A DNA stretch of 64,000 nucleotides from Heptranchias perlo (taxonomy: Eukaryota). The notes beneath the pieces were generated by a model that was not told the origin of the DNA, did no database searches, and worked only from the letters and a program-made list of their open reading frames with translations. The position numbers were made by a program, and so were the translations under genes. The stretch is taken from positions 37,572,001 to 37,636,000 of the forward strand of contig NC_090338.1 in the NCBI RefSeq assembly GCF_035084215.1, given 5' to 3'. Positions 1 to 64,000 of this stretch are shown one piece after another; position 1 is the stretch's first letter, and the number at the start of each line of letters is the position of its first letter.

Positions 1-204
1 GGGGGAAAAAGGCCTTGAATACTGGTATCAAATCGGGTGGGGTTGGTGCCCTTCATAGTCAGTGGGTGGGGGAAAGTGTATTTGTCTTGAGTGAACCTCC
101 AAAAAGCAACCCCCATATTTCACACACCTTTTTAATTACTTTCAACTACTATATGCACCCGAAAGAGGTTGGACATTTATTGATTATATTTTCTAAACTC
201 CTTA

Positions 205-1026
205 CAACAACAATAACTTGCATTCATATAGTGCCTTTAACATAGTAAAACATCCAAAGGCGCTTCACAGGAGCGTTATCAAACAAAATTTGACATAAAG
301 CCACATAAGGAGGTTTTTAGGACAGGTGACCAAAAGCTTGATCAAAGAGGTAGTTTTAAGGAGCATCTTAAAGGAGGAGATGGAGGTAGAGAGGTGGAGA
401 GGTTTAGGGAAGGAATTACAGAGCTTAGGGCCTAGGCAGCTGAAGGCACGGCCGTCAATGGTGGAGCGATTAAAATCATGGATGCGCAAGAGGCAAGAAT
501 TGGAAGAACACAGAGATGTCGGAAGGTTATAGGGCCAGAGGAGGTTACAGAGATAGGGAGGGGAGAGACCTTGGAGGGATTTGAAAACAAAGATGAGAAT
601 TTTAAAATCAAAGCGTTCCTGGACCCGAAGCCAATGTAGGTCAGCGAACACAGGGGTGATGAGAGAACGTGACTTGGTGTGAGTTAGGATACGGGCCGCA
701 GAGTATTAGATGAGCTTAAGTTTATGGAGGGTGGAAGATGGGAGGACAGCCTGGAGACCATTGAAATAGTCCAGTCTGGAGGCAACAAAGGCATGAATGA
801 GAGTTTCAGCAGCAGATGAGCTGAGGCAGGGGCAGGGACAGGCGATGTTATGGAGGTGGAAGTAGATGGCCTTGGTGATGGAGCGGATGAGTGGTCGAAA
901 GTTCATCTCAGGGTCAAATAGAACGCCAAGGTTGCGAACGGTCTGGTTCAGACTCAGAGAGTGGCCAAGGAGAGGGATGGAGTCGGTGGCTAGGGAACAG
1001 AGTTTGCGGCGGGGACCAAAGACAAT
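205..1026 (-). mobile_element. L2-clade LINE, 3' portion (left part, split by Harbinger)
   Basis: Minus ORFs 265..651 and 706..1032 resemble the L2 ORF2 C-terminus (VRNLGVLFDPEMNF, ETLIHAFVASRLDYFN, LHWLRVQERFDFKIL). Short (ACA/ATA)n tail near 205-215. Sequence resumes at 10408. Confidence 0.9.
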
Positions 1027-1291
1027 AGGCACGATTTTAAAAGGTCGGCGGGATGGCAGCAGGGGGGGCGGGGGTGAACGTGCATGCGGGTAACCCGAAT
1101 AATAAAAACTTACCGTTCCTCACAAGATTGCAACTTAATTGGTGGCCATAATTCTTGTTTCCGAATTTGCCATCCAAAAGCTGTGCAGTGGGCGGACTGC
1201 AAACCGCATCACGTGCTTACAGCAGGAACGTCTAGATTTAAAGGTAAGGAATCTTACAACACCAGGTTATAGTCCAACAAATTTATTTTAA

Positions 1292-1332
1292 AATCACAAG
1301 CTTTCGGAGATTATCTCCTTCGTCAGATGATT
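1292..1332 (-). ncRNA. Minimal hammerhead ribozyme, mirror copy
   Basis: Exact reverse complement of 5374-5414 in the left palindrome arm. Confidence 0.8.
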
Positions 1333-1564
1333 GAATGAAAAGGTTCTCAAATCGCATATCTTATACAATGTTGGGACAGCATCACACCAATCAAAAGGTG
1401 TCGTTGTTATTCAAACAGGCCAGTCACGGAGAACAGAACGTCCCAGTACACTCGATATACATTGTGTCTTTTACACAGGCAAGCAGAAAGAAACTTAAAA
1501 TGGCAGAGAGAGAGAGAGAATTTTAAAAAACATATAAATTTTTTCCCCCTTTTTGCTGGTGGGG

Positions 1565-3373
1565 TTACGTGTAGCGTGACATGAACCCAAGATCCCGGTT
1601 GAGGCCGTCCTCATGGGTGCGGAACTTGGCTATCAACTTCTGCTCGACGATTTTGCGTTGTCGTGTGTCTCGAAGGCCGCCTTGGAGAACGCTTACCCGA
1701 AGATCGGTGGCTGAATGTCCTTGACTGCTAAAGTGTTCCCCGACTGGGAGGGAACCCTCCTGTTTGGCGATTGTTGCGCGGTGTCCGTTCATCCGTTGTC
1801 GCAGCGTCTGCATGGTCTCGCCAATGTACCATGCTCCGGGGCATCCTTTCCTGCAACGTATGAGGTAAACAACGTTGGCCGAGTCACAGGAGTATGAACC
1901 ATGTACCTGGTGGGTGGTGTCCTCTCGTGTGATGGTGGTATCCGTGTCGATGATCTGGCATGTCTTGCAGAGGTTGCCGTGGCAGGGTTGTGTGGTGTCG
2001 TGGACGCTGTTCTCATGAAAACTGGGTAACTTGCTGCGAACGATGGTCTGTTTGAGGTTGGGTGGCTGTTTAAAGGCGAGCAGTGGAGGCGTGGGGATGG
2101 CCTTAGCGAGGTGTTCGTCGTCATCGATGACATGTTGAAGGCTGCGGAGAACATGGTGTAGTTTCTCCGCTCCAGGGAAGTACTGGACGACGAAGGGTAC
2201 TCTGTTGGTTGCGTCCCGTGTTTGTCTTCTGAGGAGGTCTATGCGATTCTTCGCTGTGGCCCGTCGGAACTGTCGATCGACAAGTCGAGCGTCATATCCC
2301 GTTCTTACGAGGGCGTCTTTCAGCGTCTGTAGGTGTCCATCGCGTTCCTCCTCGTCTGAGCAGATCCTGTGTATTCGTAGGGCCTGTCCATAGGGGATGG
2401 CCTCTTTGACGTGGTTGGGGTGGAAGCTGGAAAAGTGGAGCATCGTGAGGTTGTCCGTGGGCTTGCGGTAGAGTGAGGTGCTGAGGTGCCCGTCTTTGAT
2501 GGAGATTTGTGTGTCCAAGAAAGAAACCGATTCTGAGGAGTAGTCCATGGTGAGTTTGATGGTGGGATGGAACTTGTTGATGTTATCGTGTAGTCTCTTC
2601 AGTGATTCTTCGCCGTGGGTCCATAGGAAGAAAATGTCGTCGATGTATCTGGTGTATAGTGTTGGTTGGAGGTCCTGTGCAGTGAAGAAGTCGTGCTCGA
2701 ACTTGTGCATGAAAATGTTGGCGTATTGGGGTGCGAATTTGGTCCCCATGGCTGTTCCGTGTGTTTGGGTAAAGAACTGGTTATTGAAGGTGAAGACATT
2801 GTGATCCAGGATGAAGCGGATGAGTTGTAGGATGGCGTCTGGAGATTGGCTGTTGTTGGTGTTGAGTACTGAGGCTGTTGCAGCGATGCCGTCATCGTGG
2901 GGGATACTGGTGTATAGTGCCGAGACGTCCATCGTGGTGAGAAGTGTTCCTGGTTCAACTGGTCCGTGGGTGCTGAGTTTTTGTAGGAAGTCTGTAGTGT
3001 CGCGACAGAAGCTGGGGGTTCCCTGTACAATGGGTTTCAGGATGCCCTCGACGTATCCAGAGAGGTTCTCACACAGGGTTCCATTGCCTGATACGATAGG
3101 ACGTCCGGGTGTGTTGGCTTTGTGTATCTTTGGGAGGCAGTAGAAGTCTCCCACGCGGGGAGTACGTGGGATGAGAGTGCGTAGGATGCTTTGAAGGTCT
3201 GGATCGAAGGTCTTGATCAGTTTGTTGAGCTGGTGGGTGTGTTCTTTGGTCGGATCTGCGGGTAACCGTCTGTAGTGTTCCTGGTTGTCCAGTTGTCGGT
3301 ATGCTTCTTTGCAATAGTCCGTTCTGTTCTGTATGTACATCAAACCAGCGGACAAAGGAGGAGCCATTGTCAT
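1565..3373 (-). CDS. Mirror copy of the Penelope-like RT/GIY-YIG ORF (602 aa)
   Basis: Identical to the + ORF from IQNRTDY onward. The first 13 aa come from the antisense of the central loop region. Confidence 0.9.
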   Translation of the reverse strand: MTMAPPLSAGLMYIQNRTDYCKEAYRQLDNQEHYRRLPADPTKEHTHQLNKLIKTFDPDLQSILRTLIPRTPRVGDFYCLPKIHKANTPGRPIVSGNGTLCENLSGYVEGILKPIVQGTPSFCRDTTDFLQKLSTHGPVEPGTLLTTMDVSALYTSIPHDDGIAATASVLNTNNSQSPDAILQLIRFILDHNVFTFNNQFFTQTHGTAMGTKFAPQYANIFMHKFEHDFFTAQDLQPTLYTRYIDDIFFLWTHGEESLKRLHDNINKFHPTIKLTMDYSSESVSFLDTQISIKDGHLSTSLYRKPTDNLTMLHFSSFHPNHVKEAIPYGQALRIHRICSDEEERDGHLQTLKDALVRTGYDARLVDRQFRRATAKNRIDLLRRQTRDATNRVPFVVQYFPGAEKLHHVLRSLQHVIDDDEHLAKAIPTPPLLAFKQPPNLKQTIVRSKLPSFHENSVHDTTQPCHGNLCKTCQIIDTDTTITREDTTHQVHGSYSCDSANVVYLIRCRKGCPGAWYIGETMQTLRQRMNGHRATIAKQEGSLPVGEHFSSQGHSATDLRVSVLQGGLRDTRQRKIVEQKLIAKFRTHEDGLNRDLGFMSRYT

Positions 3374-5141
3374 ACAGAACAGAACGGACTATTGCAAAGA
3401 AGCATACCGACAACTGGACAACCAGGAACACTACAGACGGTTACCCGCAGATCCGACCAAAGAACACACCCACCAGCTCAACAAACTGATCAAGACCTTC
3501 GATCCAGACCTTCAAAGCATCCTACGCACTCTCATCCCACGTACTCCCCGCGTGGGAGACTTCTACTGCCTCCCAAAGATACACAAAGCCAACACACCCG
3601 GACGTCCTATCGTATCAGGCAATGGAACCCTGTGTGAGAACCTCTCTGGATACGTCGAGGGCATCCTGAAACCCATTGTACAGGGAACCCCCAGCTTCTG
3701 TCGCGACACTACAGACTTCCTACAAAAACTCAGCACCCACGGACCAGTTGAACCAGGAACACTTCTCACCACGATGGACGTCTCGGCACTATACACCAGT
3801 ATCCCCCACGATGACGGCATCGCTGCAACAGCCTCAGTACTCAACACCAACAACAGCCAATCTCCAGACGCCATCCTACAACTCATCCGCTTCATCCTGG
3901 ATCACAATGTCTTCACCTTCAATAACCAGTTCTTTACCCAAACACACGGAACAGCCATGGGGACCAAATTCGCACCCCAATACGCCAACATTTTCATGCA
4001 CAAGTTCGAGCACGACTTCTTCACTGCACAGGACCTCCAACCAACACTATACACCAGATACATCGACGACATTTTCTTCCTATGGACCCACGGCGAAGAA
4101 TCACTGAAGAGACTACACGATAACATCAACAAGTTCCATCCCACCATCAAACTCACCATGGACTACTCCTCAGAATCGGTTTCTTTCTTGGACACACAAA
4201 TCTCCATCAAAGACGGGCACCTCAGCACCTCACTCTACCGCAAGCCCACGGACAACCTCACGATGCTCCACTTTTCCAGCTTCCACCCCAACCACGTCAA
4301 AGAGGCCATCCCCTATGGACAGGCCCTACGAATACACAGGATCTGCTCAGACGAGGAGGAACGCGATGGACACCTACAGACGCTGAAAGACGCCCTCGTA
4401 AGAACGGGATATGACGCTCGACTTGTCGATCGACAGTTCCGACGGGCCACAGCGAAGAATCGCATAGACCTCCTCAGAAGACAAACACGGGACGCAACCA
4501 ACAGAGTACCCTTCGTCGTCCAGTACTTCCCTGGAGCGGAGAAACTACACCATGTTCTCCGCAGCCTTCAACATGTCATCGATGACGACGAACACCTCGC
4601 TAAGGCCATCCCCACGCCTCCACTGCTCGCCTTTAAACAGCCACCCAACCTCAAACAGACCATCGTTCGCAGCAAGTTACCCAGTTTTCATGAGAACAGC
4701 GTCCACGACACCACACAACCCTGCCACGGCAACCTCTGCAAGACATGCCAGATCATCGACACGGATACCACCATCACACGAGAGGACACCACCCACCAGG
4801 TACATGGTTCATACTCCTGTGACTCGGCCAACGTTGTTTACCTCATACGTTGCAGGAAAGGATGCCCCGGAGCATGGTACATTGGCGAGACCATGCAGAC
4901 GCTGCGACAACGGATGAACGGACACCGCGCAACAATCGCCAAACAGGAGGGTTCCCTCCCAGTCGGGGAACACTTTAGCAGTCAAGGACATTCAGCCACC
5001 GATCTTCGGGTAAGCGTTCTCCAAGGCGGCCTTCGAGACACACGACAACGCAAAATCGTCGAGCAGAAGTTGATAGCCAAGTTCCGCACCCATGAGGACG
5101 GCCTCAACCGGGATCTTGGGTTCATGTCACGCTACACGTAA
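3333..5141 (+). CDS. Penelope-like reverse transcriptase + Cys linker + GIY-YIG endonuclease (602 aa, N-terminally truncated)
   Basis: Motifs IKPADKG, YCLPKIHK, GRPIVS, MDVSALYTSIP, GTAMG..FAP.YANIFM and RYIDDIF. Linker CHGNLCKTC. Endonuclease NVVYLIRC..C...YIGET...RQRMNGH...E...GLN. No stops or frameshifts. Confidence 0.95.
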   Translation: MYIKPADKGGAIVIQNRTDYCKEAYRQLDNQEHYRRLPADPTKEHTHQLNKLIKTFDPDLQSILRTLIPRTPRVGDFYCLPKIHKANTPGRPIVSGNGTLCENLSGYVEGILKPIVQGTPSFCRDTTDFLQKLSTHGPVEPGTLLTTMDVSALYTSIPHDDGIAATASVLNTNNSQSPDAILQLIRFILDHNVFTFNNQFFTQTHGTAMGTKFAPQYANIFMHKFEHDFFTAQDLQPTLYTRYIDDIFFLWTHGEESLKRLHDNINKFHPTIKLTMDYSSESVSFLDTQISIKDGHLSTSLYRKPTDNLTMLHFSSFHPNHVKEAIPYGQALRIHRICSDEEERDGHLQTLKDALVRTGYDARLVDRQFRRATAKNRIDLLRRQTRDATNRVPFVVQYFPGAEKLHHVLRSLQHVIDDDEHLAKAIPTPPLLAFKQPPNLKQTIVRSKLPSFHENSVHDTTQPCHGNLCKTCQIIDTDTTITREDTTHQVHGSYSCDSANVVYLIRCRKGCPGAWYIGETMQTLRQRMNGHRATIAKQEGSLPVGEHFSSQGHSATDLRVSVLQGGLRDTRQRKIVEQKLIAKFRTHEDGLNRDLGFMSRYT

Positions 5142-5373
5142 CCCCACCAGCAAAAAGGGGGAAAAAATTTATATGTTTTTTAAAATTCTCTCTCTCTCTC
5201 TGCCATTTTAAGTTTCTTTCTGCTTGCCTGTGTAAAAGACACAATGTATATCGAGTGTACTGGGACGTTCTGTTCTCCGTGACTGGCCTGTTTGAATAAC
5301 AACGACACCTTTTGATTGGTGTGATGCTGTCCCAACATTGTATAAGATATGCGATTTGAGAACCTTTTCATTC

Positions 5374-5414
5374 AATCATCTGACGAAGGAGATAATCTCC
5401 GAAAGCTTGTGATT
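5374..5414 (+). ncRNA. Minimal type I hammerhead ribozyme in PLE 3' UTR (pLTR)
   Basis: AATCAT-CTGACGA-A-GGAGA-TAA-TCTCC-GAAA-GC-TT-GTGATT. Core CUGANGA and GAAA, 5-bp stem II, 6-bp stem I, palindromic AAGCTT in place of stem III. AATAAA at 5419-5424. Confidence 0.8.
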
Positions 5415-5560
5415 TTAAAATAAATTTGTTGGACTATAACCTGGTGTTGTAAGATTCCTTACATTTGTCCACCCCAGTCCATCACCGGCATCTCCACATC
5501 ATAGATTTAAAGGGCCATTGCTTCAGTGGATTTTGCTGAAGCAAGGAGCAAGAAGACCCA

Positions 5561-8301
5561 ATGGAGCAGCACAGGGGCAAGGCTGCTCCAAGATTCAGCA
5601 ATGCCTCACTTGAGGTGCTGCTGGCCGGGGTGAGGAAGAGAAGGGAACTATTTTACCCGGCTGACAGAAAGAAGCGCCCTGCCTCTGCCAAGAAGGCCTG
5701 GCTCGAGGTGGCAGAGGAGGTCACGAGCAGGAGCAATATATCCTGCAGTTGGGTCCAGTGCAGGAAGCGTTTCAATGACCAAACTAGGTCAGCAAAAGTG
5801 AGTACACTTACTGATTCTCCTACATTCTGTGTTGCACATCACTCCCCCCACCCCCACCTCACATCATTCTGCACTGTCAAGACTTCTCCATCATATCACT
5901 CCTCACACCCAGCTAAGGCTCATCCTCAACTTACCTTCACTTCCTGAGCACATCCTCACCTCCCCATTTGTGACCCACCACTACCACTCACCCCAATTCT
6001 GATCCAATGTGATGTCTCTGTCTGATACTCACCCTCTGATGCACCTCTCTCACGGTCAGCCTCACCCAAAGCAATGCATTCATCAGTTGGCCACTTCACC
6101 ATCACTCACTCACATGTCTGTACTTTTTCCCCTTCAAGGAGAAGAGAGCGCAAAATGCACACGATTGGGGGGGGACACAACAAATAGTGGTCCTCACAGA
6201 GGCAGAGGAGGAGGTCCTGGAGATCAGCCACACCCTCAAGTGCCTGTCCGTAGGGGACGCCAAGACTGGCACCCCACAAACGTCTGGTGACACAACTTTA
6301 ACATTCAGTACACACATGAATTGATGTTAATAATGCTTGGCACGTTGAACATCTCAGTATGCTCATCGCAACATGACACATCTGTGACGATGCTTAATAT
6401 TGCCTTCTGTTCTCTTACAGACCTTTCATCGACCACAGTGGTGGCAGAGGGAGATTCCTCAGAGGAGCTCCCGGCCTCTGAGAGCGCACGGTCGTATCTT
6501 CGTGAGCCATCCACCAGCGCAGACACTGACTACTAGGACCCATCGAGTTGTGAATTAGATGAGTTGGCACCTGGTGAGTCACCACACACAAGTGAGCACG
6601 AGCAGGCACTGACGGCAGGGGCAGCTATGGAGAGTGCGCGTCGGTGGGCGCACTCCTCTCCAGGCTGTGCTCAACTGGACACAGATGCTGAACCCCGGAG
6701 GCCATCCTTTAAAAGGAGAATGATTGAGGGGCAGCAGCACATTTGCGAGGTAAAATTGAAGTCAATGGGAATCAGGGGGAAAACTCTCCGGTGGCTGGAG
6801 TCATACCTAGCACAAAGGAAGATGGTAGTGGTTGTTGGAGGCCAATCATCTCAGCCCCAGGACAATGCTGCAGGAGTTCCTCAAGGCAGTGTCCTAGGCC
6901 CAACCATCTTCATCTGCTTCAACATCCAGGGGGTCACCATTGACCAGAAACTTAACTGGACCAGCCATATAAATACTGTGGCTACAAGAGCAGGTCAGAG
7001 GCTGGGTATTCTACGGCAAGTGACTCACCTCCTGACTCCCCAAAGCCTTTCAACCATCTACAAGGCACAAGTCAGGAGTGTGATGGAATACTCTCCACTT
7101 GCCTGGATGAGTGCAGCTCCAACAACACTCAAGAAGCTTGACACCATCCAGGACAAAGCAGCCTGCTTGATTGGCACCCCATCCACCACCCTAAACATTC
7201 ACTCCCTTCACCACCAGTGCACCGTAGCTGCAGTGTGTACCATCCACAGGATGCACTGCAGCAACTCACCAAGGCTTCTTCGACAGCACCTCCCAAACCT
7301 GCGACCTCTACTACCTAGAAGGACAACGGCAGCAGGCACATGGAAACAACACCAACTGCACGTTCCCCTCCAAGTCACACACCATCCCGACTTGGAAATA
7401 TATCGCCATTCCTTCATCGTCGCTGGGTCAAAATCCTGGAACTCCTTTCCTAACAGCACTTTGGGAGAACCTTCACATGGACTGCAGTGGTTCAAGAAGG
7501 CAGCTCACCACCACTTTCTCAAGGGTAATTAGGGATGGGCAATAAATGCTGGCCTCGCCAGCGACGCCCACATCCCATGAACAAATAAAATAAAGGTACT
7601 GCAACAGGTGCCATGCACACCCTCCACAATAGCCCAGAGGATGGAGGAGTCCAACCCCTGCATTAGTGGAATGGTGACACAGGTACCTGAGGGAATCTCT
7701 GAGATAGTCTCACAGGTAACTGCTGAAATGTCTGAGATAGTGTCGCAGGTAACTGCGGGAATGTCTGCAATGGAGAGAAGGCTAACCTCCATTGAGCTCC
7801 AAGCATGGCTCACAAATGAGTCCATTCAGGCCCTGACAAGGGCCGTTCGAACTCAGGGTGAACAACATTCTGCCGCCTTAAACAGGCAGACAGAAACTTT
7901 ACAACTGGGCGTACAAGTCCTCATGTCCACATGTCCTCCAAACTGTTCTCCAGAAGGGTGGTAGGAGTGACATGGGCCTGGTCCAGGAGAGTGATGATGG
8001 TGATAGGGGACATGGAAGTGGGGATGCCACTCAAAACACTCCTACTTCTCACCCGTTGCCCCCCTCTCAACCAGTACCCACAATGCTGCCTCCTCTCCAG
8101 GTGGCCGAGTCTGCCCCTGCACAGGTGCACATGGAGCAGTCTTTAGCAGGGCCCTCACAGGCACCAAAACCCAGAGGGCGTAGGCTGAAAATATCTAAGC
8201 AGTCCAAGCACAGACATGAGCAACCTGCCACTACCTCTGCTGCAGCCACAGGGGACGCATCACGTAGAAGTAGTAGGAAGAGAAAGGTTAAGGTTTTGTG
8301 A
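5561..8301 (+). pseudogene. Harbinger Myb/SANT-like DNA-binding protein gene, 3 exons (5561-5797, 6139-6286, 6421-8301), disrupted
   Basis: APRFSNASLEVLL...AWLEVAEEV...WVQCRKRFND trihelix motif. GT-AG introns with consistent phases (0 then 1). Exon 2 reads EKRAQNA...LTEAEEEVLE. Basic C-terminus RRSSRKRKVKVL. Stop at 6534-6536 and a LINE insertion at 6753. Confidence 0.85.
6753..7593 (+). mobile_element. CR1-group (Crack/Daphne-like) LINE, 5'-truncated and internally deleted
   Basis: RT motif GVPQGSVLGP and C-terminal YKAQVRSVMEYSP. A-rich tail. AGGTA TSD at 6748-6752 and 7594-7598. The Myb frame (HICEV|LQQVP) resumes after it. Confidence 0.85.
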
Positions 8302-8631
8302 TCATGAAGGGTATGGACAAGGGTATCTGACAGACTGTCGTGTTTTTCATTTATATTTGGTTCTTGATAAAGTCACATTAAATTCCATCATTCTCACTAT
8401 TATTGCCACATCTTGTCCATTCTTGACTGCCTTTAGTGATAGCGCCCTTTCATGTGCTTCATCATGAAAGGTGAGACTTGATGCCACCCAGTGGGTGGCT
8501 TTACAATGGGTGTATGTGTAGTTGCAGAACTATTTTGTGCGGGGGGCGGGGCGGGGGGGGTGGTTGGGGGCTGGTGTTGGCGCTGGTCTTTCCAGGTGGT
8601 GTGAGGACTGGACTATTCTCACTTTCTGATC

Positions 8632-9868
8632 TTATGAGAAGCGTTCATATATGAGTGACTCCCTGGCCTCAGGAGCAGCCAGGTGAGCTGTTGCTCTGCT
8701 CATGGGTTCGTCTTCCTTCTCCTCCTCCTGCTGCTGCTGCTCCTCAATGTTCGTTGCAAATGTGGATGCTGGATGAGGGCATAGGGCCTCATTAACCGGT
8801 ACCCCACTCTGTTACGCCATGTTGTGCAGGTCACAATACACTACTATAATTCGACCCACTCTTGCTGGTGTGTATTGAAGCGCTCCCCCAGAACAACCGA
8901 GGCACTAAAACCGTATTTTCAGCGGTCCTATTGCATGTTCAATGACAGACCTGGTGGCGATGTGGCCGTCGTTGTATCGACGCTGTTGCTCGCTGATGGG
9001 GTTCCTCAGAGTTGTCATCAGCCATGTGTGCAGGGGGTATCCCTTGTCCCCGAGGAGCCAGCCCTTAAGGCTGTTGGGCGTGTGGAAGAGGGCCGGGATG
9101 TTGGATTCCCTCAAAATGAATGAATCATGGCATCTGCCAGGGAATCTCACATACAAGTGAAGAAATCCTTTCCTGTGGTCACAAATGAGCTGTGCGTTGA
9201 TGGAGTGATATCCCATTCTGTTGATGAACAGTCCTGGCTCGTGTGGAGGTGCTCGGATTCCTATATACGTGCAATCGATTGCACCCTGCACACATGGGAA
9301 GCCAGCCACAGAGTGGAATCCCACTGCCCTCTCCGTCTGGCTGAAGTCGTCCATGGGGAGTTGATGTATCGTGAGGCCCTGCAAAACAAACCATCAGTGA
9401 CCTGCCTCTTGTACTTGTGGGCAGACGACTGAGAGACCCTGGCGATGTCACCAGTGGCACCCTGGAATGATCCGGAGGCAAAGAAGTTGAGGGCAATGGT
9501 CACTTTAACAATGATAGGTAATAAGATGCAGCCAGGCCCAGCCGAGAGCAGCTCGGTATGAAGAAGGCCACAGATGTCCGCGACCACCTGGCAACTCACT
9601 CTCAGCCTCCGTATGCACTGCTCCTAAGAGAGGCCCGGGAAGCTTTGCCTCACTCTGTAGACCCTCTGATGAGGGCAGTGCCTCCTGCGACATTGGTCCC
9701 TCTGTTGTTTCTCTCTCTGCTCTTGTGCAGGTGCCTGTGTCGCAGCACTGTGTTGTGGAGCTACAGCTGGCGGAAGTGCACGCCGTGCCTGGCGAGGATG
9801 GTGATGTTCCTCATCCCCGGATGTACTGGTGAATACAGCCATTGCGCCACCCCCACCCCCCCCCCCAT
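8632..9868 (-). pseudogene. Harbinger (HARBI1-like) DDE transposase, frameshifted
   Basis: VKVTIALNFFASGSFQ, GAIDCTYI, HSINAQLICD, FPGRCHDSFIL, LLGDKGYPL..WLMT and RSVIEHAIG are spread over shifted frames. Confidence 0.92.
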
Positions 9869-10407
9869 CCTGATGGTGTCAGTTTGAGGGGGTCCGAAAA
9901 GTTGGTAAATATGTGTAAACAGAACAATTGTGAGTGTAAACCAAGAATTTTCAGTCAAACACAAAGATCTCCCAGCCAAAAGTTTGTCTGAGAGAACTGA
10001 GTGCCCTGCTGCAATAACTCACCTTTTATCCCCATCTGTTAAACAGGGATTTAAACGTCCAAATGGCTGTTGGCTCAAACCTGACTACTTTCCCACGGTG
10101 TGTTTCACACAGCACGGGAAACACACTGAGGTAGCATTGAAATCGCTTTCCTTCACTCTTAATTAGATTTATGTACATTTCAAGTACTTCAAGTACTTGA
10201 ATTACTGCTTTAAATATCGTCTCGCCGGATTTAATTGCCGGCAGGACTTTCGGGTTCAGGAACGGCGCACATGCCCAGATGGCTCTGGGTCATGCACGTT
10301 CTTCGGCGTGTTGGAGCTGGGATTTCTGCCCGCTCCTCAAAAACCCAATTTTATTTGCCCCCCTGACCCCAGAGCACCCGCACTTTTCTTTTAAAATCGT
10401 GCCCAAT

Positions 10408-10460
10408 GGCTTCAGTCTTCCCAATATTTAGTTGGAGGAAATTTTTGCTCTTCCAGTCCT
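10408..10460 (-). mobile_element. L2 LINE continuation right of the Harbinger
   Basis: GGCTTCAGTCTTCCCAATATTTAGTTGGAGG joins ...GGACCAAAGACAAT to give continuous L2 sequence. A similar segment lies at 25430-25470. Confidence 0.7.
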
Positions 10461-11329
10461 AAAAAAAGAAATAATCAGTGGCAGAGTCAGCCCTTAAGGA
10501 CCCAATTAAATAAATTACAGTACAACAAGAAAAGGCAATTGGAGCAGCCAACATGTAAATAGCATGTCAATATTGAAATCCCAATGGAATAAATTAAAAT
10601 GTAATTATTTGATTCATAATGAAAAGAATTAAATTTGTATAATAAATATATGTTAAAGGGATTCTATTGCTTTACTATATGATTACATGTAATTGTTTTA
10701 ATAAAACGAGACCCTACTACTCTCTACCTGTTTACAGCAACATTTAATACACAGCACAAGTCTTGAGGAAGAGGTATTTGCTCATTATTTCAACCATTAA
10801 CTTTATCGCCAAATCTACTCCGTTTAACAATCAGCCGGTAGGTAGAGACAACTTAGTAAAAGAAGATTCACAGTTTTGGACAATTTCTGTCCAAGTTATT
10901 TACAGATCTAAAGCAGCTTTGTGTTCTGTTTTCCTAATATTCTTTCTCTTTTAATCAGTGTTTTCAAACTATTCTGGATACATTTTACATTTTACATTTA
11001 TTTCGACAGATTTTTTCAAATTGATGGTGAAAGTAAATAGAACAAATAGGAAAAAATTAATGTTTTGAATGTTTAAACACATCACAATTTTATAGGAACA
11101 AAAGACCTTTTAGTCTCGTTATTCAAATACAAGATAGCAGGTAACAGGAATATAGTTGAATATCATGTTTATTCAATGATTGATAGGAGCAGACAATCTG
11201 CAAACGTAAGGCCTCTACCAATGTCAGCCATTAAAGAGGTACGCCAGGAAGTCCAGGATCAGTTGCTCTTGAATTATCCCCCCCTCCCAGTGACTGTGTA
11301 TAGATTACCACTACCTCATAGATGGTATA

Positions 11330-11977
11330 ACTGGATTCTGGGCTTTATAAATAGCGGCATAGAGTACGAAGGAGGTTACGATGAATCGTTATAAAACACT
11401 GGTTTGGCCACAACTGGAGTATTGTGTCCAGTTCTGGGCACTGCACTTTAGGAAGGATATGAAAGCCTTAGAGAGGGTGTAGAAAAGATTTACTAGAATG
11501 ATTCCAGGGATGAGGGATTTCAGTTATGTGGATAGACTGGAGGAGCTGGGGTTGTTCTCCTTAGAGCACAGAAGGTTGAGAGGAGATTTGATCGAGGTAT
11601 TCAAAATCATGAATGGTCTGGACAGAGTAGATAAAGAGAAACTGTTCCCGTTGGCAGAAGGGTCAAGAACCAGAGGACATAGATTTAAGGTGATTGGCAA
11701 AAGAACCAAAGGTGACATGAGAAAAAACTGTTTTACCCAGCGAGTGGTTGTGATCTGGAATGCACTGCCTGAAGGGGTAGTGGAGGCAGATTCTATCGTG
11801 GCTTTGTAAAGGGGATTGGATAAGTACTTGAAGGGAAAAAATTTGCGAGGCTACGGGGATAGGGTGGGGGAGTGGTACTAGCTGGATTGCTCTTGCAGAG
11901 AGCTGGCATGGACTCGATGGGTCGAATGGCCTCCTTCTGTGCTGTAAATATTCTATGATTCTATTCTATGATTCTAT
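11330..11977 (+). mobile_element. CR1 LINE 3' fragment
   Basis: ORF 11498..11809 (RRLRGDLIEVFKIM, TRGH, FTQRVV..WNALP) and an (ATTCTATG)-like tail. Confidence 0.9.
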
Positions 11978-13812
11978 TCCAAGCTCACCATGTCGAAAAT
12001 CACAGGCATAATCAACACCTGGACACTCCATGTTACCAGTAGCTGCATCACCTCTTGTGATAGAATTACTTTAAAAATACTTAGAATTACTTTAATGTCT
12101 CTTGTATTTTTTTGTCTAAATCCAATAGTAATCAAGAGAACTTTAAACACAGAAAGAGCCTTAGAGTGCAATTAAAGCTTTTATAAAATTATTTAACTTT
12201 TCACCAAGCTTTCTTTAAGTTAGGACGTAGCCCAAAGTTGAAGCCTACAGGATTTATTTTTAGTTGGGGCCTTCCACAAAGCAAAAAAAATACCACAACT
12301 TAGTACAGGGGTCAGTGTACATTCAGGAGCAATCTTACCTGTTGACATTCAAAAATTACTGACAAATCCATTCGACAACAGCCAAGGGTCCATACAAGGA
12401 AGAGATTTATATTTTATGCTTTAAACTAAAATGAGATTGTAACTTGCTTAGACAAAGAAGCCAAAAGAATGTACAGGGTTAACACAACAAAAATTGTCTC
12501 TCTGGGAAAATGACATTTGGATATGAATACTGCAACAGATGTTTGCAGACTGCTTGAAAAAAAGAAAATCTGAAATATTTCAACTACATAACTAATTCTG
12601 GTATACAGTATTTAATTTTGAAACCAGATGTTACATGCTCAATGCATCAAAATAATATATATTTATGCCATTGTTCTTAGTGAGCCTGAGGTTCTTACCA
12701 TAACTCCCTGTTTTACAGTAGTTTTATCAGACGCTGATTTATCAACATCAGGAGTAGCCCTTGAATCTGGGAGCACTGGGAAAGAAGCCTTGTGTCTGGC
12801 AATATGGAATGGGGTCTCAGAGTTTAGCAGTACTTTGAAGTGGGGGGGGTCAAAGTCTACAAGGGTGGCCTCGGGTTCTAGGAGCATTGCAAAGAAGGGG
12901 CCTGGGAATAGCAAGGCAGGTGCTGGAATCTGGGATCATTGGGAGAGAGGTCATGCTATCTGGGAGAGGTGTATGGGGCAATGTTGGGATCAGGGAGAAG
13001 GGAGTAATTTCCAGTGTCTGGGATTGCTGTTGGACTCTTTCTGGTCATCAGGCAGCCCCTCCCGTGCATTGCCACTTGTCAATCACTCCCGTGACCCATC
13101 CTGAGCCCCATCGAGCAACCTCCACAACTTTCCCCATTGTCCATCATTTCCTGTTTATAATTCCTGCTTCAAAGCATTTGGTGCACTATTGGTGTGTTTT
13201 CTGACTCATTCACTCTTTAGTAAACATAAGTTTCCATGAACAAATAAAAATCTCATAAAAACCCTCAAAAGCTCATCATTTATGCAGTTACCATGTTTTT
13301 ATACAAGGAACATTTTTACCTTTAAAAGCCTGAAAAATGGTTCAATTATCTTTCTCAGAAGAAAATTTCAACTAAATTTGGAATCAAAATGAAGAGGGAA
13401 GTAGTTTTCCATGATTGGCTGCTGTCCATGTCAATCAGGAGAAACCCAATAACAGCACCTGGGCAAAAGAGAGACTCATATCTGTAAGGCCTGCAGCTGT
13501 ACTCCAGTTTCCTTCCCTGTTTCCAGCAGCAGGCCTAGCCAGAGGCCCGGTATGTACCGGGGTGCCATAAGCTATATTAATGGCACAGGATAGGAAATTC
13601 AGATGCATCTTGGCCAAGATAGGTTTAGTGCATTTCAGGCACGATCCAATTCCTAAACCTTAAAGCCTTATTAAACTGTCACCTACTGGCGTCACAGGGA
13701 AATACAACAGGTAAGTAATGACATCGCAACATAGGAACGCCCACAGGAAATGCTGAAATAATTTTTTAATAGGGCACCTAACCCATATAAGAATTTTAAT
13801 ATATTAGACATG

Positions 13813-14497
13813 TGGGGTAGAGCTTCCGCTTTGGGCGCAATCGAGAAATTGCGCCCAAAATTGGCTTGAAATTGCACTGGTTAAATTACACTTCAAGTTT
13901 CCGCTAAAATTCATTTGCATAATTATAAATGTAAAATCTTCAATGAACCAGTGCAATCGGGCAGCATAATAGAATGCAATTGTTTCTTCTTTTTCTTTCC
14001 ATTAAGAAGTATTCCTTGATGTATTTAAGAGTGGTAACCTGGTGCAGTTTCATTAACACAGCTGAAAATGGGCTTATCACCAAAAATAAGCATTTTTAAT
14101 GAGGATGTCCATTCCTCCACCTGGTTTAAAATGAATGAAAATGACTTTTAAAAAAACTACACTGAACCATTTAACAGTTTCATTGGTGTACAGTAGTCAG
14201 TTTCTTAGTAAATTAAATATTTTTTGATATGAAAAAACTTTTAAAACTTGCCTACTAGTGCCTGTGCGCCTAAGAAAATGAGCGCAATCTGAAGAGCCTT
14301 CCCTAACCAGAGCAATCGGCGGAATCTCGCAATTTCGACCTGGGGGCGAGGCTAGTTTTGTGGGTGGGGCCTGATTCAGGCAAAGTGAACCATGAACCAG
14401 TGTAAAAGATCACAGAAAACAATAGCGTAAGTGGTTTTGGCGTAACTCACATTTAAAATTCCCTGAGCTTTTATGCTGGGTCGAATGATTCTGCCCT
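13813..14497. mobile_element. Possible non-autonomous DNA transposon remnant
   Basis: CpG-retaining ends around an AT-rich core, with a weak GGGTAGA/TCTGCCC inverted match. Family not identified. Confidence 0.3.
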
Positions 14498-14508
14498 GAT
14501 TGAACCAA

Positions 14509-17500
14509 TATAAGAACATAAGAACAAAAGAACAAAAAAAAGGAGCAGGAGTAGGCCATAAGGCTCCTTGAGCCTGCTCCGCATTTAATAAAATGATGGC
14601 TGATCTTCAACTTCAACTCCACTTTCCTAATTGATCCCCATATCACTTGATTCCCTTAGGGTCCAAAAATCTATTTATCTCAGCCTTGAATATACTCAGG
14701 GACTGAGCATCTACAGCCTTCTGGGGTAGAGAATTCCAAAGATTCACAACCCTCAGCGAAGAAATTCCTCCTCATCTCAGACCTAAATCGCCTACCCCAT
14801 ATCCTGAGACTATGCCCCCTAGTTCTAGACTCTCCAGCCAGGGGAACAGCCTCTCAGCATCTACCCTGTCAAGCCCTCTCAGAATTTTATATGTTTCAAT
14901 GAGATCACCTCTCATTCTTCTGAACTCCAGAGAGTATAGACCCATTCTACTCAATCTCTCTTCATAAGTCAACCCTCTCATCCCAGGAATCAATCTGGTG
15001 AACCTTCGTTGCACCCCCTTCTAAGGCAAGTTTATCCTACCTTGGGTAAGGAGACCAAAACTGTACACCATACTCCAGGTGTGGTCTCACTAAAGCCCTG
15101 TACAATTGAAGCAAGACTTCCTTACTCTTGTACTTCAACCCCCTTGCAACAAAGGCCAAAATACCATTTGCCTTCCTAATTGCTTGCTGTCCTTGCATGT
15201 TAACTTTTGTGTTTCATGGACAAGGGCTCCAAGGCCTCTGAACACCAACATTTAATAGTTTCTCACCATTTAAAAAATATTCTGTTTTTCTATTCTTCCT
15301 ACCTCACATTTCCCCACATTATACTCCATCTGCCACCTTCTTACCCACTCACTTAATCTGTCTATTATATAGAAACATAGAAAATAGCAGCAGAGGTAGG
15401 CCATTTGGCCCTTCGAGCCTGCTCCGCCATTCAATATGATCATGGCTGATCCTCTATCTCAATACCATATTCCCACTCTCTCCCCATGCCCCGTAATGCC
15501 TTTTGTGTCTAGAAATCTATCTAGCTCCTTCTTAAATATATTCAGTGACTTGGCCTCCACAGCCTGTTGTGGTCGAGAATTCCACAGGTTCACCACCCTC
15601 AGTGAAGAAATTTCTCCTCATCTCAGTGCGAAATGTCCTACCCTGTATCCTGAGACTGTGACCCCTTGTTCTGGACCCTCCAGCCAGGGGAAACATCCTC
15701 CCTGCATCCAGCCTGTCTATCCTATCAGAATTTTATATGTTTCAATGAGATCCCCTCTCATTCTTCTAAACTCGAGTGAATAGAGGGCGAGTCGAACCAA
15801 TCTCTCTGCCTTTCTGTTTTTCCTTCCGAAGTGGATAACTTCACATTTATCCACGTTATACTGCATCTGCCATGTATTTGCCCACTCACTCAACTTGTCT
15901 AAATTGCCATGAAGCCTCTTTGCATCCTCCTCCCAACTCATGATCCCACCTAGTTTTGTGTCGCCAGCAAATTTGGAAATATTACATTTGGTTCCCTCAT
16001 CCAAATCATTGATATATATTGTGAATAGCTGGGGCCCAAGCACTGATCCCTGCGGTACCCCACTAGTCACTGCCTGCCACCCCGAAAAGGACCCATTTAT
16101 TCCTACTCTCTGTTTCCTGTCTGTTAACCAATTTTCAATCCATGCCAGTATATTACCACCAATCCCATGTGCTTTAATTTTGCACACTAACCTCTTATGT
16201 GGGACTTTATCAAAGGCCTTCTGAAAATCCAAATAAACCACATCCATTATCTACATTCTCCCTTATCTATTCTACTAGTTACATCCTCAAAAAACTCCAG
16301 TAGGTTTGTCAAACATGATTTCCCTTTCATAAATCCATGTGGATTTTGTCTAATCCCCGCACCCCCCCCCCACCCCCTGTTGATATTTTCTAAGTGTCCT
16401 GCTATCACATCCTTTATAATAGAATCTAGCATTTTCCCTACTACTGATATTAGGCTAACCGGTCTGTAGTTCCCTGTTTTCTCTCTCCCTCCTTTTTTAA
16501 ATAGTGGGGTTACATTTGCCACCCTCCAATCTGCAGGAACTGTTCCATAATCTATAGAATTTTGGAAGATGACAACTAATGCATCCACTATTTCCATGGC
16601 TACCTCTTTTAGTACTCTGGGATGCAGATTATCAGGCCCTGGGGATTTATCGGCTTTCAGTCCCATTAATTTCTCCAGCACTATTTCTTTACTAATACTA
16701 ATTTCCTTTAATTCCTCCTTTTCCCAGAAATACCAAGGGACTAGTGAGGTTATTTGTGTCCTCTTCTGTGAAGACAGAACCAAAGTATTTGTTTAATTGC
16801 TCTGCCATTTCCTTGTTCCCCATTATAAATTCTTCCATTTCTGACTGTAAGGGATCTACATTTGTCTTCACTAATGTTTTTTTTATATATACACTTGTGG
16901 AAGCTTTTACAGTCCACTTTTATGTTCCTTGCAAGTTTACTCTCATGCTCTGTTTTTCCCCTCTTAAATCAATCTCTTGGTCCTTTTTTGCTGAATTCTG
17001 AACAGCTGCCAATCCTCAGGCTTGTTACTTTTTCTGGCAACTTTATATGAATCCTCTTTGGATCTAATACTATCCTTAATTTCTTTTGTTAGCCATGGTT
17101 GGACCGCTTTTCCTTTTGTGTTTTTGCGCCAGAAAGGAATGTATAATTGTTGCAATTCTTGCATTCGTTCCTTAAATGTTAGCCATTGCCTATCCACCGT
17201 CATGCCTTTTAATGAAGCTTCCCAATTTATCATAGCCAACTCATTCCTCATACCTTAGCAGTTTCCTTTGTTTAGATTTAGGACCCTAGTTTCAGATTGG
17301 ACTACTTCACTTTCCACCTTAATGAAGAATTCTATCATGTTATGGTCACTCTTCCCTAAAGGACCCCGCACAACAAGATTATTAATTAACCCCTTCTCAT
17401 TGCACAATACCCAATCTAGGATAGCCTGTTCCCTAGTTGGCAACTCAACGTACTGGTATCCGTTTAATATCCCTTTACATACTCTTTGTGTCCTCCTCAC

Positions 17501-18590
17501 AGTTTACTTTCCCACCTAGCTTTGCATTGTCAGCAAACTTACAACATTATACTCGGTCCCTTCATCTGAGTCATTAATATGGATTGCCAATAGCTGAGGC
17601 CCAAGCACTGATCCTTGCAACACCCCACCAGTTACAGCCAGCCAACCTGAAAATGACCCGTTTATTCCTACTTTCTGTTTTCTGTCTGTTAACCAATCCT
17701 CTATCCATGCTAATATATATGAGCCCTTATCTTGTGTAACAACCTTTTGCATGATAACTTATTGCATGCTTTTTGAAAATCCAAATACACTACATCCACT
17801 GGTTTCCCCTTTATCTACCCTGCTAGTTACATCCTCAAAAAACTCTAATAGATTTGTCAAACATGATTTCCCTTTCATAAAACCATGTTGACTTTGCCTA
17901 ATCATATCAGGATTTTCTCAATGTCCTGTTACCACATCCTTAATAATGGATTCTAGCATTTTCCCAACAATTGATGTCAGGCTAACTGGCCTGTAGTTCC
18001 CTATTTTCTCTCTTCCTCCTTTCTTGAATAGCAGTGTTACATTTTCTACCTTCCAATCCACTGGGACCGTTCTGCAGCCACCTCTTTTAGAACCCTAAGA
18101 TGTAGGCCATCAGGTCCAGTGGATTTGTCGGCTTTTAGTCCCTCTAATTTCTCCAGTACTTTTTCTTTACTAATATTAATTACTTTAAGTTCTTCATTCG
18201 TATTAGACCCTTGGTTCCCCATTATTTCTGGTATGCTATTTGTGTCTTCTACTGTGAAGACAGACACAAAATATTTGTTTAACATCTCTGCCATTTCCTT
18301 ATTCCCCATTATAATTTCTCCTGTCACAGCTTCTAAGGGACCCACATTTACTTTTGCTACTCTCTTCCTTTTTACATACTTGTAGAAGCTCTTACATTCT
18401 GTTTTTATATTTCTTGCTAGTTTACTCTCATATTCTATTTTCTCCCTCTTTATCAATTTTTTGGTCATCCTTTGCTGGTTTCTAAAACTCGCCCAATCCT
18501 CAAGCATACTACTCTTCTTGGCAACATTATAAGCCTCTCCTTTTAATCTAATATTATCCTTAACTTCTTTAGTTAGCCACGGATGGATCA
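14509..18590 (-). mobile_element. CR1 LINE (outer copy: 14509-15363 and ~17456-18590), interrupted by another CR1
   Basis: (AAGAACAT)n tail at 14509. ORF2 fragments 14772..15014, 17516..17752 and 18046..18591. Sequence at 15360 continues at ~17465. Confidence 0.85.
15367..17455 (-). mobile_element. CR1 LINE nested in CR1
   Basis: Own (ATAGAAAC)n tail at 15367-15382. RT fragments YLDFQKAFDKVPH, GVPQGSVLGP and KSPGPDNLHPRVLKE, plus the endonuclease end GKSDH. Confidence 0.88.
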
Positions 18591-18847
18591 CTTTTCCCCT
18601 AGCGGAAACTCCACCCTATAAATTGTATAGAACAGTTTCTTTGTATAGAAAGGGTTTTCCATGATTTCAAGCTCCATGATCTCAAGTATTATTACTTCAG
18701 AATGGACCTCAGTGATGAAAGAGATGTTTCTATAGTAGCCAAGAACAGAGTTAGTGCTATAATCAAGAGCTTTAAAGAGCATAAGAAATCATGGAATGTG
18801 TAAAGGCCACTCAACCAATCAAGTGCAGCTTTCACAAATTGCAGATT

Positions 18848-19026
18848 CAATAAGTTTCAAAAAGGAATTGGATAAATACTTGAAGGGAAAAAATTTACAG
18901 GGCTATGGGGAAAAGGCAGGGGAATGGGACTAATTGGATAGCTCTTTCAAAGAACCAGCACAGGCACAATGGGCCGAATGGCCTCCTTCTGTGCTGTAAC
19001 ATAATATGGTACCATGATACTATGAT
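18848..19026 (+). mobile_element. CR1 3' end fragment
   Basis: Matches the 3' UTR of the 11330-11977 copy (GGGCCGAATGGCCTCCTTCTGTGCTGTAA). Confidence 0.75.
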
Positions 19027-19427
19027 TTAGGCCTCAAGTAACTTGTCTCAAAATGCTTCCTTTTATGGAAATGAAGAATTACAAACAGGTTTCCCAATAG
19101 ACAATAAGTGATCATTGCTCTTTTGGAGAATAATAGACTGAGCAAAAAGCAGCTGTTTTTGTGAACCACATCTGTTTTGAACAGAAGTATTTTGAGCCAC
19201 CATATACTTAAAAACAGTCAGTTAAACCAAACGAAATATCACTTACTGCCATAATTACACCTTATTGGATAAAGCATCTATGTTGCAATTTCTATAGAAC
19301 TGGTTTGCAAAATTATAACCTGAACCTTGGCAATTAACAGAGAGCAGACTGCTTAGATTTTTCCATCAGAGTTGCTCTTTGTCTGGCTGTTGCTGATATG
19401 AAGCACAAAACAAACTTAAGACTTCGT

Positions 19428-21176
19428 CTGCAGCGATAGTGGATACATTAGTTGTGATCATCCAAAATTCCCAAGATTCTAAAACGGTCCCAGTGGATTG
19501 AAAGGTACAAAAAGCATACCAGAAATAGTGGGGAACCAGGGGTCTAATGAGAGTGAGGAACTTAAAGTAATTAATATTAGTAAAGAAAAATTACTGGAGA
19601 AATTAAAGGGACTAAAAGCCAACAAATCCCCTGGATCTGATGGGCTACATCCTAGGGTTCTAAAAAAGGAGGCTGCAGAGATAGTGGATGCATTGGTTGT
19701 GATCTTCCAAAATTCCCTAGATTCTAGATCGGTCCCAGTGGATTGGAAGGTAGAAAATGTAATACCGCTATTCAAGAAAGGAGGGAGATAGAAAACAGGG
19801 AACTACAGGCCAGTTAGCCTGACATCAGTCATCAGGAAAATGCTGGAATCTATTATTAAGGAAGTGGTAACAGGGCACTTAGAACATCATAATATGATTA
19901 GGCAGAGTCAACATGGTTTTATGAAAGGGAAATCATGTTTGACAAAACTACTAGAGTTTTTTGAGGATGTAACTAGCAAGGTAGGGAAAGGGGAACCAGT
20001 GGATATAGTATATTTGGATTTTCAAAAGGCAGTTGATAAGGTGCCACACCAAAGGTTGTTACACAAGATAAGGGCTCGTAGGGTTGGGGGTAATATAGCA
20101 GCATGGATAGAGGATTGGTTAACGGACAGAAAACAGAGAGGAGGAATAAATGGGTCATTTTCAGGTTGGCAGGCTGTAACTAGTGGGGTACCGTAAGGAT
20201 CAGTGCTGGGGACTCAGCTATTTACAATCTATATTAATGAGTTAAATGAAGGAACTGAGTATAGTATATCTAAGTTTGCTGACGATACAAAGCTAGGTGG
20301 GAAAGTAAACTGTGAGGAGGACACAGAGTCTGCAAAGGGACATGGACAGGTTAAGTGAGTGGGCAAGAAGGTGGCAGATGGAGTATAATGTGGGGAAATG
20401 TGAGGTTATTCACTTTGGTAGGAAGAATAGAAAAACAGAACATTTTTTAAATGGTGAGAAACTATGAAATGTTGGTGTTCAGAGGAATTTGGGTGTCCTT
20501 GTACACAAAACACAGAAAGTTAACATGCAGGTACAGCAAGCAATTAGGAAGGAAAATGGTATGTTGGCCTTTATTGCAAAGGGTTTGGAGTACAAGAGTA
20601 AGGACGTCTTGCTTCAATTGTACAGGGCTTTGGTGAGACCTCACCTGGAGTACGGTGTACAGGCTCTAACTATCTACTTAAGGAAGGATATACTTGCTTT
20701 AGAGGCGGTGCAACGAAGACTAATTCCTAGAATGAGAGGGTTGTCCTATGAGGAGAAATTGTGTAGAATCGGCCTATATTTTCTGGAGTTTAGAAGATTG
20801 AGAGGTGATCTCATTAAAAAACATAAGATTCTGAGAGGGCTTGACAGGTTCGATGCCTAGATGCTGTTTCCCCTGGCTGGAGAGTCTAGAACTAGGGGGC
20901 ATAGTCTCAGGATAAGGGGTCGGCCATTTAGGACTGAGGTGAGGAAAAATTTCTTCACTCAGAGGGTTGTGAATCTTTGGAATTCTCTACCCCAGAGGGC
21001 TGTGGATGCTGAGTCGTTGAGTATATTCAAGGCTGAGCTCGATAGATTTTTGGACTCTGAGGGAATCAAGGGACATGGGGATCGGGCGAGAAAATGGAGT
21101 TAAGGTCGATCTTATTAAATGCCGGAGCAGGCTCGAGGGGTCACCTGGCCTACTCCTGCTCCTATTTCTTATGTTC
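19428..21176 (+). mobile_element. CR1 LINE, 5'-truncated, decayed ORF2
   Basis: ORFs 19498..21103 carry KSPGSDGLHPRVLK, QHGFMKGKSCLT, YLDFQKA and LVRPHLEY. Typical 3' UTR. Confidence 0.92.
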
Positions 21177-21890
21177 GTGACTGTATTTTATTTATGGAAA
21201 CCATTCCTGGATTTTGTTGGAATGCCAGAAGTTGCTTTAAAACAGGGAACAAATTGTCTTTGGAAATTCCTACAATCGACATATCATGGCTCAGTAAGTA
21301 AATACATCATGTTGTGGTAGTACAGGTAGATCCTATGTTCAATCCCTTGTTGGTATTAGCCAGGAAAATCATACATAAGAATTAGGCTCTGCATTGCTGG
21401 GCTAGGAAAATGCCAAAAAAAAACATACCACCAAGTCTCCCACACATGATCCACTGAGCTGTCCTACAAATGTGCAAACTAAAGGGTACAATAGGGTAGT
21501 GGTTATGGTCCTACACTAGCAATGAAGGAGTTATGGGTTCGGATCCCACCATGGTAAGTTATGAAATTGAATTTAATAAACCTGGTAATGTGTGGCTAGC
21601 ACTAGAAAAAGCCAAATCTTTCTTCATAACTCAGAACTTTGACACCAGGGGCATGATTTTACCTGGAGCCAGAAGAGAGCAGGTGGGTAGATTTTCACGT
21701 GGGAAACCCAAAATTAAAGTGAGCGCGTCGGAATCTGTGATCGCAACTTAATTAAAGCCAATTATTTTTGCTTCCTGGTTTTGCGTCTCCCAGTTGCGCA
21801 GCGGGTGTGCTGCGCACCCACATGATGCAATCTAAAGTCCACTATTTAAAGGGACAATGAAAAAATGGATTTTGGAGAAGAAAGGAGGAA

Positions 21891-22590
21891 ATGGATTCAA
21901 GGAGAGCAAGGCCAGCACAGATGGTTCCCTTGAAGTACTGCTGGGTGCAGAGAGGATCAGGAGCATATCGATTTACCCCAACGATGCAAGGAAGAAACCT
22001 GGTACTGCCATAAAGAAGGCGTAGCTGGAGGTGGCTGAGGAAGTGAGCAGCAGGAGCATGATGCTCAGGTCTTGGCTGCAGTGCAGGGAACGGTTTAATG
22101 ACCTAACCAGATCAGGAAAAGTGAGTACAGTTGCTGATTCACTCACATCCTGTGGTGTACAACACCCCCCCTCACTCTGTTTTGCCAAGCGTACTACTAT
22201 CACATCACTCCTCACACCCACTTAAGTCTCAGCAGCACCCATCTTTCACTTTCTATGCACTTCCTCACCTCACCATGCATCCATTCACTACTGCCACTCA
22301 CCACAATCATTAAGCAATGTAATGCTTCTGTTTCATAGTCACCCTCACCCCAGTGCATTGCATCCATCGGGTCAGTACTTCCTCTTTTGATGGCCGAGTC
22401 TGCCCCTGCACAGGTGCAGGTGGAGCAGTCTTTGGTGGAGCCCTCACGGGCTCCAAAACCCAGAGGTCATAGGCCAAAAGCATCTCAGCAGTCAGGGCAG
22501 GGATCGGAGCAGCCTGCCTCTATATCTGCTTAAGTCACAAGGGATGCACCACGTAGAAGTGGTAGGAATTGTGAATTCAAGAAATTGTAG
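21891..22590 (+). pseudogene. Harbinger Myb/SANT gene remnant
   Basis: AEEVSSRS...WLQCRERFNDLTRSGK followed by an AAA|GTGAGT donor as in copy 1. 22390-22590 is similar to 8101-8300. Confidence 0.8.
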
Positions 22591-22989
22591 TTCACTAAGG
22601 GTGTTTAAAGAAAGGCTTTGTTGTGAAGTTTCTTTTCTTAAATATTGGCACATAAAGTTTAATTGATTAGCACCACTTCCATGCCTTGCCCATTATTGTG
22701 TCCCGAGTATGAAGTGGTCCTTTCATTTGCCTCGTAATGAACGCTAATACATGACGGTGCCCATTGGGCAGATTAGCAATGGATGTATGCATGGTTGAAG
22801 GACTGTTTTGTGCGGGGGGGGGGGGGGGGAGATGGGGGGTGGTGTTGATGGTTGCGGCAGCTGGCCTGAGTTTTCAATGTCTCTTTTTTGCCACTGTTAC
22901 CAAGCGAACCTATATGTGAGATGCGAGTATTTCTAGCACCCTGGGCAAGGTCAAACATCTTACATTAAATATAACAAATATACAAATAC

Positions 22990-24130
22990 GTCACAGTAAT
23001 TAATTGCCGGTCTGGTGATGAGTGCCCCATCTTCATCTTCCTCCTCCTCTTCTTCAATGTTGGCGCCATCAGAGCTCCTCAACCTTTAAACCCCTTTGCT
23101 GCACTATGTTATGCCGGATGCAATACACAACGATGATTCTGGACACCCTCACTGGCGAGTACTAAAGGGAACCTCCAAACCTATCCAGGCACCTGAACCG
23201 CATCTTTAACATGCCGATGGCTTGTTCAATGGCACACCTGGTGGTCACGTAGCTCTGGTTGTATCATTCTTATGCCTCATTGGTGGGATTCCTCATAGGT
23301 GTCATGAGCCAAGTTTGCAGGGGGTATCCCTTGTCTCTGACCGGCCAGCCCTTGAAGTCTGTCTCCTGTTTGGAAGAGGTCTGGAATGTTGGACTGGTGC
23401 AGTATAAACACATCATGACAGCTGCCAGGGAATCTGGCGCACATCTGCATAAACCTCTTCTTGTGGTTGCACATCAGCTGTGCATTGATTGAGTGATAGC
23501 CCTTTCGGTTTATGAAGACTCCTGGCTCATGTGGTGGTCCTCCGATTGCCACGTGTGTGCAATCGATTGCACCCAGCATGCGTGGGAAGCCAGTCAGAGA
23601 GGTGAAACCCACTGCCCGCTCATTCTAGCTGATGTCGTCGCAGGGGAAGTTCGCATAGTCGGACGTCCTGGCAAACAACCCATCTGTCACCTGCCTTATA
23701 CTGACGACTGACACACTCTGGAAACGTCACCAGTGGCGCCCTGGAAGGATCCAGAGGCAAAGAAATTGAGGGCAGCGGTGACTTTTACTGCGACGGGCAA
23801 TGCATGCCCACCAGGTCCAGTAGGGAGCAGCTGTTCCTCAAGGAGGCTGCAAATGTCTGCAACCACCTGCCGACTTAATCTTAGCCTGCGTAGGCACTGC
23901 TCCTAAGAGAGGTCGAGGAAGCTCAGACTCTGACTGTGTACCCTCTAACGTGGGTAGTGACTCCTGTGACCTTGGCCCCTGTGTTGCTCCCCTCTCTGCT
24001 GTTCTCCAGATCTTTGTTGTGCACCTCTCTCGTGCACCTGCAGATCCCACACAGCACGGCGTGAATGCCATGAATGGTCATTTTCCTCCTCCGCAAATGT
24101 CTTCTTGAATACATCCATTGCGCTCCACAT
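22990..24130 (-). pseudogene. Harbinger transposase remnant
   Basis: GFPRMLGAIDCTHVAI, NRKGYHSINAQLMC and RFPGSCHD. Confidence 0.88.
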
Positions 24131-24679
24131 CCTGATCTGGTCAGTTTGAAAGGCTCCAAGATTTTGCTAAAGCTGTCACAACACAACAACTCTCAGTCAA
24201 ACGTTTGCCTGAGAGAACTGAGAGACCAGCTGCAATATTCAGATGGGGCAATCACAGGTTTAAATACCCAAATTAATAGCGGCTGAATCTCACCTCCATT
24301 TCACTGGCGAGATCCTTGCTGGAGACGTTAAAAGTCGTAGATGGGTCAGACTCAATTAAATAAAACCTCTTTCAACTCTCTTAACTACCTTAATTGCCCT
24401 GCTAATAATCCGCCGGCCGGCACTAAATGGGGGAGGCAACCTTATCGATTTGGCTCCGTGCACGCATCCAGAAGGGCCCGGAAGTGGGTGCGTTGGAGCC
24501 GGGTTGCGGTCGTGATCCAAAAAACTATTTTTACCTCCCCAGCCGACTCCAACCGATCTGTTCTTGGGGGTTAAAATTATCCCCCAGGAATCAGCCTCAT
24601 GCCACGTAGGTGGGAAAGGGAAGGAGCTCTCCCATCATATAGTTAGCGGATAAAAAGCATAAATATGACCATTCTAGCC

Positions 24680-26050
24680 ATAACAATAACAATTTGCATT
24701 TATATAGCACCTTTAATGTGGAAAAACATCCCAAGACACTTCACAGAGACATATTATCAGACAAAAATGGATGCCAAGCCAAAGGAAGAGATATTAGGAG
24801 AGGTGACCAAAAGCTTGGTCAATAAAGTGGGTTTTATAAGAAGGGTGTTAAAGGAGGAGAGGTGGAGGTGCAAAAGGGTTTAGGGAGGGAATTCTGGAGA
24901 GTTCAGCCTTGGCTGAAGGCACGGCTGCCAATGGTACGGCAAAGGGAGGGGGAGATGCACAAATGGGTAGAATCAGAGGAACGGTGCGGTTGAGGGGGGG
25001 GAAGGGTTATAGGTGGAAGTTACAGAGATAGGTTGGGCAAAATGCGAATTTTAAATTAGAGGCATTGGGGGACCAGGAGCCAATATAGGTCAGTAAGGAT
25101 GAAGGTGATTGGTGAGTGGGACCTGATGCAGCATAGGATACGAGCAACATAGTTTTGAATAAGCTGAGGATTACAGAGGGTAGATGATGGGAGCTGGCCT
25201 GGAGACCATTTTAAGAGAGTTTGGAGGTGACAAAGGCGTGAATGAAGGTTTCAGCAGGAGATGGGCAAAGGCAGAGGCGGAGATAGGTGATGTTACGGAG
25301 GTGGCAATCTTTGTGATAGAGAGTATACGTGGTCGGAAGCTCAGCTCATGGTCGAATACGATGAACAATTTGGTTCAGTCCGAGGCAATGGCCAGGATTG
25401 GAGACTGTGCAGAGTCTGTGGTGGGGGCGGAATGTGATGGCTTAAGTATTCACAATGTTTAACTGGAGGGATTTGTGGCTCATCCACAACTGGTTATCAG
25501 ACAAGCAGTCTGACAATTCAGAGGCAGTGGTGAAGTCAAGAGAGGTGGTGGAGGGATAGAGCTGAATGCCTTCAGCGTACATGTGGAATCTGATCGCATG
25601 TCTGCAAATGAAGTCACTAAGGGACATCATCTAGATGAGGGAGAGGAGAGAGCCAAGGATAGTTCTTTGGCAGATTCCAGAGGAGTCCAGGAGTGGGATG
25701 AGAAACCATTGCTGGAGGTGCTATGGGCATGATCAGATAGGTAATAGTAAAACCACGCGAGAGCAATCCCACTGTGCTGGATAATGGAGGAGAGGCATCG
25801 GAGAAGGATGGTGTGGTCAACCATGTCAAAGGCTGCAGAGAGGTCAAGAAGGGATAGTGCACCATGGTCAGGGTCACAAAGAATGTCATTTGCAACTTTG
25901 GTTAGGGTCATTTCAGTGCTGTGGCAGGGACAGAAATCTGATAGGAGAGGTTTAAACATGAAGCTGCAGGAAAGATGGGCCAGGATTTGGAAGGCTACAA
26001 CATGCTCAAGAACTTGAGAGGAAAGGGAGTTTGGAGATGAAATGGTAATT
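24680..26050 (-). mobile_element. L2-clade LINE fragment
   Basis: HSTEMTLTKVAND, LLDLSAAFDMVDHTILL and FHMYA. 3' end similar to 205-700. Confidence 0.88.
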
Positions 26051-26992
26051 AAAAAAAGAAAATCATGGTTCATTAGAATTATCATAAAGGGTTCCAACCA
26101 AAATTTTTCTTTCCCTTTCTGATGATGATTGACTTGTGTATTTTCTTTTTTATTCAAGCTCCTCCTTCAAACAGATCACATGCATTGCTTTCATCTCAGA
26201 TTCTACACATTTTAGAGAGGTGAATAATCACAGGTAAAAACTTTGAAGAAAATAAAACTCTAAAATTTCTTCCTGACAATCAAAGTTAAAGGTAATCAAC
26301 CAGAAACGCCAGGATGTCAATCTAATAATACAACTTGCATTAGTCACCTCAGAATTGTCATATTCCACGGGTGAGATTTCCATTATCGCAACAGGACTGT
26401 AAATACATTAATTCTGCCTTTCTAATCTAGATTTTTCCCCTTGCACTTTCATCTTTCACCACACTGATAGTTCGAAGTGGAAAATAACATTTTATCTTGG
26501 ATGCTAATTTTCTCCCTTTCCTGATAATGCTGACTCTTGGCTGCCACACTATTCCACAAGCTCCAGTCATTCTACAGACGTCACCAAAATGACCATTATT
26601 AAAACGTGCTAACCATCAGCATTTTCCACTGACTTTCAGTGATTCCCAATTCCTGCCCCATGGTCTCCATTTACTGATGAAAATCAGTACTTTTACTGCC
26701 TCTGGCACTACATGACAAGTCGTTTCAAAATTCCCTGAAATTTGCTTGTATGAATGTGTGGAATTTTGCTCAAATCAGTGGCTTTTACAGTAGCTCCTTT
26801 GGGGGTCTTGGCATGCATATCAGGTACTTTGGAAGCCTGCACAAGCAATTAAAAAGGAATAGCCAACATTTTGCTCTTGTGAACAAAGTACAGAAGGAGG
26901 AGTGGCTTTATAAAATATCACAAAATGTTGTAAGGCTCAGGAGAACCCCACTAACACTGCTTTCAATTGAATTTTGTACAGCTTTCAGCCAA

Positions 26993-27135
26993 GAAAGAAA
27001 GAAACTTGCATTTATATAACTGCTTTCACATCCTGTTGTAATGTAAGCAAACTTGAAAGCTAATTTTCACACAGCAAGGTCCCACAAACAGCAATGACCA
27101 GTTAATCTGGTTTAGTGGTGTTGGTTTAGGGAAAA
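26993..27135 (-). mobile_element. SINE 3' fragment (L2-type tail)
   Basis: GAAAGAAAGAAACTTGCATTTATATA tail, shared with the 47020 and 60095 copies. Confidence 0.6.
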
Positions 27136-28437
27136 CCTAGTGCCTCTTGCAGCCCTATTGAGGAAACTGGGAACCAAGGAAGTACAAGGTCAAATTTTGG
27201 ATTGGTTTAGGCAAAGTACAACCATCTCAGACCCAGGTAAGGGTATATGGCAGACAGATGGAACTGATCTCTCTCTCTCTAAAGAGGAGGGAGGCAAAGT
27301 TGCACACTATCACCAATCTTATTTGGTGTCTTCATCCATGATGTGTTGATGGCATCATAAGGAACGGCCTCAAAATGTGTTCTGGCCATTTCTGAAGTGT
27401 GCTTGTTTTCCCAGTTGTGTTATTGTTGGCCTCACCTGGGAATCTCGTGCACACTACTTGTTATTTTTGGCTTCACAAAATTATAGTAGACTCCAAAATG
27501 CTGGAAAATGTACCAAAAGAGTGTCCCAAACAAAAAAAGATTTGTAGAGAGGGGCGTGCTGCCAAACAAACTTTACACTTTCAATGCTAACATGCCCTTT
27601 CAAAATTATCAAAATCCACCATTGTAAAAGTTTCACTTTTATGTACTTTAGTTTATTTCCCCCATAATGCAATAAATGGAATATTAAGTATACATGCAAC
27701 TTAAGTCATGACAAGTTCAAGTCCATTGAAGTCCCATTGTAGCCACTTCTCATGCATCATAGAAGTGGCCATTGGGTTTCAGTTTTCACATTAAAACAAA
27801 CTGAATTGCAGAATGTGATCTCCAAATCTAATACAATAAGGAACTTAACTTAGTCAGTCACATTAAAGTCATGACCTTAGTCATAGGCCTTATTCAAGGC
27901 TGTTTTTGAATTGTACACGGATTCAAGTTGTCACCTTTTTTGCAGCTGGGTCAGCTTTTCTGAAGCTGTTTGTCAGCTTTTGTGAGTTTTGTAGACTGAC
28001 ATGTATGCCCATATCTGTACTTTACAGCAGGAATTATTGAACAGCAATCAGGAACAGGAGCTCTGGCTGTTTATTGTCCTCCTAGCCAGACATGCTGGGA
28101 TCAATTGTAGTTGTACTGGCTGAGATCAGCTAACTCAGCACAAACCATGCGGGGCAGTGCATTTACCCATGGAGACAGGCAAATAATCTTTCATGTTTAA
28201 GACCAGACCTATCCTCTGAGCAAGGGTCTAAAATAAAGATTTGATTATTTTTCACTGTGGCTCATTGGAGAACAGCTATTTTTCCAACTGCTGGACTAAT
28301 TCCCATAGGAACAGATTAAACTACCAGTGATTCATTTTGTGATTCTAAAGAGCATTCATTCATACAATACCTTGACTAAGAATGTGACGGTCTTCTGGGT
28401 TCCACAAAATATTTGACAATCATATATAAATAATAAA

Positions 28438-30331
28438 TAATGAGAGTAAACTAGCAGGGAACATAAAAACTGACTGTAAAAGCTTCTATAAATATGTAAA
28501 GAGAAAAAGATTAGTGAAGACAAATGTAGGTCCCTTACAATCAGAAATGGGGGAAATTATAATGGGGAACAAAGAAATGGCAGAACAATTAAACACATAC
28601 TTTGGGGTTCTGTCTTCACAAAGGAGGATGCAAATAACCTCCCAGAAATATTAGGGAACCAAGGGTCTAGTGAGAGGGAGGAACTGAAGGAAATCAGTAT
28701 TAATAAAAAAAAGTGCTAGGGAAATTAATGGGGCTAAAGGCTGACAAATCCCCAGGGCCTGATAATCTCCTTCCCAGAGTACTAAAGGACGTGGCCCTGG
28801 AAATAGTGGATGCATTGGTGATCATCTTCCAAAATTCTATAGACTCCAGAACAGTTCCTACAGATTGGAGGGTGGCAAATGTAACCCCACTATTTAAAAA
28901 AGGAGGGAGAGAAAAAACAGGGAATTACAGACCAGTTAGCCTAACATCAGTAGTGGGGAAAATGCTAGAGTCTATTATAAAAGATGTGATAACAGAACAC
29001 TTGGAAGGCATTAACGGGATTGGATAAAGTCAGCATGGGTTTATGAAAGGGAAATCATGCTTAACAAATCTAATGGAGTTTTTTGAGGATGTAACCAGTA
29101 GAATAGATAGGGGAGAACCAGTGGATGTGGTGTACTTGAATTTTCAGAAGGCCTGTGATAAGGTCCCACACAAGAGGTTAGTGTGCAAAATTAAAGCACA
29201 TGGGATTGGGGGGAATATACTGGCAAGGATTGAGAATTGGTTGACAGACAGGAAACAGAGTAGGAATAAACAGGTCTTTTTCCGGGTGGCCGGCAATGAC
29301 TAGTGGGGTACCACAGGGATCAGTTCTTGGACCCCAGCTATTCACAATATATATCAATGATTTGGATGAGGGAACTAAATGTAACATTTCCAAGTTTGCA
29401 GATGACACAAAGCTGGGGTGGAATGTGAGCTGTGAGGAGGATGCAAAGAGGCTCCAATGTGATTTAGACAAGTTGGGTGAGTGGGCAAGTACATGGCAGA
29501 TGCAGTATAACGTGGATAAATGTGAGGTTATCCACCTTGCTTGTAAAAACAGAAAGGCAGATTATTATCTGAATGGTGATAGATTGGGAAAAGGGGAGGT
29601 GCAACGAGACCTGGGTGTCCTTGTACACCAGTCGCTGAAAGCGAGCATTCAGGTGCAGCAAGCAGTTAGGATGGCGATGATATGTTGGCCTTCATTGCAA
29701 GTGGATTTGAGTACAGGAGCAGGGATGTCTTACTGCAGTTATACAGAGCCTTGGTGAGACCACATCTGGAGTATTGTGTGCAGTTTTGGTCTCCTTGTCT
29801 GAGGAAGGATGGCCTTGCCATGGAGGGAGTGCAACGAAAGTTTACCAGACTGATTCCTGGGATGGCAGGACTGACATATGAGGAGAGATTGGGTCGACTA
29901 GGCCTATATTCACTAGAGTTTAGAAGAATGAGGGGTGATCTCATCGAAACATATAAAATTCTAAACAGGACTAGACAGACTAGATGCATGGAGGATGTTC
30001 CCGATGGCTGGGGAGTCCAGAACCAGGGGCCGCAGTCTCAGGATACGGGTATGCCATTTAGAACCGAGATGAGGAGAAATTTCTTCACTCAGAGGGTGGT
30101 GAACCTGTGGAATTCTCTACCACAGAAGGCAGTGGAGGCCAAGTCATTAGGTGTATTCAAGAAGGAGATAGAGATAGATATATTTCTTAATGCTAAAGGG
30201 GTCAAGGGATATGGGGAAAATGCAGGAACAGGGTACTGAGTTAGATGATCAGCCATGATCATTTTGAATGGCGGAGCAGGTCCGAAGGGCCGAATGGCTT
30301 ACTCTTGCTCCTATTTTCTATGTTTCTATGT
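28438..30331 (+). mobile_element. CR1 LINE, 5'-truncated
   Basis: RT fragments including GVPQGSVLGP and SKFADDTKL. (CTATGTTT) tail. Confidence 0.93.
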
Positions 30332-31035
30332 AAACCACACAGTGAACATACCATTCTTAAAAATGTTCTGTTAAATGTGATAGCAAACCATCCTTCAAAT
30401 AGTGAGAAATTTAAAACAATGTTACAGAACATCCCATAACTCAATACAATTAGGAAATCAATAATCTATAATGTCAGCAGTTTGACGTCACTAAACCAAA
30501 ACCATGTTAGCAAATGTAAAAGTGAGTGAAAACAAAAGTGTTTTGATACTGAAGTCCATTTGTGTTGCTTTTCAAACTAAAATCTGATTCTTTTCCATTA
30601 TAATAGAAATATCATCAATATATAGCCACTTATTACAAAAGGTGGCATAGCTCAAGCAAACCAAATATAAAGTTATATGTTCAACACCTAAAAAGAGTCA
30701 TGAAAATCCACATTTGAAATACACTGTTATAGATTTTATTCTAATTGATTTTCTGACATAACTTAAAAAGAAATAACTATTTTAATGCTAGCAGGTGAGC
30801 CAGCTGTTACAAATCAGATGATCTATATTTTAATCACCCAATTCAATTTCTCTGAATCAGTACAGTCCATGCTGGCTGCATGTTCTAATTAAAGCCAAGT
30901 CTAAAACATTGCATTTCACCTCTGATTTTGTACAGTTTGCAATGCTGGAAAACAGTGCTTGTTCCACAACGAGCATTTGTCAACAGCGCAAATAAATTCC
31001 CATGTCATAACCTGATTGCGTGCTTGTGGCTTGGG

Positions 31036-31488
31036 ATTTTTTTTTATTATTTGTTCATGGGATGTGGGCGTCGCTGACAAGACCAGCATTTATTGTCCAT
31101 CCCTAATTGCCCTTGAGAAGTGGTGGTGAGCCGCCATCTTGAACCACTGCAGTCCGTGAGGTGAAGGTTCTCCCACAGTGCTGTTAGGAAGGGAGTTCCA
31201 GGATTTTGACCCAGCGATGAAGAAGGAACGACGATATATTTCCAAGTCAGGATGGTATGTGACTTGGAGGGGAAGGTGCAGGTGGTGTTGTTCCCGTGTG
31301 CCTGCTGCCCTTGTCCTTCCGGGTGGTAAAGGTCGTGGGTTTAGGAGGTGCTGTCGAAGAAGACATGTCGAGTTGCTGCAGTGCATCCTGTGGATGGTAC
31401 ACACTGCAGCCACAGTACGCCGGTGGTGAAGGGAGTGAATATTTAGGATGGTTGATGGGGTGCCAATCAAGCGGGCTGCTTTGTCCTT
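31036..31488 (-). mobile_element. Crack/Daphne-like LINE 3' fragment
   Basis: Same family as 6753-7593 (LNIHSLHHRRTVAAVCTIHRMHC). Poly-A tail. Confidence 0.88.
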
Positions 31489-32181
31489 AGGAAAGCATTT
31501 CAGATTGGCCACTATGGAGGTTGGAACAGGCCCAAGTTTTATATTTTTGGGACGTTGTAAATTAGTAACTCAAATACTGAACTTCAGTTTATGATTCTAA
31601 CAAAGGTGTACAATTTTATTCCTAACAAGAATATTCCAGGCTGTTTTTTGAAAAAAATGGAAAAGTGTCATTAATCAAATTCTGCATATCACATCCTTCC
31701 CCCATCACTATAACCATATAAAAGTATATTGATCAAGTCCACGGCAATAACTCTCATTAAGTTTGCTTCATCTGGTTATCACACGATCAATGTTTAATAA
31801 AGAGTAACTTTGCATTGAGACACTGGAAGCATTTTTAAAACTGGAATGTCATGTAGACATTTAAGCCCAATAATTTCTCGGTAATGAGAATATTTTCCTT
31901 TCAAATAATTGATCATTTGTAGCAAAGGTAAAACCTACAAAATTTACTGGTTTACAGCAAATTGCACTGGTTGTTATTTTTTAAACCGTTTTCTCAATAA
32001 ATGAATGGCCTATTGTGGTTTGTATTTTAAGCTCCTTTACTATGTATTCTTTACAGAAAGCCCAGTTTACCATGCAGGCAAGGGAAGCTGCTTATATAAT
32101 GCTGACAAAAATGTGTGCTTTCTAAACTGTTAATGATTACCATGCTCTACGAATCACGATTTCTTGAGCAGTTAGGTGCAT

Positions 32182-32196
32182 TGTTGCCTAGCAACA
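32182..32196. promoter_or_regulatory. RFX X-box-like motif
   Basis: TGTTGCCTAGCAACA fits GTNRCC-N-RGYAAC and lies in non-repetitive AT-rich DNA. Motif match only. Confidence 0.3.
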
Positions 32197-32939
32197 TCAA
32201 ATATGTTTGATCTTTAAATTGTTATTCTCAAATAATATGAAGAGCTTTAATGTCACAAAAATTATTTGTGCTAACACGAAGAGAGTCCATCAGATGCTTT
32301 TTTCTAAAGTAAATTCAACATTTTTGTACTGTATCATAACTAGGATCACATACACCAAGGGGAGGAAGTGTTATTAATTTAGTATAAATATTTTTAAATT
32401 GAGGTATAAAAGTTTAGCCATCCATATATCCATTGATGAGATGGTCACTAAAGGTGACACAGAATTGCCAGAACCCAAATTCCTTCAGCCCCCAAAGCTT
32501 TTTCACATTGCTGTATTATTATAGAAAGCATGCAAGAAGCTTGGGTTTCAGTTATCAATGTTTTTTGAAACATTTACTGAATAAAAAAATTAAAACATTG
32601 ACAGCACTCAGCCAGCATTTTTAAAAGCCTTTTCATCTGAAGAATGATGTATAAACTCACTGCACTAGTGCAGTTTTCATTCGTTTTAAGCCAATATTAA
32701 ACTCAGGTTTCTGATTATCTGGATTTGCAATGTGGTTTCCCTTTGCACACTGGAGAAACATTTTCTATGTTTACTTATATTGTTGAGCGTGTGTTACAAG
32801 TTAAAATGTAGACCAGAACATCACTAAGGATTCTTAGTACATTCAAAACATTATAGCCATTAACATTTGCATGTTAATTTGACAAGTTGGATGTTGCAGC
32901 ATGGCAAATTTATGTAAAGGAGAGGGCAGACGGACCCAC

Positions 32940-33108
32940 AGATTAACATATCATCTGAAAGATGGCACCTCCAACACAGCAGCACTCCCTCAGTACTGCA
33001 CTGAAATTTCAGCCTAGATTTTGTGCACAAGTCTCTGGAGTGGGACTTGAAACTACAACCTACTGATTCAGAGGCAAGAATGCAATCACTGAGCCATAAC
33101 TGACACCT
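32940..33108 (-). mobile_element. tRNA-derived SINE 5' fragment
   Basis: Reverse strand reads TGGCTCAGTG...(A box)...TTCAAGTCCCACTCCAGAGACTTG (B box-like). Confidence 0.65.
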
Positions 33109-34824
33109 AAAATTAAATCTTTACAAAGTTAGATTAGATTAAATCTTTGGACTCTAGGTCCCAGGCTCAGTAACATTTTGGTAAGTGGATTTCCAGTCAA
33201 ATTAATTGACTATTCCTGCTGCAATACAAATCTATCATTTGCATAGTGTATTAAGATCTTAAACATCTTAGTAATTTCCTGACAATTAGCTAGGAGGACA
33301 GTCATTCTTTTTTTTAAAAATAAGTTAATTATATGTAACAGGAGCTATATGAAACCTGTCTCAGTAAACAATTTTATCATTGAATGGAGATTTGAAATCT
33401 GATCAATTATGTTTTAATACCTCCCACTGACAATTGAAGATGAATAGTAACTGAGATGTTTTTGGCCATCACACTACTTAACTGTTGGTTTAGTTGCTTA
33501 GCTTCTTCTATGATATTACTGTTCATGGTTTAAACTGCACTTTACTATGAACAGGCTCTGATCTTGCCCAAGATTCTATTTCCATCAAGTTGAACAACCA
33601 AACATTACCACACATCAAAAAATTCTCCCCCTCCTTACTTTTGCTGATAATTCAATTCCTTTGCACCACTGTGCTTATTATTTCCTTCATGCTAGTTCTC
33701 CAATGTTATCGATTTAAAAAATATTAAGCTAAAAAAGTTAGTTGCCTCTTTCTAAAGATTTTGATTTTGATTTTGTGTTCGGGGAACTGATAGAGAACAT
33801 TCTCCAAACGGTTCTTGTATTGCTGAAGAAATAATGAAAAACAAATAACAACTGAGGCAATGCCACATGGCTTTCTCAAAAAGAGGTCTGAAGATTTTTT
33901 TTTTAAAATCCTATCATCTATAGAAGTTTAAATGTAGAAATTCCTACCCATGTTGGTCATTGCATGGGTGAAGATCCAATCTGAAATCAGTGGGCAGCAT
34001 ATTACAAAACTCTACTTAATGTAGTTCCAAAGAGCAAGTGTAATTAAAGCTGTGAATCCAGCAGGGACCGCTTTTGGGATTTAATTCAAACCAGTAGATG
34101 AATTTAATGACTTTATATCCTACCCTCAAATTGTAAAGCATTGGCTCCATCAGGACTGAGCAGTTTTAAGTTTGCAGATGGTAGATTCTCCTTGCTTTTG
34201 TTCTTTTACCATATGTTCTCGAAATCCAGGCTGGAATTGTGGTTTTTTTTTTAAAAGTAAACGCTAGCACAATTAATCATTCCCCCATCTTTCCTCCAAG
34301 AATCCTGCAACCTTATTCTTGCTATGTAATGATTTAACTCCAAATGACTAGAAATTCTCCAGATGGCTCAAAGTCTCTCCCCTCAAATCTTGGGCAATCT
34401 TTATGATGTTGTGGAGAAACTGTTGACATGGGAAAGTCGTTACCATTGAAATAAAAAATTCCCACAGTACAACTTATAGAACCTCCAGTGTGCTACTCCA
34501 TACAAGTTAAATATTTTAGAAGGGGCCTTCTTATATTTGTTAGTTTATTCATGTACAGAGTTTACCCACAGACAAGATACAAGAGGGGTCAACTTCAGGG
34601 GTCCTTTTGCATACTGTTAAATACTTTATATACATGAGGAACTCATATTGGCAAAATAGGGATAGGGAACAAAAATTAATATTTCATGGATGCAATTACA
34701 CCAGGAGTTTCCGAAGAGCTGCTTCTCTCCGAGGAAATGCCTGAAAGTAAAGAACACATTCCCTATTGTGTCCACTTCACTCTTAAATAATCAAAAAAAG
34801 CAAGATTTTTCCTCCTTGGAATAT

Positions 34825-35160
34825 TGAGTGTTCAAGCCCCACTCCAGGATTTGGGCACATAACTTAGGCTGACACTCCAATGCAGTACTCAAGGAGTGTC
34901 GCATTGTTGGATGTACCATCCTTCAGAAGTTTCAGTGGATGTAAAAGTCCCATTGCCGAAGAGTAGGAAGTTCACCTGGTGTTCCATGTTCCTACCTCAA
35001 CCGATGCCGTAACTGGTCATTCATCTCATTAATATCAGTGTGATATTGCTTAATGCAAAATATCTCCTACATTTGCCGACATAACAACAATCACTGCACT
35101 TCAAAGTAATTAATTCTATGTGTTGCCCTTTGGGACATGATAAATGCAAGCCTTTCATTG
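34825..35160 (+). mobile_element. tRNA-derived SINE (same family), degraded
   Basis: GTTCAAGCCCCACTCCAG B box-like segment, core similar to 32940-33108, 3' part similar to the 60095 copy. Confidence 0.6.
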
Positions 35161-38100
35161 TAGATTGAACATACCTGTCTGGAACATATTTTCTGAAGTT
35201 ATGTATTGTTCTTTCATATGGAACACTTATTTTTAATCTTATTTCTTCTAACACATAGAGAAGCTAATACTCAAGGTTTAACAAAATGATGGGAAGCAAT
35301 GTTTTGCATATTAATGAAGCATAACACTCTCCTTCCCATAGTAATTGTTGGATGATTATTATAACTCCTGCGCGTTCGAGCACATTCAAAAGGGTCACAC
35401 ACCATTAACAAATGGCAACTGTAAAGAATCACACAACCCAAAAGATAGACAGGGAAAGCAGCCTGCTGTGCTTTCAATCTGAAAGATTTCAAGTAGTGTT
35501 TCATGAGATTTTGTAGTTGTGCCACCCTAGCATTGATGATGTATTCTGCACCTTTTTATTTTCCATCAGGCAAATGCTTCAAATAAATGCCAAGAATTGT
35601 TTGTACATGTACCAGTGGTCTATAGTAGACATCCATTTATCTGAAAGACGTATACTTGCAGTTTCAATGTTATCCAGCTGGTATTTAGGCATGGATGGTT
35701 TTCTATTTGATAGAAAGCCTGTTACATGTTGTAAATAAAAACCTTTCATGTGTATTTCTCCGCAGAAATTGCATTGCCATAGAGTTTAAATTGGTTCTGG
35801 TTTGGTATTGAGTTAATAGTAAAATGAGAAAAAATTAGGTCAAAAATGATAAACATATTAAGATCTGAATTAAAACTGCTCCATACAAAACTCTAATTGC
35901 TCAGCTTGACATTGGTTAATTACATTAGCATTAGCTTAGCTGTGTGTAAATGTACAATTTTATACTCATTTGGGATGCAGCAAGTGGCACAATTCCATTA
36001 TTTAAATCAATTGATAAATATAATTTACAGTACAGCCTGGTGCCAAAGCTGCCATTTTACACAGTAGCATCAGCAAGCAACTACTAGCAATGCAGGGTAC
36101 TATTACCATCAGTGTTCATTTAAAAAGAATACTAAAAAATAAAAGTTTTTTAAAATGTTCTGATTGTTTCAAATTGGGCTCTTGGAATTTTTGGAAAAAA
36201 GTGAGTGCTTCATTTCCAGGTCTAAACAACCAAAAGAGATGACTTTTTTATACAAAGTGATTCAATAATAAAGCCAATTGCAGGAACATGTTATTGCCAG
36301 ACAAACTATTGAAAAGGTTTAAGAATAGAGACCAGGTTATTTTGCCTCAGCCAAGGAAATTATTTACAACATTTAATAGAACAAATCAAGTATGATTTTT
36401 GCAGCCATATGCAATCCCCAAAAAATAACGTTTGAACATTCTGCCAAAAAAATCAACAAGTTGAACGATAATCTGACTACTTGAAGTATTTTCAGTTTTA
36501 GTATGATTTACAAACTCTGAATAAAACACAGATAAATGGATTTAACAACCACCGTCAGCCTAGTATACTCATTATACCATGTTATAGTAGAAGACAATTA
36601 AAATAAACTGGCATGTTTTGCTTACTCTGTTAAAGATAATCATTAGCACATTTTTAGATGTTACATGCCTTGGGATTTTATTTCACTGTGAAACAATAGC
36701 CACTTTAGTATTTTCTTTTAAGACTACTGTGTCCCAACCCAAGATGTACACAGTGGATCCCTGAAATAACACTTCTCCACCCTAACATTTCATTATATGA
36801 GTTTTACAAGATCAGGAAGCATTGGCGTGGTTGCAACTACATTGGAACTTTTAAAAGCTTTTGTATTAAGTTTGATTATAAAAAAGCTATATTGAAACAT
36901 AGCAAAAACATTTTGAAGAATCTAAAGCTAATTTCTACTACCTACCTGACCTCAAAATATTTTTTACTATTGTGTTATGTTCCACATACTGTCTTCCCAT
37001 GACCCACAGTTTGCAATACATTTAATAGCAGGAACACTTACAACAGTGGAGTCATATTACACATAGACATACCGCGAATTCCAAAACAGGCAGTAAAGAG
37101 TACAAATATTACTCGGCAACATCCCAAGGTGACTTGAATATCTGCAGCCAAATAAAGTGCAAAAACTCATCAAAATTTCACAACAATTTGAAAGTGCCAG
37201 GAAGCCACACTGAACCTGGTAAGTTTTGGTAAAGTTTTCACGTTGGTCTTTGAAAGTTGTAGTTCATACTTTCAGCATTCTCTCAGCATTAGCTCAATGT
37301 CACTTCAATATCAGCATAAAGGACCAATTATAAATGGAATATGTAGCAATGGGAACTACTAACAGAGTGCTCAGATCTTACCTCATCAGATTAATGTCCT
37401 GTGTTTAAGCACCTGAATTGCCCCGTTGAGTATAGTTGGGCAGGAAAAATTTGCCGGTTGTAGTCAGGCTGAACTGTGGGAATGGAGGGAAACTGTTCTG
37501 GGAGGAAATCTTTCCTTCACCACTGAAGTCCACTTCAGGGTGTTGACAGGGGTGCCTATGGGGCCCATGCCCAGGGGCAGCCAAACATATGGCCCCTGCC
37601 AGGCCAGCGAGCCATGGGCTGCCTAACTGTTACAACCCAAGGAGCTCAACTTGCCTGCCCCCGGTCCCACTGGAACAAAAAAAAACCCGTTAAGGCTTGC
37701 TCGGCCCAGAGCCGGTGAGCAGCAGCAACAGCCTTCTCCATTGAGTTAGGTAGTTAATGGGTAGGGGTGGGGGTGGGGGGGATGTTGCGTGGTGTGTGCA
37801 GGGGGACCCCAAGAATGCTCCAGCAATTGAATGTTATTTCAAAAAACTTTACAAGGGGCACTGTCCCTAAACATACTTCCTCTCTTTTACACCATGAAAT
37901 CTCAAAATATACTTAGCTCATCATGAAACGTGCATGACAAAACAGTTTACAAAAAGTTAGATATTTCAACTTTATAATGAAAATCTTAACAGCTTTGCAT
38001 TTTCATCTTAGTCCACCTCGATATATTGGCCCAGAATTTGCTGTTAAAATAACAGTGAGTTCAAGGTGCACGCCATTATTAGTGTGTAAAAAACCCAGCA

Positions 38101-40157
38101 ATTTGTGGCAAGGAAGAGATAAGCCGTGAGTTACGAATTGACACAAATTGCTGGACGATTTGTACCGCTCCGCCGTTAGTCTCGCAAAAACCGGAGCTCA
38201 CGGGCAACTTCCCCGTGAGTGTCAAGAAATTGCTGCATTTGTGCTGTAAAAAGTTAGGGCTGAAATTTCACAGCACAAGGACCCTGTTAATGGGGTAATT
38301 TATGTTTCCAATAGCCTTCCACTTTGAAACCAGTTAGCAATTAATGATAATTGTTCTGTACATGCCACATAAAGCACGCAACCAGGGTGCAAGTTAAATT
38401 TGGGAAATTATAAAAGGAAGTAAATCCTTCACAGAGAAAAAAAATGCATTAAGGAACACAACTAACTGATAGAACTGAAAAGGAAACAAAGAGAGCACAG
38501 ATTGGATTGTGCTTTATTGGACACTAATGTCGCTGATTGAGAATACGCAGGCTAGTAACTGGCTAACAAAGCAAGAAATGTTTCTGACCAGAAGAAAGGA
38601 AGATCATCAAATTTGATTTGTTATGAATTGCTTTAAAATATATAGCTTTCACATGTAGGCAGCAGCGGCCTTCGGTTCCTGAATTAAAAAACAATCTGAA
38701 CCTGCCTTATTCGTATGTTTGTGTCAGGTTCCATAGGTATGTAATTCGGTAATATTTTAATAAACTTCATTTAAATAATCAGATATCCAAGCTGCCACTT
38801 CAGAGCTTTGCTAACCATTCAAATCCTAAAATTTCATTAGTTAAGGGGATAGACTATTGATCCCATCATTCACCAAGGTCCCAGATCCCCCGTTGACCTC
38901 ACCGCAATGTTATCAATTCGCACTTCCAGCGATTTGTGGCACAAAATTAATTGGAGCTGAAGGGCAAGGAAAAAAATCCAACTTACGGTGCTCATCACGA
39001 GATGCCTCGCTCCAGCAAATTTTGGGCCATTACTTGCAAAGAGGATTCTTTCGCAACATTTTCTCTGCAGAACACCACTGCAGCAAATGATCTTGTGCTG
39101 AATACAGTGTAAATGCATGTGTGAGATCACTCAGTGCAAACCCCATTGCATTTCCCAAGATTATTGACTTGCAGATTAATTCAACATTTCATGTAAAAAT
39201 GTCACAAGGCTATTGCTAAAATTAAAGTGAGCACATTAGACTGAAAAAAGTAATGTCATTGTAGCAATAATTTCGATGTGTGCAAAAACACAGGGTAAAG
39301 AACCTGTAATGGTTGGTCCCCAGGAATTTGCTTCGTCTGGCAACTGAGTGAGCCAGCAAGAAGGAAAGAAAAGTTTCTATATTGAACATCTGTTTGTGAT
39401 TTATTAGCTAGCCTGAGTTGCCTACCATGAAAAATACATTTAAATGGAGCAGCATACTCAGGTTTTGATATATTGAGAGCCCCAACCTTTCACTGACAAT
39501 CTGTATCGTGATTTTATATTTTCAGGTTACACCTTCATTTTGATGTTTCAAATCATGAAAGCTTCTTGGCAATGAATAGTTAGGTAATAATTATTAGATA
39601 AAATTATTTCATTTAGAGTAAAAATAAAATGCACCACTAAATAATGATTAAAACTGAATATAGTCATGAATAATTTTAATTCCGGTACCAGAACTACACA
39701 AAGGAAAAGGCCAGCAATTTTTCCTTTGCATTTGAGAATTTTTAAAAAGCCATAAATAATCCAGCCAATAATAATCTCAAATGAGTTACTTGGAGAAGGA
39801 GGATACATTATAAGCCAGAAATATTTGCAAGCCTTCCTGTCTGATCCAGCAGATTTCCCAGGGCAACAGAAGAAATTCTCTCAGGTTACTTAAACCATTA
39901 GGAAAAAGCATTTAAAAAAAGAGTATAGAAGAAAAAGGTTAAAAAATTAACACAATTTGGTGTCTAATTCCCCAGTACCCTGCCCCTACTGCTGCTGTGT
40001 AGGGGAGGGTAGTACTCTGATTTACAAGTACACCGACAGAGCTCTACTAACTGATGTCTGACTGACAATGAAAATTCTGCCAATATAATAAGAGATGACA
40101 GGATAGTCAGCTTTTTTTCCCATCAGTAGAATCAAATATTGGTCCAGTAGCCCCATA

Positions 40158-40490
40158 AAAACATAAGAAATAGGAGCAGGAGTAGGGCATACAGCTCCTC
40201 GAGCCTACTCCTCCATTCAATAAGATCATGGCTGATCTTCTACCTTAACTCCACTATTCCGCCATATCCCCATATCCCTTGATTCCCTCAGTGTCCAAAA
40301 ATCTTTCAATCTGTCTTGAATATACTCAACGACTGAGCATCCACAGCCCTCTGGGGTAGAGAATTCCAAAGATTCACAACCCTCTGAGTGAAGAAATTTT
40401 TCCTGATCTCGGTCTTAAACGGCCGACCCCTTATCTTGTGACTATGACCCCTAGTTCTAGACTCTCCAGCAGGGGGAAATCAGCCCCTCA
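40158..40490 (-). mobile_element. CR1 3' fragment
   Basis: Close match to 14520-14880. Confidence 0.85.
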
Positions 40491-41736
40491 AGCTTCCTAT
40501 TACTTATTAAACTTTAGGCAATTTTTTTGATGGATTAATGGGTAAATACACTATGAGGTGCAGTAATAAGCCCTACAGACCAGGAAAGTACCAGATTCAA
40601 TCCCAGTTAGTAGATCTCAGCTGGGGCTGTGAGGGAGTTACTATAATTACAACAAATGTGGAGTGGCGGTGGGAGGGGAGGTACTGTTTCCCAGTCCTAT
40701 TTATTATCCATTGACACTCCCATCCTGCCCCAGACATGGATGTGGGTTAACATCAAGTGAAGACCAGATTATACTCAGGTGGTACTCCCTGAGCTAAGTC
40801 AAATAGCTTCCCAATACTCTATCCAAGCTTGCAAGTTAACGACAGACACTTTGGTAAGGTATTGGAATCCACGTGGTACCATACGCAAGCATGAGCACTG
40901 CCTTCAAGACAGGAGGGAATGAGTGTGATCTCTGTATGGTTTTGTCTTGCAAACACCATTATACTGCACATTTAATGTTTCATGTTTGTCAAATCAACAG
41001 CTTAACTGGGACAGATTTGCAACCATTCAAATGTAACAGAACGGAGATGTGCAGCTCAATTTACCATAGTATTCAAACTTCACAGGCATCCTTATATGGC
41101 AATTCCAGTTCTCTTAATTATAATTATAGAGTGATATTCGCACCAATATTACAAGTAAACTTAAGCAATTATTGTTGCATCCTGAAAATAGGTACAAATA
41201 TAGGGCTAGATTTTCTACTATTGTGGAATTAATACGCAAGTTCAGCATAGTGGGACTTCCACCCGCCACAAAGATGCACCCCTGACCCCGGCTGCATTTC
41301 CGGCCTCAGGGTCATTTCATGAATTTTGCTGGGTCCCCTGGCCTCCACCAGGAAGCCCACCTGGAAGGGGCTCGTAGCTTGGCTGCAGCCAGAGCCTGGT
41401 GACCTGTCAACAGCGTAGTGTGACCGGCTAGCTGTGTGCTGCTGGTTGAAGATTTTTTTTGAAAGTTCATTTTTTTTTAAATTAAACCAAAGCATGTGCA
41501 ATCAATCACTCTACAGTCAAATCCAGACTTTAAGTTTTAAATACTGTTCTCCGCCCCCCGCCAACCAACCCCACTTCTCCCCACCCCCCTCCATTCCACC
41601 ACGATAGCAACACTGAACAGCAGGGGCTAACAGACATCTCTAAAGTCCAGTACTACTATGGTGCAAATGACAGAAAAAAATCAGATGACATTCTTCCACC
41701 TTTTGAATATCCTACATTGACAGGTGTATTGTACAT

Positions 41737-42405
41737 TGTAAGAATATGGTTTAAAACAAGCACAGAAAATAGGAGGGCAAAAATTCAGCATCTCTGTGAG
41801 AACAAGGACAGCCCACACAGCAGAACATCAGGGAGACCACAGAATAGATAACATTAATGCCAGAAGGTGGTTTACACCAAAACGAGAGATGTGGTTGCTA
41901 GGAAACCGACATTGGTGGGCCATGCAAGGCCAAATAAGGGGGGCTGTACTCAGATAAGGAGGGCGCATTCCTCAGAAGAACATAACAGCTTGTAAACCGA
42001 GATGGAGGTTGAGGTTATTAGCTACGTTACGTAAAACAGCTTATCTTGAGTTGCTAACGTGGCGTCCAGCACGGTGGGAGGACTTACAACCATGAAATAA
42101 GACCAGCGGTGCTTACGTACAGAACAACGCAGCCAAATAGTATAAAGATAGGGTATGCTCCCTCCCAAAAGTGAGAGCTCTCAAGAGGGGAATGTCAGAA
42201 GTCCATAGGTTGTATTGATTTCTTGTCATTTAATGTAATCCGTAGACAGTTGTATTATAACTATAATACTGTTGAATATAATGTCGAAGACAGCTGTAGT
42301 GCAACTCTGTTGTAAACCTGCTACTTTATAACCACTCAGGCTAGGACCAAGCGGAAGTTCTTGTTTATGCATTGTTGCGACAGTAACAGGAGAAATCCGC
42401 TAACA
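41737..42405 (+). mobile_element. Solo LTR (669 bp)
   Basis: TGTAAG...CTAACA termini with a perfect 5-bp TSD TACAT (41732-41736 and 42406-42410). TATAAA at 42141. CpG-rich relative to flanks. Confidence 0.8.
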
Positions 42406-45400
42406 TACATTAACCAGCACTTTCAGTGAAAAATGGAAACAATGTAAAAATGGGTACAGATGCATTACAGCGCTATTCCAATCCATTTTCCATGCCTGCC
42501 CACCCCAGTTCTACTGAAAAATCAACAGAATGAAAGTGGAAAATCTCAGCACTGGTGTTCAATTCAATTCTATGTACTTTAACACCACCAAGTGGAAAGT
42601 TTATATATAACACAAACACAGCTCTGTCACTGGAACACTGCTAGAAAGGTCTCAATTCCCTTACTGATGTACTTTTCCATAGACAGTGATCACCTTTTGG
42701 TATGACATCCAAGAGTCCATCATTTACGTGTAAATGTTAACAATAAACATTGGCAAGCTGAGATCAGTTAACTCGCCCCAGACCTGTATACCGTACCACT
42801 TTACTTCTGTAACAATGCTCACTTTGAGACGATGGGAATGCACCAACGCACTCTCGAGGCACTGCAAGAACGTCATATCAGACAAGAAACCCGTGCATCC
42901 CTGCCACACTGTCCCCTTCGGCTCCATTAGCCACCACCAAAAAAAAACCTGATTCTGAGCCACACAAGACTACTATATTAATTCGTATAAATATACCAAC
43001 AGACTTATTGCATCAGTACATTCTCCTGTAAATGGTATGTATACAAAATATACAGCTAGTGTAATGTGAATTTTTAAAATTCCTTCATTGCCAGAGCAAC
43101 TCCAAAGCAGATAATACGACATGTCCCACACTAGCATGTCTCAAACCTGGACTCCTGTTAATTGTCTTCAACACAGATTTTTGTGATTTACCATTTTACT
43201 TCCTTTTATTGAAGAAAGAATAGTTCTGATATAGTCCCATTATCAATTGTAAAACATTGTAAAGCAGCTTAAAACTTTAGTGTGCACATCAGCGTATAGT
43301 GGCATAGCACCACACAGCAGTGGGACGTAGGTCTGTACCTGTAGTTCCCCTTGTGGCAGCTATGCTAAAAGATGAGGTGCTGATTGGAGGCTGGGAGCTT
43401 TCCCAGGATTTGGCTGTGTGCCCTCTTGAGCCTGGTTCAAGAGCACTATGAGCAAAGGCAAGAAATTCTGCCCTCTTGACCAGAAAATGATGTTGGAGGG
43501 AGACACAATGGGAGGAATTTATTGCATGCACTGTAATTCAAATAGTTCTGCCAAAATAAAGTGTTTGGAAGCTATACCAAGGAAATAAAATCATTGTATA
43601 TATTTTAACAATTCAAATACTTTATTCATTTGCCTCTCCAATAAGGAGCAAAAATACCACAGCTATTTTTACCAAAACAACTGAATGATAGCCAGTTGGA
43701 AAACAGATTACACAAATCTCTAAGATTCATGAGGTTGTCAAAATCTCATCACTGCTTCTGTGCTGTTGCATAAGTATCCGTTTGATAATAAATGGCTTCA
43801 GTTCTTATTACAATACATACTTAAATGATTTTCTTTGAACAGTTGTATTTTTTTTTAAAAACATTCCTTTCAGAACTATCTTTAAAGTAAGACGTACTTA
43901 TTGAGTAAATAAGTTAGAATAGGAATCATAAGAACATGATAGAATTTAAAGTCAAGAAGAGCTTCCCACAGAAGATCTAAAATCCATAGCTCTCTGAATT
44001 AAGTAGAAGCTCAAATCTATCATAAAACTGACTGAAATGAGTCATATTTCAAGATGACAGAAAAAACACATGGCATGCACAGACAAAAATCAGATATCCA
44101 GAAACTGGCAGTAAATTTGTTTGGCAGTACTCTCACTCGTCTGTAGAGAGCATTGACCGAAAGAGGAATACAACCACTTCAAATATTGTTACAATTCAGT
44201 ATTTTACTCACAAACACAATCCTTTGCCAAATGTTGTGAACAACGAGCTACTGTGTATTGAGAAAACCAGCTGGGCGCTTAAAGGGACAGCACTGCTGCT
44301 CATTCACCTATTGCATTCTGGATTCTAGACCACATTCCAGGTTTTGTACAATCTCCATTTAAATCTTCATAATGTAGTCTTGAAGTAAATAAACACTGAA
44401 ATTTTCATTTCATTCAACCTTTTAAACATTCTAAAGATTTCCCTCACGTTTTGCCCCTCTCTAAGTTCCAGATGATTGGCTATTTCCCTCCAACAGTATT
44501 TCTGTAATTGTCAATTGTTATAAGGGAAGTTCTGTTTGATTGATGTGCTCGTGCACCAACAAAAAGTAATCAGGTCAAGGTATTAACCAAAGCAGTGGGC
44601 TGCTGAATCTTACATCATGATGGAATGGAGTCTTCCTACCGTCTAGGCGTTTTGGCAAACCTTTCTCATGTGGAATTTATTTTTGAATGTACAGACACAG
44701 AGAAATATGTAACAACCAGAATTGCTTGGAAAGTTAAAAAGTACAGATGATGTACTGTACAACATCAATGTCCAAGCAACAATGCTATCACCTATTTGAC
44801 ATGGTACAGGCTGGATTTATCCTTAATACAGCAGCATGGTAGCTTTTAGCAGTAAACAGTTCACTGGGCATCAATTTATATAATGGCCCACACCACATAC
44901 AAAGGGGCAGTTCTGCTCTGGGGTTATTCCAGCTCCTTCATGCAGCTTCAGCAGGCGTGGGTGGAAAATCAGCCCCAAGATTTTGAATTGTAGGGGTCCA
45001 GTCACTACAATTTGTAACTATCTTAGGATCTCATCAAGCCTGATTGGCAGAAGATTATTGAATTTTACTAACTGTAGCAGGGCTGAGATCTTCTGATAAT
45101 GAGAAAAGCAACCTTACATAAAATCCAGTCACAATTACAAATGTTACTCATGCATCGGCTGAAATTTACGTAACAATTTGGGGCATGGGAGGGGAGCTGA
45201 CGGAAGCACACACAACAAAAGCCAGAGTCGAGGTTTTAACATTTAGCTTTTAATTAATATGTAGATATGTTCTGTATCACGGAGGAACAGACACTCCAGG
45301 AAGAGCATGTGACAATAAATCATCTTCAGTAATTATTTCTTTAGATGAAGATTTCACATCAGAACCACTAAGGGCTGAACTAAAGGTGTTTCTCTTTTTT

Positions 45401-45736
45401 CGAGTCATTAGCATTCAGGAAGTGGAGCGCTGAATAACTATCAAGAAAGGAGCCAATATGTTACAGTAACAAGCTGGCAAGAAAACCAGGCAGTAATTAC
45501 TATCCTGAAGAAACATGTCTTTAGAGGACAACTGAATTATACACACAAATTAACAGTGATGTGGCACTCATGTCTTTCCAATTGCAGAAAGACACTAAAT
45601 CCACAAAAATGCATTGTGTCAGAGACTGTCTATTGAACAGTGAACCAGTGTTCAATTCAACTCAACTGTAAGAAAAATAAGCACCTTTTTAATTTATTTT
45701 CTTTTAAGAAAAATGAATGCATGATAGTTTTCGTCA

Positions 45737-46867
45737 CTATTCTGAACTTCTTGAGGAAGTAGTCTGGGTCTGTTTGGGAGATGCCTTGGTCATGAGAGCT
45801 TCCAGGAAAGGGCCCCAGGCTGGCTGAGGCCTCTCAGTTCCAGCTGGAGTCCATAAATTACCAGTTCCAAATGGCATATGTCCCACAGGGAGGGTTGCAT
45901 ATTTCTTGTGGCTTGCTGTGACAGTGGCCTGCATGTTTCAGAGGGGCTCTCTCACCAGTAAATATGTCTCAGCAGGCACAGGTGTGGATTTACAGGGATT
46001 GTGAGGCCTGTCATGTTATCTGTGGCCTCCAGAATGACTGAATGCAAAAATGAGACAAGAACATGTGAAGCAGTGTGCCCTCCAGTCACAGACCCTCCAG
46101 CAATTACCCCGGGGGAGGGTGAATTTTGTCAAACCTTGATAACATGGAGGGGTACAACTCGCAGAAATGCATCAGGATATTCTGAGCCAGGGTCGTGACC
46201 CCCATTTTGTATACTGAAAGTCAGCTGAACTCCTTGATCTTTTGAAAGATGTTGGGCAGTGAGAGAGAGAAAAGGCAGTGGGTGGATGGCTCATTGTGTC
46301 TATGGCTGCTGGCCCCACTGAGAAACTCCTTAAAAGCAGAGAACTGCCTCGGCTTGGACATGTACCATGGTCAATGGGCTCCACAAGAAATGTATGTAAA
46401 AATGAGGAGCACACTTAGTCTTGATACCAGCAAACCTCTTCTTCATTTGCAGCCAGGTACAATGGGTGACTATATTGATTTGATCAACCAACACCATTCA
46501 GCTGGCACCCGTACTTTTACTAGAGGATGGTCTTCAACTACAAATGGATCCACGCACCTCCTGCAGCAGGACCTCCAAATTTTCAGAATCAAAGGGAGCA
46601 ATATTTTTCACATGTCTCTGTTGTGCCATGGCAAATAATTTCAGGCACCACTGCAACTTCCCCTTTTATGCTTCACTGGATTTTAAGTTCTCCAGTGAAG
46701 TGTGCTACACACCATGCTCCCTGGGCTAGCTTTTCATATGCCAGTAGCCTATTGAAATTAGGGAGAGGGACTCCACTCACAAAAGTCTGCATACCCTACT
46801 GGCATGCGTGCGCCCACACCATGAGCGAGTGCAACCCCAATTTCGCGGGAATTGTAAAATCGGGGCT
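45737..46867 (-). mobile_element. Probable decayed Harbinger-type remnant
   Basis: Ends in AAAATCGGGGC, similar to the Harbinger TIR. Contains a minus-strand exon-like S/T/P-rich segment with an acceptor near 46040. Confidence 0.3.
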
Positions 46868-47014
46868 TTAATGTCTACAGAATCTAATAAGCAACAATGC
46901 TTGGCTGAATTATAGCAATCTCAGTACAAGTAGAAAGGTCAGCAAAAGGTTGCTAAAGTCAGCTAGAAAAAATGTAAACAGTGGTTATTGATATTTGTAT
47001 GGCAAGTAAAGATA

Positions 47015-47190
47015 GAGAGAAAGAACTTGCATTTATTTAGCACCTTCCATGACCACTGGATGACCAAAGCACTTCACAACCAATTAAGTATTTCTGAAGT
47101 GCAATCACTGTTGTAATGTAGAGAAATGTGGCTACCAATTTGCGCATAACAAGGCCCCTCAAACAGCAATGAGATGAATGACCAGGTGAC
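47015..47190 (-). mobile_element. SINE 3' fragment
   Basis: Similar to 60095-60300. Confidence 0.6.
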
Positions 47191-48199
47191 AGACATGTAT
47201 AGATAATATGAATTCAACTAGAATAGTTCCGAATTACAATGGTCTTCTAATGACGTATTTACCATATATGTCACAGAGATGTCAAATCTGCAAAAATTAC
47301 ATTTAAAACTTGTGACACAGTATGTCTGTTGAGTGGTGACAAAGGTATTCATGTATGCCAAGTATGAAGCTCAATGCAAATTTAATGGAAGTAAAAAACA
47401 ATACTTTTACAATCAGCAGCCCTCATTAAACAGTGTCTTAAAACACTCTATATGAAGAAGCAAGCAAAGAAAGGCAATTTTTGTTCCAATTTTCTCCTTT
47501 CCTAAAGCCATTAATTCTAGCTGGGGACAGCTCCTAGGCAAGAGCAACTCTCCGATTGCTCATCCAATTTTCTGTTCTCCACAGGTGAGCCTAGACAGTG
47601 ACTGTCAAGAGGCTAATTCACCCCAGAGATCATCATATTCTGCTTTTCCAGCATGTACAAACACACACTTTCTGGCAGGAATCAACGGAAAGTGATCAGG
47701 AATAGGAAATCTGATTGCTTTTTCCACTTCCTAATCCAGGGGCGTTGAGTTCAATTGTTGAACCTCAACTGTTGCCCTGACCGAGATCAAATAACTTAAT
47801 AAAGCCTGGGGATCGGACCGAAAGACAATTTTTGACACACTTAATCACAATATTATTTAAACATTTCAGAGAAAAGAAATACATTGTAGATTTATTGAAA
47901 ACGACGACAGAATTTGTTAAATGCTGCGATGCCCTTTGTTGCCATGAAATTTTACCTTCAGATTTTCTCTTCACCTCTCCTCCACCAGGCCTTTTGCTTC
48001 CTCGCCACGGATGAGCCACTGTTCGAATGAACTTTATCCATTTATTTTCTGTCCAACCAACCACCTTCTTTTACTTCTCAACCATGTAATTTGTTAGTTT
48101 CCCTTGATTGTGATCACAGGTTTCTTCTTTCTGAAATACCATTGCTCTTTATCTCATCAGTTACTACCATCAAGACGTGATATGATTTGATCACTTCCA

Positions 48200-49593
48200 T
48201 ATCTGGTACCACACTGTACCTCAGCATTCCCTAATCCCTACACCTGGTGCCACACTGCATCTCAGCATTCCCTAATCCCTACACCTGGTGCCACACTACA
48301 TCTCAGCATTCCCTAATCCCTGCACCTGGTACCACGCTGTACCACAGCATTCCCTAATCCCTGCACCTGGTACCACACTGCATCTCAGCATTCCCTAATC
48401 CCTGCACCTGGTACCACGCTGTACCACAGCATTCCCTAATCCCTGCACCTGGTACCACACTGCATCTCAGCATTCCCTAATCCCTACACCTGGTGCCACA
48501 CTGCATCTCAGCATTCCCTAATCCCTACACCTGGTACCACTCTGCACCTCAGCATTCCCTAATCCCTACACCTGGTACCACACTGTACCACAGCATTCCC
48601 TAATCTTTACACCTGGTACCACACTGTACCTCAGCATTCCCTAATCCCTACACCTGGTACCACACTGTACCTCAGCATTCCCTAATCCCTACACCTGGTA
48701 CCACACTGTACCTCAGCATTCCCTAATCCCTACACCTGGTACCACACTGCACCACAGCATTCCCTAATCTCTGTACCTGGTACCACACTGCACCACAGCA
48801 TTCCCTAATCCCTACACCTGGTACCACACTGTACCTCAGCATTCCCTAATCCCTACACCTGGTACCACACTGTACCACAGCATTCCCTAATCTTTACACC
48901 TGGTACCACACTGCACCACAGCATTCCCTAATCTCTGTACCTGGTACCACACTGCACCACAGCATTCCCTAATCCCTACACCTGGTACCACACTGTACCT
49001 CAGCATTCCCTAATCCCTACACCTGGTACCACACTGTACCACAGCATTCCCTAATCCCTACACCTGGTACCACACTGTACCTCAGCATTCTCTAATCTTT
49101 ACACCTGGTACCACACTGCACCACAGCATTCCCTAATCCCTACACCTGGTACCACACTGTACCACAGCATTCCCTAATCCCTACACCTGGTACCACACTG
49201 TACCTCAGCATTCCCTATTCTCTGCACCTGGTACCACACTGCATCTCAGAATTCCCTAATCTCTGCACCTGGTATCAGACTGTACCTCAGCATTCCCTTA
49301 TTCCTACACCTGGTACCACACTGTACTTCAGCATTCCCTATTCTCTGCACCTGGTACCACACTACATCTCACAATTCCCTAATCTCTGCACCTGGTATCA
49401 GACTGTACCTCAGCATTCCCTAATATCTGCACCTGGTACCACACTGTACCTCAGCATTCCCTTATTCCTACACATGATACCACACTATACCTCAGCATTC
49501 CCTAATATCTGCACCTGGTACCACACTGTACCTCAGCATTCCCTTATTCCTACACCTGGTACCACACTATACCTCAGCATTCCCTTATTCCTA
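48200..49593. repeat. Minisatellite, 34 x 41 bp (CACCTGGTACCACACTGTACCTCAGCATTCCCTAATCCCTA)
   Basis: Unit starts at 48241, 48282 and so on to 49553 (exactly 32x41 later), so there is no net indel. Confidence 0.97.
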
Positions 49594-50262
49594 CACCAGG
49601 ACCTCAATACTCTCTCGTCACATTGCCTTCAACTTTTACTCCATAGACTCCTTCCTAGCGACAGTGGGAGCCGACTGCCAAACCTCCACTGTACAGTTGC
49701 ATTCTGTAGGTCACATGCTTTGTTTGCATATGCTGCTTGGTTCATCTATTTCCCCCTAGAAAATGCACAGCAACACGTCACTCTGCAAAGGAACTTTGCC
49801 ATGGGGTAGGCAAGAGAAAACAGACAGAAAGTTACTCTGACTAAAAGGCAGAGTACATATTGACACAACCAATCACAGCCAAATAAACCATCTTGGGCAT
49901 TGCCTTCAGCCTTATATTAGGACCCGTTTATACAGCAGCATTTCTCTCCAAATAGCATATTCTGTCCCCTCTGAAATGAAGTCTGCTACTGCATTACAGT
50001 TCCAATAATATATTTTACTGGCCATAACAGTGTGTGGGGCAGGTTTGTTTATTGTGTTTTACCCTGGTTTTTCCCCTTGCGAGAGTGTAAGGTGCATATC
50101 TTTTACTTCTGAACTATGAACTCCTCCTAAGTGTTAGGAGTAAGTGAGGTGTTTGGCTGCTGGATTTCAGTGCATGTATGGAGTGGTCCAGTATCTCCTT
50201 GTACTGGGTCAGTAGATTGACTTGCAACTGCCGGTGCCATGGATTTTGGGGCAGTAGATGCC

Positions 50263-52463
50263 TTTTTTTTAAGTCGTTCATGGGATGTGGGCATCGCTGG
50301 CGAGGCCAGTATTTATTGCCCATCCTTAATTGCCCTTGAGAAGGTGGTGGTGAGCCGCCTTCTTGAACCGCTGCAGTCCGTGTGGTGAAGGTTCTCCCAC
50401 AGTGCTGTTACGAAGAGAGTTCCAGGATATTGACCCAGCGACGATGAAGGAACGGCGATATATTTCCAAGTCGGGATGGTGTGTGACTTGGAGGGGAACG
50501 TGCAGCTGATATTGTTCCCATGTGCCTGATGCCCTTGTCCTTCTAGGTGGTAGAGGTCGTGGGTTTGGGAGGTGCTGTCGAAGAAGCCTTGGCGAGTTGC
50601 TACAGAGTTTTCCCCCCATTGACTTCAATTTTACTAGGGCTCCTTGGTGCCACACTCGGTCAAATGCTTCCTTGATGTCAAGGGCAGTCACTCTCATCTC
50701 ACCTCTGGAATTCAGCTCTTTTGTCCATGTTTGGACCAAGGCTGTAATGAGGTCTGGAGCAGAGTGGACCTGGCGGAATCCAAACTGAGCATCGGTGAGC
50801 AGGTTATTGGTGAGTAAGTGCCGCTTAATAGCACTGTCGACGACACCTTCCATCGCTTTGCTGATGATTGAGAGTGGACTGATGGGGCAGTAATTGGCCA
50901 GATTGGATTTGTCTTGCTTTTTGTGGACAGGACACACCTGGGCAATTTTCCACATTGTCCGGTAGATGCCAGTGCTGTAGCTGTACTGGAACAGTTTGGC
51001 TGGAGGCGTGGCTACTTCTGGAGCACAAGTCTTCAGCACTACAGCCGGCATGTTGTCAGGGCCCATAGCCTTTGCTGTATCCAGTGCACTCAGCCATTTC
51101 TTGATATCACATGGAGTGAATCGAATTGGCTGAAGACTGGTTTCTGTGATGATGGGGATATCGGGAGGAGGCCCAGATGGATCATCCACTCGACACTTCT
51201 GGCTGAAGATGGTTGCAAATGCTTCAGCCTTGTCTTTTGCACTCACGTGCTGGATTCTGCCATCATTGAGGATGGGGATATTTACAGAGCCTCCTCCTCC
51301 CATTAGTTGTTTAATTGTCCACCACCATTCACGACTAGATGTGGGTGGACTGCAGAGCTTTGATCTGATCCGTTGGTTGTGGAATCGCTTAGCTCTGTCT
51401 ATAGCATGTTGCTTCCGCTGTTTAGCATGCATGTAGTCCTGAGTTGTAGCTTTGCCAGGTTGGCACCTCATTTTTAGGTACACCTGGTGCTGCTCCTGGC
51501 ATGAACCAGGGTTGATCCCCTGGCTTGTTGGTAATGGTAGAGTGAGGAATATGCCAGGCCATGAGGTTACAGATTGTGCTGGAATACAATTCTGCTGCTG
51601 CTGATGGCCCACAGCACCTCATGGATGCCCAGTTTTGAGCTGCTAGATCTGAAACTATCCCTTTTAGCACGGTGATAGTGCCACACAACTCGTTGGATGG
51701 TGTCCTCAGTGCGAAGAAGGGACTTCGTCTCCACGAGGACTGTGCAGTGGTCACTCCTACCAATACTGTCATGGACAGATGCATCTGCGACAGGTAGATT
51801 GGTGAGGACGAGGTCAAGTAGGTTTTTCCCTCGTGTTGGTTTGCTCACCACCTGCCGCAGGCCCAGTCTGGCAGCTGTATCCTTCAGGACTCGGCCAGCT
51901 CGGTCAGTAGTGGTGCTACCGAGCCACTCTTGGTGATGGACATTGAAGTCCCCCACCCAGAGTACATTCTGTGCCCTTGCTACCCTCAGAGCTTCCTCCA
52001 AGCGGTGCTCAACATGGAGAAGGATTGATTCGTCAGCTGAGGGAGGACGGTAGGTGGTAATCAGCAGGAGGTTTCCTTGCCCATGTTTGACCTGATGCTT
52101 TGAGATTTCATGGGGTCCGAAGTCAATGTTGAGGACTCCCAGGGCGACTCCGTCCTGACTGTATATCACTGTACCGCCACCTCTGGTCAGTCTGTCCTGC
52201 CGGTGGGACAGGACATACCCAGGGATGGTGATGGAAGAATCTGGGACATTGGCTGAAAGGTATGATTCTGTGAATATGGCTATGTCAGGCTGTTGCTTGA
52301 CTAGTCTGTGGGACAGCTCTCCCAATTTTGGCACAAGTCCCCAGATGTTAGTGAGGAGGACTTTGCAGGGTCCACTGGGCTTTGTTTGCCTTTGTCGTGT
52401 CCGGTCCTAGTGGTCCAATGCTGGGTGGTCCGTCCAGTTTTATTCTTATTATGACTTTATGAC
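50263..52463 (-). mobile_element. Crack/Daphne-like LINE with APE endonuclease and RT, internally deleted
   Basis: APE motifs TESYL, YRPP, GDFNVHH, LDLVLTN and SDH. RT motifs KAMGPD, QFGFRQ and LDIKEAFDRVWH. Poly-A tail. TSD-like TAGATGC (50255-50261) and TAAATGC (52464-52470). Confidence 0.92.
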
Positions 52464-55282
52464 TAAATGCTCTCGAACACATCTGTAAATATTTGAGTGG
52501 AGCAGCTAATGCCTGTGGAGGTTACTACGGCCTCAAGGACATCTTCATCCACATCACCACCAGCCATTTCCCTACCGATGGGCATTAACTCAGCATGGCT
52601 AGAGAATTGTATCGGAGCAAACCATTGACAGCAATGACGTAGTTCAAGCCCTACATTAGGTGGTTCCCCAACACGGTGAATCCAAAAAAAGATTGGTGTA
52701 GATTGGAACTCAAGGTTTCCAGAGCATCATCCAAAGCATCGGTGCTGCAAGCTAATCCTGAATTTAGGACTTTGCCTAAGGAGTGCTCCACTGTAGAAGA
52801 CACTGCAGTGGCCCAACTGTCTATAGTGGTCTGCAGCTTGGTAGATGGCCATGCAGCAGTACTCAGAAGTAGGTTGTAGACCCAACCATTGATGCCCACA
52901 TCTGTATAGACTATGGGGCAGACTTTGGGTAGAACAGGTAGACCTGTTTTCGGGCCCCAACTCGGCACTGAGCGACCAGCACGCACCTGAACCGAGAGGC
53001 TTGAGGATCGATGGAAATTGGTCTTCGGGCCTCATCTGTATTCTCGGCGAGAGCTGGCTGCACTGGTTCCGCCTCCGCAGCCTGAGCGAAGAAATCAATG
53101 TCGAGCCACCTGCCTGGCCAGATGCGGCTTCCAGGTAAATCCCGGGGAGGGGTTGAACAGGCTGTAGAGGAGGCGGCCTCCCGCGGTTGCTGTCGAGTCC
53201 TGGGAGCACTCCTGCTCCACAGGAACAGTTTCTAGAAATATAATGTTCACATAACTTTCGATGATAGCCGCAGGAGCAACTAAAACCCGGGCAGACCCGG
53301 CACAGCCCCAGTGCACCCGAGATAGGGAGAGAAAAATCAACCAGGGTCCCACTTTGTTTTATTTATATTAATCGCCATCAGTTCTGTTATAAACACATCG
53401 ACAGAGAAAGTAATGACAAAGCAAGTTCCCTTTTAAAAAGAACTTTCCCCATTAACCATTTCTTCATTTCCCACCATGAACTGTTCTGCCAGAAATAGCT
53501 GATCCTAGTCAAAATTTCCTGACACTGGTCTTGTTATTCCAAATCTAATCAGTAGAGGGCAAGAACATTCAACTCTGAAATAATTCAAAACTTCAAGAGT
53601 TTCTGCTGAGCTTACAGAACACCTGTGCCTATTAACTCTGATAAGTGTCCCCGCCCCAGGGTCAATTGCAGCATCCAAACCGATGCCCCAGCTGAGATCA
53701 ACACAACCTGACAATTGAACTGCTGAGGATAGATCTTCCTCTATTAGTGCCCAATAAACAGCCAATGTACACAGCACACTTCAAGCGCGCTGCGACTGAG
53801 AGAAGGAAACTACCCACAATTTTCCTCCGCTAGGCCAATTGCGTTTGCAGGAAATCCCAGCAAAGCAGCAGGCCTCCGAGCCCTGAAGTTGTGTTCCAGG
53901 CCACCAAGATTGGAGCCTTCTGGCTGTGACTGCAGAGTGGCAGGTAGAAGGCCCCAACCGCTTGCATTCATCCTGTGGGGGTAGTAAACATTTTAATTAA
54001 AAACTCACCTTCCTGTCTTCAGACTGTCCCCAGGACCCCCACCAACCCTCTCGTCAGTGGGCCCGGGGGGAGGCCATTGAATTAGCTTTTTACAGGCACC
54101 CTCTGCTGTGGCGCGATTGGGCAATAGTTGGGAAGAATGAGGCGGAAGGCTGTGAATGCTCCCTCCCATCTCAGTAAGATAGCTATGCTGGGCTTGCGAC
54201 TACTACAAGTGCAGGTCCAATTGGGCATCCTGCACCTGGAGGAAGCCTCAGGAAATCCCAGTGGGACGCAGATTTGATGCAATAGACCTCCACTCCTTTT
54301 TCTGCCCTGTGCCTGATTCCCCAGGCTTATTTGTACAGCTTTGTGCTACATTGGATGGTGACTTTATGTTTGGGAATACTAATTTCTCTCATCTATAAAG
54401 TGTAATCTTCCTTAGTTGTGCAGACAGGGTTGAATTGTCTTCAGGGAGATTACAATATATAGTTTAGTAATAATGATGTTGCTGAAACTGGTACCGATAG
54501 TTGCACTAGTGAAAATAAAGCAACGATTATGATCGTGAAACAAGCATTTTGTGGTTCAAAGTAAAGTCAAATAAAATAAATATAGGATTTTCAAGTCAAG
54601 TAGCTAATAGCAAGTATAACTTAAATGTTTGTGTCGTGTGCATCCTTATAGGGCTGTATTTAACTGTTGAAATTAAACTTGAAGAAATGCGATTTAAAAC
54701 AATTGCAGAATCTCGGTAAACATCGTCAAATGATTGACAGAAACTGTGTCTACTAGAAACAAATAATTTCTTATATAGTCAAAGCACCACAGATATAAAC
54801 ATATTTTGTAAATGTTAGCACTGCATATCACAACATGGACTAGCATCAGAGAGCATTGAGGAGGTCAATTCAAGAGCTCTGCCATACCGATCCTGGCTGA
54901 GATAAGCTGAATAAATATGGACCAGATTCATTCCTAGTTCTATAGTTCAGTATCACGCCGCACAGTTCATTCATCCATTGAATAATTAGTGGAGATAGCA
55001 AAGCTTTATGAGTCACCCCAATTTATAAGTTATTTTTATTCTTCTTCTTTTAGGTCCACCATCTTATGTGCAATTCCCTGTGTAAATGGCAGCAAGACAA
55101 CCTACTCTACAGTCTCTGCCGATATCAGTCTACAATCAGCCATTGCAAGGTCAAGGTTTGGCACACCCTCTCATTTTCCATCTCTTCCCTAGATAAACCA
55201 ATGGTCTTCAAATGCCTAACCGAGATCAGAAACTCACCGTGTGCAGAATTACGGGGAAAACTCTGCATCCTACCACCACACG

Positions 55283-55298
55283 GCACTAGGTGGCAGCA
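55283..55298 (+). promoter_or_regulatory. CTCF-like core motif
   Basis: GCACTAGGTGGCAGCA versus consensus CCASYAGRKGGCRS (one mismatch). Motif match only. Confidence 0.3.
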
Positions 55299-56414
55299 CA
55301 TCAATACATTACAATTATTTTTGTAGGTGAGACACAATGGACACTGGCCTCGATTCATCTTTTAATAATGCAGACAAAATTAATACAACAAATTCAAATT
55401 CTTTTTAATTCCCAACAACAAAGATTTCAAAGCTTTTCTGATATTTATCCTGTACAGGGCAAAAAAATGCTTCCGATAGTGCTCAGTGGCACCAGTTCAG
55501 TTGATTTGTTATTACACCTGCACGGTGCTGATAGCTAACATTTAAACATGGTGCTTGTTACACATTCCAAAGCTTAGGTGTTATCAAGAAAAACCTGGTA
55601 GTGAAATCCTACTGGTTTTGAAAATGAATCTTGCTTTAGAAAAACTATAATTACTTTTGTTGACTAATCATTGCCAATGTTACACCTGCACAGTTGTTTT
55701 AAAGTTGCCATTTGCAACTTTCTTCAGGGAACTGATGCTTCTCTCAGTGAATGTGAAAAGTTCTATAGTGATGAGCCAGAGCAAAATTGCTTTACTGCCC
55801 AATACAGGTGGGAAAAGTCAATGTTTTTTCCTAGCTTTAGTTCTTTAAATATGGAGCAGCAGTTTTATTATTTTCTATGCTACCTCAATATTGTGTGATA
55901 ATCTCTCCTTTAATAGGACTAATAACTTTGAACATTGAATCTGCAAGAGATTATTTCTTCATAAGCACACACTTGCAACATCAGAATCATTAAACCTATT
56001 GTGGGAAGTCATCAGGCATATATAGCATGATTGCCGCGGCCAGCAAAAACTGAGCAAAAGCAGAATTAAAAACTCCACATAGAATTGACATGGTGGCTCT
56101 GGATTTCCTTGGGATCTGAGACACAAAATGGCTGGGAGTTCAGCGGACGGCATGGAAGATCAGGTGGGACACAGAAAAACCAGGAGTCCGCCCAGAAGAG
56201 CTGCCATAGAAAGTTTCCATTGAGGCCTGGGGTGGGCAGAAGTTCTGTCTACCCCATAGACGGCCCATTACATCAGAAGGAAGTGAGGTCAACAGGATGG
56301 TGTACCTGGCCAGAATTCTCGTAGCTTCCACCTCTAGACATCAAAAAGAAATCGCGTCCAAGTCTATGAAGGGGCACAAGTGGAACCCACTGCGATGTTC
56401 AGGATTGGGACTTG

Positions 56415-57340
56415 GCCTGTACACCTCACACTACTGCAATATCATGGAAAATCAACCTTATCAATAGTTTGAAATCCCTTGAAGTCGCCACAAGTGACTC
56501 AACCCTCCCTTCCATCAGGTGTTTGCCAGCATCACATCTTCCTGCTGCCCCGCATGCATGGGTACCTGCCAGCAATATATAAATTGGCTGCTTCCACCCT
56601 GACCTCAAATACTCTGAAAAAAGTTATTAAAGTCTTGTGTCTGGTGCACAATTCCTGTCCACAAACCTTATTTCCTGTTCTTGTGATTTTTGAGCAATGG
56701 TTTTATGTTAACATTTATAATGGTTCTTACCAATGTAAACATTTGCCTGACATGGTGCAATGTCAGGTCTCCCACCACTGGAGGCCCTGTGGAGTTTTCT
56801 CATTCCCCTCTCCTAGCTCCCCCACTCTTTGGCCACCTCAGACTCTGGCTCTGTTCCTTCGGCTGCTCCCCAGTCTCTGGCCTCTGCTCAGTTTGAAGGA
56901 TGATGACAAGCACGTGAGGAGCCCAGTCCTTCAAAAGAGGGGAATGCAGCTTGGGAACCATCTGCATAGATATCCAGAGACAACTAGCACTTGGATGGAT
57001 TTTGTCTTTTGGCTAGTCAGAGGCATGAATGACAAAATCAGACAAAACCACTGTGAGATAGACCATGGCTTTGGTCCAGTGGGTCTGAGCACCTGGGCTG
57101 CTGCTCAGCATCAACACCCGCCCCCCGCCACCTGCAAGGCCATGTAATGTTTCAGCACTATAATGATGCTTCCACCTGCCAGCAGATGGCTCTGGCCTCA
57201 GGCATGGCCTTCAGCATGTAAAACATAGTGAGGCCAGAATAGGGCTGGGAGAATGGGTAGAGTGTGGCGACTTAAAGGGATTTCAAACAATTGATAAGGT
57301 TGATTTTCCATGATACTGCAGTAGTGTGAGGTGTACAGGC
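56415..57340. repeat. 78-bp inverted repeat (56415-56492 / 57263-57340)
   Basis: Arms are reverse complements with 3 mismatches. 770-bp spacer. Confidence 0.85.
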
Positions 57341-57699
57341 AAGGCCACAAGTGCTGCTTGTGTCTTGGAGGACCAAGGTACTGCTGGAGTAGGGAGCCAT
57401 CTGCAACCTGGACACCTTCAGCAACGACTGTGCATGGCACTGTGCCAACCAAGTACCACCCAAGCCTCGGCTAAATTATGGTTTTCCTGCACCATCACCA
57501 GGTGTGTTGCCTCATGAACTTGGCCATAACCAGGACTAGGGATTGGCTTATGCTAGTTCCAAATTTCAAGATTCTAAATTTGCAAAAATGGCATTGGACT
57601 TAAATCAGGTCGGTTGGGCAAGCAGGTTCTGCCTCCTGTGTAACATTTGCCTATTTCTCTGAGGGAATAGGTCCAAGGCATTGCATATGCTGCTGTCTT

Positions 57700-58560
57700 G
57701 AGAAACAGCAGCCTGATATAGGCCAACTCCAGATGTAACCATTCTACTGGGCCCAGGGTTCGGAGAATCACCAATCAGTGAGACAGCAGATCTAATAGCT
57801 GCAACCAGATCCTAGAATCCCTGAGAAAGTGATCTATATCTCAGCCTCAAGTATCTGAAAGCTAGAGAACAGTTTTCTCTCTTACCTGTCCCCATGTGTC
57901 TCCAGGACTGTGGTTTGTGCTTTTATGAAGGAGGAGGTACAGAAGGCTTCAGGGCCACTTCTGAGTTGAGGGATGCTCATGGACTCCATTGAAGCAGCTA
58001 TATGCTCCATTGATGTCTGCAATGACGAAAAAGCTTTCCTGATGTTACAACAAACGAGGGCTGTAGACTCCAGAGCCACCGTTGTTGGTTGCCGCACATC
58101 CTCAGAGACTGACCTCAGTGCCGGTATATAGCTGTGAAGTTCTTCTAACATCCTTTTTAGGCAACAACCCATGAGGTGAAGTGTTAGAGAGCCTTTGAAC
58201 CATGGTGCAGTGTGAAGAAAGACTAGTGCTCCAAGTAATAAAAAGAGGGTAATCAGTGTGCTGACTCCTGTGGTGCCGAAGAGAGAAAAGGGACAATGGC
58301 AGTTCTCTTACCTTACCTGCCCTCGTCAGATCATTGAATGTTTTCCTGCACTGGTCTGCTGTTCTGAGGGTCAAGGATTGCCACCTGCCTCCATAAGGCT
58401 TGAGATAATTTTCTCATTTCTTTTTACCATGAGAACCTAGCCATGTTTCTCTACTTACTTGCATCTCACCTACAAGAGTCTGAAAGTGATTTCCCATTTA
58501 AGTTATGACCTCATTTTTCTGCCTCCGTGCAGTGGACTGCACCCTTCTTTGGGTCTCTCT
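57700..58560 (-). pseudogene. Third Harbinger-type Myb/SANT gene remnant
   Basis: TLRTADQCRKTFNDLTRAGK followed by a GTAAG donor, the same exon boundary as in the other two copies. Confidence 0.7.
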
Positions 58561-59639
58561 GGCTGCTTCTGAAGTTGAAACCATTTTTACAAAATCCATA
58601 TCCACAAAATCTGACATGCTAACCAAGCTGTCGTGTTATCAGTACTTACCTGCTCTTCCCCCCCCCCCCCATCCACCAAGTCTGCTGCTACTGTTCTCAG
58701 TTGTTACATGATTTTAAAGGCAACTAGAACAAATTTACATTTTGCACGGGAGTTTTGCAGCCTCAATGTCAACCAGGATGCAAGTGAGCTGACCCTGTGA
58801 ATTGTGGCATCTGGTCTAAGTTTTAGTGCAAGCCTGGAGAAACATGGACTTTTTAGCCTCGAAAAAGAGATGTCCAAAATGTGAACTTACAGAAATATAC
58901 AAGATAGTTAACAGTATGGAAAAAGTAAATTATGTAAGTAAGACAAAGGGATAAAAGTTCAAATTAAAAAAAGACAAACTTAGGACCGATAGCCAGTTCG
59001 TTTCACACGTAAAAAATTATCAATTCATGGCATGGACTTTAGCAGGCAGAAGTCCCACCTCTGGAGCAGAAGAATGGTGCAAATGGTCCCATAGATTTTC
59101 AGGGAGCATGTGGAAGCTTAGACTAAATAATCTGTGATGGCCTGCGTTTGTTTTAACACTTATGGGGCTGTAACTGAACTCTGCCAGCTGCTGCAAGAAG
59201 AACTGCAGCTAAAAACATTTGCCCTCTCAATGTTAGGGAGCTGTACAAATTCTGTCCCACCCAATGCAGCTAATTCCAAACATTGCCAGGTGTGTATTTA
59301 GTAACCTCGAAATGTCTTCTAGTCTGGAGAAAGAACTTTGATTATATTTGTGAGTCCTATGACATGCAGCCTAGGGTGCATGAGGAGAGGACAATTTATT
59401 GTAATAAAACTCTTCATTATAATCCGATTACCTCAGTACAAAATTAAAGGAATTGGTCAGGCTACATCTTGTACTGCTTCATGGGTTTGCCTTCTGGGTT
59501 TGCAGCATTGTTTCTCCAGCTGCTGCTGTAAAAACTCCTTTCCTTTGAAAAATTCTCTAGTGTTCTGTTGTTAGTATTAACTTGTCTAAAAATGGATACT
59601 TTTGTGGAATTTCCTTGTGTTAAACATTTGTAAACCCTT

Positions 59640-59927
59640 TGATCTCTGTGGCTCTTCCAATTCTTGCTTCTTGCACATCCCTTATTTTAATCGCTGCCTG
59701 GGCCCTAGGGTCTGGAATTCCCTCCCTAAATCTCTCCGCATCTCTACCTCTCTCCCCCTTTAAGATGCTCCTTAAAACCTACCTCTTCTACCAAGCTTTT
59801 GGTTAGCTATCCTAACATCTCCTCATGTGGCTCGGTGTCAAATTTTGTTTGAAAACACTGCTGTGAAGCGCTTTGGAATGTTTTACTACGTTACAGGCGC
59901 TATATAAATGCAAGTTGTTGTTGTTGA
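59640..59927 (+). mobile_element. L2 3' fragment
   Basis: Reverse complement of the 205-530 type sequence. (TTG)n tail. Confidence 0.85.
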
Positions 59928-60094
59928 TTACTACCATACAGACCAGACGCCCTGACGCCTGATTCCCAGCCTGTGCCAAGTTAGAGGATCTCTGAGCTAA
60001 GAAGGGGAAAAATTATCCAGGGTTCTTGTTCCTGATTGTGATCCAGTGACTCATGCTGGAAAAGGTCTGTCTCTGGACACCCAGGTGACAAAGA

Positions 60095-60660
60095 AAGCAG
60101 AAAGAAAGAACTTGGATTTATATAGCCTCTTTCTCATCCACAGGTCATCCCAAGGCACTCACAACCAATGAAGTACTTTTGAGATGTAGTCAGTATTGTA
60201 ATGTAGGGAAATGCAGCAGCTAATTTGCACACAGCAATGTCCACAATCTTCAGTGAGAAAAATGACCAGATAATCTGCTTTAAATGGTGTTGGTTGAGAG
60301 ATAAATGTTGACCCAGACAACAACAATTTGCATGTATATAGCGCCATTAAAATAGTAGAACATCCCAAGGCACTACACGGAAGCGTTATCAAATGAAATT
60401 TGACACCGAGTCACATAAGGAGATATTAGGACAGGTGACCAAAAGCTTGGTCAAAGAAGTAGGTTTTAAGGAGGAGATAGGCGGAGAGGTTTAGGGAGGG
60501 AATTCCAGAGCTCAGGGCCTAGGCAGCTAAGAACTCCCCTGCTCTTCAAATAGTGCCTTGGAAAAGTTTACGTCCATCTTAGAGGGCAGAAAGAGCCTAA
60601 GTTTAATGTCTCTTCCGAAAGACGGCACCTCTGACTCAGTACTGCACCGAAGTGTCAGTT
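60095..60660 (-). mobile_element. SINE with an L2 3' fragment (60318-60527) nested inside
   Basis: SINE tail at 60095. L2 tail ACAACAACAATTTGC at 60318. SINE core resumes at 60530. Confidence 0.7.
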
Positions 60661-61885
60661 CTACTGGCCTATGAGACCTGTATTTACAGTAATCGTTAAA
60701 CAAATGGCAGTCACATTTTGTCATGTCCAAAACCAAGCAGGGCCAAGGGGACGGAATCATTGCTCCAGTCTTTGGGGGTAATTTTTAACTTTGCCCCCTA
60801 GGTGGTAATCTGGCGGAGCAGATCACCCACCCATTGTAGAACCTGCCCTTTTTGCTTTCCGTGAGTCCTCAGGCATTGCCTCCAGCTTAGATTTCCAGTA
60901 GGATATGGTGCTCCCTGTCAGAGGGTAAGGATACATGTGTAAACAATTTGCAGAATTCCTGCCATGTCCTAATTTCCATTGGCAAACTGTAAACCACTAA
61001 GAGGTTTCTCTTTCAAATAATATGGGATTTGGTAAATTATCCAGATGTCACTCTTTCCCCCCTTTTCCTTACATGCTTATCAGATTCAGCCACTCAGAGA
61101 CTGTGCTCCATCAATGTTAAACTTACTGGGCTTCAATCGCAGTGGCAATTGTTTATAATAAGGGGTTTCTATCCAGGGTTGACACTGGTAAATGTCTCTG
61201 GTTCTCCATATCAAATTGGGCCTGCCTTCAGACAGGGCTCCCCGAACGCCTATTATTAATTTAATTTCCCCTTCTAGAGTTGCCAGATCCTGATGCCACA
61301 CATTTACAAATTCTGACATGGCTGTATGGTTGTGTTCCAAACCCTTCCCAAATACTTCTCAATACAAGTAACATTCCCTTCCTGCTATAGCAATAAACAG
61401 GTTTATCGCCACCAGGCTTAACTTTACACAAAGATAAAACGAAAAAGAACAGCTCTGGCTGCTGCAGTAGCAACAAGGCCACTCCCTCAATGACAACTGA
61501 AATTTAAATCGTAACGACCGACATTCAAAGCAACCAGTCAATGGGGTGTATGTACTACCTTCTCCCCAACTCTGAGTAGCTTTAACCAGATGTATCAAAC
61601 TTTTGCACACTCTGTACCTTAAGTGTAACAATCTCTGATTAACTAATTGCATGGATACCGAAGTTTTATTCTGCTGGTTTTGTCATAACAGTTAACATTA
61701 CCTGACAAATTTCTTTGTTTGTTTTATATACCTTCTTCGCTCTGGAGATTGGCGACCACTGTACTTTCTGGTCTCTGTATAGGTGACTGTATTAGTATAA
61801 GCCATCTATGGGTGCAGGTCCTTCCACACCTCACTTCCCTATAGCATTAGCTGACTGAGTTCCCAGCATTTGCTTTGCCTCGTCC

Positions 61886-64000
61886 TTTGTTTTTATTATT
61901 CGTTCTCAGGGTGTGGACGTCACTAGCAAAGCTGACATTTATTGTCTATCTCCAGTTGCAATGATGAGGGAACAGCGATCATAGAAATTTATGGCACAGA
62001 AGGAGGCCATTCGGCCCATCGGGTCTGTGCTGGCCAAAAAAGAGCCATCCAGCCAATCTCACTTTCCAGCTCTTGGCGTAGCCTTGTAGGTTGCAGTACT
62101 TCAAGTGCACATCCAAGTACTTTTTAAATGCGATGAGGGTTTTTGCCTCTACCACCCTTTCAGGCAGTGAGTTCCAGACCCCTACCACCCTCTGGGTGAA
62201 AATATTTCTCCTCAACTCCCCTCTAATCTTTCTACCAATTACTTTAAATATGTGCCCCTTGGTTTTTGACCTCTCTGCCAAGGAAAACAGGTCTTTCCTA
62301 TCCACTCTATCGAGGCCCCTCATGATTTTATATATCTCAATTAAATCTCCCCTCAGTCTCCTCTGTTCCAAAGAAAACATCCCCAGCCTATCCAATCTTT
62401 CCTCATAGCTAAAATTCCCCAGTCCTGGCAACATCCTCATAAATCTCCTCTGTACCCTCTCTAGTGCAATCACATCTTTCCTGTAATGTGGTGGCCAAAA
62501 CTGTACGCAGTACTCTAGCTGCAGTTCTAGCATGACCTCCCTGCTCTTATATTCTATGCCCTGGCTAATAAAGGAAAGTATCCCTTATGCCTTTTTAATC
62601 ACCTTATCTGCCTGTCTTGCTACCTTCAGGGATCTGTGGACATTCAGTCCAAGGTCCCTCTTTTCCTCTACACTTCTCAGTATCCTACCATTTATTGTGT
62701 ATTCCCTTGCCTTTTTGACCTCCCTAAATGCATTACCTCACACTTCTCTGGATTGAATTCCATTTGCCACTTTTCTGCCTACCTGACCAGTCCATTGATA
62801 TCTTCCTGCAGTCTACAGCTTTCTTCACTATCAACCACATGGCCAACTTTTGTATCATCTGCAAACTTCTTAATCATCCCCCCTAAATTTAAGTCTGAAT
62901 CATTGAGATATACCACAAAAAGCAATGGACCTAGTACTGAGCTATGCGGAACCCCACTGGAAACAGCCTGCCAGTCACAAAAACACCCGTCGACCATTAC
63001 CCTTTGCTTCCTGCCACTGAGCCAATTCTAGATCCAACTAGCCACTTTTCCTTGGATCCCATGGCCTTTTACTTTGCTGACCAGTCTGCCATGTGGGACC
63101 TTGTCAAAAGCCTTGCTAAAATCCATATAGACTACATCAAACACACTACCCTCATCAACCGCCTTGTTACCGCCTCAAAAAATTCAATCTAGTTAGTCAG
63201 ACACAACCTTCCCTTAACAAATCCATGCTAACTGTCCTTGATTAATCCATGCCTTTCTAAATGACGATTAATACCATCCCTTAGATTTTTTTCTAATAAT
63301 TTGCCCACCACCGAGGTCAGGCTGACTGACCTGTAATTACTCGATCTATCTCTTTCTCCCTTTTTAAACAATACGTTAGCAGTCCTCCAATCCTCCGGCA
63401 CCACACCTGTAGCCAGGAAGGATTGGAAAACGATGGTCAGAGCCTCCGCTATTTCCTCCCTTAGTTCTTTTAACAGCCTGGGATACATTTCATCCGGGCC
63501 TGGCGATTTATCTACTTTCAAAGATGCTAAACCCCTTAATACTTCCTCTCTCATTATGTTTCTATCATTCAATATTTCACACTCCTCCTCCTTAACTACA
63601 ATGTCTGCATCATCCCTCTCTTTTGTGAAGACAGACGCAAAGTATTCATTAAGAACCATACCCACGTCTTCCACCTCTACATACAGGCGATATATGTCCA
63701 AGTCAGGATGGTGTGTGACTTTGAGGGGAACTTGGAGATGATGATGTTCCCATGCACCTGCTGCCCTTGTCCTTTTAGATGGTGGTGGCCCTGGGTTTGG
63801 GAGGTGCTGCCAAAGAAGCCTTGGTGAGTTGCTGCAGTGCATCCTGTAGATAGAAGACACTGCAGCCACAGTACGTGGGTAGCGTAGGGGGTGGATGTTT
63901 AGCCTAATGGATGAGGCACCAATCAGGTAGGCTGCTTTGTCCTGGATGGTGTCAAGCTTCGAGTGTTGTTGCAGCTGCACCCATCCAGGTAAGCGGAGAG
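61886..64000 (-). mobile_element. Crack/Daphne-like LINE (pieces 61886-61979 and 63683-64000, runs off window)
   Basis: KLDTIQDKAA...LNIHPL...HPDLDIYR on the right piece. Family 3' end on the left piece. Confidence 0.8.
61980..63682 (-). mobile_element. CR1 LINE, 5'-truncated, inserted in a Crack-like LINE
   Basis: KSPGPDEMYPRLLKE, KKFADDTKV and LEQRRLRGDLIE. Flanked by ACAGCGAT (61972-61979) and ACAGGCGAT (63683-63691). Confidence 0.88.

What the first reader, a model, noticed from the sequence alone, without database searches (positions are those of the whole stretch)
1233..5513. 4.2-kb fold-back palindromic Penelope-like insertion with two intact divergent RT/GIY-YIG ORFs and a TSD
Seen: arms 1244-3335 and 3371-5462 (2092 bp each) are mirror images with no indel and no amino-acid difference in any listed ORF. 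They are joined at their truncated 5' ends by a 35-bp loop, and the unit is flanked by TAGATTTAAAG(G) direct repeats, implying a single insertion event. Known: PLEs often carry an inverted 5' pseudo-LTR segment. Unusual here is that the inversion duplicates almost the whole inserted copy, including the full RT-endonuclease coding region. Inference: after target-primed cDNA synthesis the cDNA 3' end folded back and the RT copied its own first strand. The identical arms imply a very recent and probably still active Neptune-type family.
Basis: partly seen in the sequence, partly recalled or inferred. Interest (0 to 1): 0.85.

Follow-up and report, generated by a model that had tools for sequence, protein, structure and literature searches.

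The report
Head-to-head truncated Penelope insertion in shark
A jumping gene of the Penelope class landed in a shark-like genome as two identical, front-clipped copies facing away from each other; this layout is normal for the class, and only the 2-kb length of the mirrored part stands out.

Summary
The palindrome is real: arms 1244-3335 and 3371-5462 match at 2092 of 2092 bases. A 12-bp target duplication flanks it, and the rejoined flanks are collinear with a paralogous Harbinger-like transposon holding one target copy. It is one insertion.

(1) The ORFs are not intact: both lack about 280-290 N-terminal residues found in full-length relatives, and their ATGs are made by the junction. (2) The 35-bp loop is TA plus 33 nt of element coding sequence. 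(3) The right arm carries a missed 39-nt tail.

An adjacent inverted 5'-truncated copy, a one-sided 30-40-nt tail, a junction palindrome, a hammerhead motif and a TSD are all published Penelope-like (PLE) features. Motifs point to Neptune; no tree against named references was built.

Most likely both target ends primed reverse transcription at the two PLE start sites, and a template switch at the truncation point made the mirror arm. Pure fold-back remains a live rival. At the epaulette-shark mutation rate, identical arms allow up to about a million generations, so current activity is not shown. Reads and genome-wide copies were unavailable.

The parts
1233..1244 (+). Left copy of 12-bp target-site duplication TAGATTTAAAGG (G1244 shared with the left arm)
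   Evidence: paralogous host element has one similar copy
1244..3335 (-). Left (inverted, tail-less) 5'-truncated PLE copy, 2092 bp
   Evidence: 0 of 2092 mismatches to 3371-5462
1292..1332 (-). Minimal hammerhead-ribozyme-like motif in the left arm's 3' non-coding part (mirror of 5374-5414)
   Evidence: pattern hit at 1326(-); not detected by Rfam
1565..3334 (-). Left truncated ORF, 589 element-derived codons from IQNRTDY plus stop; lacks the N-terminal domain and the DKG motif
3333..3340 (.). 8-bp junction palindrome ATGTACAT: the CAT start of each arm plus a central TA; creates an in-frame ATG on each strand
   Evidence: frames
3338..3370 (+). 33-nt unpaired spacer = element coding sequence (IKPADKGGAIV) present only on the tail-bearing arm; contains a weak GACAA/TTGTC hairpin ending at 3371
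3338..5501 (+). Right (tail-bearing) 5'-truncated PLE copy, 2164 bp
3339..5141 (+). Right truncated ORF, 600 aa: DKG, RT (TMDV, GTAMG, RYIDD), CX4CxxC linker, GIY-YIG (VVYLI, YIGET, RxxxxH, GLNR); about 281 N-terminal residues missing
5142..5462 (+). 3' non-coding (pLTR-type) segment, 321 bp; ends at the 3' base of a 6-bp stem (5448-5453/5458-5463)
5374..5414 (+). Minimal type I hammerhead-like motif: stem I 5374-5379/5409-5414, CTGACGA core, stem II, GAAA, no real stem III
   Evidence: pattern and fold only; fold z -0.46; cleavage not tested
5463..5501 (+). 39-nt PLE 'tail', present on the right arm only
   Evidence: 30-40 bp one-sided tail described in PMC8557442 and PMC11167929
5502..5513 (+). 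Right copy of the target-site duplication
1027..10404 (.). Host: degenerate Harbinger-like DNA transposon (16-bp TIR match, AAT duplication, Myb/SANT frame 5540-5944 +, DDE_Tnp_4 frame 8908-9393 -) into which the PLE inserted about 200 bp from the left end

Best explanation
This is one genuine germline insertion of a Neptune-like PLE in a shark-like genome, made of two 5'-truncated, non-autonomous copies head to head (about 0.9 for this part).

Most likely mechanism (about 0.45). The RT/GIY-YIG protein made a 12-bp staggered cut in an AT-rich site, leaving a 3'-OH on each target end (inferred from the TSD). The right end primed reverse transcription at the outer PLE start site (tail end, 5501) and the left end at the inner one (pLTR/tail boundary, 5462 equivalent). 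This gives a one-sided 39-nt tail and the TSD with no further step (inferred by analogy to the anole PLE in vitro).

The long first strand stopped 2164 nt in, inside the ORF, and gained two extra bases. The RT then switched onto antisense cDNA of the same element 33 nt back, using the shared CAT as landing site; that cDNA was either its own strand or the partner made from the left end. Copying it gave an identical mirror arm, closed onto the left-primed cDNA.

The arm is 2.1 kb only because truncation fell in the ORF rather than in an upstream pLTR. Shown: the anatomy. Inferred: every enzymatic step.
For: Exact arms, one TSD pair, one-sided 39-nt tail. Rejoined flanks align through the junction to a paralog (65.8% over 609 columns, E 1.6e-66). 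The anole PLE protein cleaves and extends both target strands and starts RT at two adjacent sites that delimit the tail (PMC11167929). The left target 3' end AAAGG is complementary at 4 of 5 positions to the element at the tail boundary.

The two truncation points are 33 nt apart; chance for independent stops was 0.1-2% under four simple models. Both begin with CAT; 2.1% of ORF position pairs 10-100 nt apart share a first 3-mer. So the two 5' ends are coupled. A. vaga Pen2a has the same layout, with an inverted pLTR 37 bp shorter than the direct one, a 31-bp tail and a 9-bp TSD (PMC3846280 section 6).
Against: One locus cannot separate dual priming from single priming plus resolution. PMC8557442 reads the tail as a product of endonuclease resolution, and the 4-of-5 microhomology fits annealing as well as priming. 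That 5462 is a recurrent family boundary is not shown (no other copy in the window). The modelled cDNA 3' end forms no stable fold-back at the landing site; a competing hairpin covers it. If both RTs ran on one RNA, the tail-less (leading) copy might be expected to reach further 5', yet it is the shorter. The anole data come from the Poseidon clade, not Neptune. The chance figures are post hoc, on a locus chosen for being a palindrome.
Confidence: 0.45

Rival explanations
1. One reading: one priming event at the right end. The cDNA 3' end folds back, RT copies its own strand, and the copy is cut by the endonuclease (or caught by microhomology with the left target overhang) at the pLTR/tail boundary.
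For: A small loop from one arm only, identical arms, a junction palindrome and the shared CAT follow directly. Self-priming on an antisense template is proposed in PMC3846280 section 11, and endonuclease resolution as origin of the tail in PMC8557442 section 6.
Against: Needs an extra, undemonstrated step to stop at a tail-length distance. No stable pre-formed fold-back. In vitro both target strands are extended and the tail matches two RT start sites.
Confidence: 0.25
2. Twin priming on two separate RNAs (or one broken RNA), each cDNA ending by itself, then end-joined with TA between them; no copying of cDNA by fold-back.
For: Explains both outer ends and the TSD. The left arm's 5' end (3371) sits exactly at the 3' base of a predicted 5-bp RNA stem, true of 15-28 of 1766 ORF positions depending on window, which could be an RT pause.
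Against: Independent stops within 33 nt at 2.1 kb are unlikely. The shared CAT is unexplained. The hairpin is weak (-6.7 kcal/mol) and was noticed post hoc.
Confidence: 0.12
3. The insertion was first a longer or perfect palindrome whose centre was later trimmed asymmetrically by host repair, so the spacer, the TA and the truncation are post-insertional.
For: Long, identical, short-spacer inverted repeats are the most recombinogenic kind (PMC7999016 passages). An off-centre cut and rejoin would also leave a one-arm spacer with added bases (inference).
Against: 5' truncation and a tens-of-bases offset are ordinary for PLE insertions. No trace of a longer centre exists in the window.
Confidence: 0.1
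4. Assembly or read artefact: a fold-back chimeric read, or arms homogenised by consensus polishing.
For: Perfect identity and a short loop resemble fold-back chimeras (own knowledge). PLE repeats are known to trouble assemblies. No reads were available.
Against: A fold-back read would mirror the tail and the flank too. Here the mirror stops at a TSD, 39 nt short, and the two different flanks rejoin into a host element collinear with its paralog. Polishing could still inflate arm identity.
Confidence: 0.05
5. Two independent insertions, the second landing at the 5' end of the first.
For: PLE endonucleases can cut element DNA (PMC11167929).
Against: One TSD pair around the whole unit and none at the centre; 0 of 2092 differences, while the nearest database relatives differ by about 4% or more in protein (possibly another species); truncation points 33 nt apart.
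Confidence: 0.02

Closest known systems
Canonical EN+ PLE insertion architecture (Craig et al. 2021, PMC8557442 Fig. 2 legend and section 6)
   Same: [quoted passage not shown]
   Different: The typical drawing has a full ORF with an upstream pLTR and an inverted copy next to it. Here there is no upstream pLTR, both copies are cut inside the ORF, and the inverted arm is 2.1 kb.
Adineta vaga Pen2a_Av and Pen3/Pen4 (PMC3846280)
   Same: Head-to-head inversion, junction palindrome, one-sided tail (31 bp), TSD (9-10 bp), inverted copy slightly shorter than the direct one (37 bp vs 33 nt here); Pen3/Pen4 form long tandem/inverted structures with ORF parts.
   Different: The Pen2a inverted arm is a 181-bp pLTR; the junction palindromes there are 18-38 bp, here 8 bp; different host and family.
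Neptune clade PLEs (Neptune-1_Ac, DrerioNep1, Neptune1_Nv in PMC8557442 Figs S1, S2, S7)
   Same: C-terminal GIY-YIG, CX2-5CxxC linker about 23 residues before the first CCHH cysteine, KxADKGGA, GxAMG..FAPxYAN, GLNR/E-type end.
   Different: Compared by eye only. Neptune is paraphyletic in that paper, and no tree with named references was built here.
PAc, Poseidon element of Anolis carolinensis (PMC11167929)
   Same: Tail between two RT start sites, AT-rich target containing ATT, hammerhead in the pLTR.
   Different: Poseidon clade, without the linker Zn-finger. Its ORF begins inside the hammerhead, whereas the 3' segment here shows no match to relatives' N-termini.
Shark PLE proteins in the protein database (P0001, P0002 Heptranchias perlo; P0003 Scyliorhinus torazame)
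   Same: 96%, 96% and 86% identity: the same widespread shark family.
   Different: These are unannotated gene models with no genomic context; their insertion geometry could not be seen.
L1 twin priming (recalled, not read here)
   Same: Both target ends prime reverse transcription and yield a 5' inversion within one TSD pair.
   Different: L1 inversions join non-overlapping parts of one RNA; here the same 2.1 kb is present twice.

Membership tests
Penelope-like elements (EN+) | Single ORF with RT followed by C-terminal GIY-YIG endonuclease | tested here: met
   RVT_1; GIY-YIG E 2.7e-4, 1 bit under cut-off; motifs; 1660 of 8000 scored candidates at E<=1e-10
Penelope-like elements (EN+) | DKG motif upstream of the RT core | tested here: met
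   KPADKG in the right arm only; cut away in the left arm
Penelope-like elements (EN+) | CCHH motif and catalytic R, H, E, N residues in the endonuclease | tested here: met
   SYSCDS, LIRC, RQRMNGH, GEHF/GHS, EQKL, GLNR
Penelope-like elements (EN+) | One-sided 30-40 bp tail | tested here: met
   39 nt, 5463-5501, right arm only; not confirmed as a recurrent family boundary
Penelope-like elements (EN+) | Minimal hammerhead ribozyme in the pLTR | tested here: inconclusive
   Core pattern with stems I and II present; Rfam gave no hammerhead hit; the pattern also hits 6 other places in the window; cleavage untested
Penelope-like elements (EN+) | Upstream pLTR from a partial tandem | tested here: not met
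   This copy is truncated inside the ORF and has no upstream pLTR; expected for truncated copies
Autonomous (full-length) PLE copy | Complete ORF of about 830-900 aa with N-terminal domain | tested here: not met
   600 and 589 codons; about 281 and 292 residues missing versus P0004; among 45 hits of 820 aa or more with the motif (of 120 listed) it starts at median residue 268; the N-terminal region is shared with other relatives
Neptune clade | CX2-5CxxC linker between RT and EN (shared with Nematis, absent in Poseidon) | tested here: met
   CHGNLCKTC at residue 462; definition
Neptune clade | Neptune rather than Nematis motif pattern (long linker-to-GIY spacer, KxADKGGA, FAPxYAN) | tested here: met
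   by-eye comparison with Figs S1, S2, S7 text of PMC8557442
Neptune clade | Placement in an RT phylogeny with named Neptune references | not testable with these tools
Currently active family | Full-length source copy, polymorphic insertions, expression | not testable with these tools
   no genome, reads or RNA data; only indirect signs of youth (open frames; CpG observed/expected 0.87 vs 0.29 in 10001-64000)

The most novel reading that the evidence does not exclude
The locus is a frozen record of a general but unproven rule of PLE integration: both target ends are primed at the two RT start sites, and the tail-bearing first strand then template-switches tens of bases back at its truncation point. 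Every inverted arm would then run from the truncation point to the next pLTR/tail boundary, and the spacer would always belong to the tail-bearing arm. An abundant young shark family would make the open question of PLE second-strand synthesis testable by a genome census. The same rule would routinely create multi-kb hairpin loci whose read-through RNA could silence the family that made them.
Probability: 0.25. Interest if true: 0.6.

Novelty: new member of a known kind. Interest (0 to 1): 0.3.

Why it matters
The steps after first-strand synthesis in PLE integration are stated to be not yet validated experimentally (PMC11167929). A clean insertion with base-exact ends, a reconstructable empty site and an unusually long inverted arm is a good example for that question, but one locus does not decide it. 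A 2.1-kb perfect inverted repeat with a 35-bp spacer is also a candidate fragile site and a candidate source of long double-stranded RNA; neither was tested. As an element it is a dead-on-arrival copy with an architecture already described.

Tried and rejected
Rfam scan of 1000-6000: 5 matches, all miRNA-precursor models below gathering score at the palindrome centre; rejected as hairpin artefacts; no hammerhead hit. Search for other copies of the element in the window by blastn and tblastn: only the two arms. Search for the missing N-terminus in the window: none. PDB sequence search with alignment A1: 0 matches. DNA folding of the modelled cDNA 3' end at 8 cut points: no fold-back at the landing site in 7 of 8, appearing only after about 11 mirror bases exist.

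The first hairpin test was confounded by left-arm sequence and was repeated with element-only sequence. The column comparison with 13 shark proteins (28 of 584 columns differ from the majority) mixes species and was not used for dating. Junction ATGs as functional starts: rejected, since they arise from the CAT starts plus TA and no promoter is evident. 'Intact ORFs' and 'two insertions': rejected as above.

Papers whose passages gave nothing on inverted PLE geometry: PMC12910113, PMC9977147, bioRxiv 10.64898/2026.07.22.740005. No cited support was found for siRNA from inverted PLE copies (listing only), so that idea is inference. Cluster-member details for P0001, P0002, P0004 and P0006 stayed unchecked. 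Viral and metagenome contigs stayed unchecked; the prokaryotic genome collection was not searched as it does not bear on a vertebrate element.
Full report
Observation. The inverted repeat is exact: 1244-3335 pairs with 3371-5462 at 2092 of 2092 positions, with no indel. The 12-mer TAGATTTAAAGG lies at 1233-1244 and 5502-5513 and nowhere else in the window. G1244 belongs to both the duplication and the left arm. The right arm continues for 39 nt (5463-5501) before the duplication. The 35-bp loop is TA followed by 33 nt of element coding sequence (IKPADKGGAIV) that extends the right arm at its 5' end. The unit is therefore a 2164-bp tail-bearing copy and a 2092-bp tail-less copy joined head to head through ATGTACAT (3333-3340).

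Is it real? Removing the insert and one target copy gives a sequence that aligns through the junction to 21739-22307 (65.8% over 609 columns, E 1.6e-66), where a paralog has one similar AT-rich target. The host is a degenerate Harbinger-like transposon at 1027-10404: 16-bp terminal match, AAT duplication, Myb/SANT frame (E 5e-7) and DDE_Tnp_4 frame (E 2e-22). A fold-back read would mirror the tail and the flank as well; this does not. Reads were not available, so polishing could still have inflated arm identity.

What it encodes. Each arm has an open RT plus GIY-YIG frame with intact-looking catalytic motifs. The homolog search gave 1660 hits at E<=1e-10 among 8000 scored candidates; the best are Heptranchias perlo (96%) and Scyliorhinus torazame (86%) gene models, so the window is probably from a shark. 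The frames are not complete. The right one starts at residue 282 of the 881-aa relative P0004 and the left one 11 codons later. Of the 120 listed hits, 89 carry the motif pattern; in the 45 of these with 820 aa or more it starts at median residue 268 (range 4-444, including some false pattern matches). The missing region is conserved among relatives and absent from the window; in the anole element the N-terminal region is a putative nucleic-acid-binding domain with a predicted dimer helix. The ATGs at 3333 (+) and 3340 (-) are created by the junction. This copy is non-autonomous.

Family. CX4CxxC linker, a long spacer to the GIY motif, KPADKGGA, GTAMGTKFAPQYAN and GLNR match the Neptune rows, not the Poseidon or Nematis rows, of the supplementary alignments of PMC8557442, compared by eye. 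No tree with named references was built, so 'Neptune-like' is the safe label. A minimal hammerhead-like motif lies at 5374-5414 and its mirror. Rfam did not report it, and PLE hammerheads are described as minimal forms lacking helix III (PMC6155905 passage).

Is the geometry known? Yes. [quoted passage not shown] PMC3846280 describes inverted pLTR, tail, TSD and junction palindromes, calls head-to-head the most frequent arrangement, proposes self-priming on an antisense template, and reports long tandem/inverted structures for Pen3/Pen4. PMC8969392 lists inverted pLTRs and short 3' extensions as known peculiarities. What is less usual is that truncation fell in the ORF, so the mirrored arm is 2.1 kb. 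I found no paper describing such a long ORF-covering arm in sharks (searches). [quoted passage not shown]

Mechanism. Outer ends: the purified anole PLE protein cleaves and extends both target strands and starts reverse transcription at two adjacent sites whose interval is the tail (PMC11167929). One arm ending at the tail tip and the other 39 nt earlier, inside one TSD pair, is what priming of both target ends would leave. The left target end is also complementary at 4 of 5 bases to the element at that boundary, which fits priming or later annealing equally. Centre: the two 5' ends are 33 nt apart (0.1-2% for independent stops under four simple models) and both begin with CAT (2.1% of nearby position pairs). 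This points to a template switch onto antisense cDNA of the same element rather than to unrelated ends.

Evidence against that reading: the modelled cDNA end has no stable fold-back at the landing site. The left 5' end coincides with the base of a weak predicted hairpin, true of 15-28 of 1766 ORF positions, which could instead mark an RT pause. All these figures are post hoc on one selected locus. I put dual priming plus template switch at 0.45, single priming plus fold-back and resolution at 0.25, independent twin priming at 0.12, later trimming of a longer palindrome at 0.10 (PMC7999016 passages on the instability of long short-spacer repeats), artefact at 0.05 and two insertions at 0.02.

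Age. The copy is younger than its surroundings: open frames, a perfect TSD, and CpG observed/expected of 0.87 against 0.37 in the adjacent host segment and 0.29 in 10001-64000. But with 7e-10 mutations per base per generation (epaulette shark, PMC10587355 abstract), zero differences in 2092 bp has probability 0.5 at about 240,000 generations and 0.05 at about 1,000,000. Arm-to-arm conversion, if it occurs, would lengthen this. Present activity of the family is not shown.

What I saw of each paper. PMC11167929: parts 1-2 of 4 (main text, start of Methods). PMC3846280: passages and sections 6, 7, 11. PMC8557442: passages, section 6, supplement parts 1, 54, 57 and one supplement search; figures as legends only, so Fig. 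2 itself may show long inverted arms that I could not see. PMC10587355: abstract and outline. PMC8969392, PMC6155905, PMC7999016, PMC12910113, PMC9977147 and bioRxiv 10.64898/2026.07.22.740005: passages (bioRxiv supplements not seen). L1 twin priming and the behaviour of fold-back reads are recalled.

Verdict. A real, clean, single insertion of a 5'-truncated Neptune-like shark PLE in the published inverted-plus-tail architecture, with an unusually long inverted arm. It is a useful worked example for the unresolved late steps of PLE integration, not a new kind of element. Interest 0.3.

Noticed in passing
window 1027-10404: Degenerate Harbinger-like DNA transposon with 16-bp terminal match, AAT duplication, Myb/SANT frame (5540-5944 +) and DDE_Tnp_4 frame (8908-9393 -). 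It appears to interrupt an older LINE-like remnant (label from recall) and hosts the PLE.
   Followed up: yes
window 21649 to about 24030: Diverged paralog of the Harbinger-like element (66% in the aligned left part, 73-80% in ungapped blocks) without the PLE; its right terminal repeat was not found in 23900-24400.
   Followed up: partly
window 1233-1244: The PLE target is a TATA-like AT-rich motif just upstream of the host's Myb/SANT frame; any surviving host promoter activity would read through the palindrome as a hairpin RNA. Untested.
   Followed up: no
window 3333-3340: The junction creates an in-frame ATG on both strands (602 aa and 591 aa frames); gene predictors would call two divergent genes here.
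   Followed up: yes
window 5349-5423: A 24-codon ATG-initiated frame runs across the hammerhead-like motif; no match to relatives' N-termini. Could be a upstream ORF or a first exon; untested.
   Followed up: partly
window 5448-5463: A 6-bp stem-loop ends at the pLTR/tail boundary where the left arm stops; the regional fold is not better than shuffles (z -0.76).
   Followed up: partly
window 48203-49597: Tandem array of 34 copies of a 41-bp unit, 90% matches, with strong C skew.
   Followed up: no
window 15720-16250(-), 19792-20193(+), 29245-29754(+), 50329-52406(-): LINE remnants with RVT_1 hits; the last also has an AP-type endonuclease frame and a 430-codon open stretch.
   Followed up: no
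window about 6750-7600: A LINE-like fragment sits inside the Harbinger-like element; 7150-7476 is 90% complementary to 31161-31487. A 33-bp x 2.7 tandem follows at 7678-7767.
   Followed up: no
P0030: A Heptranchias perlo gene model named epn2 isoform X2 includes a 97%-identical piece of this PLE's ORF, suggesting an intronic copy absorbed into an annotation.
   Followed up: no
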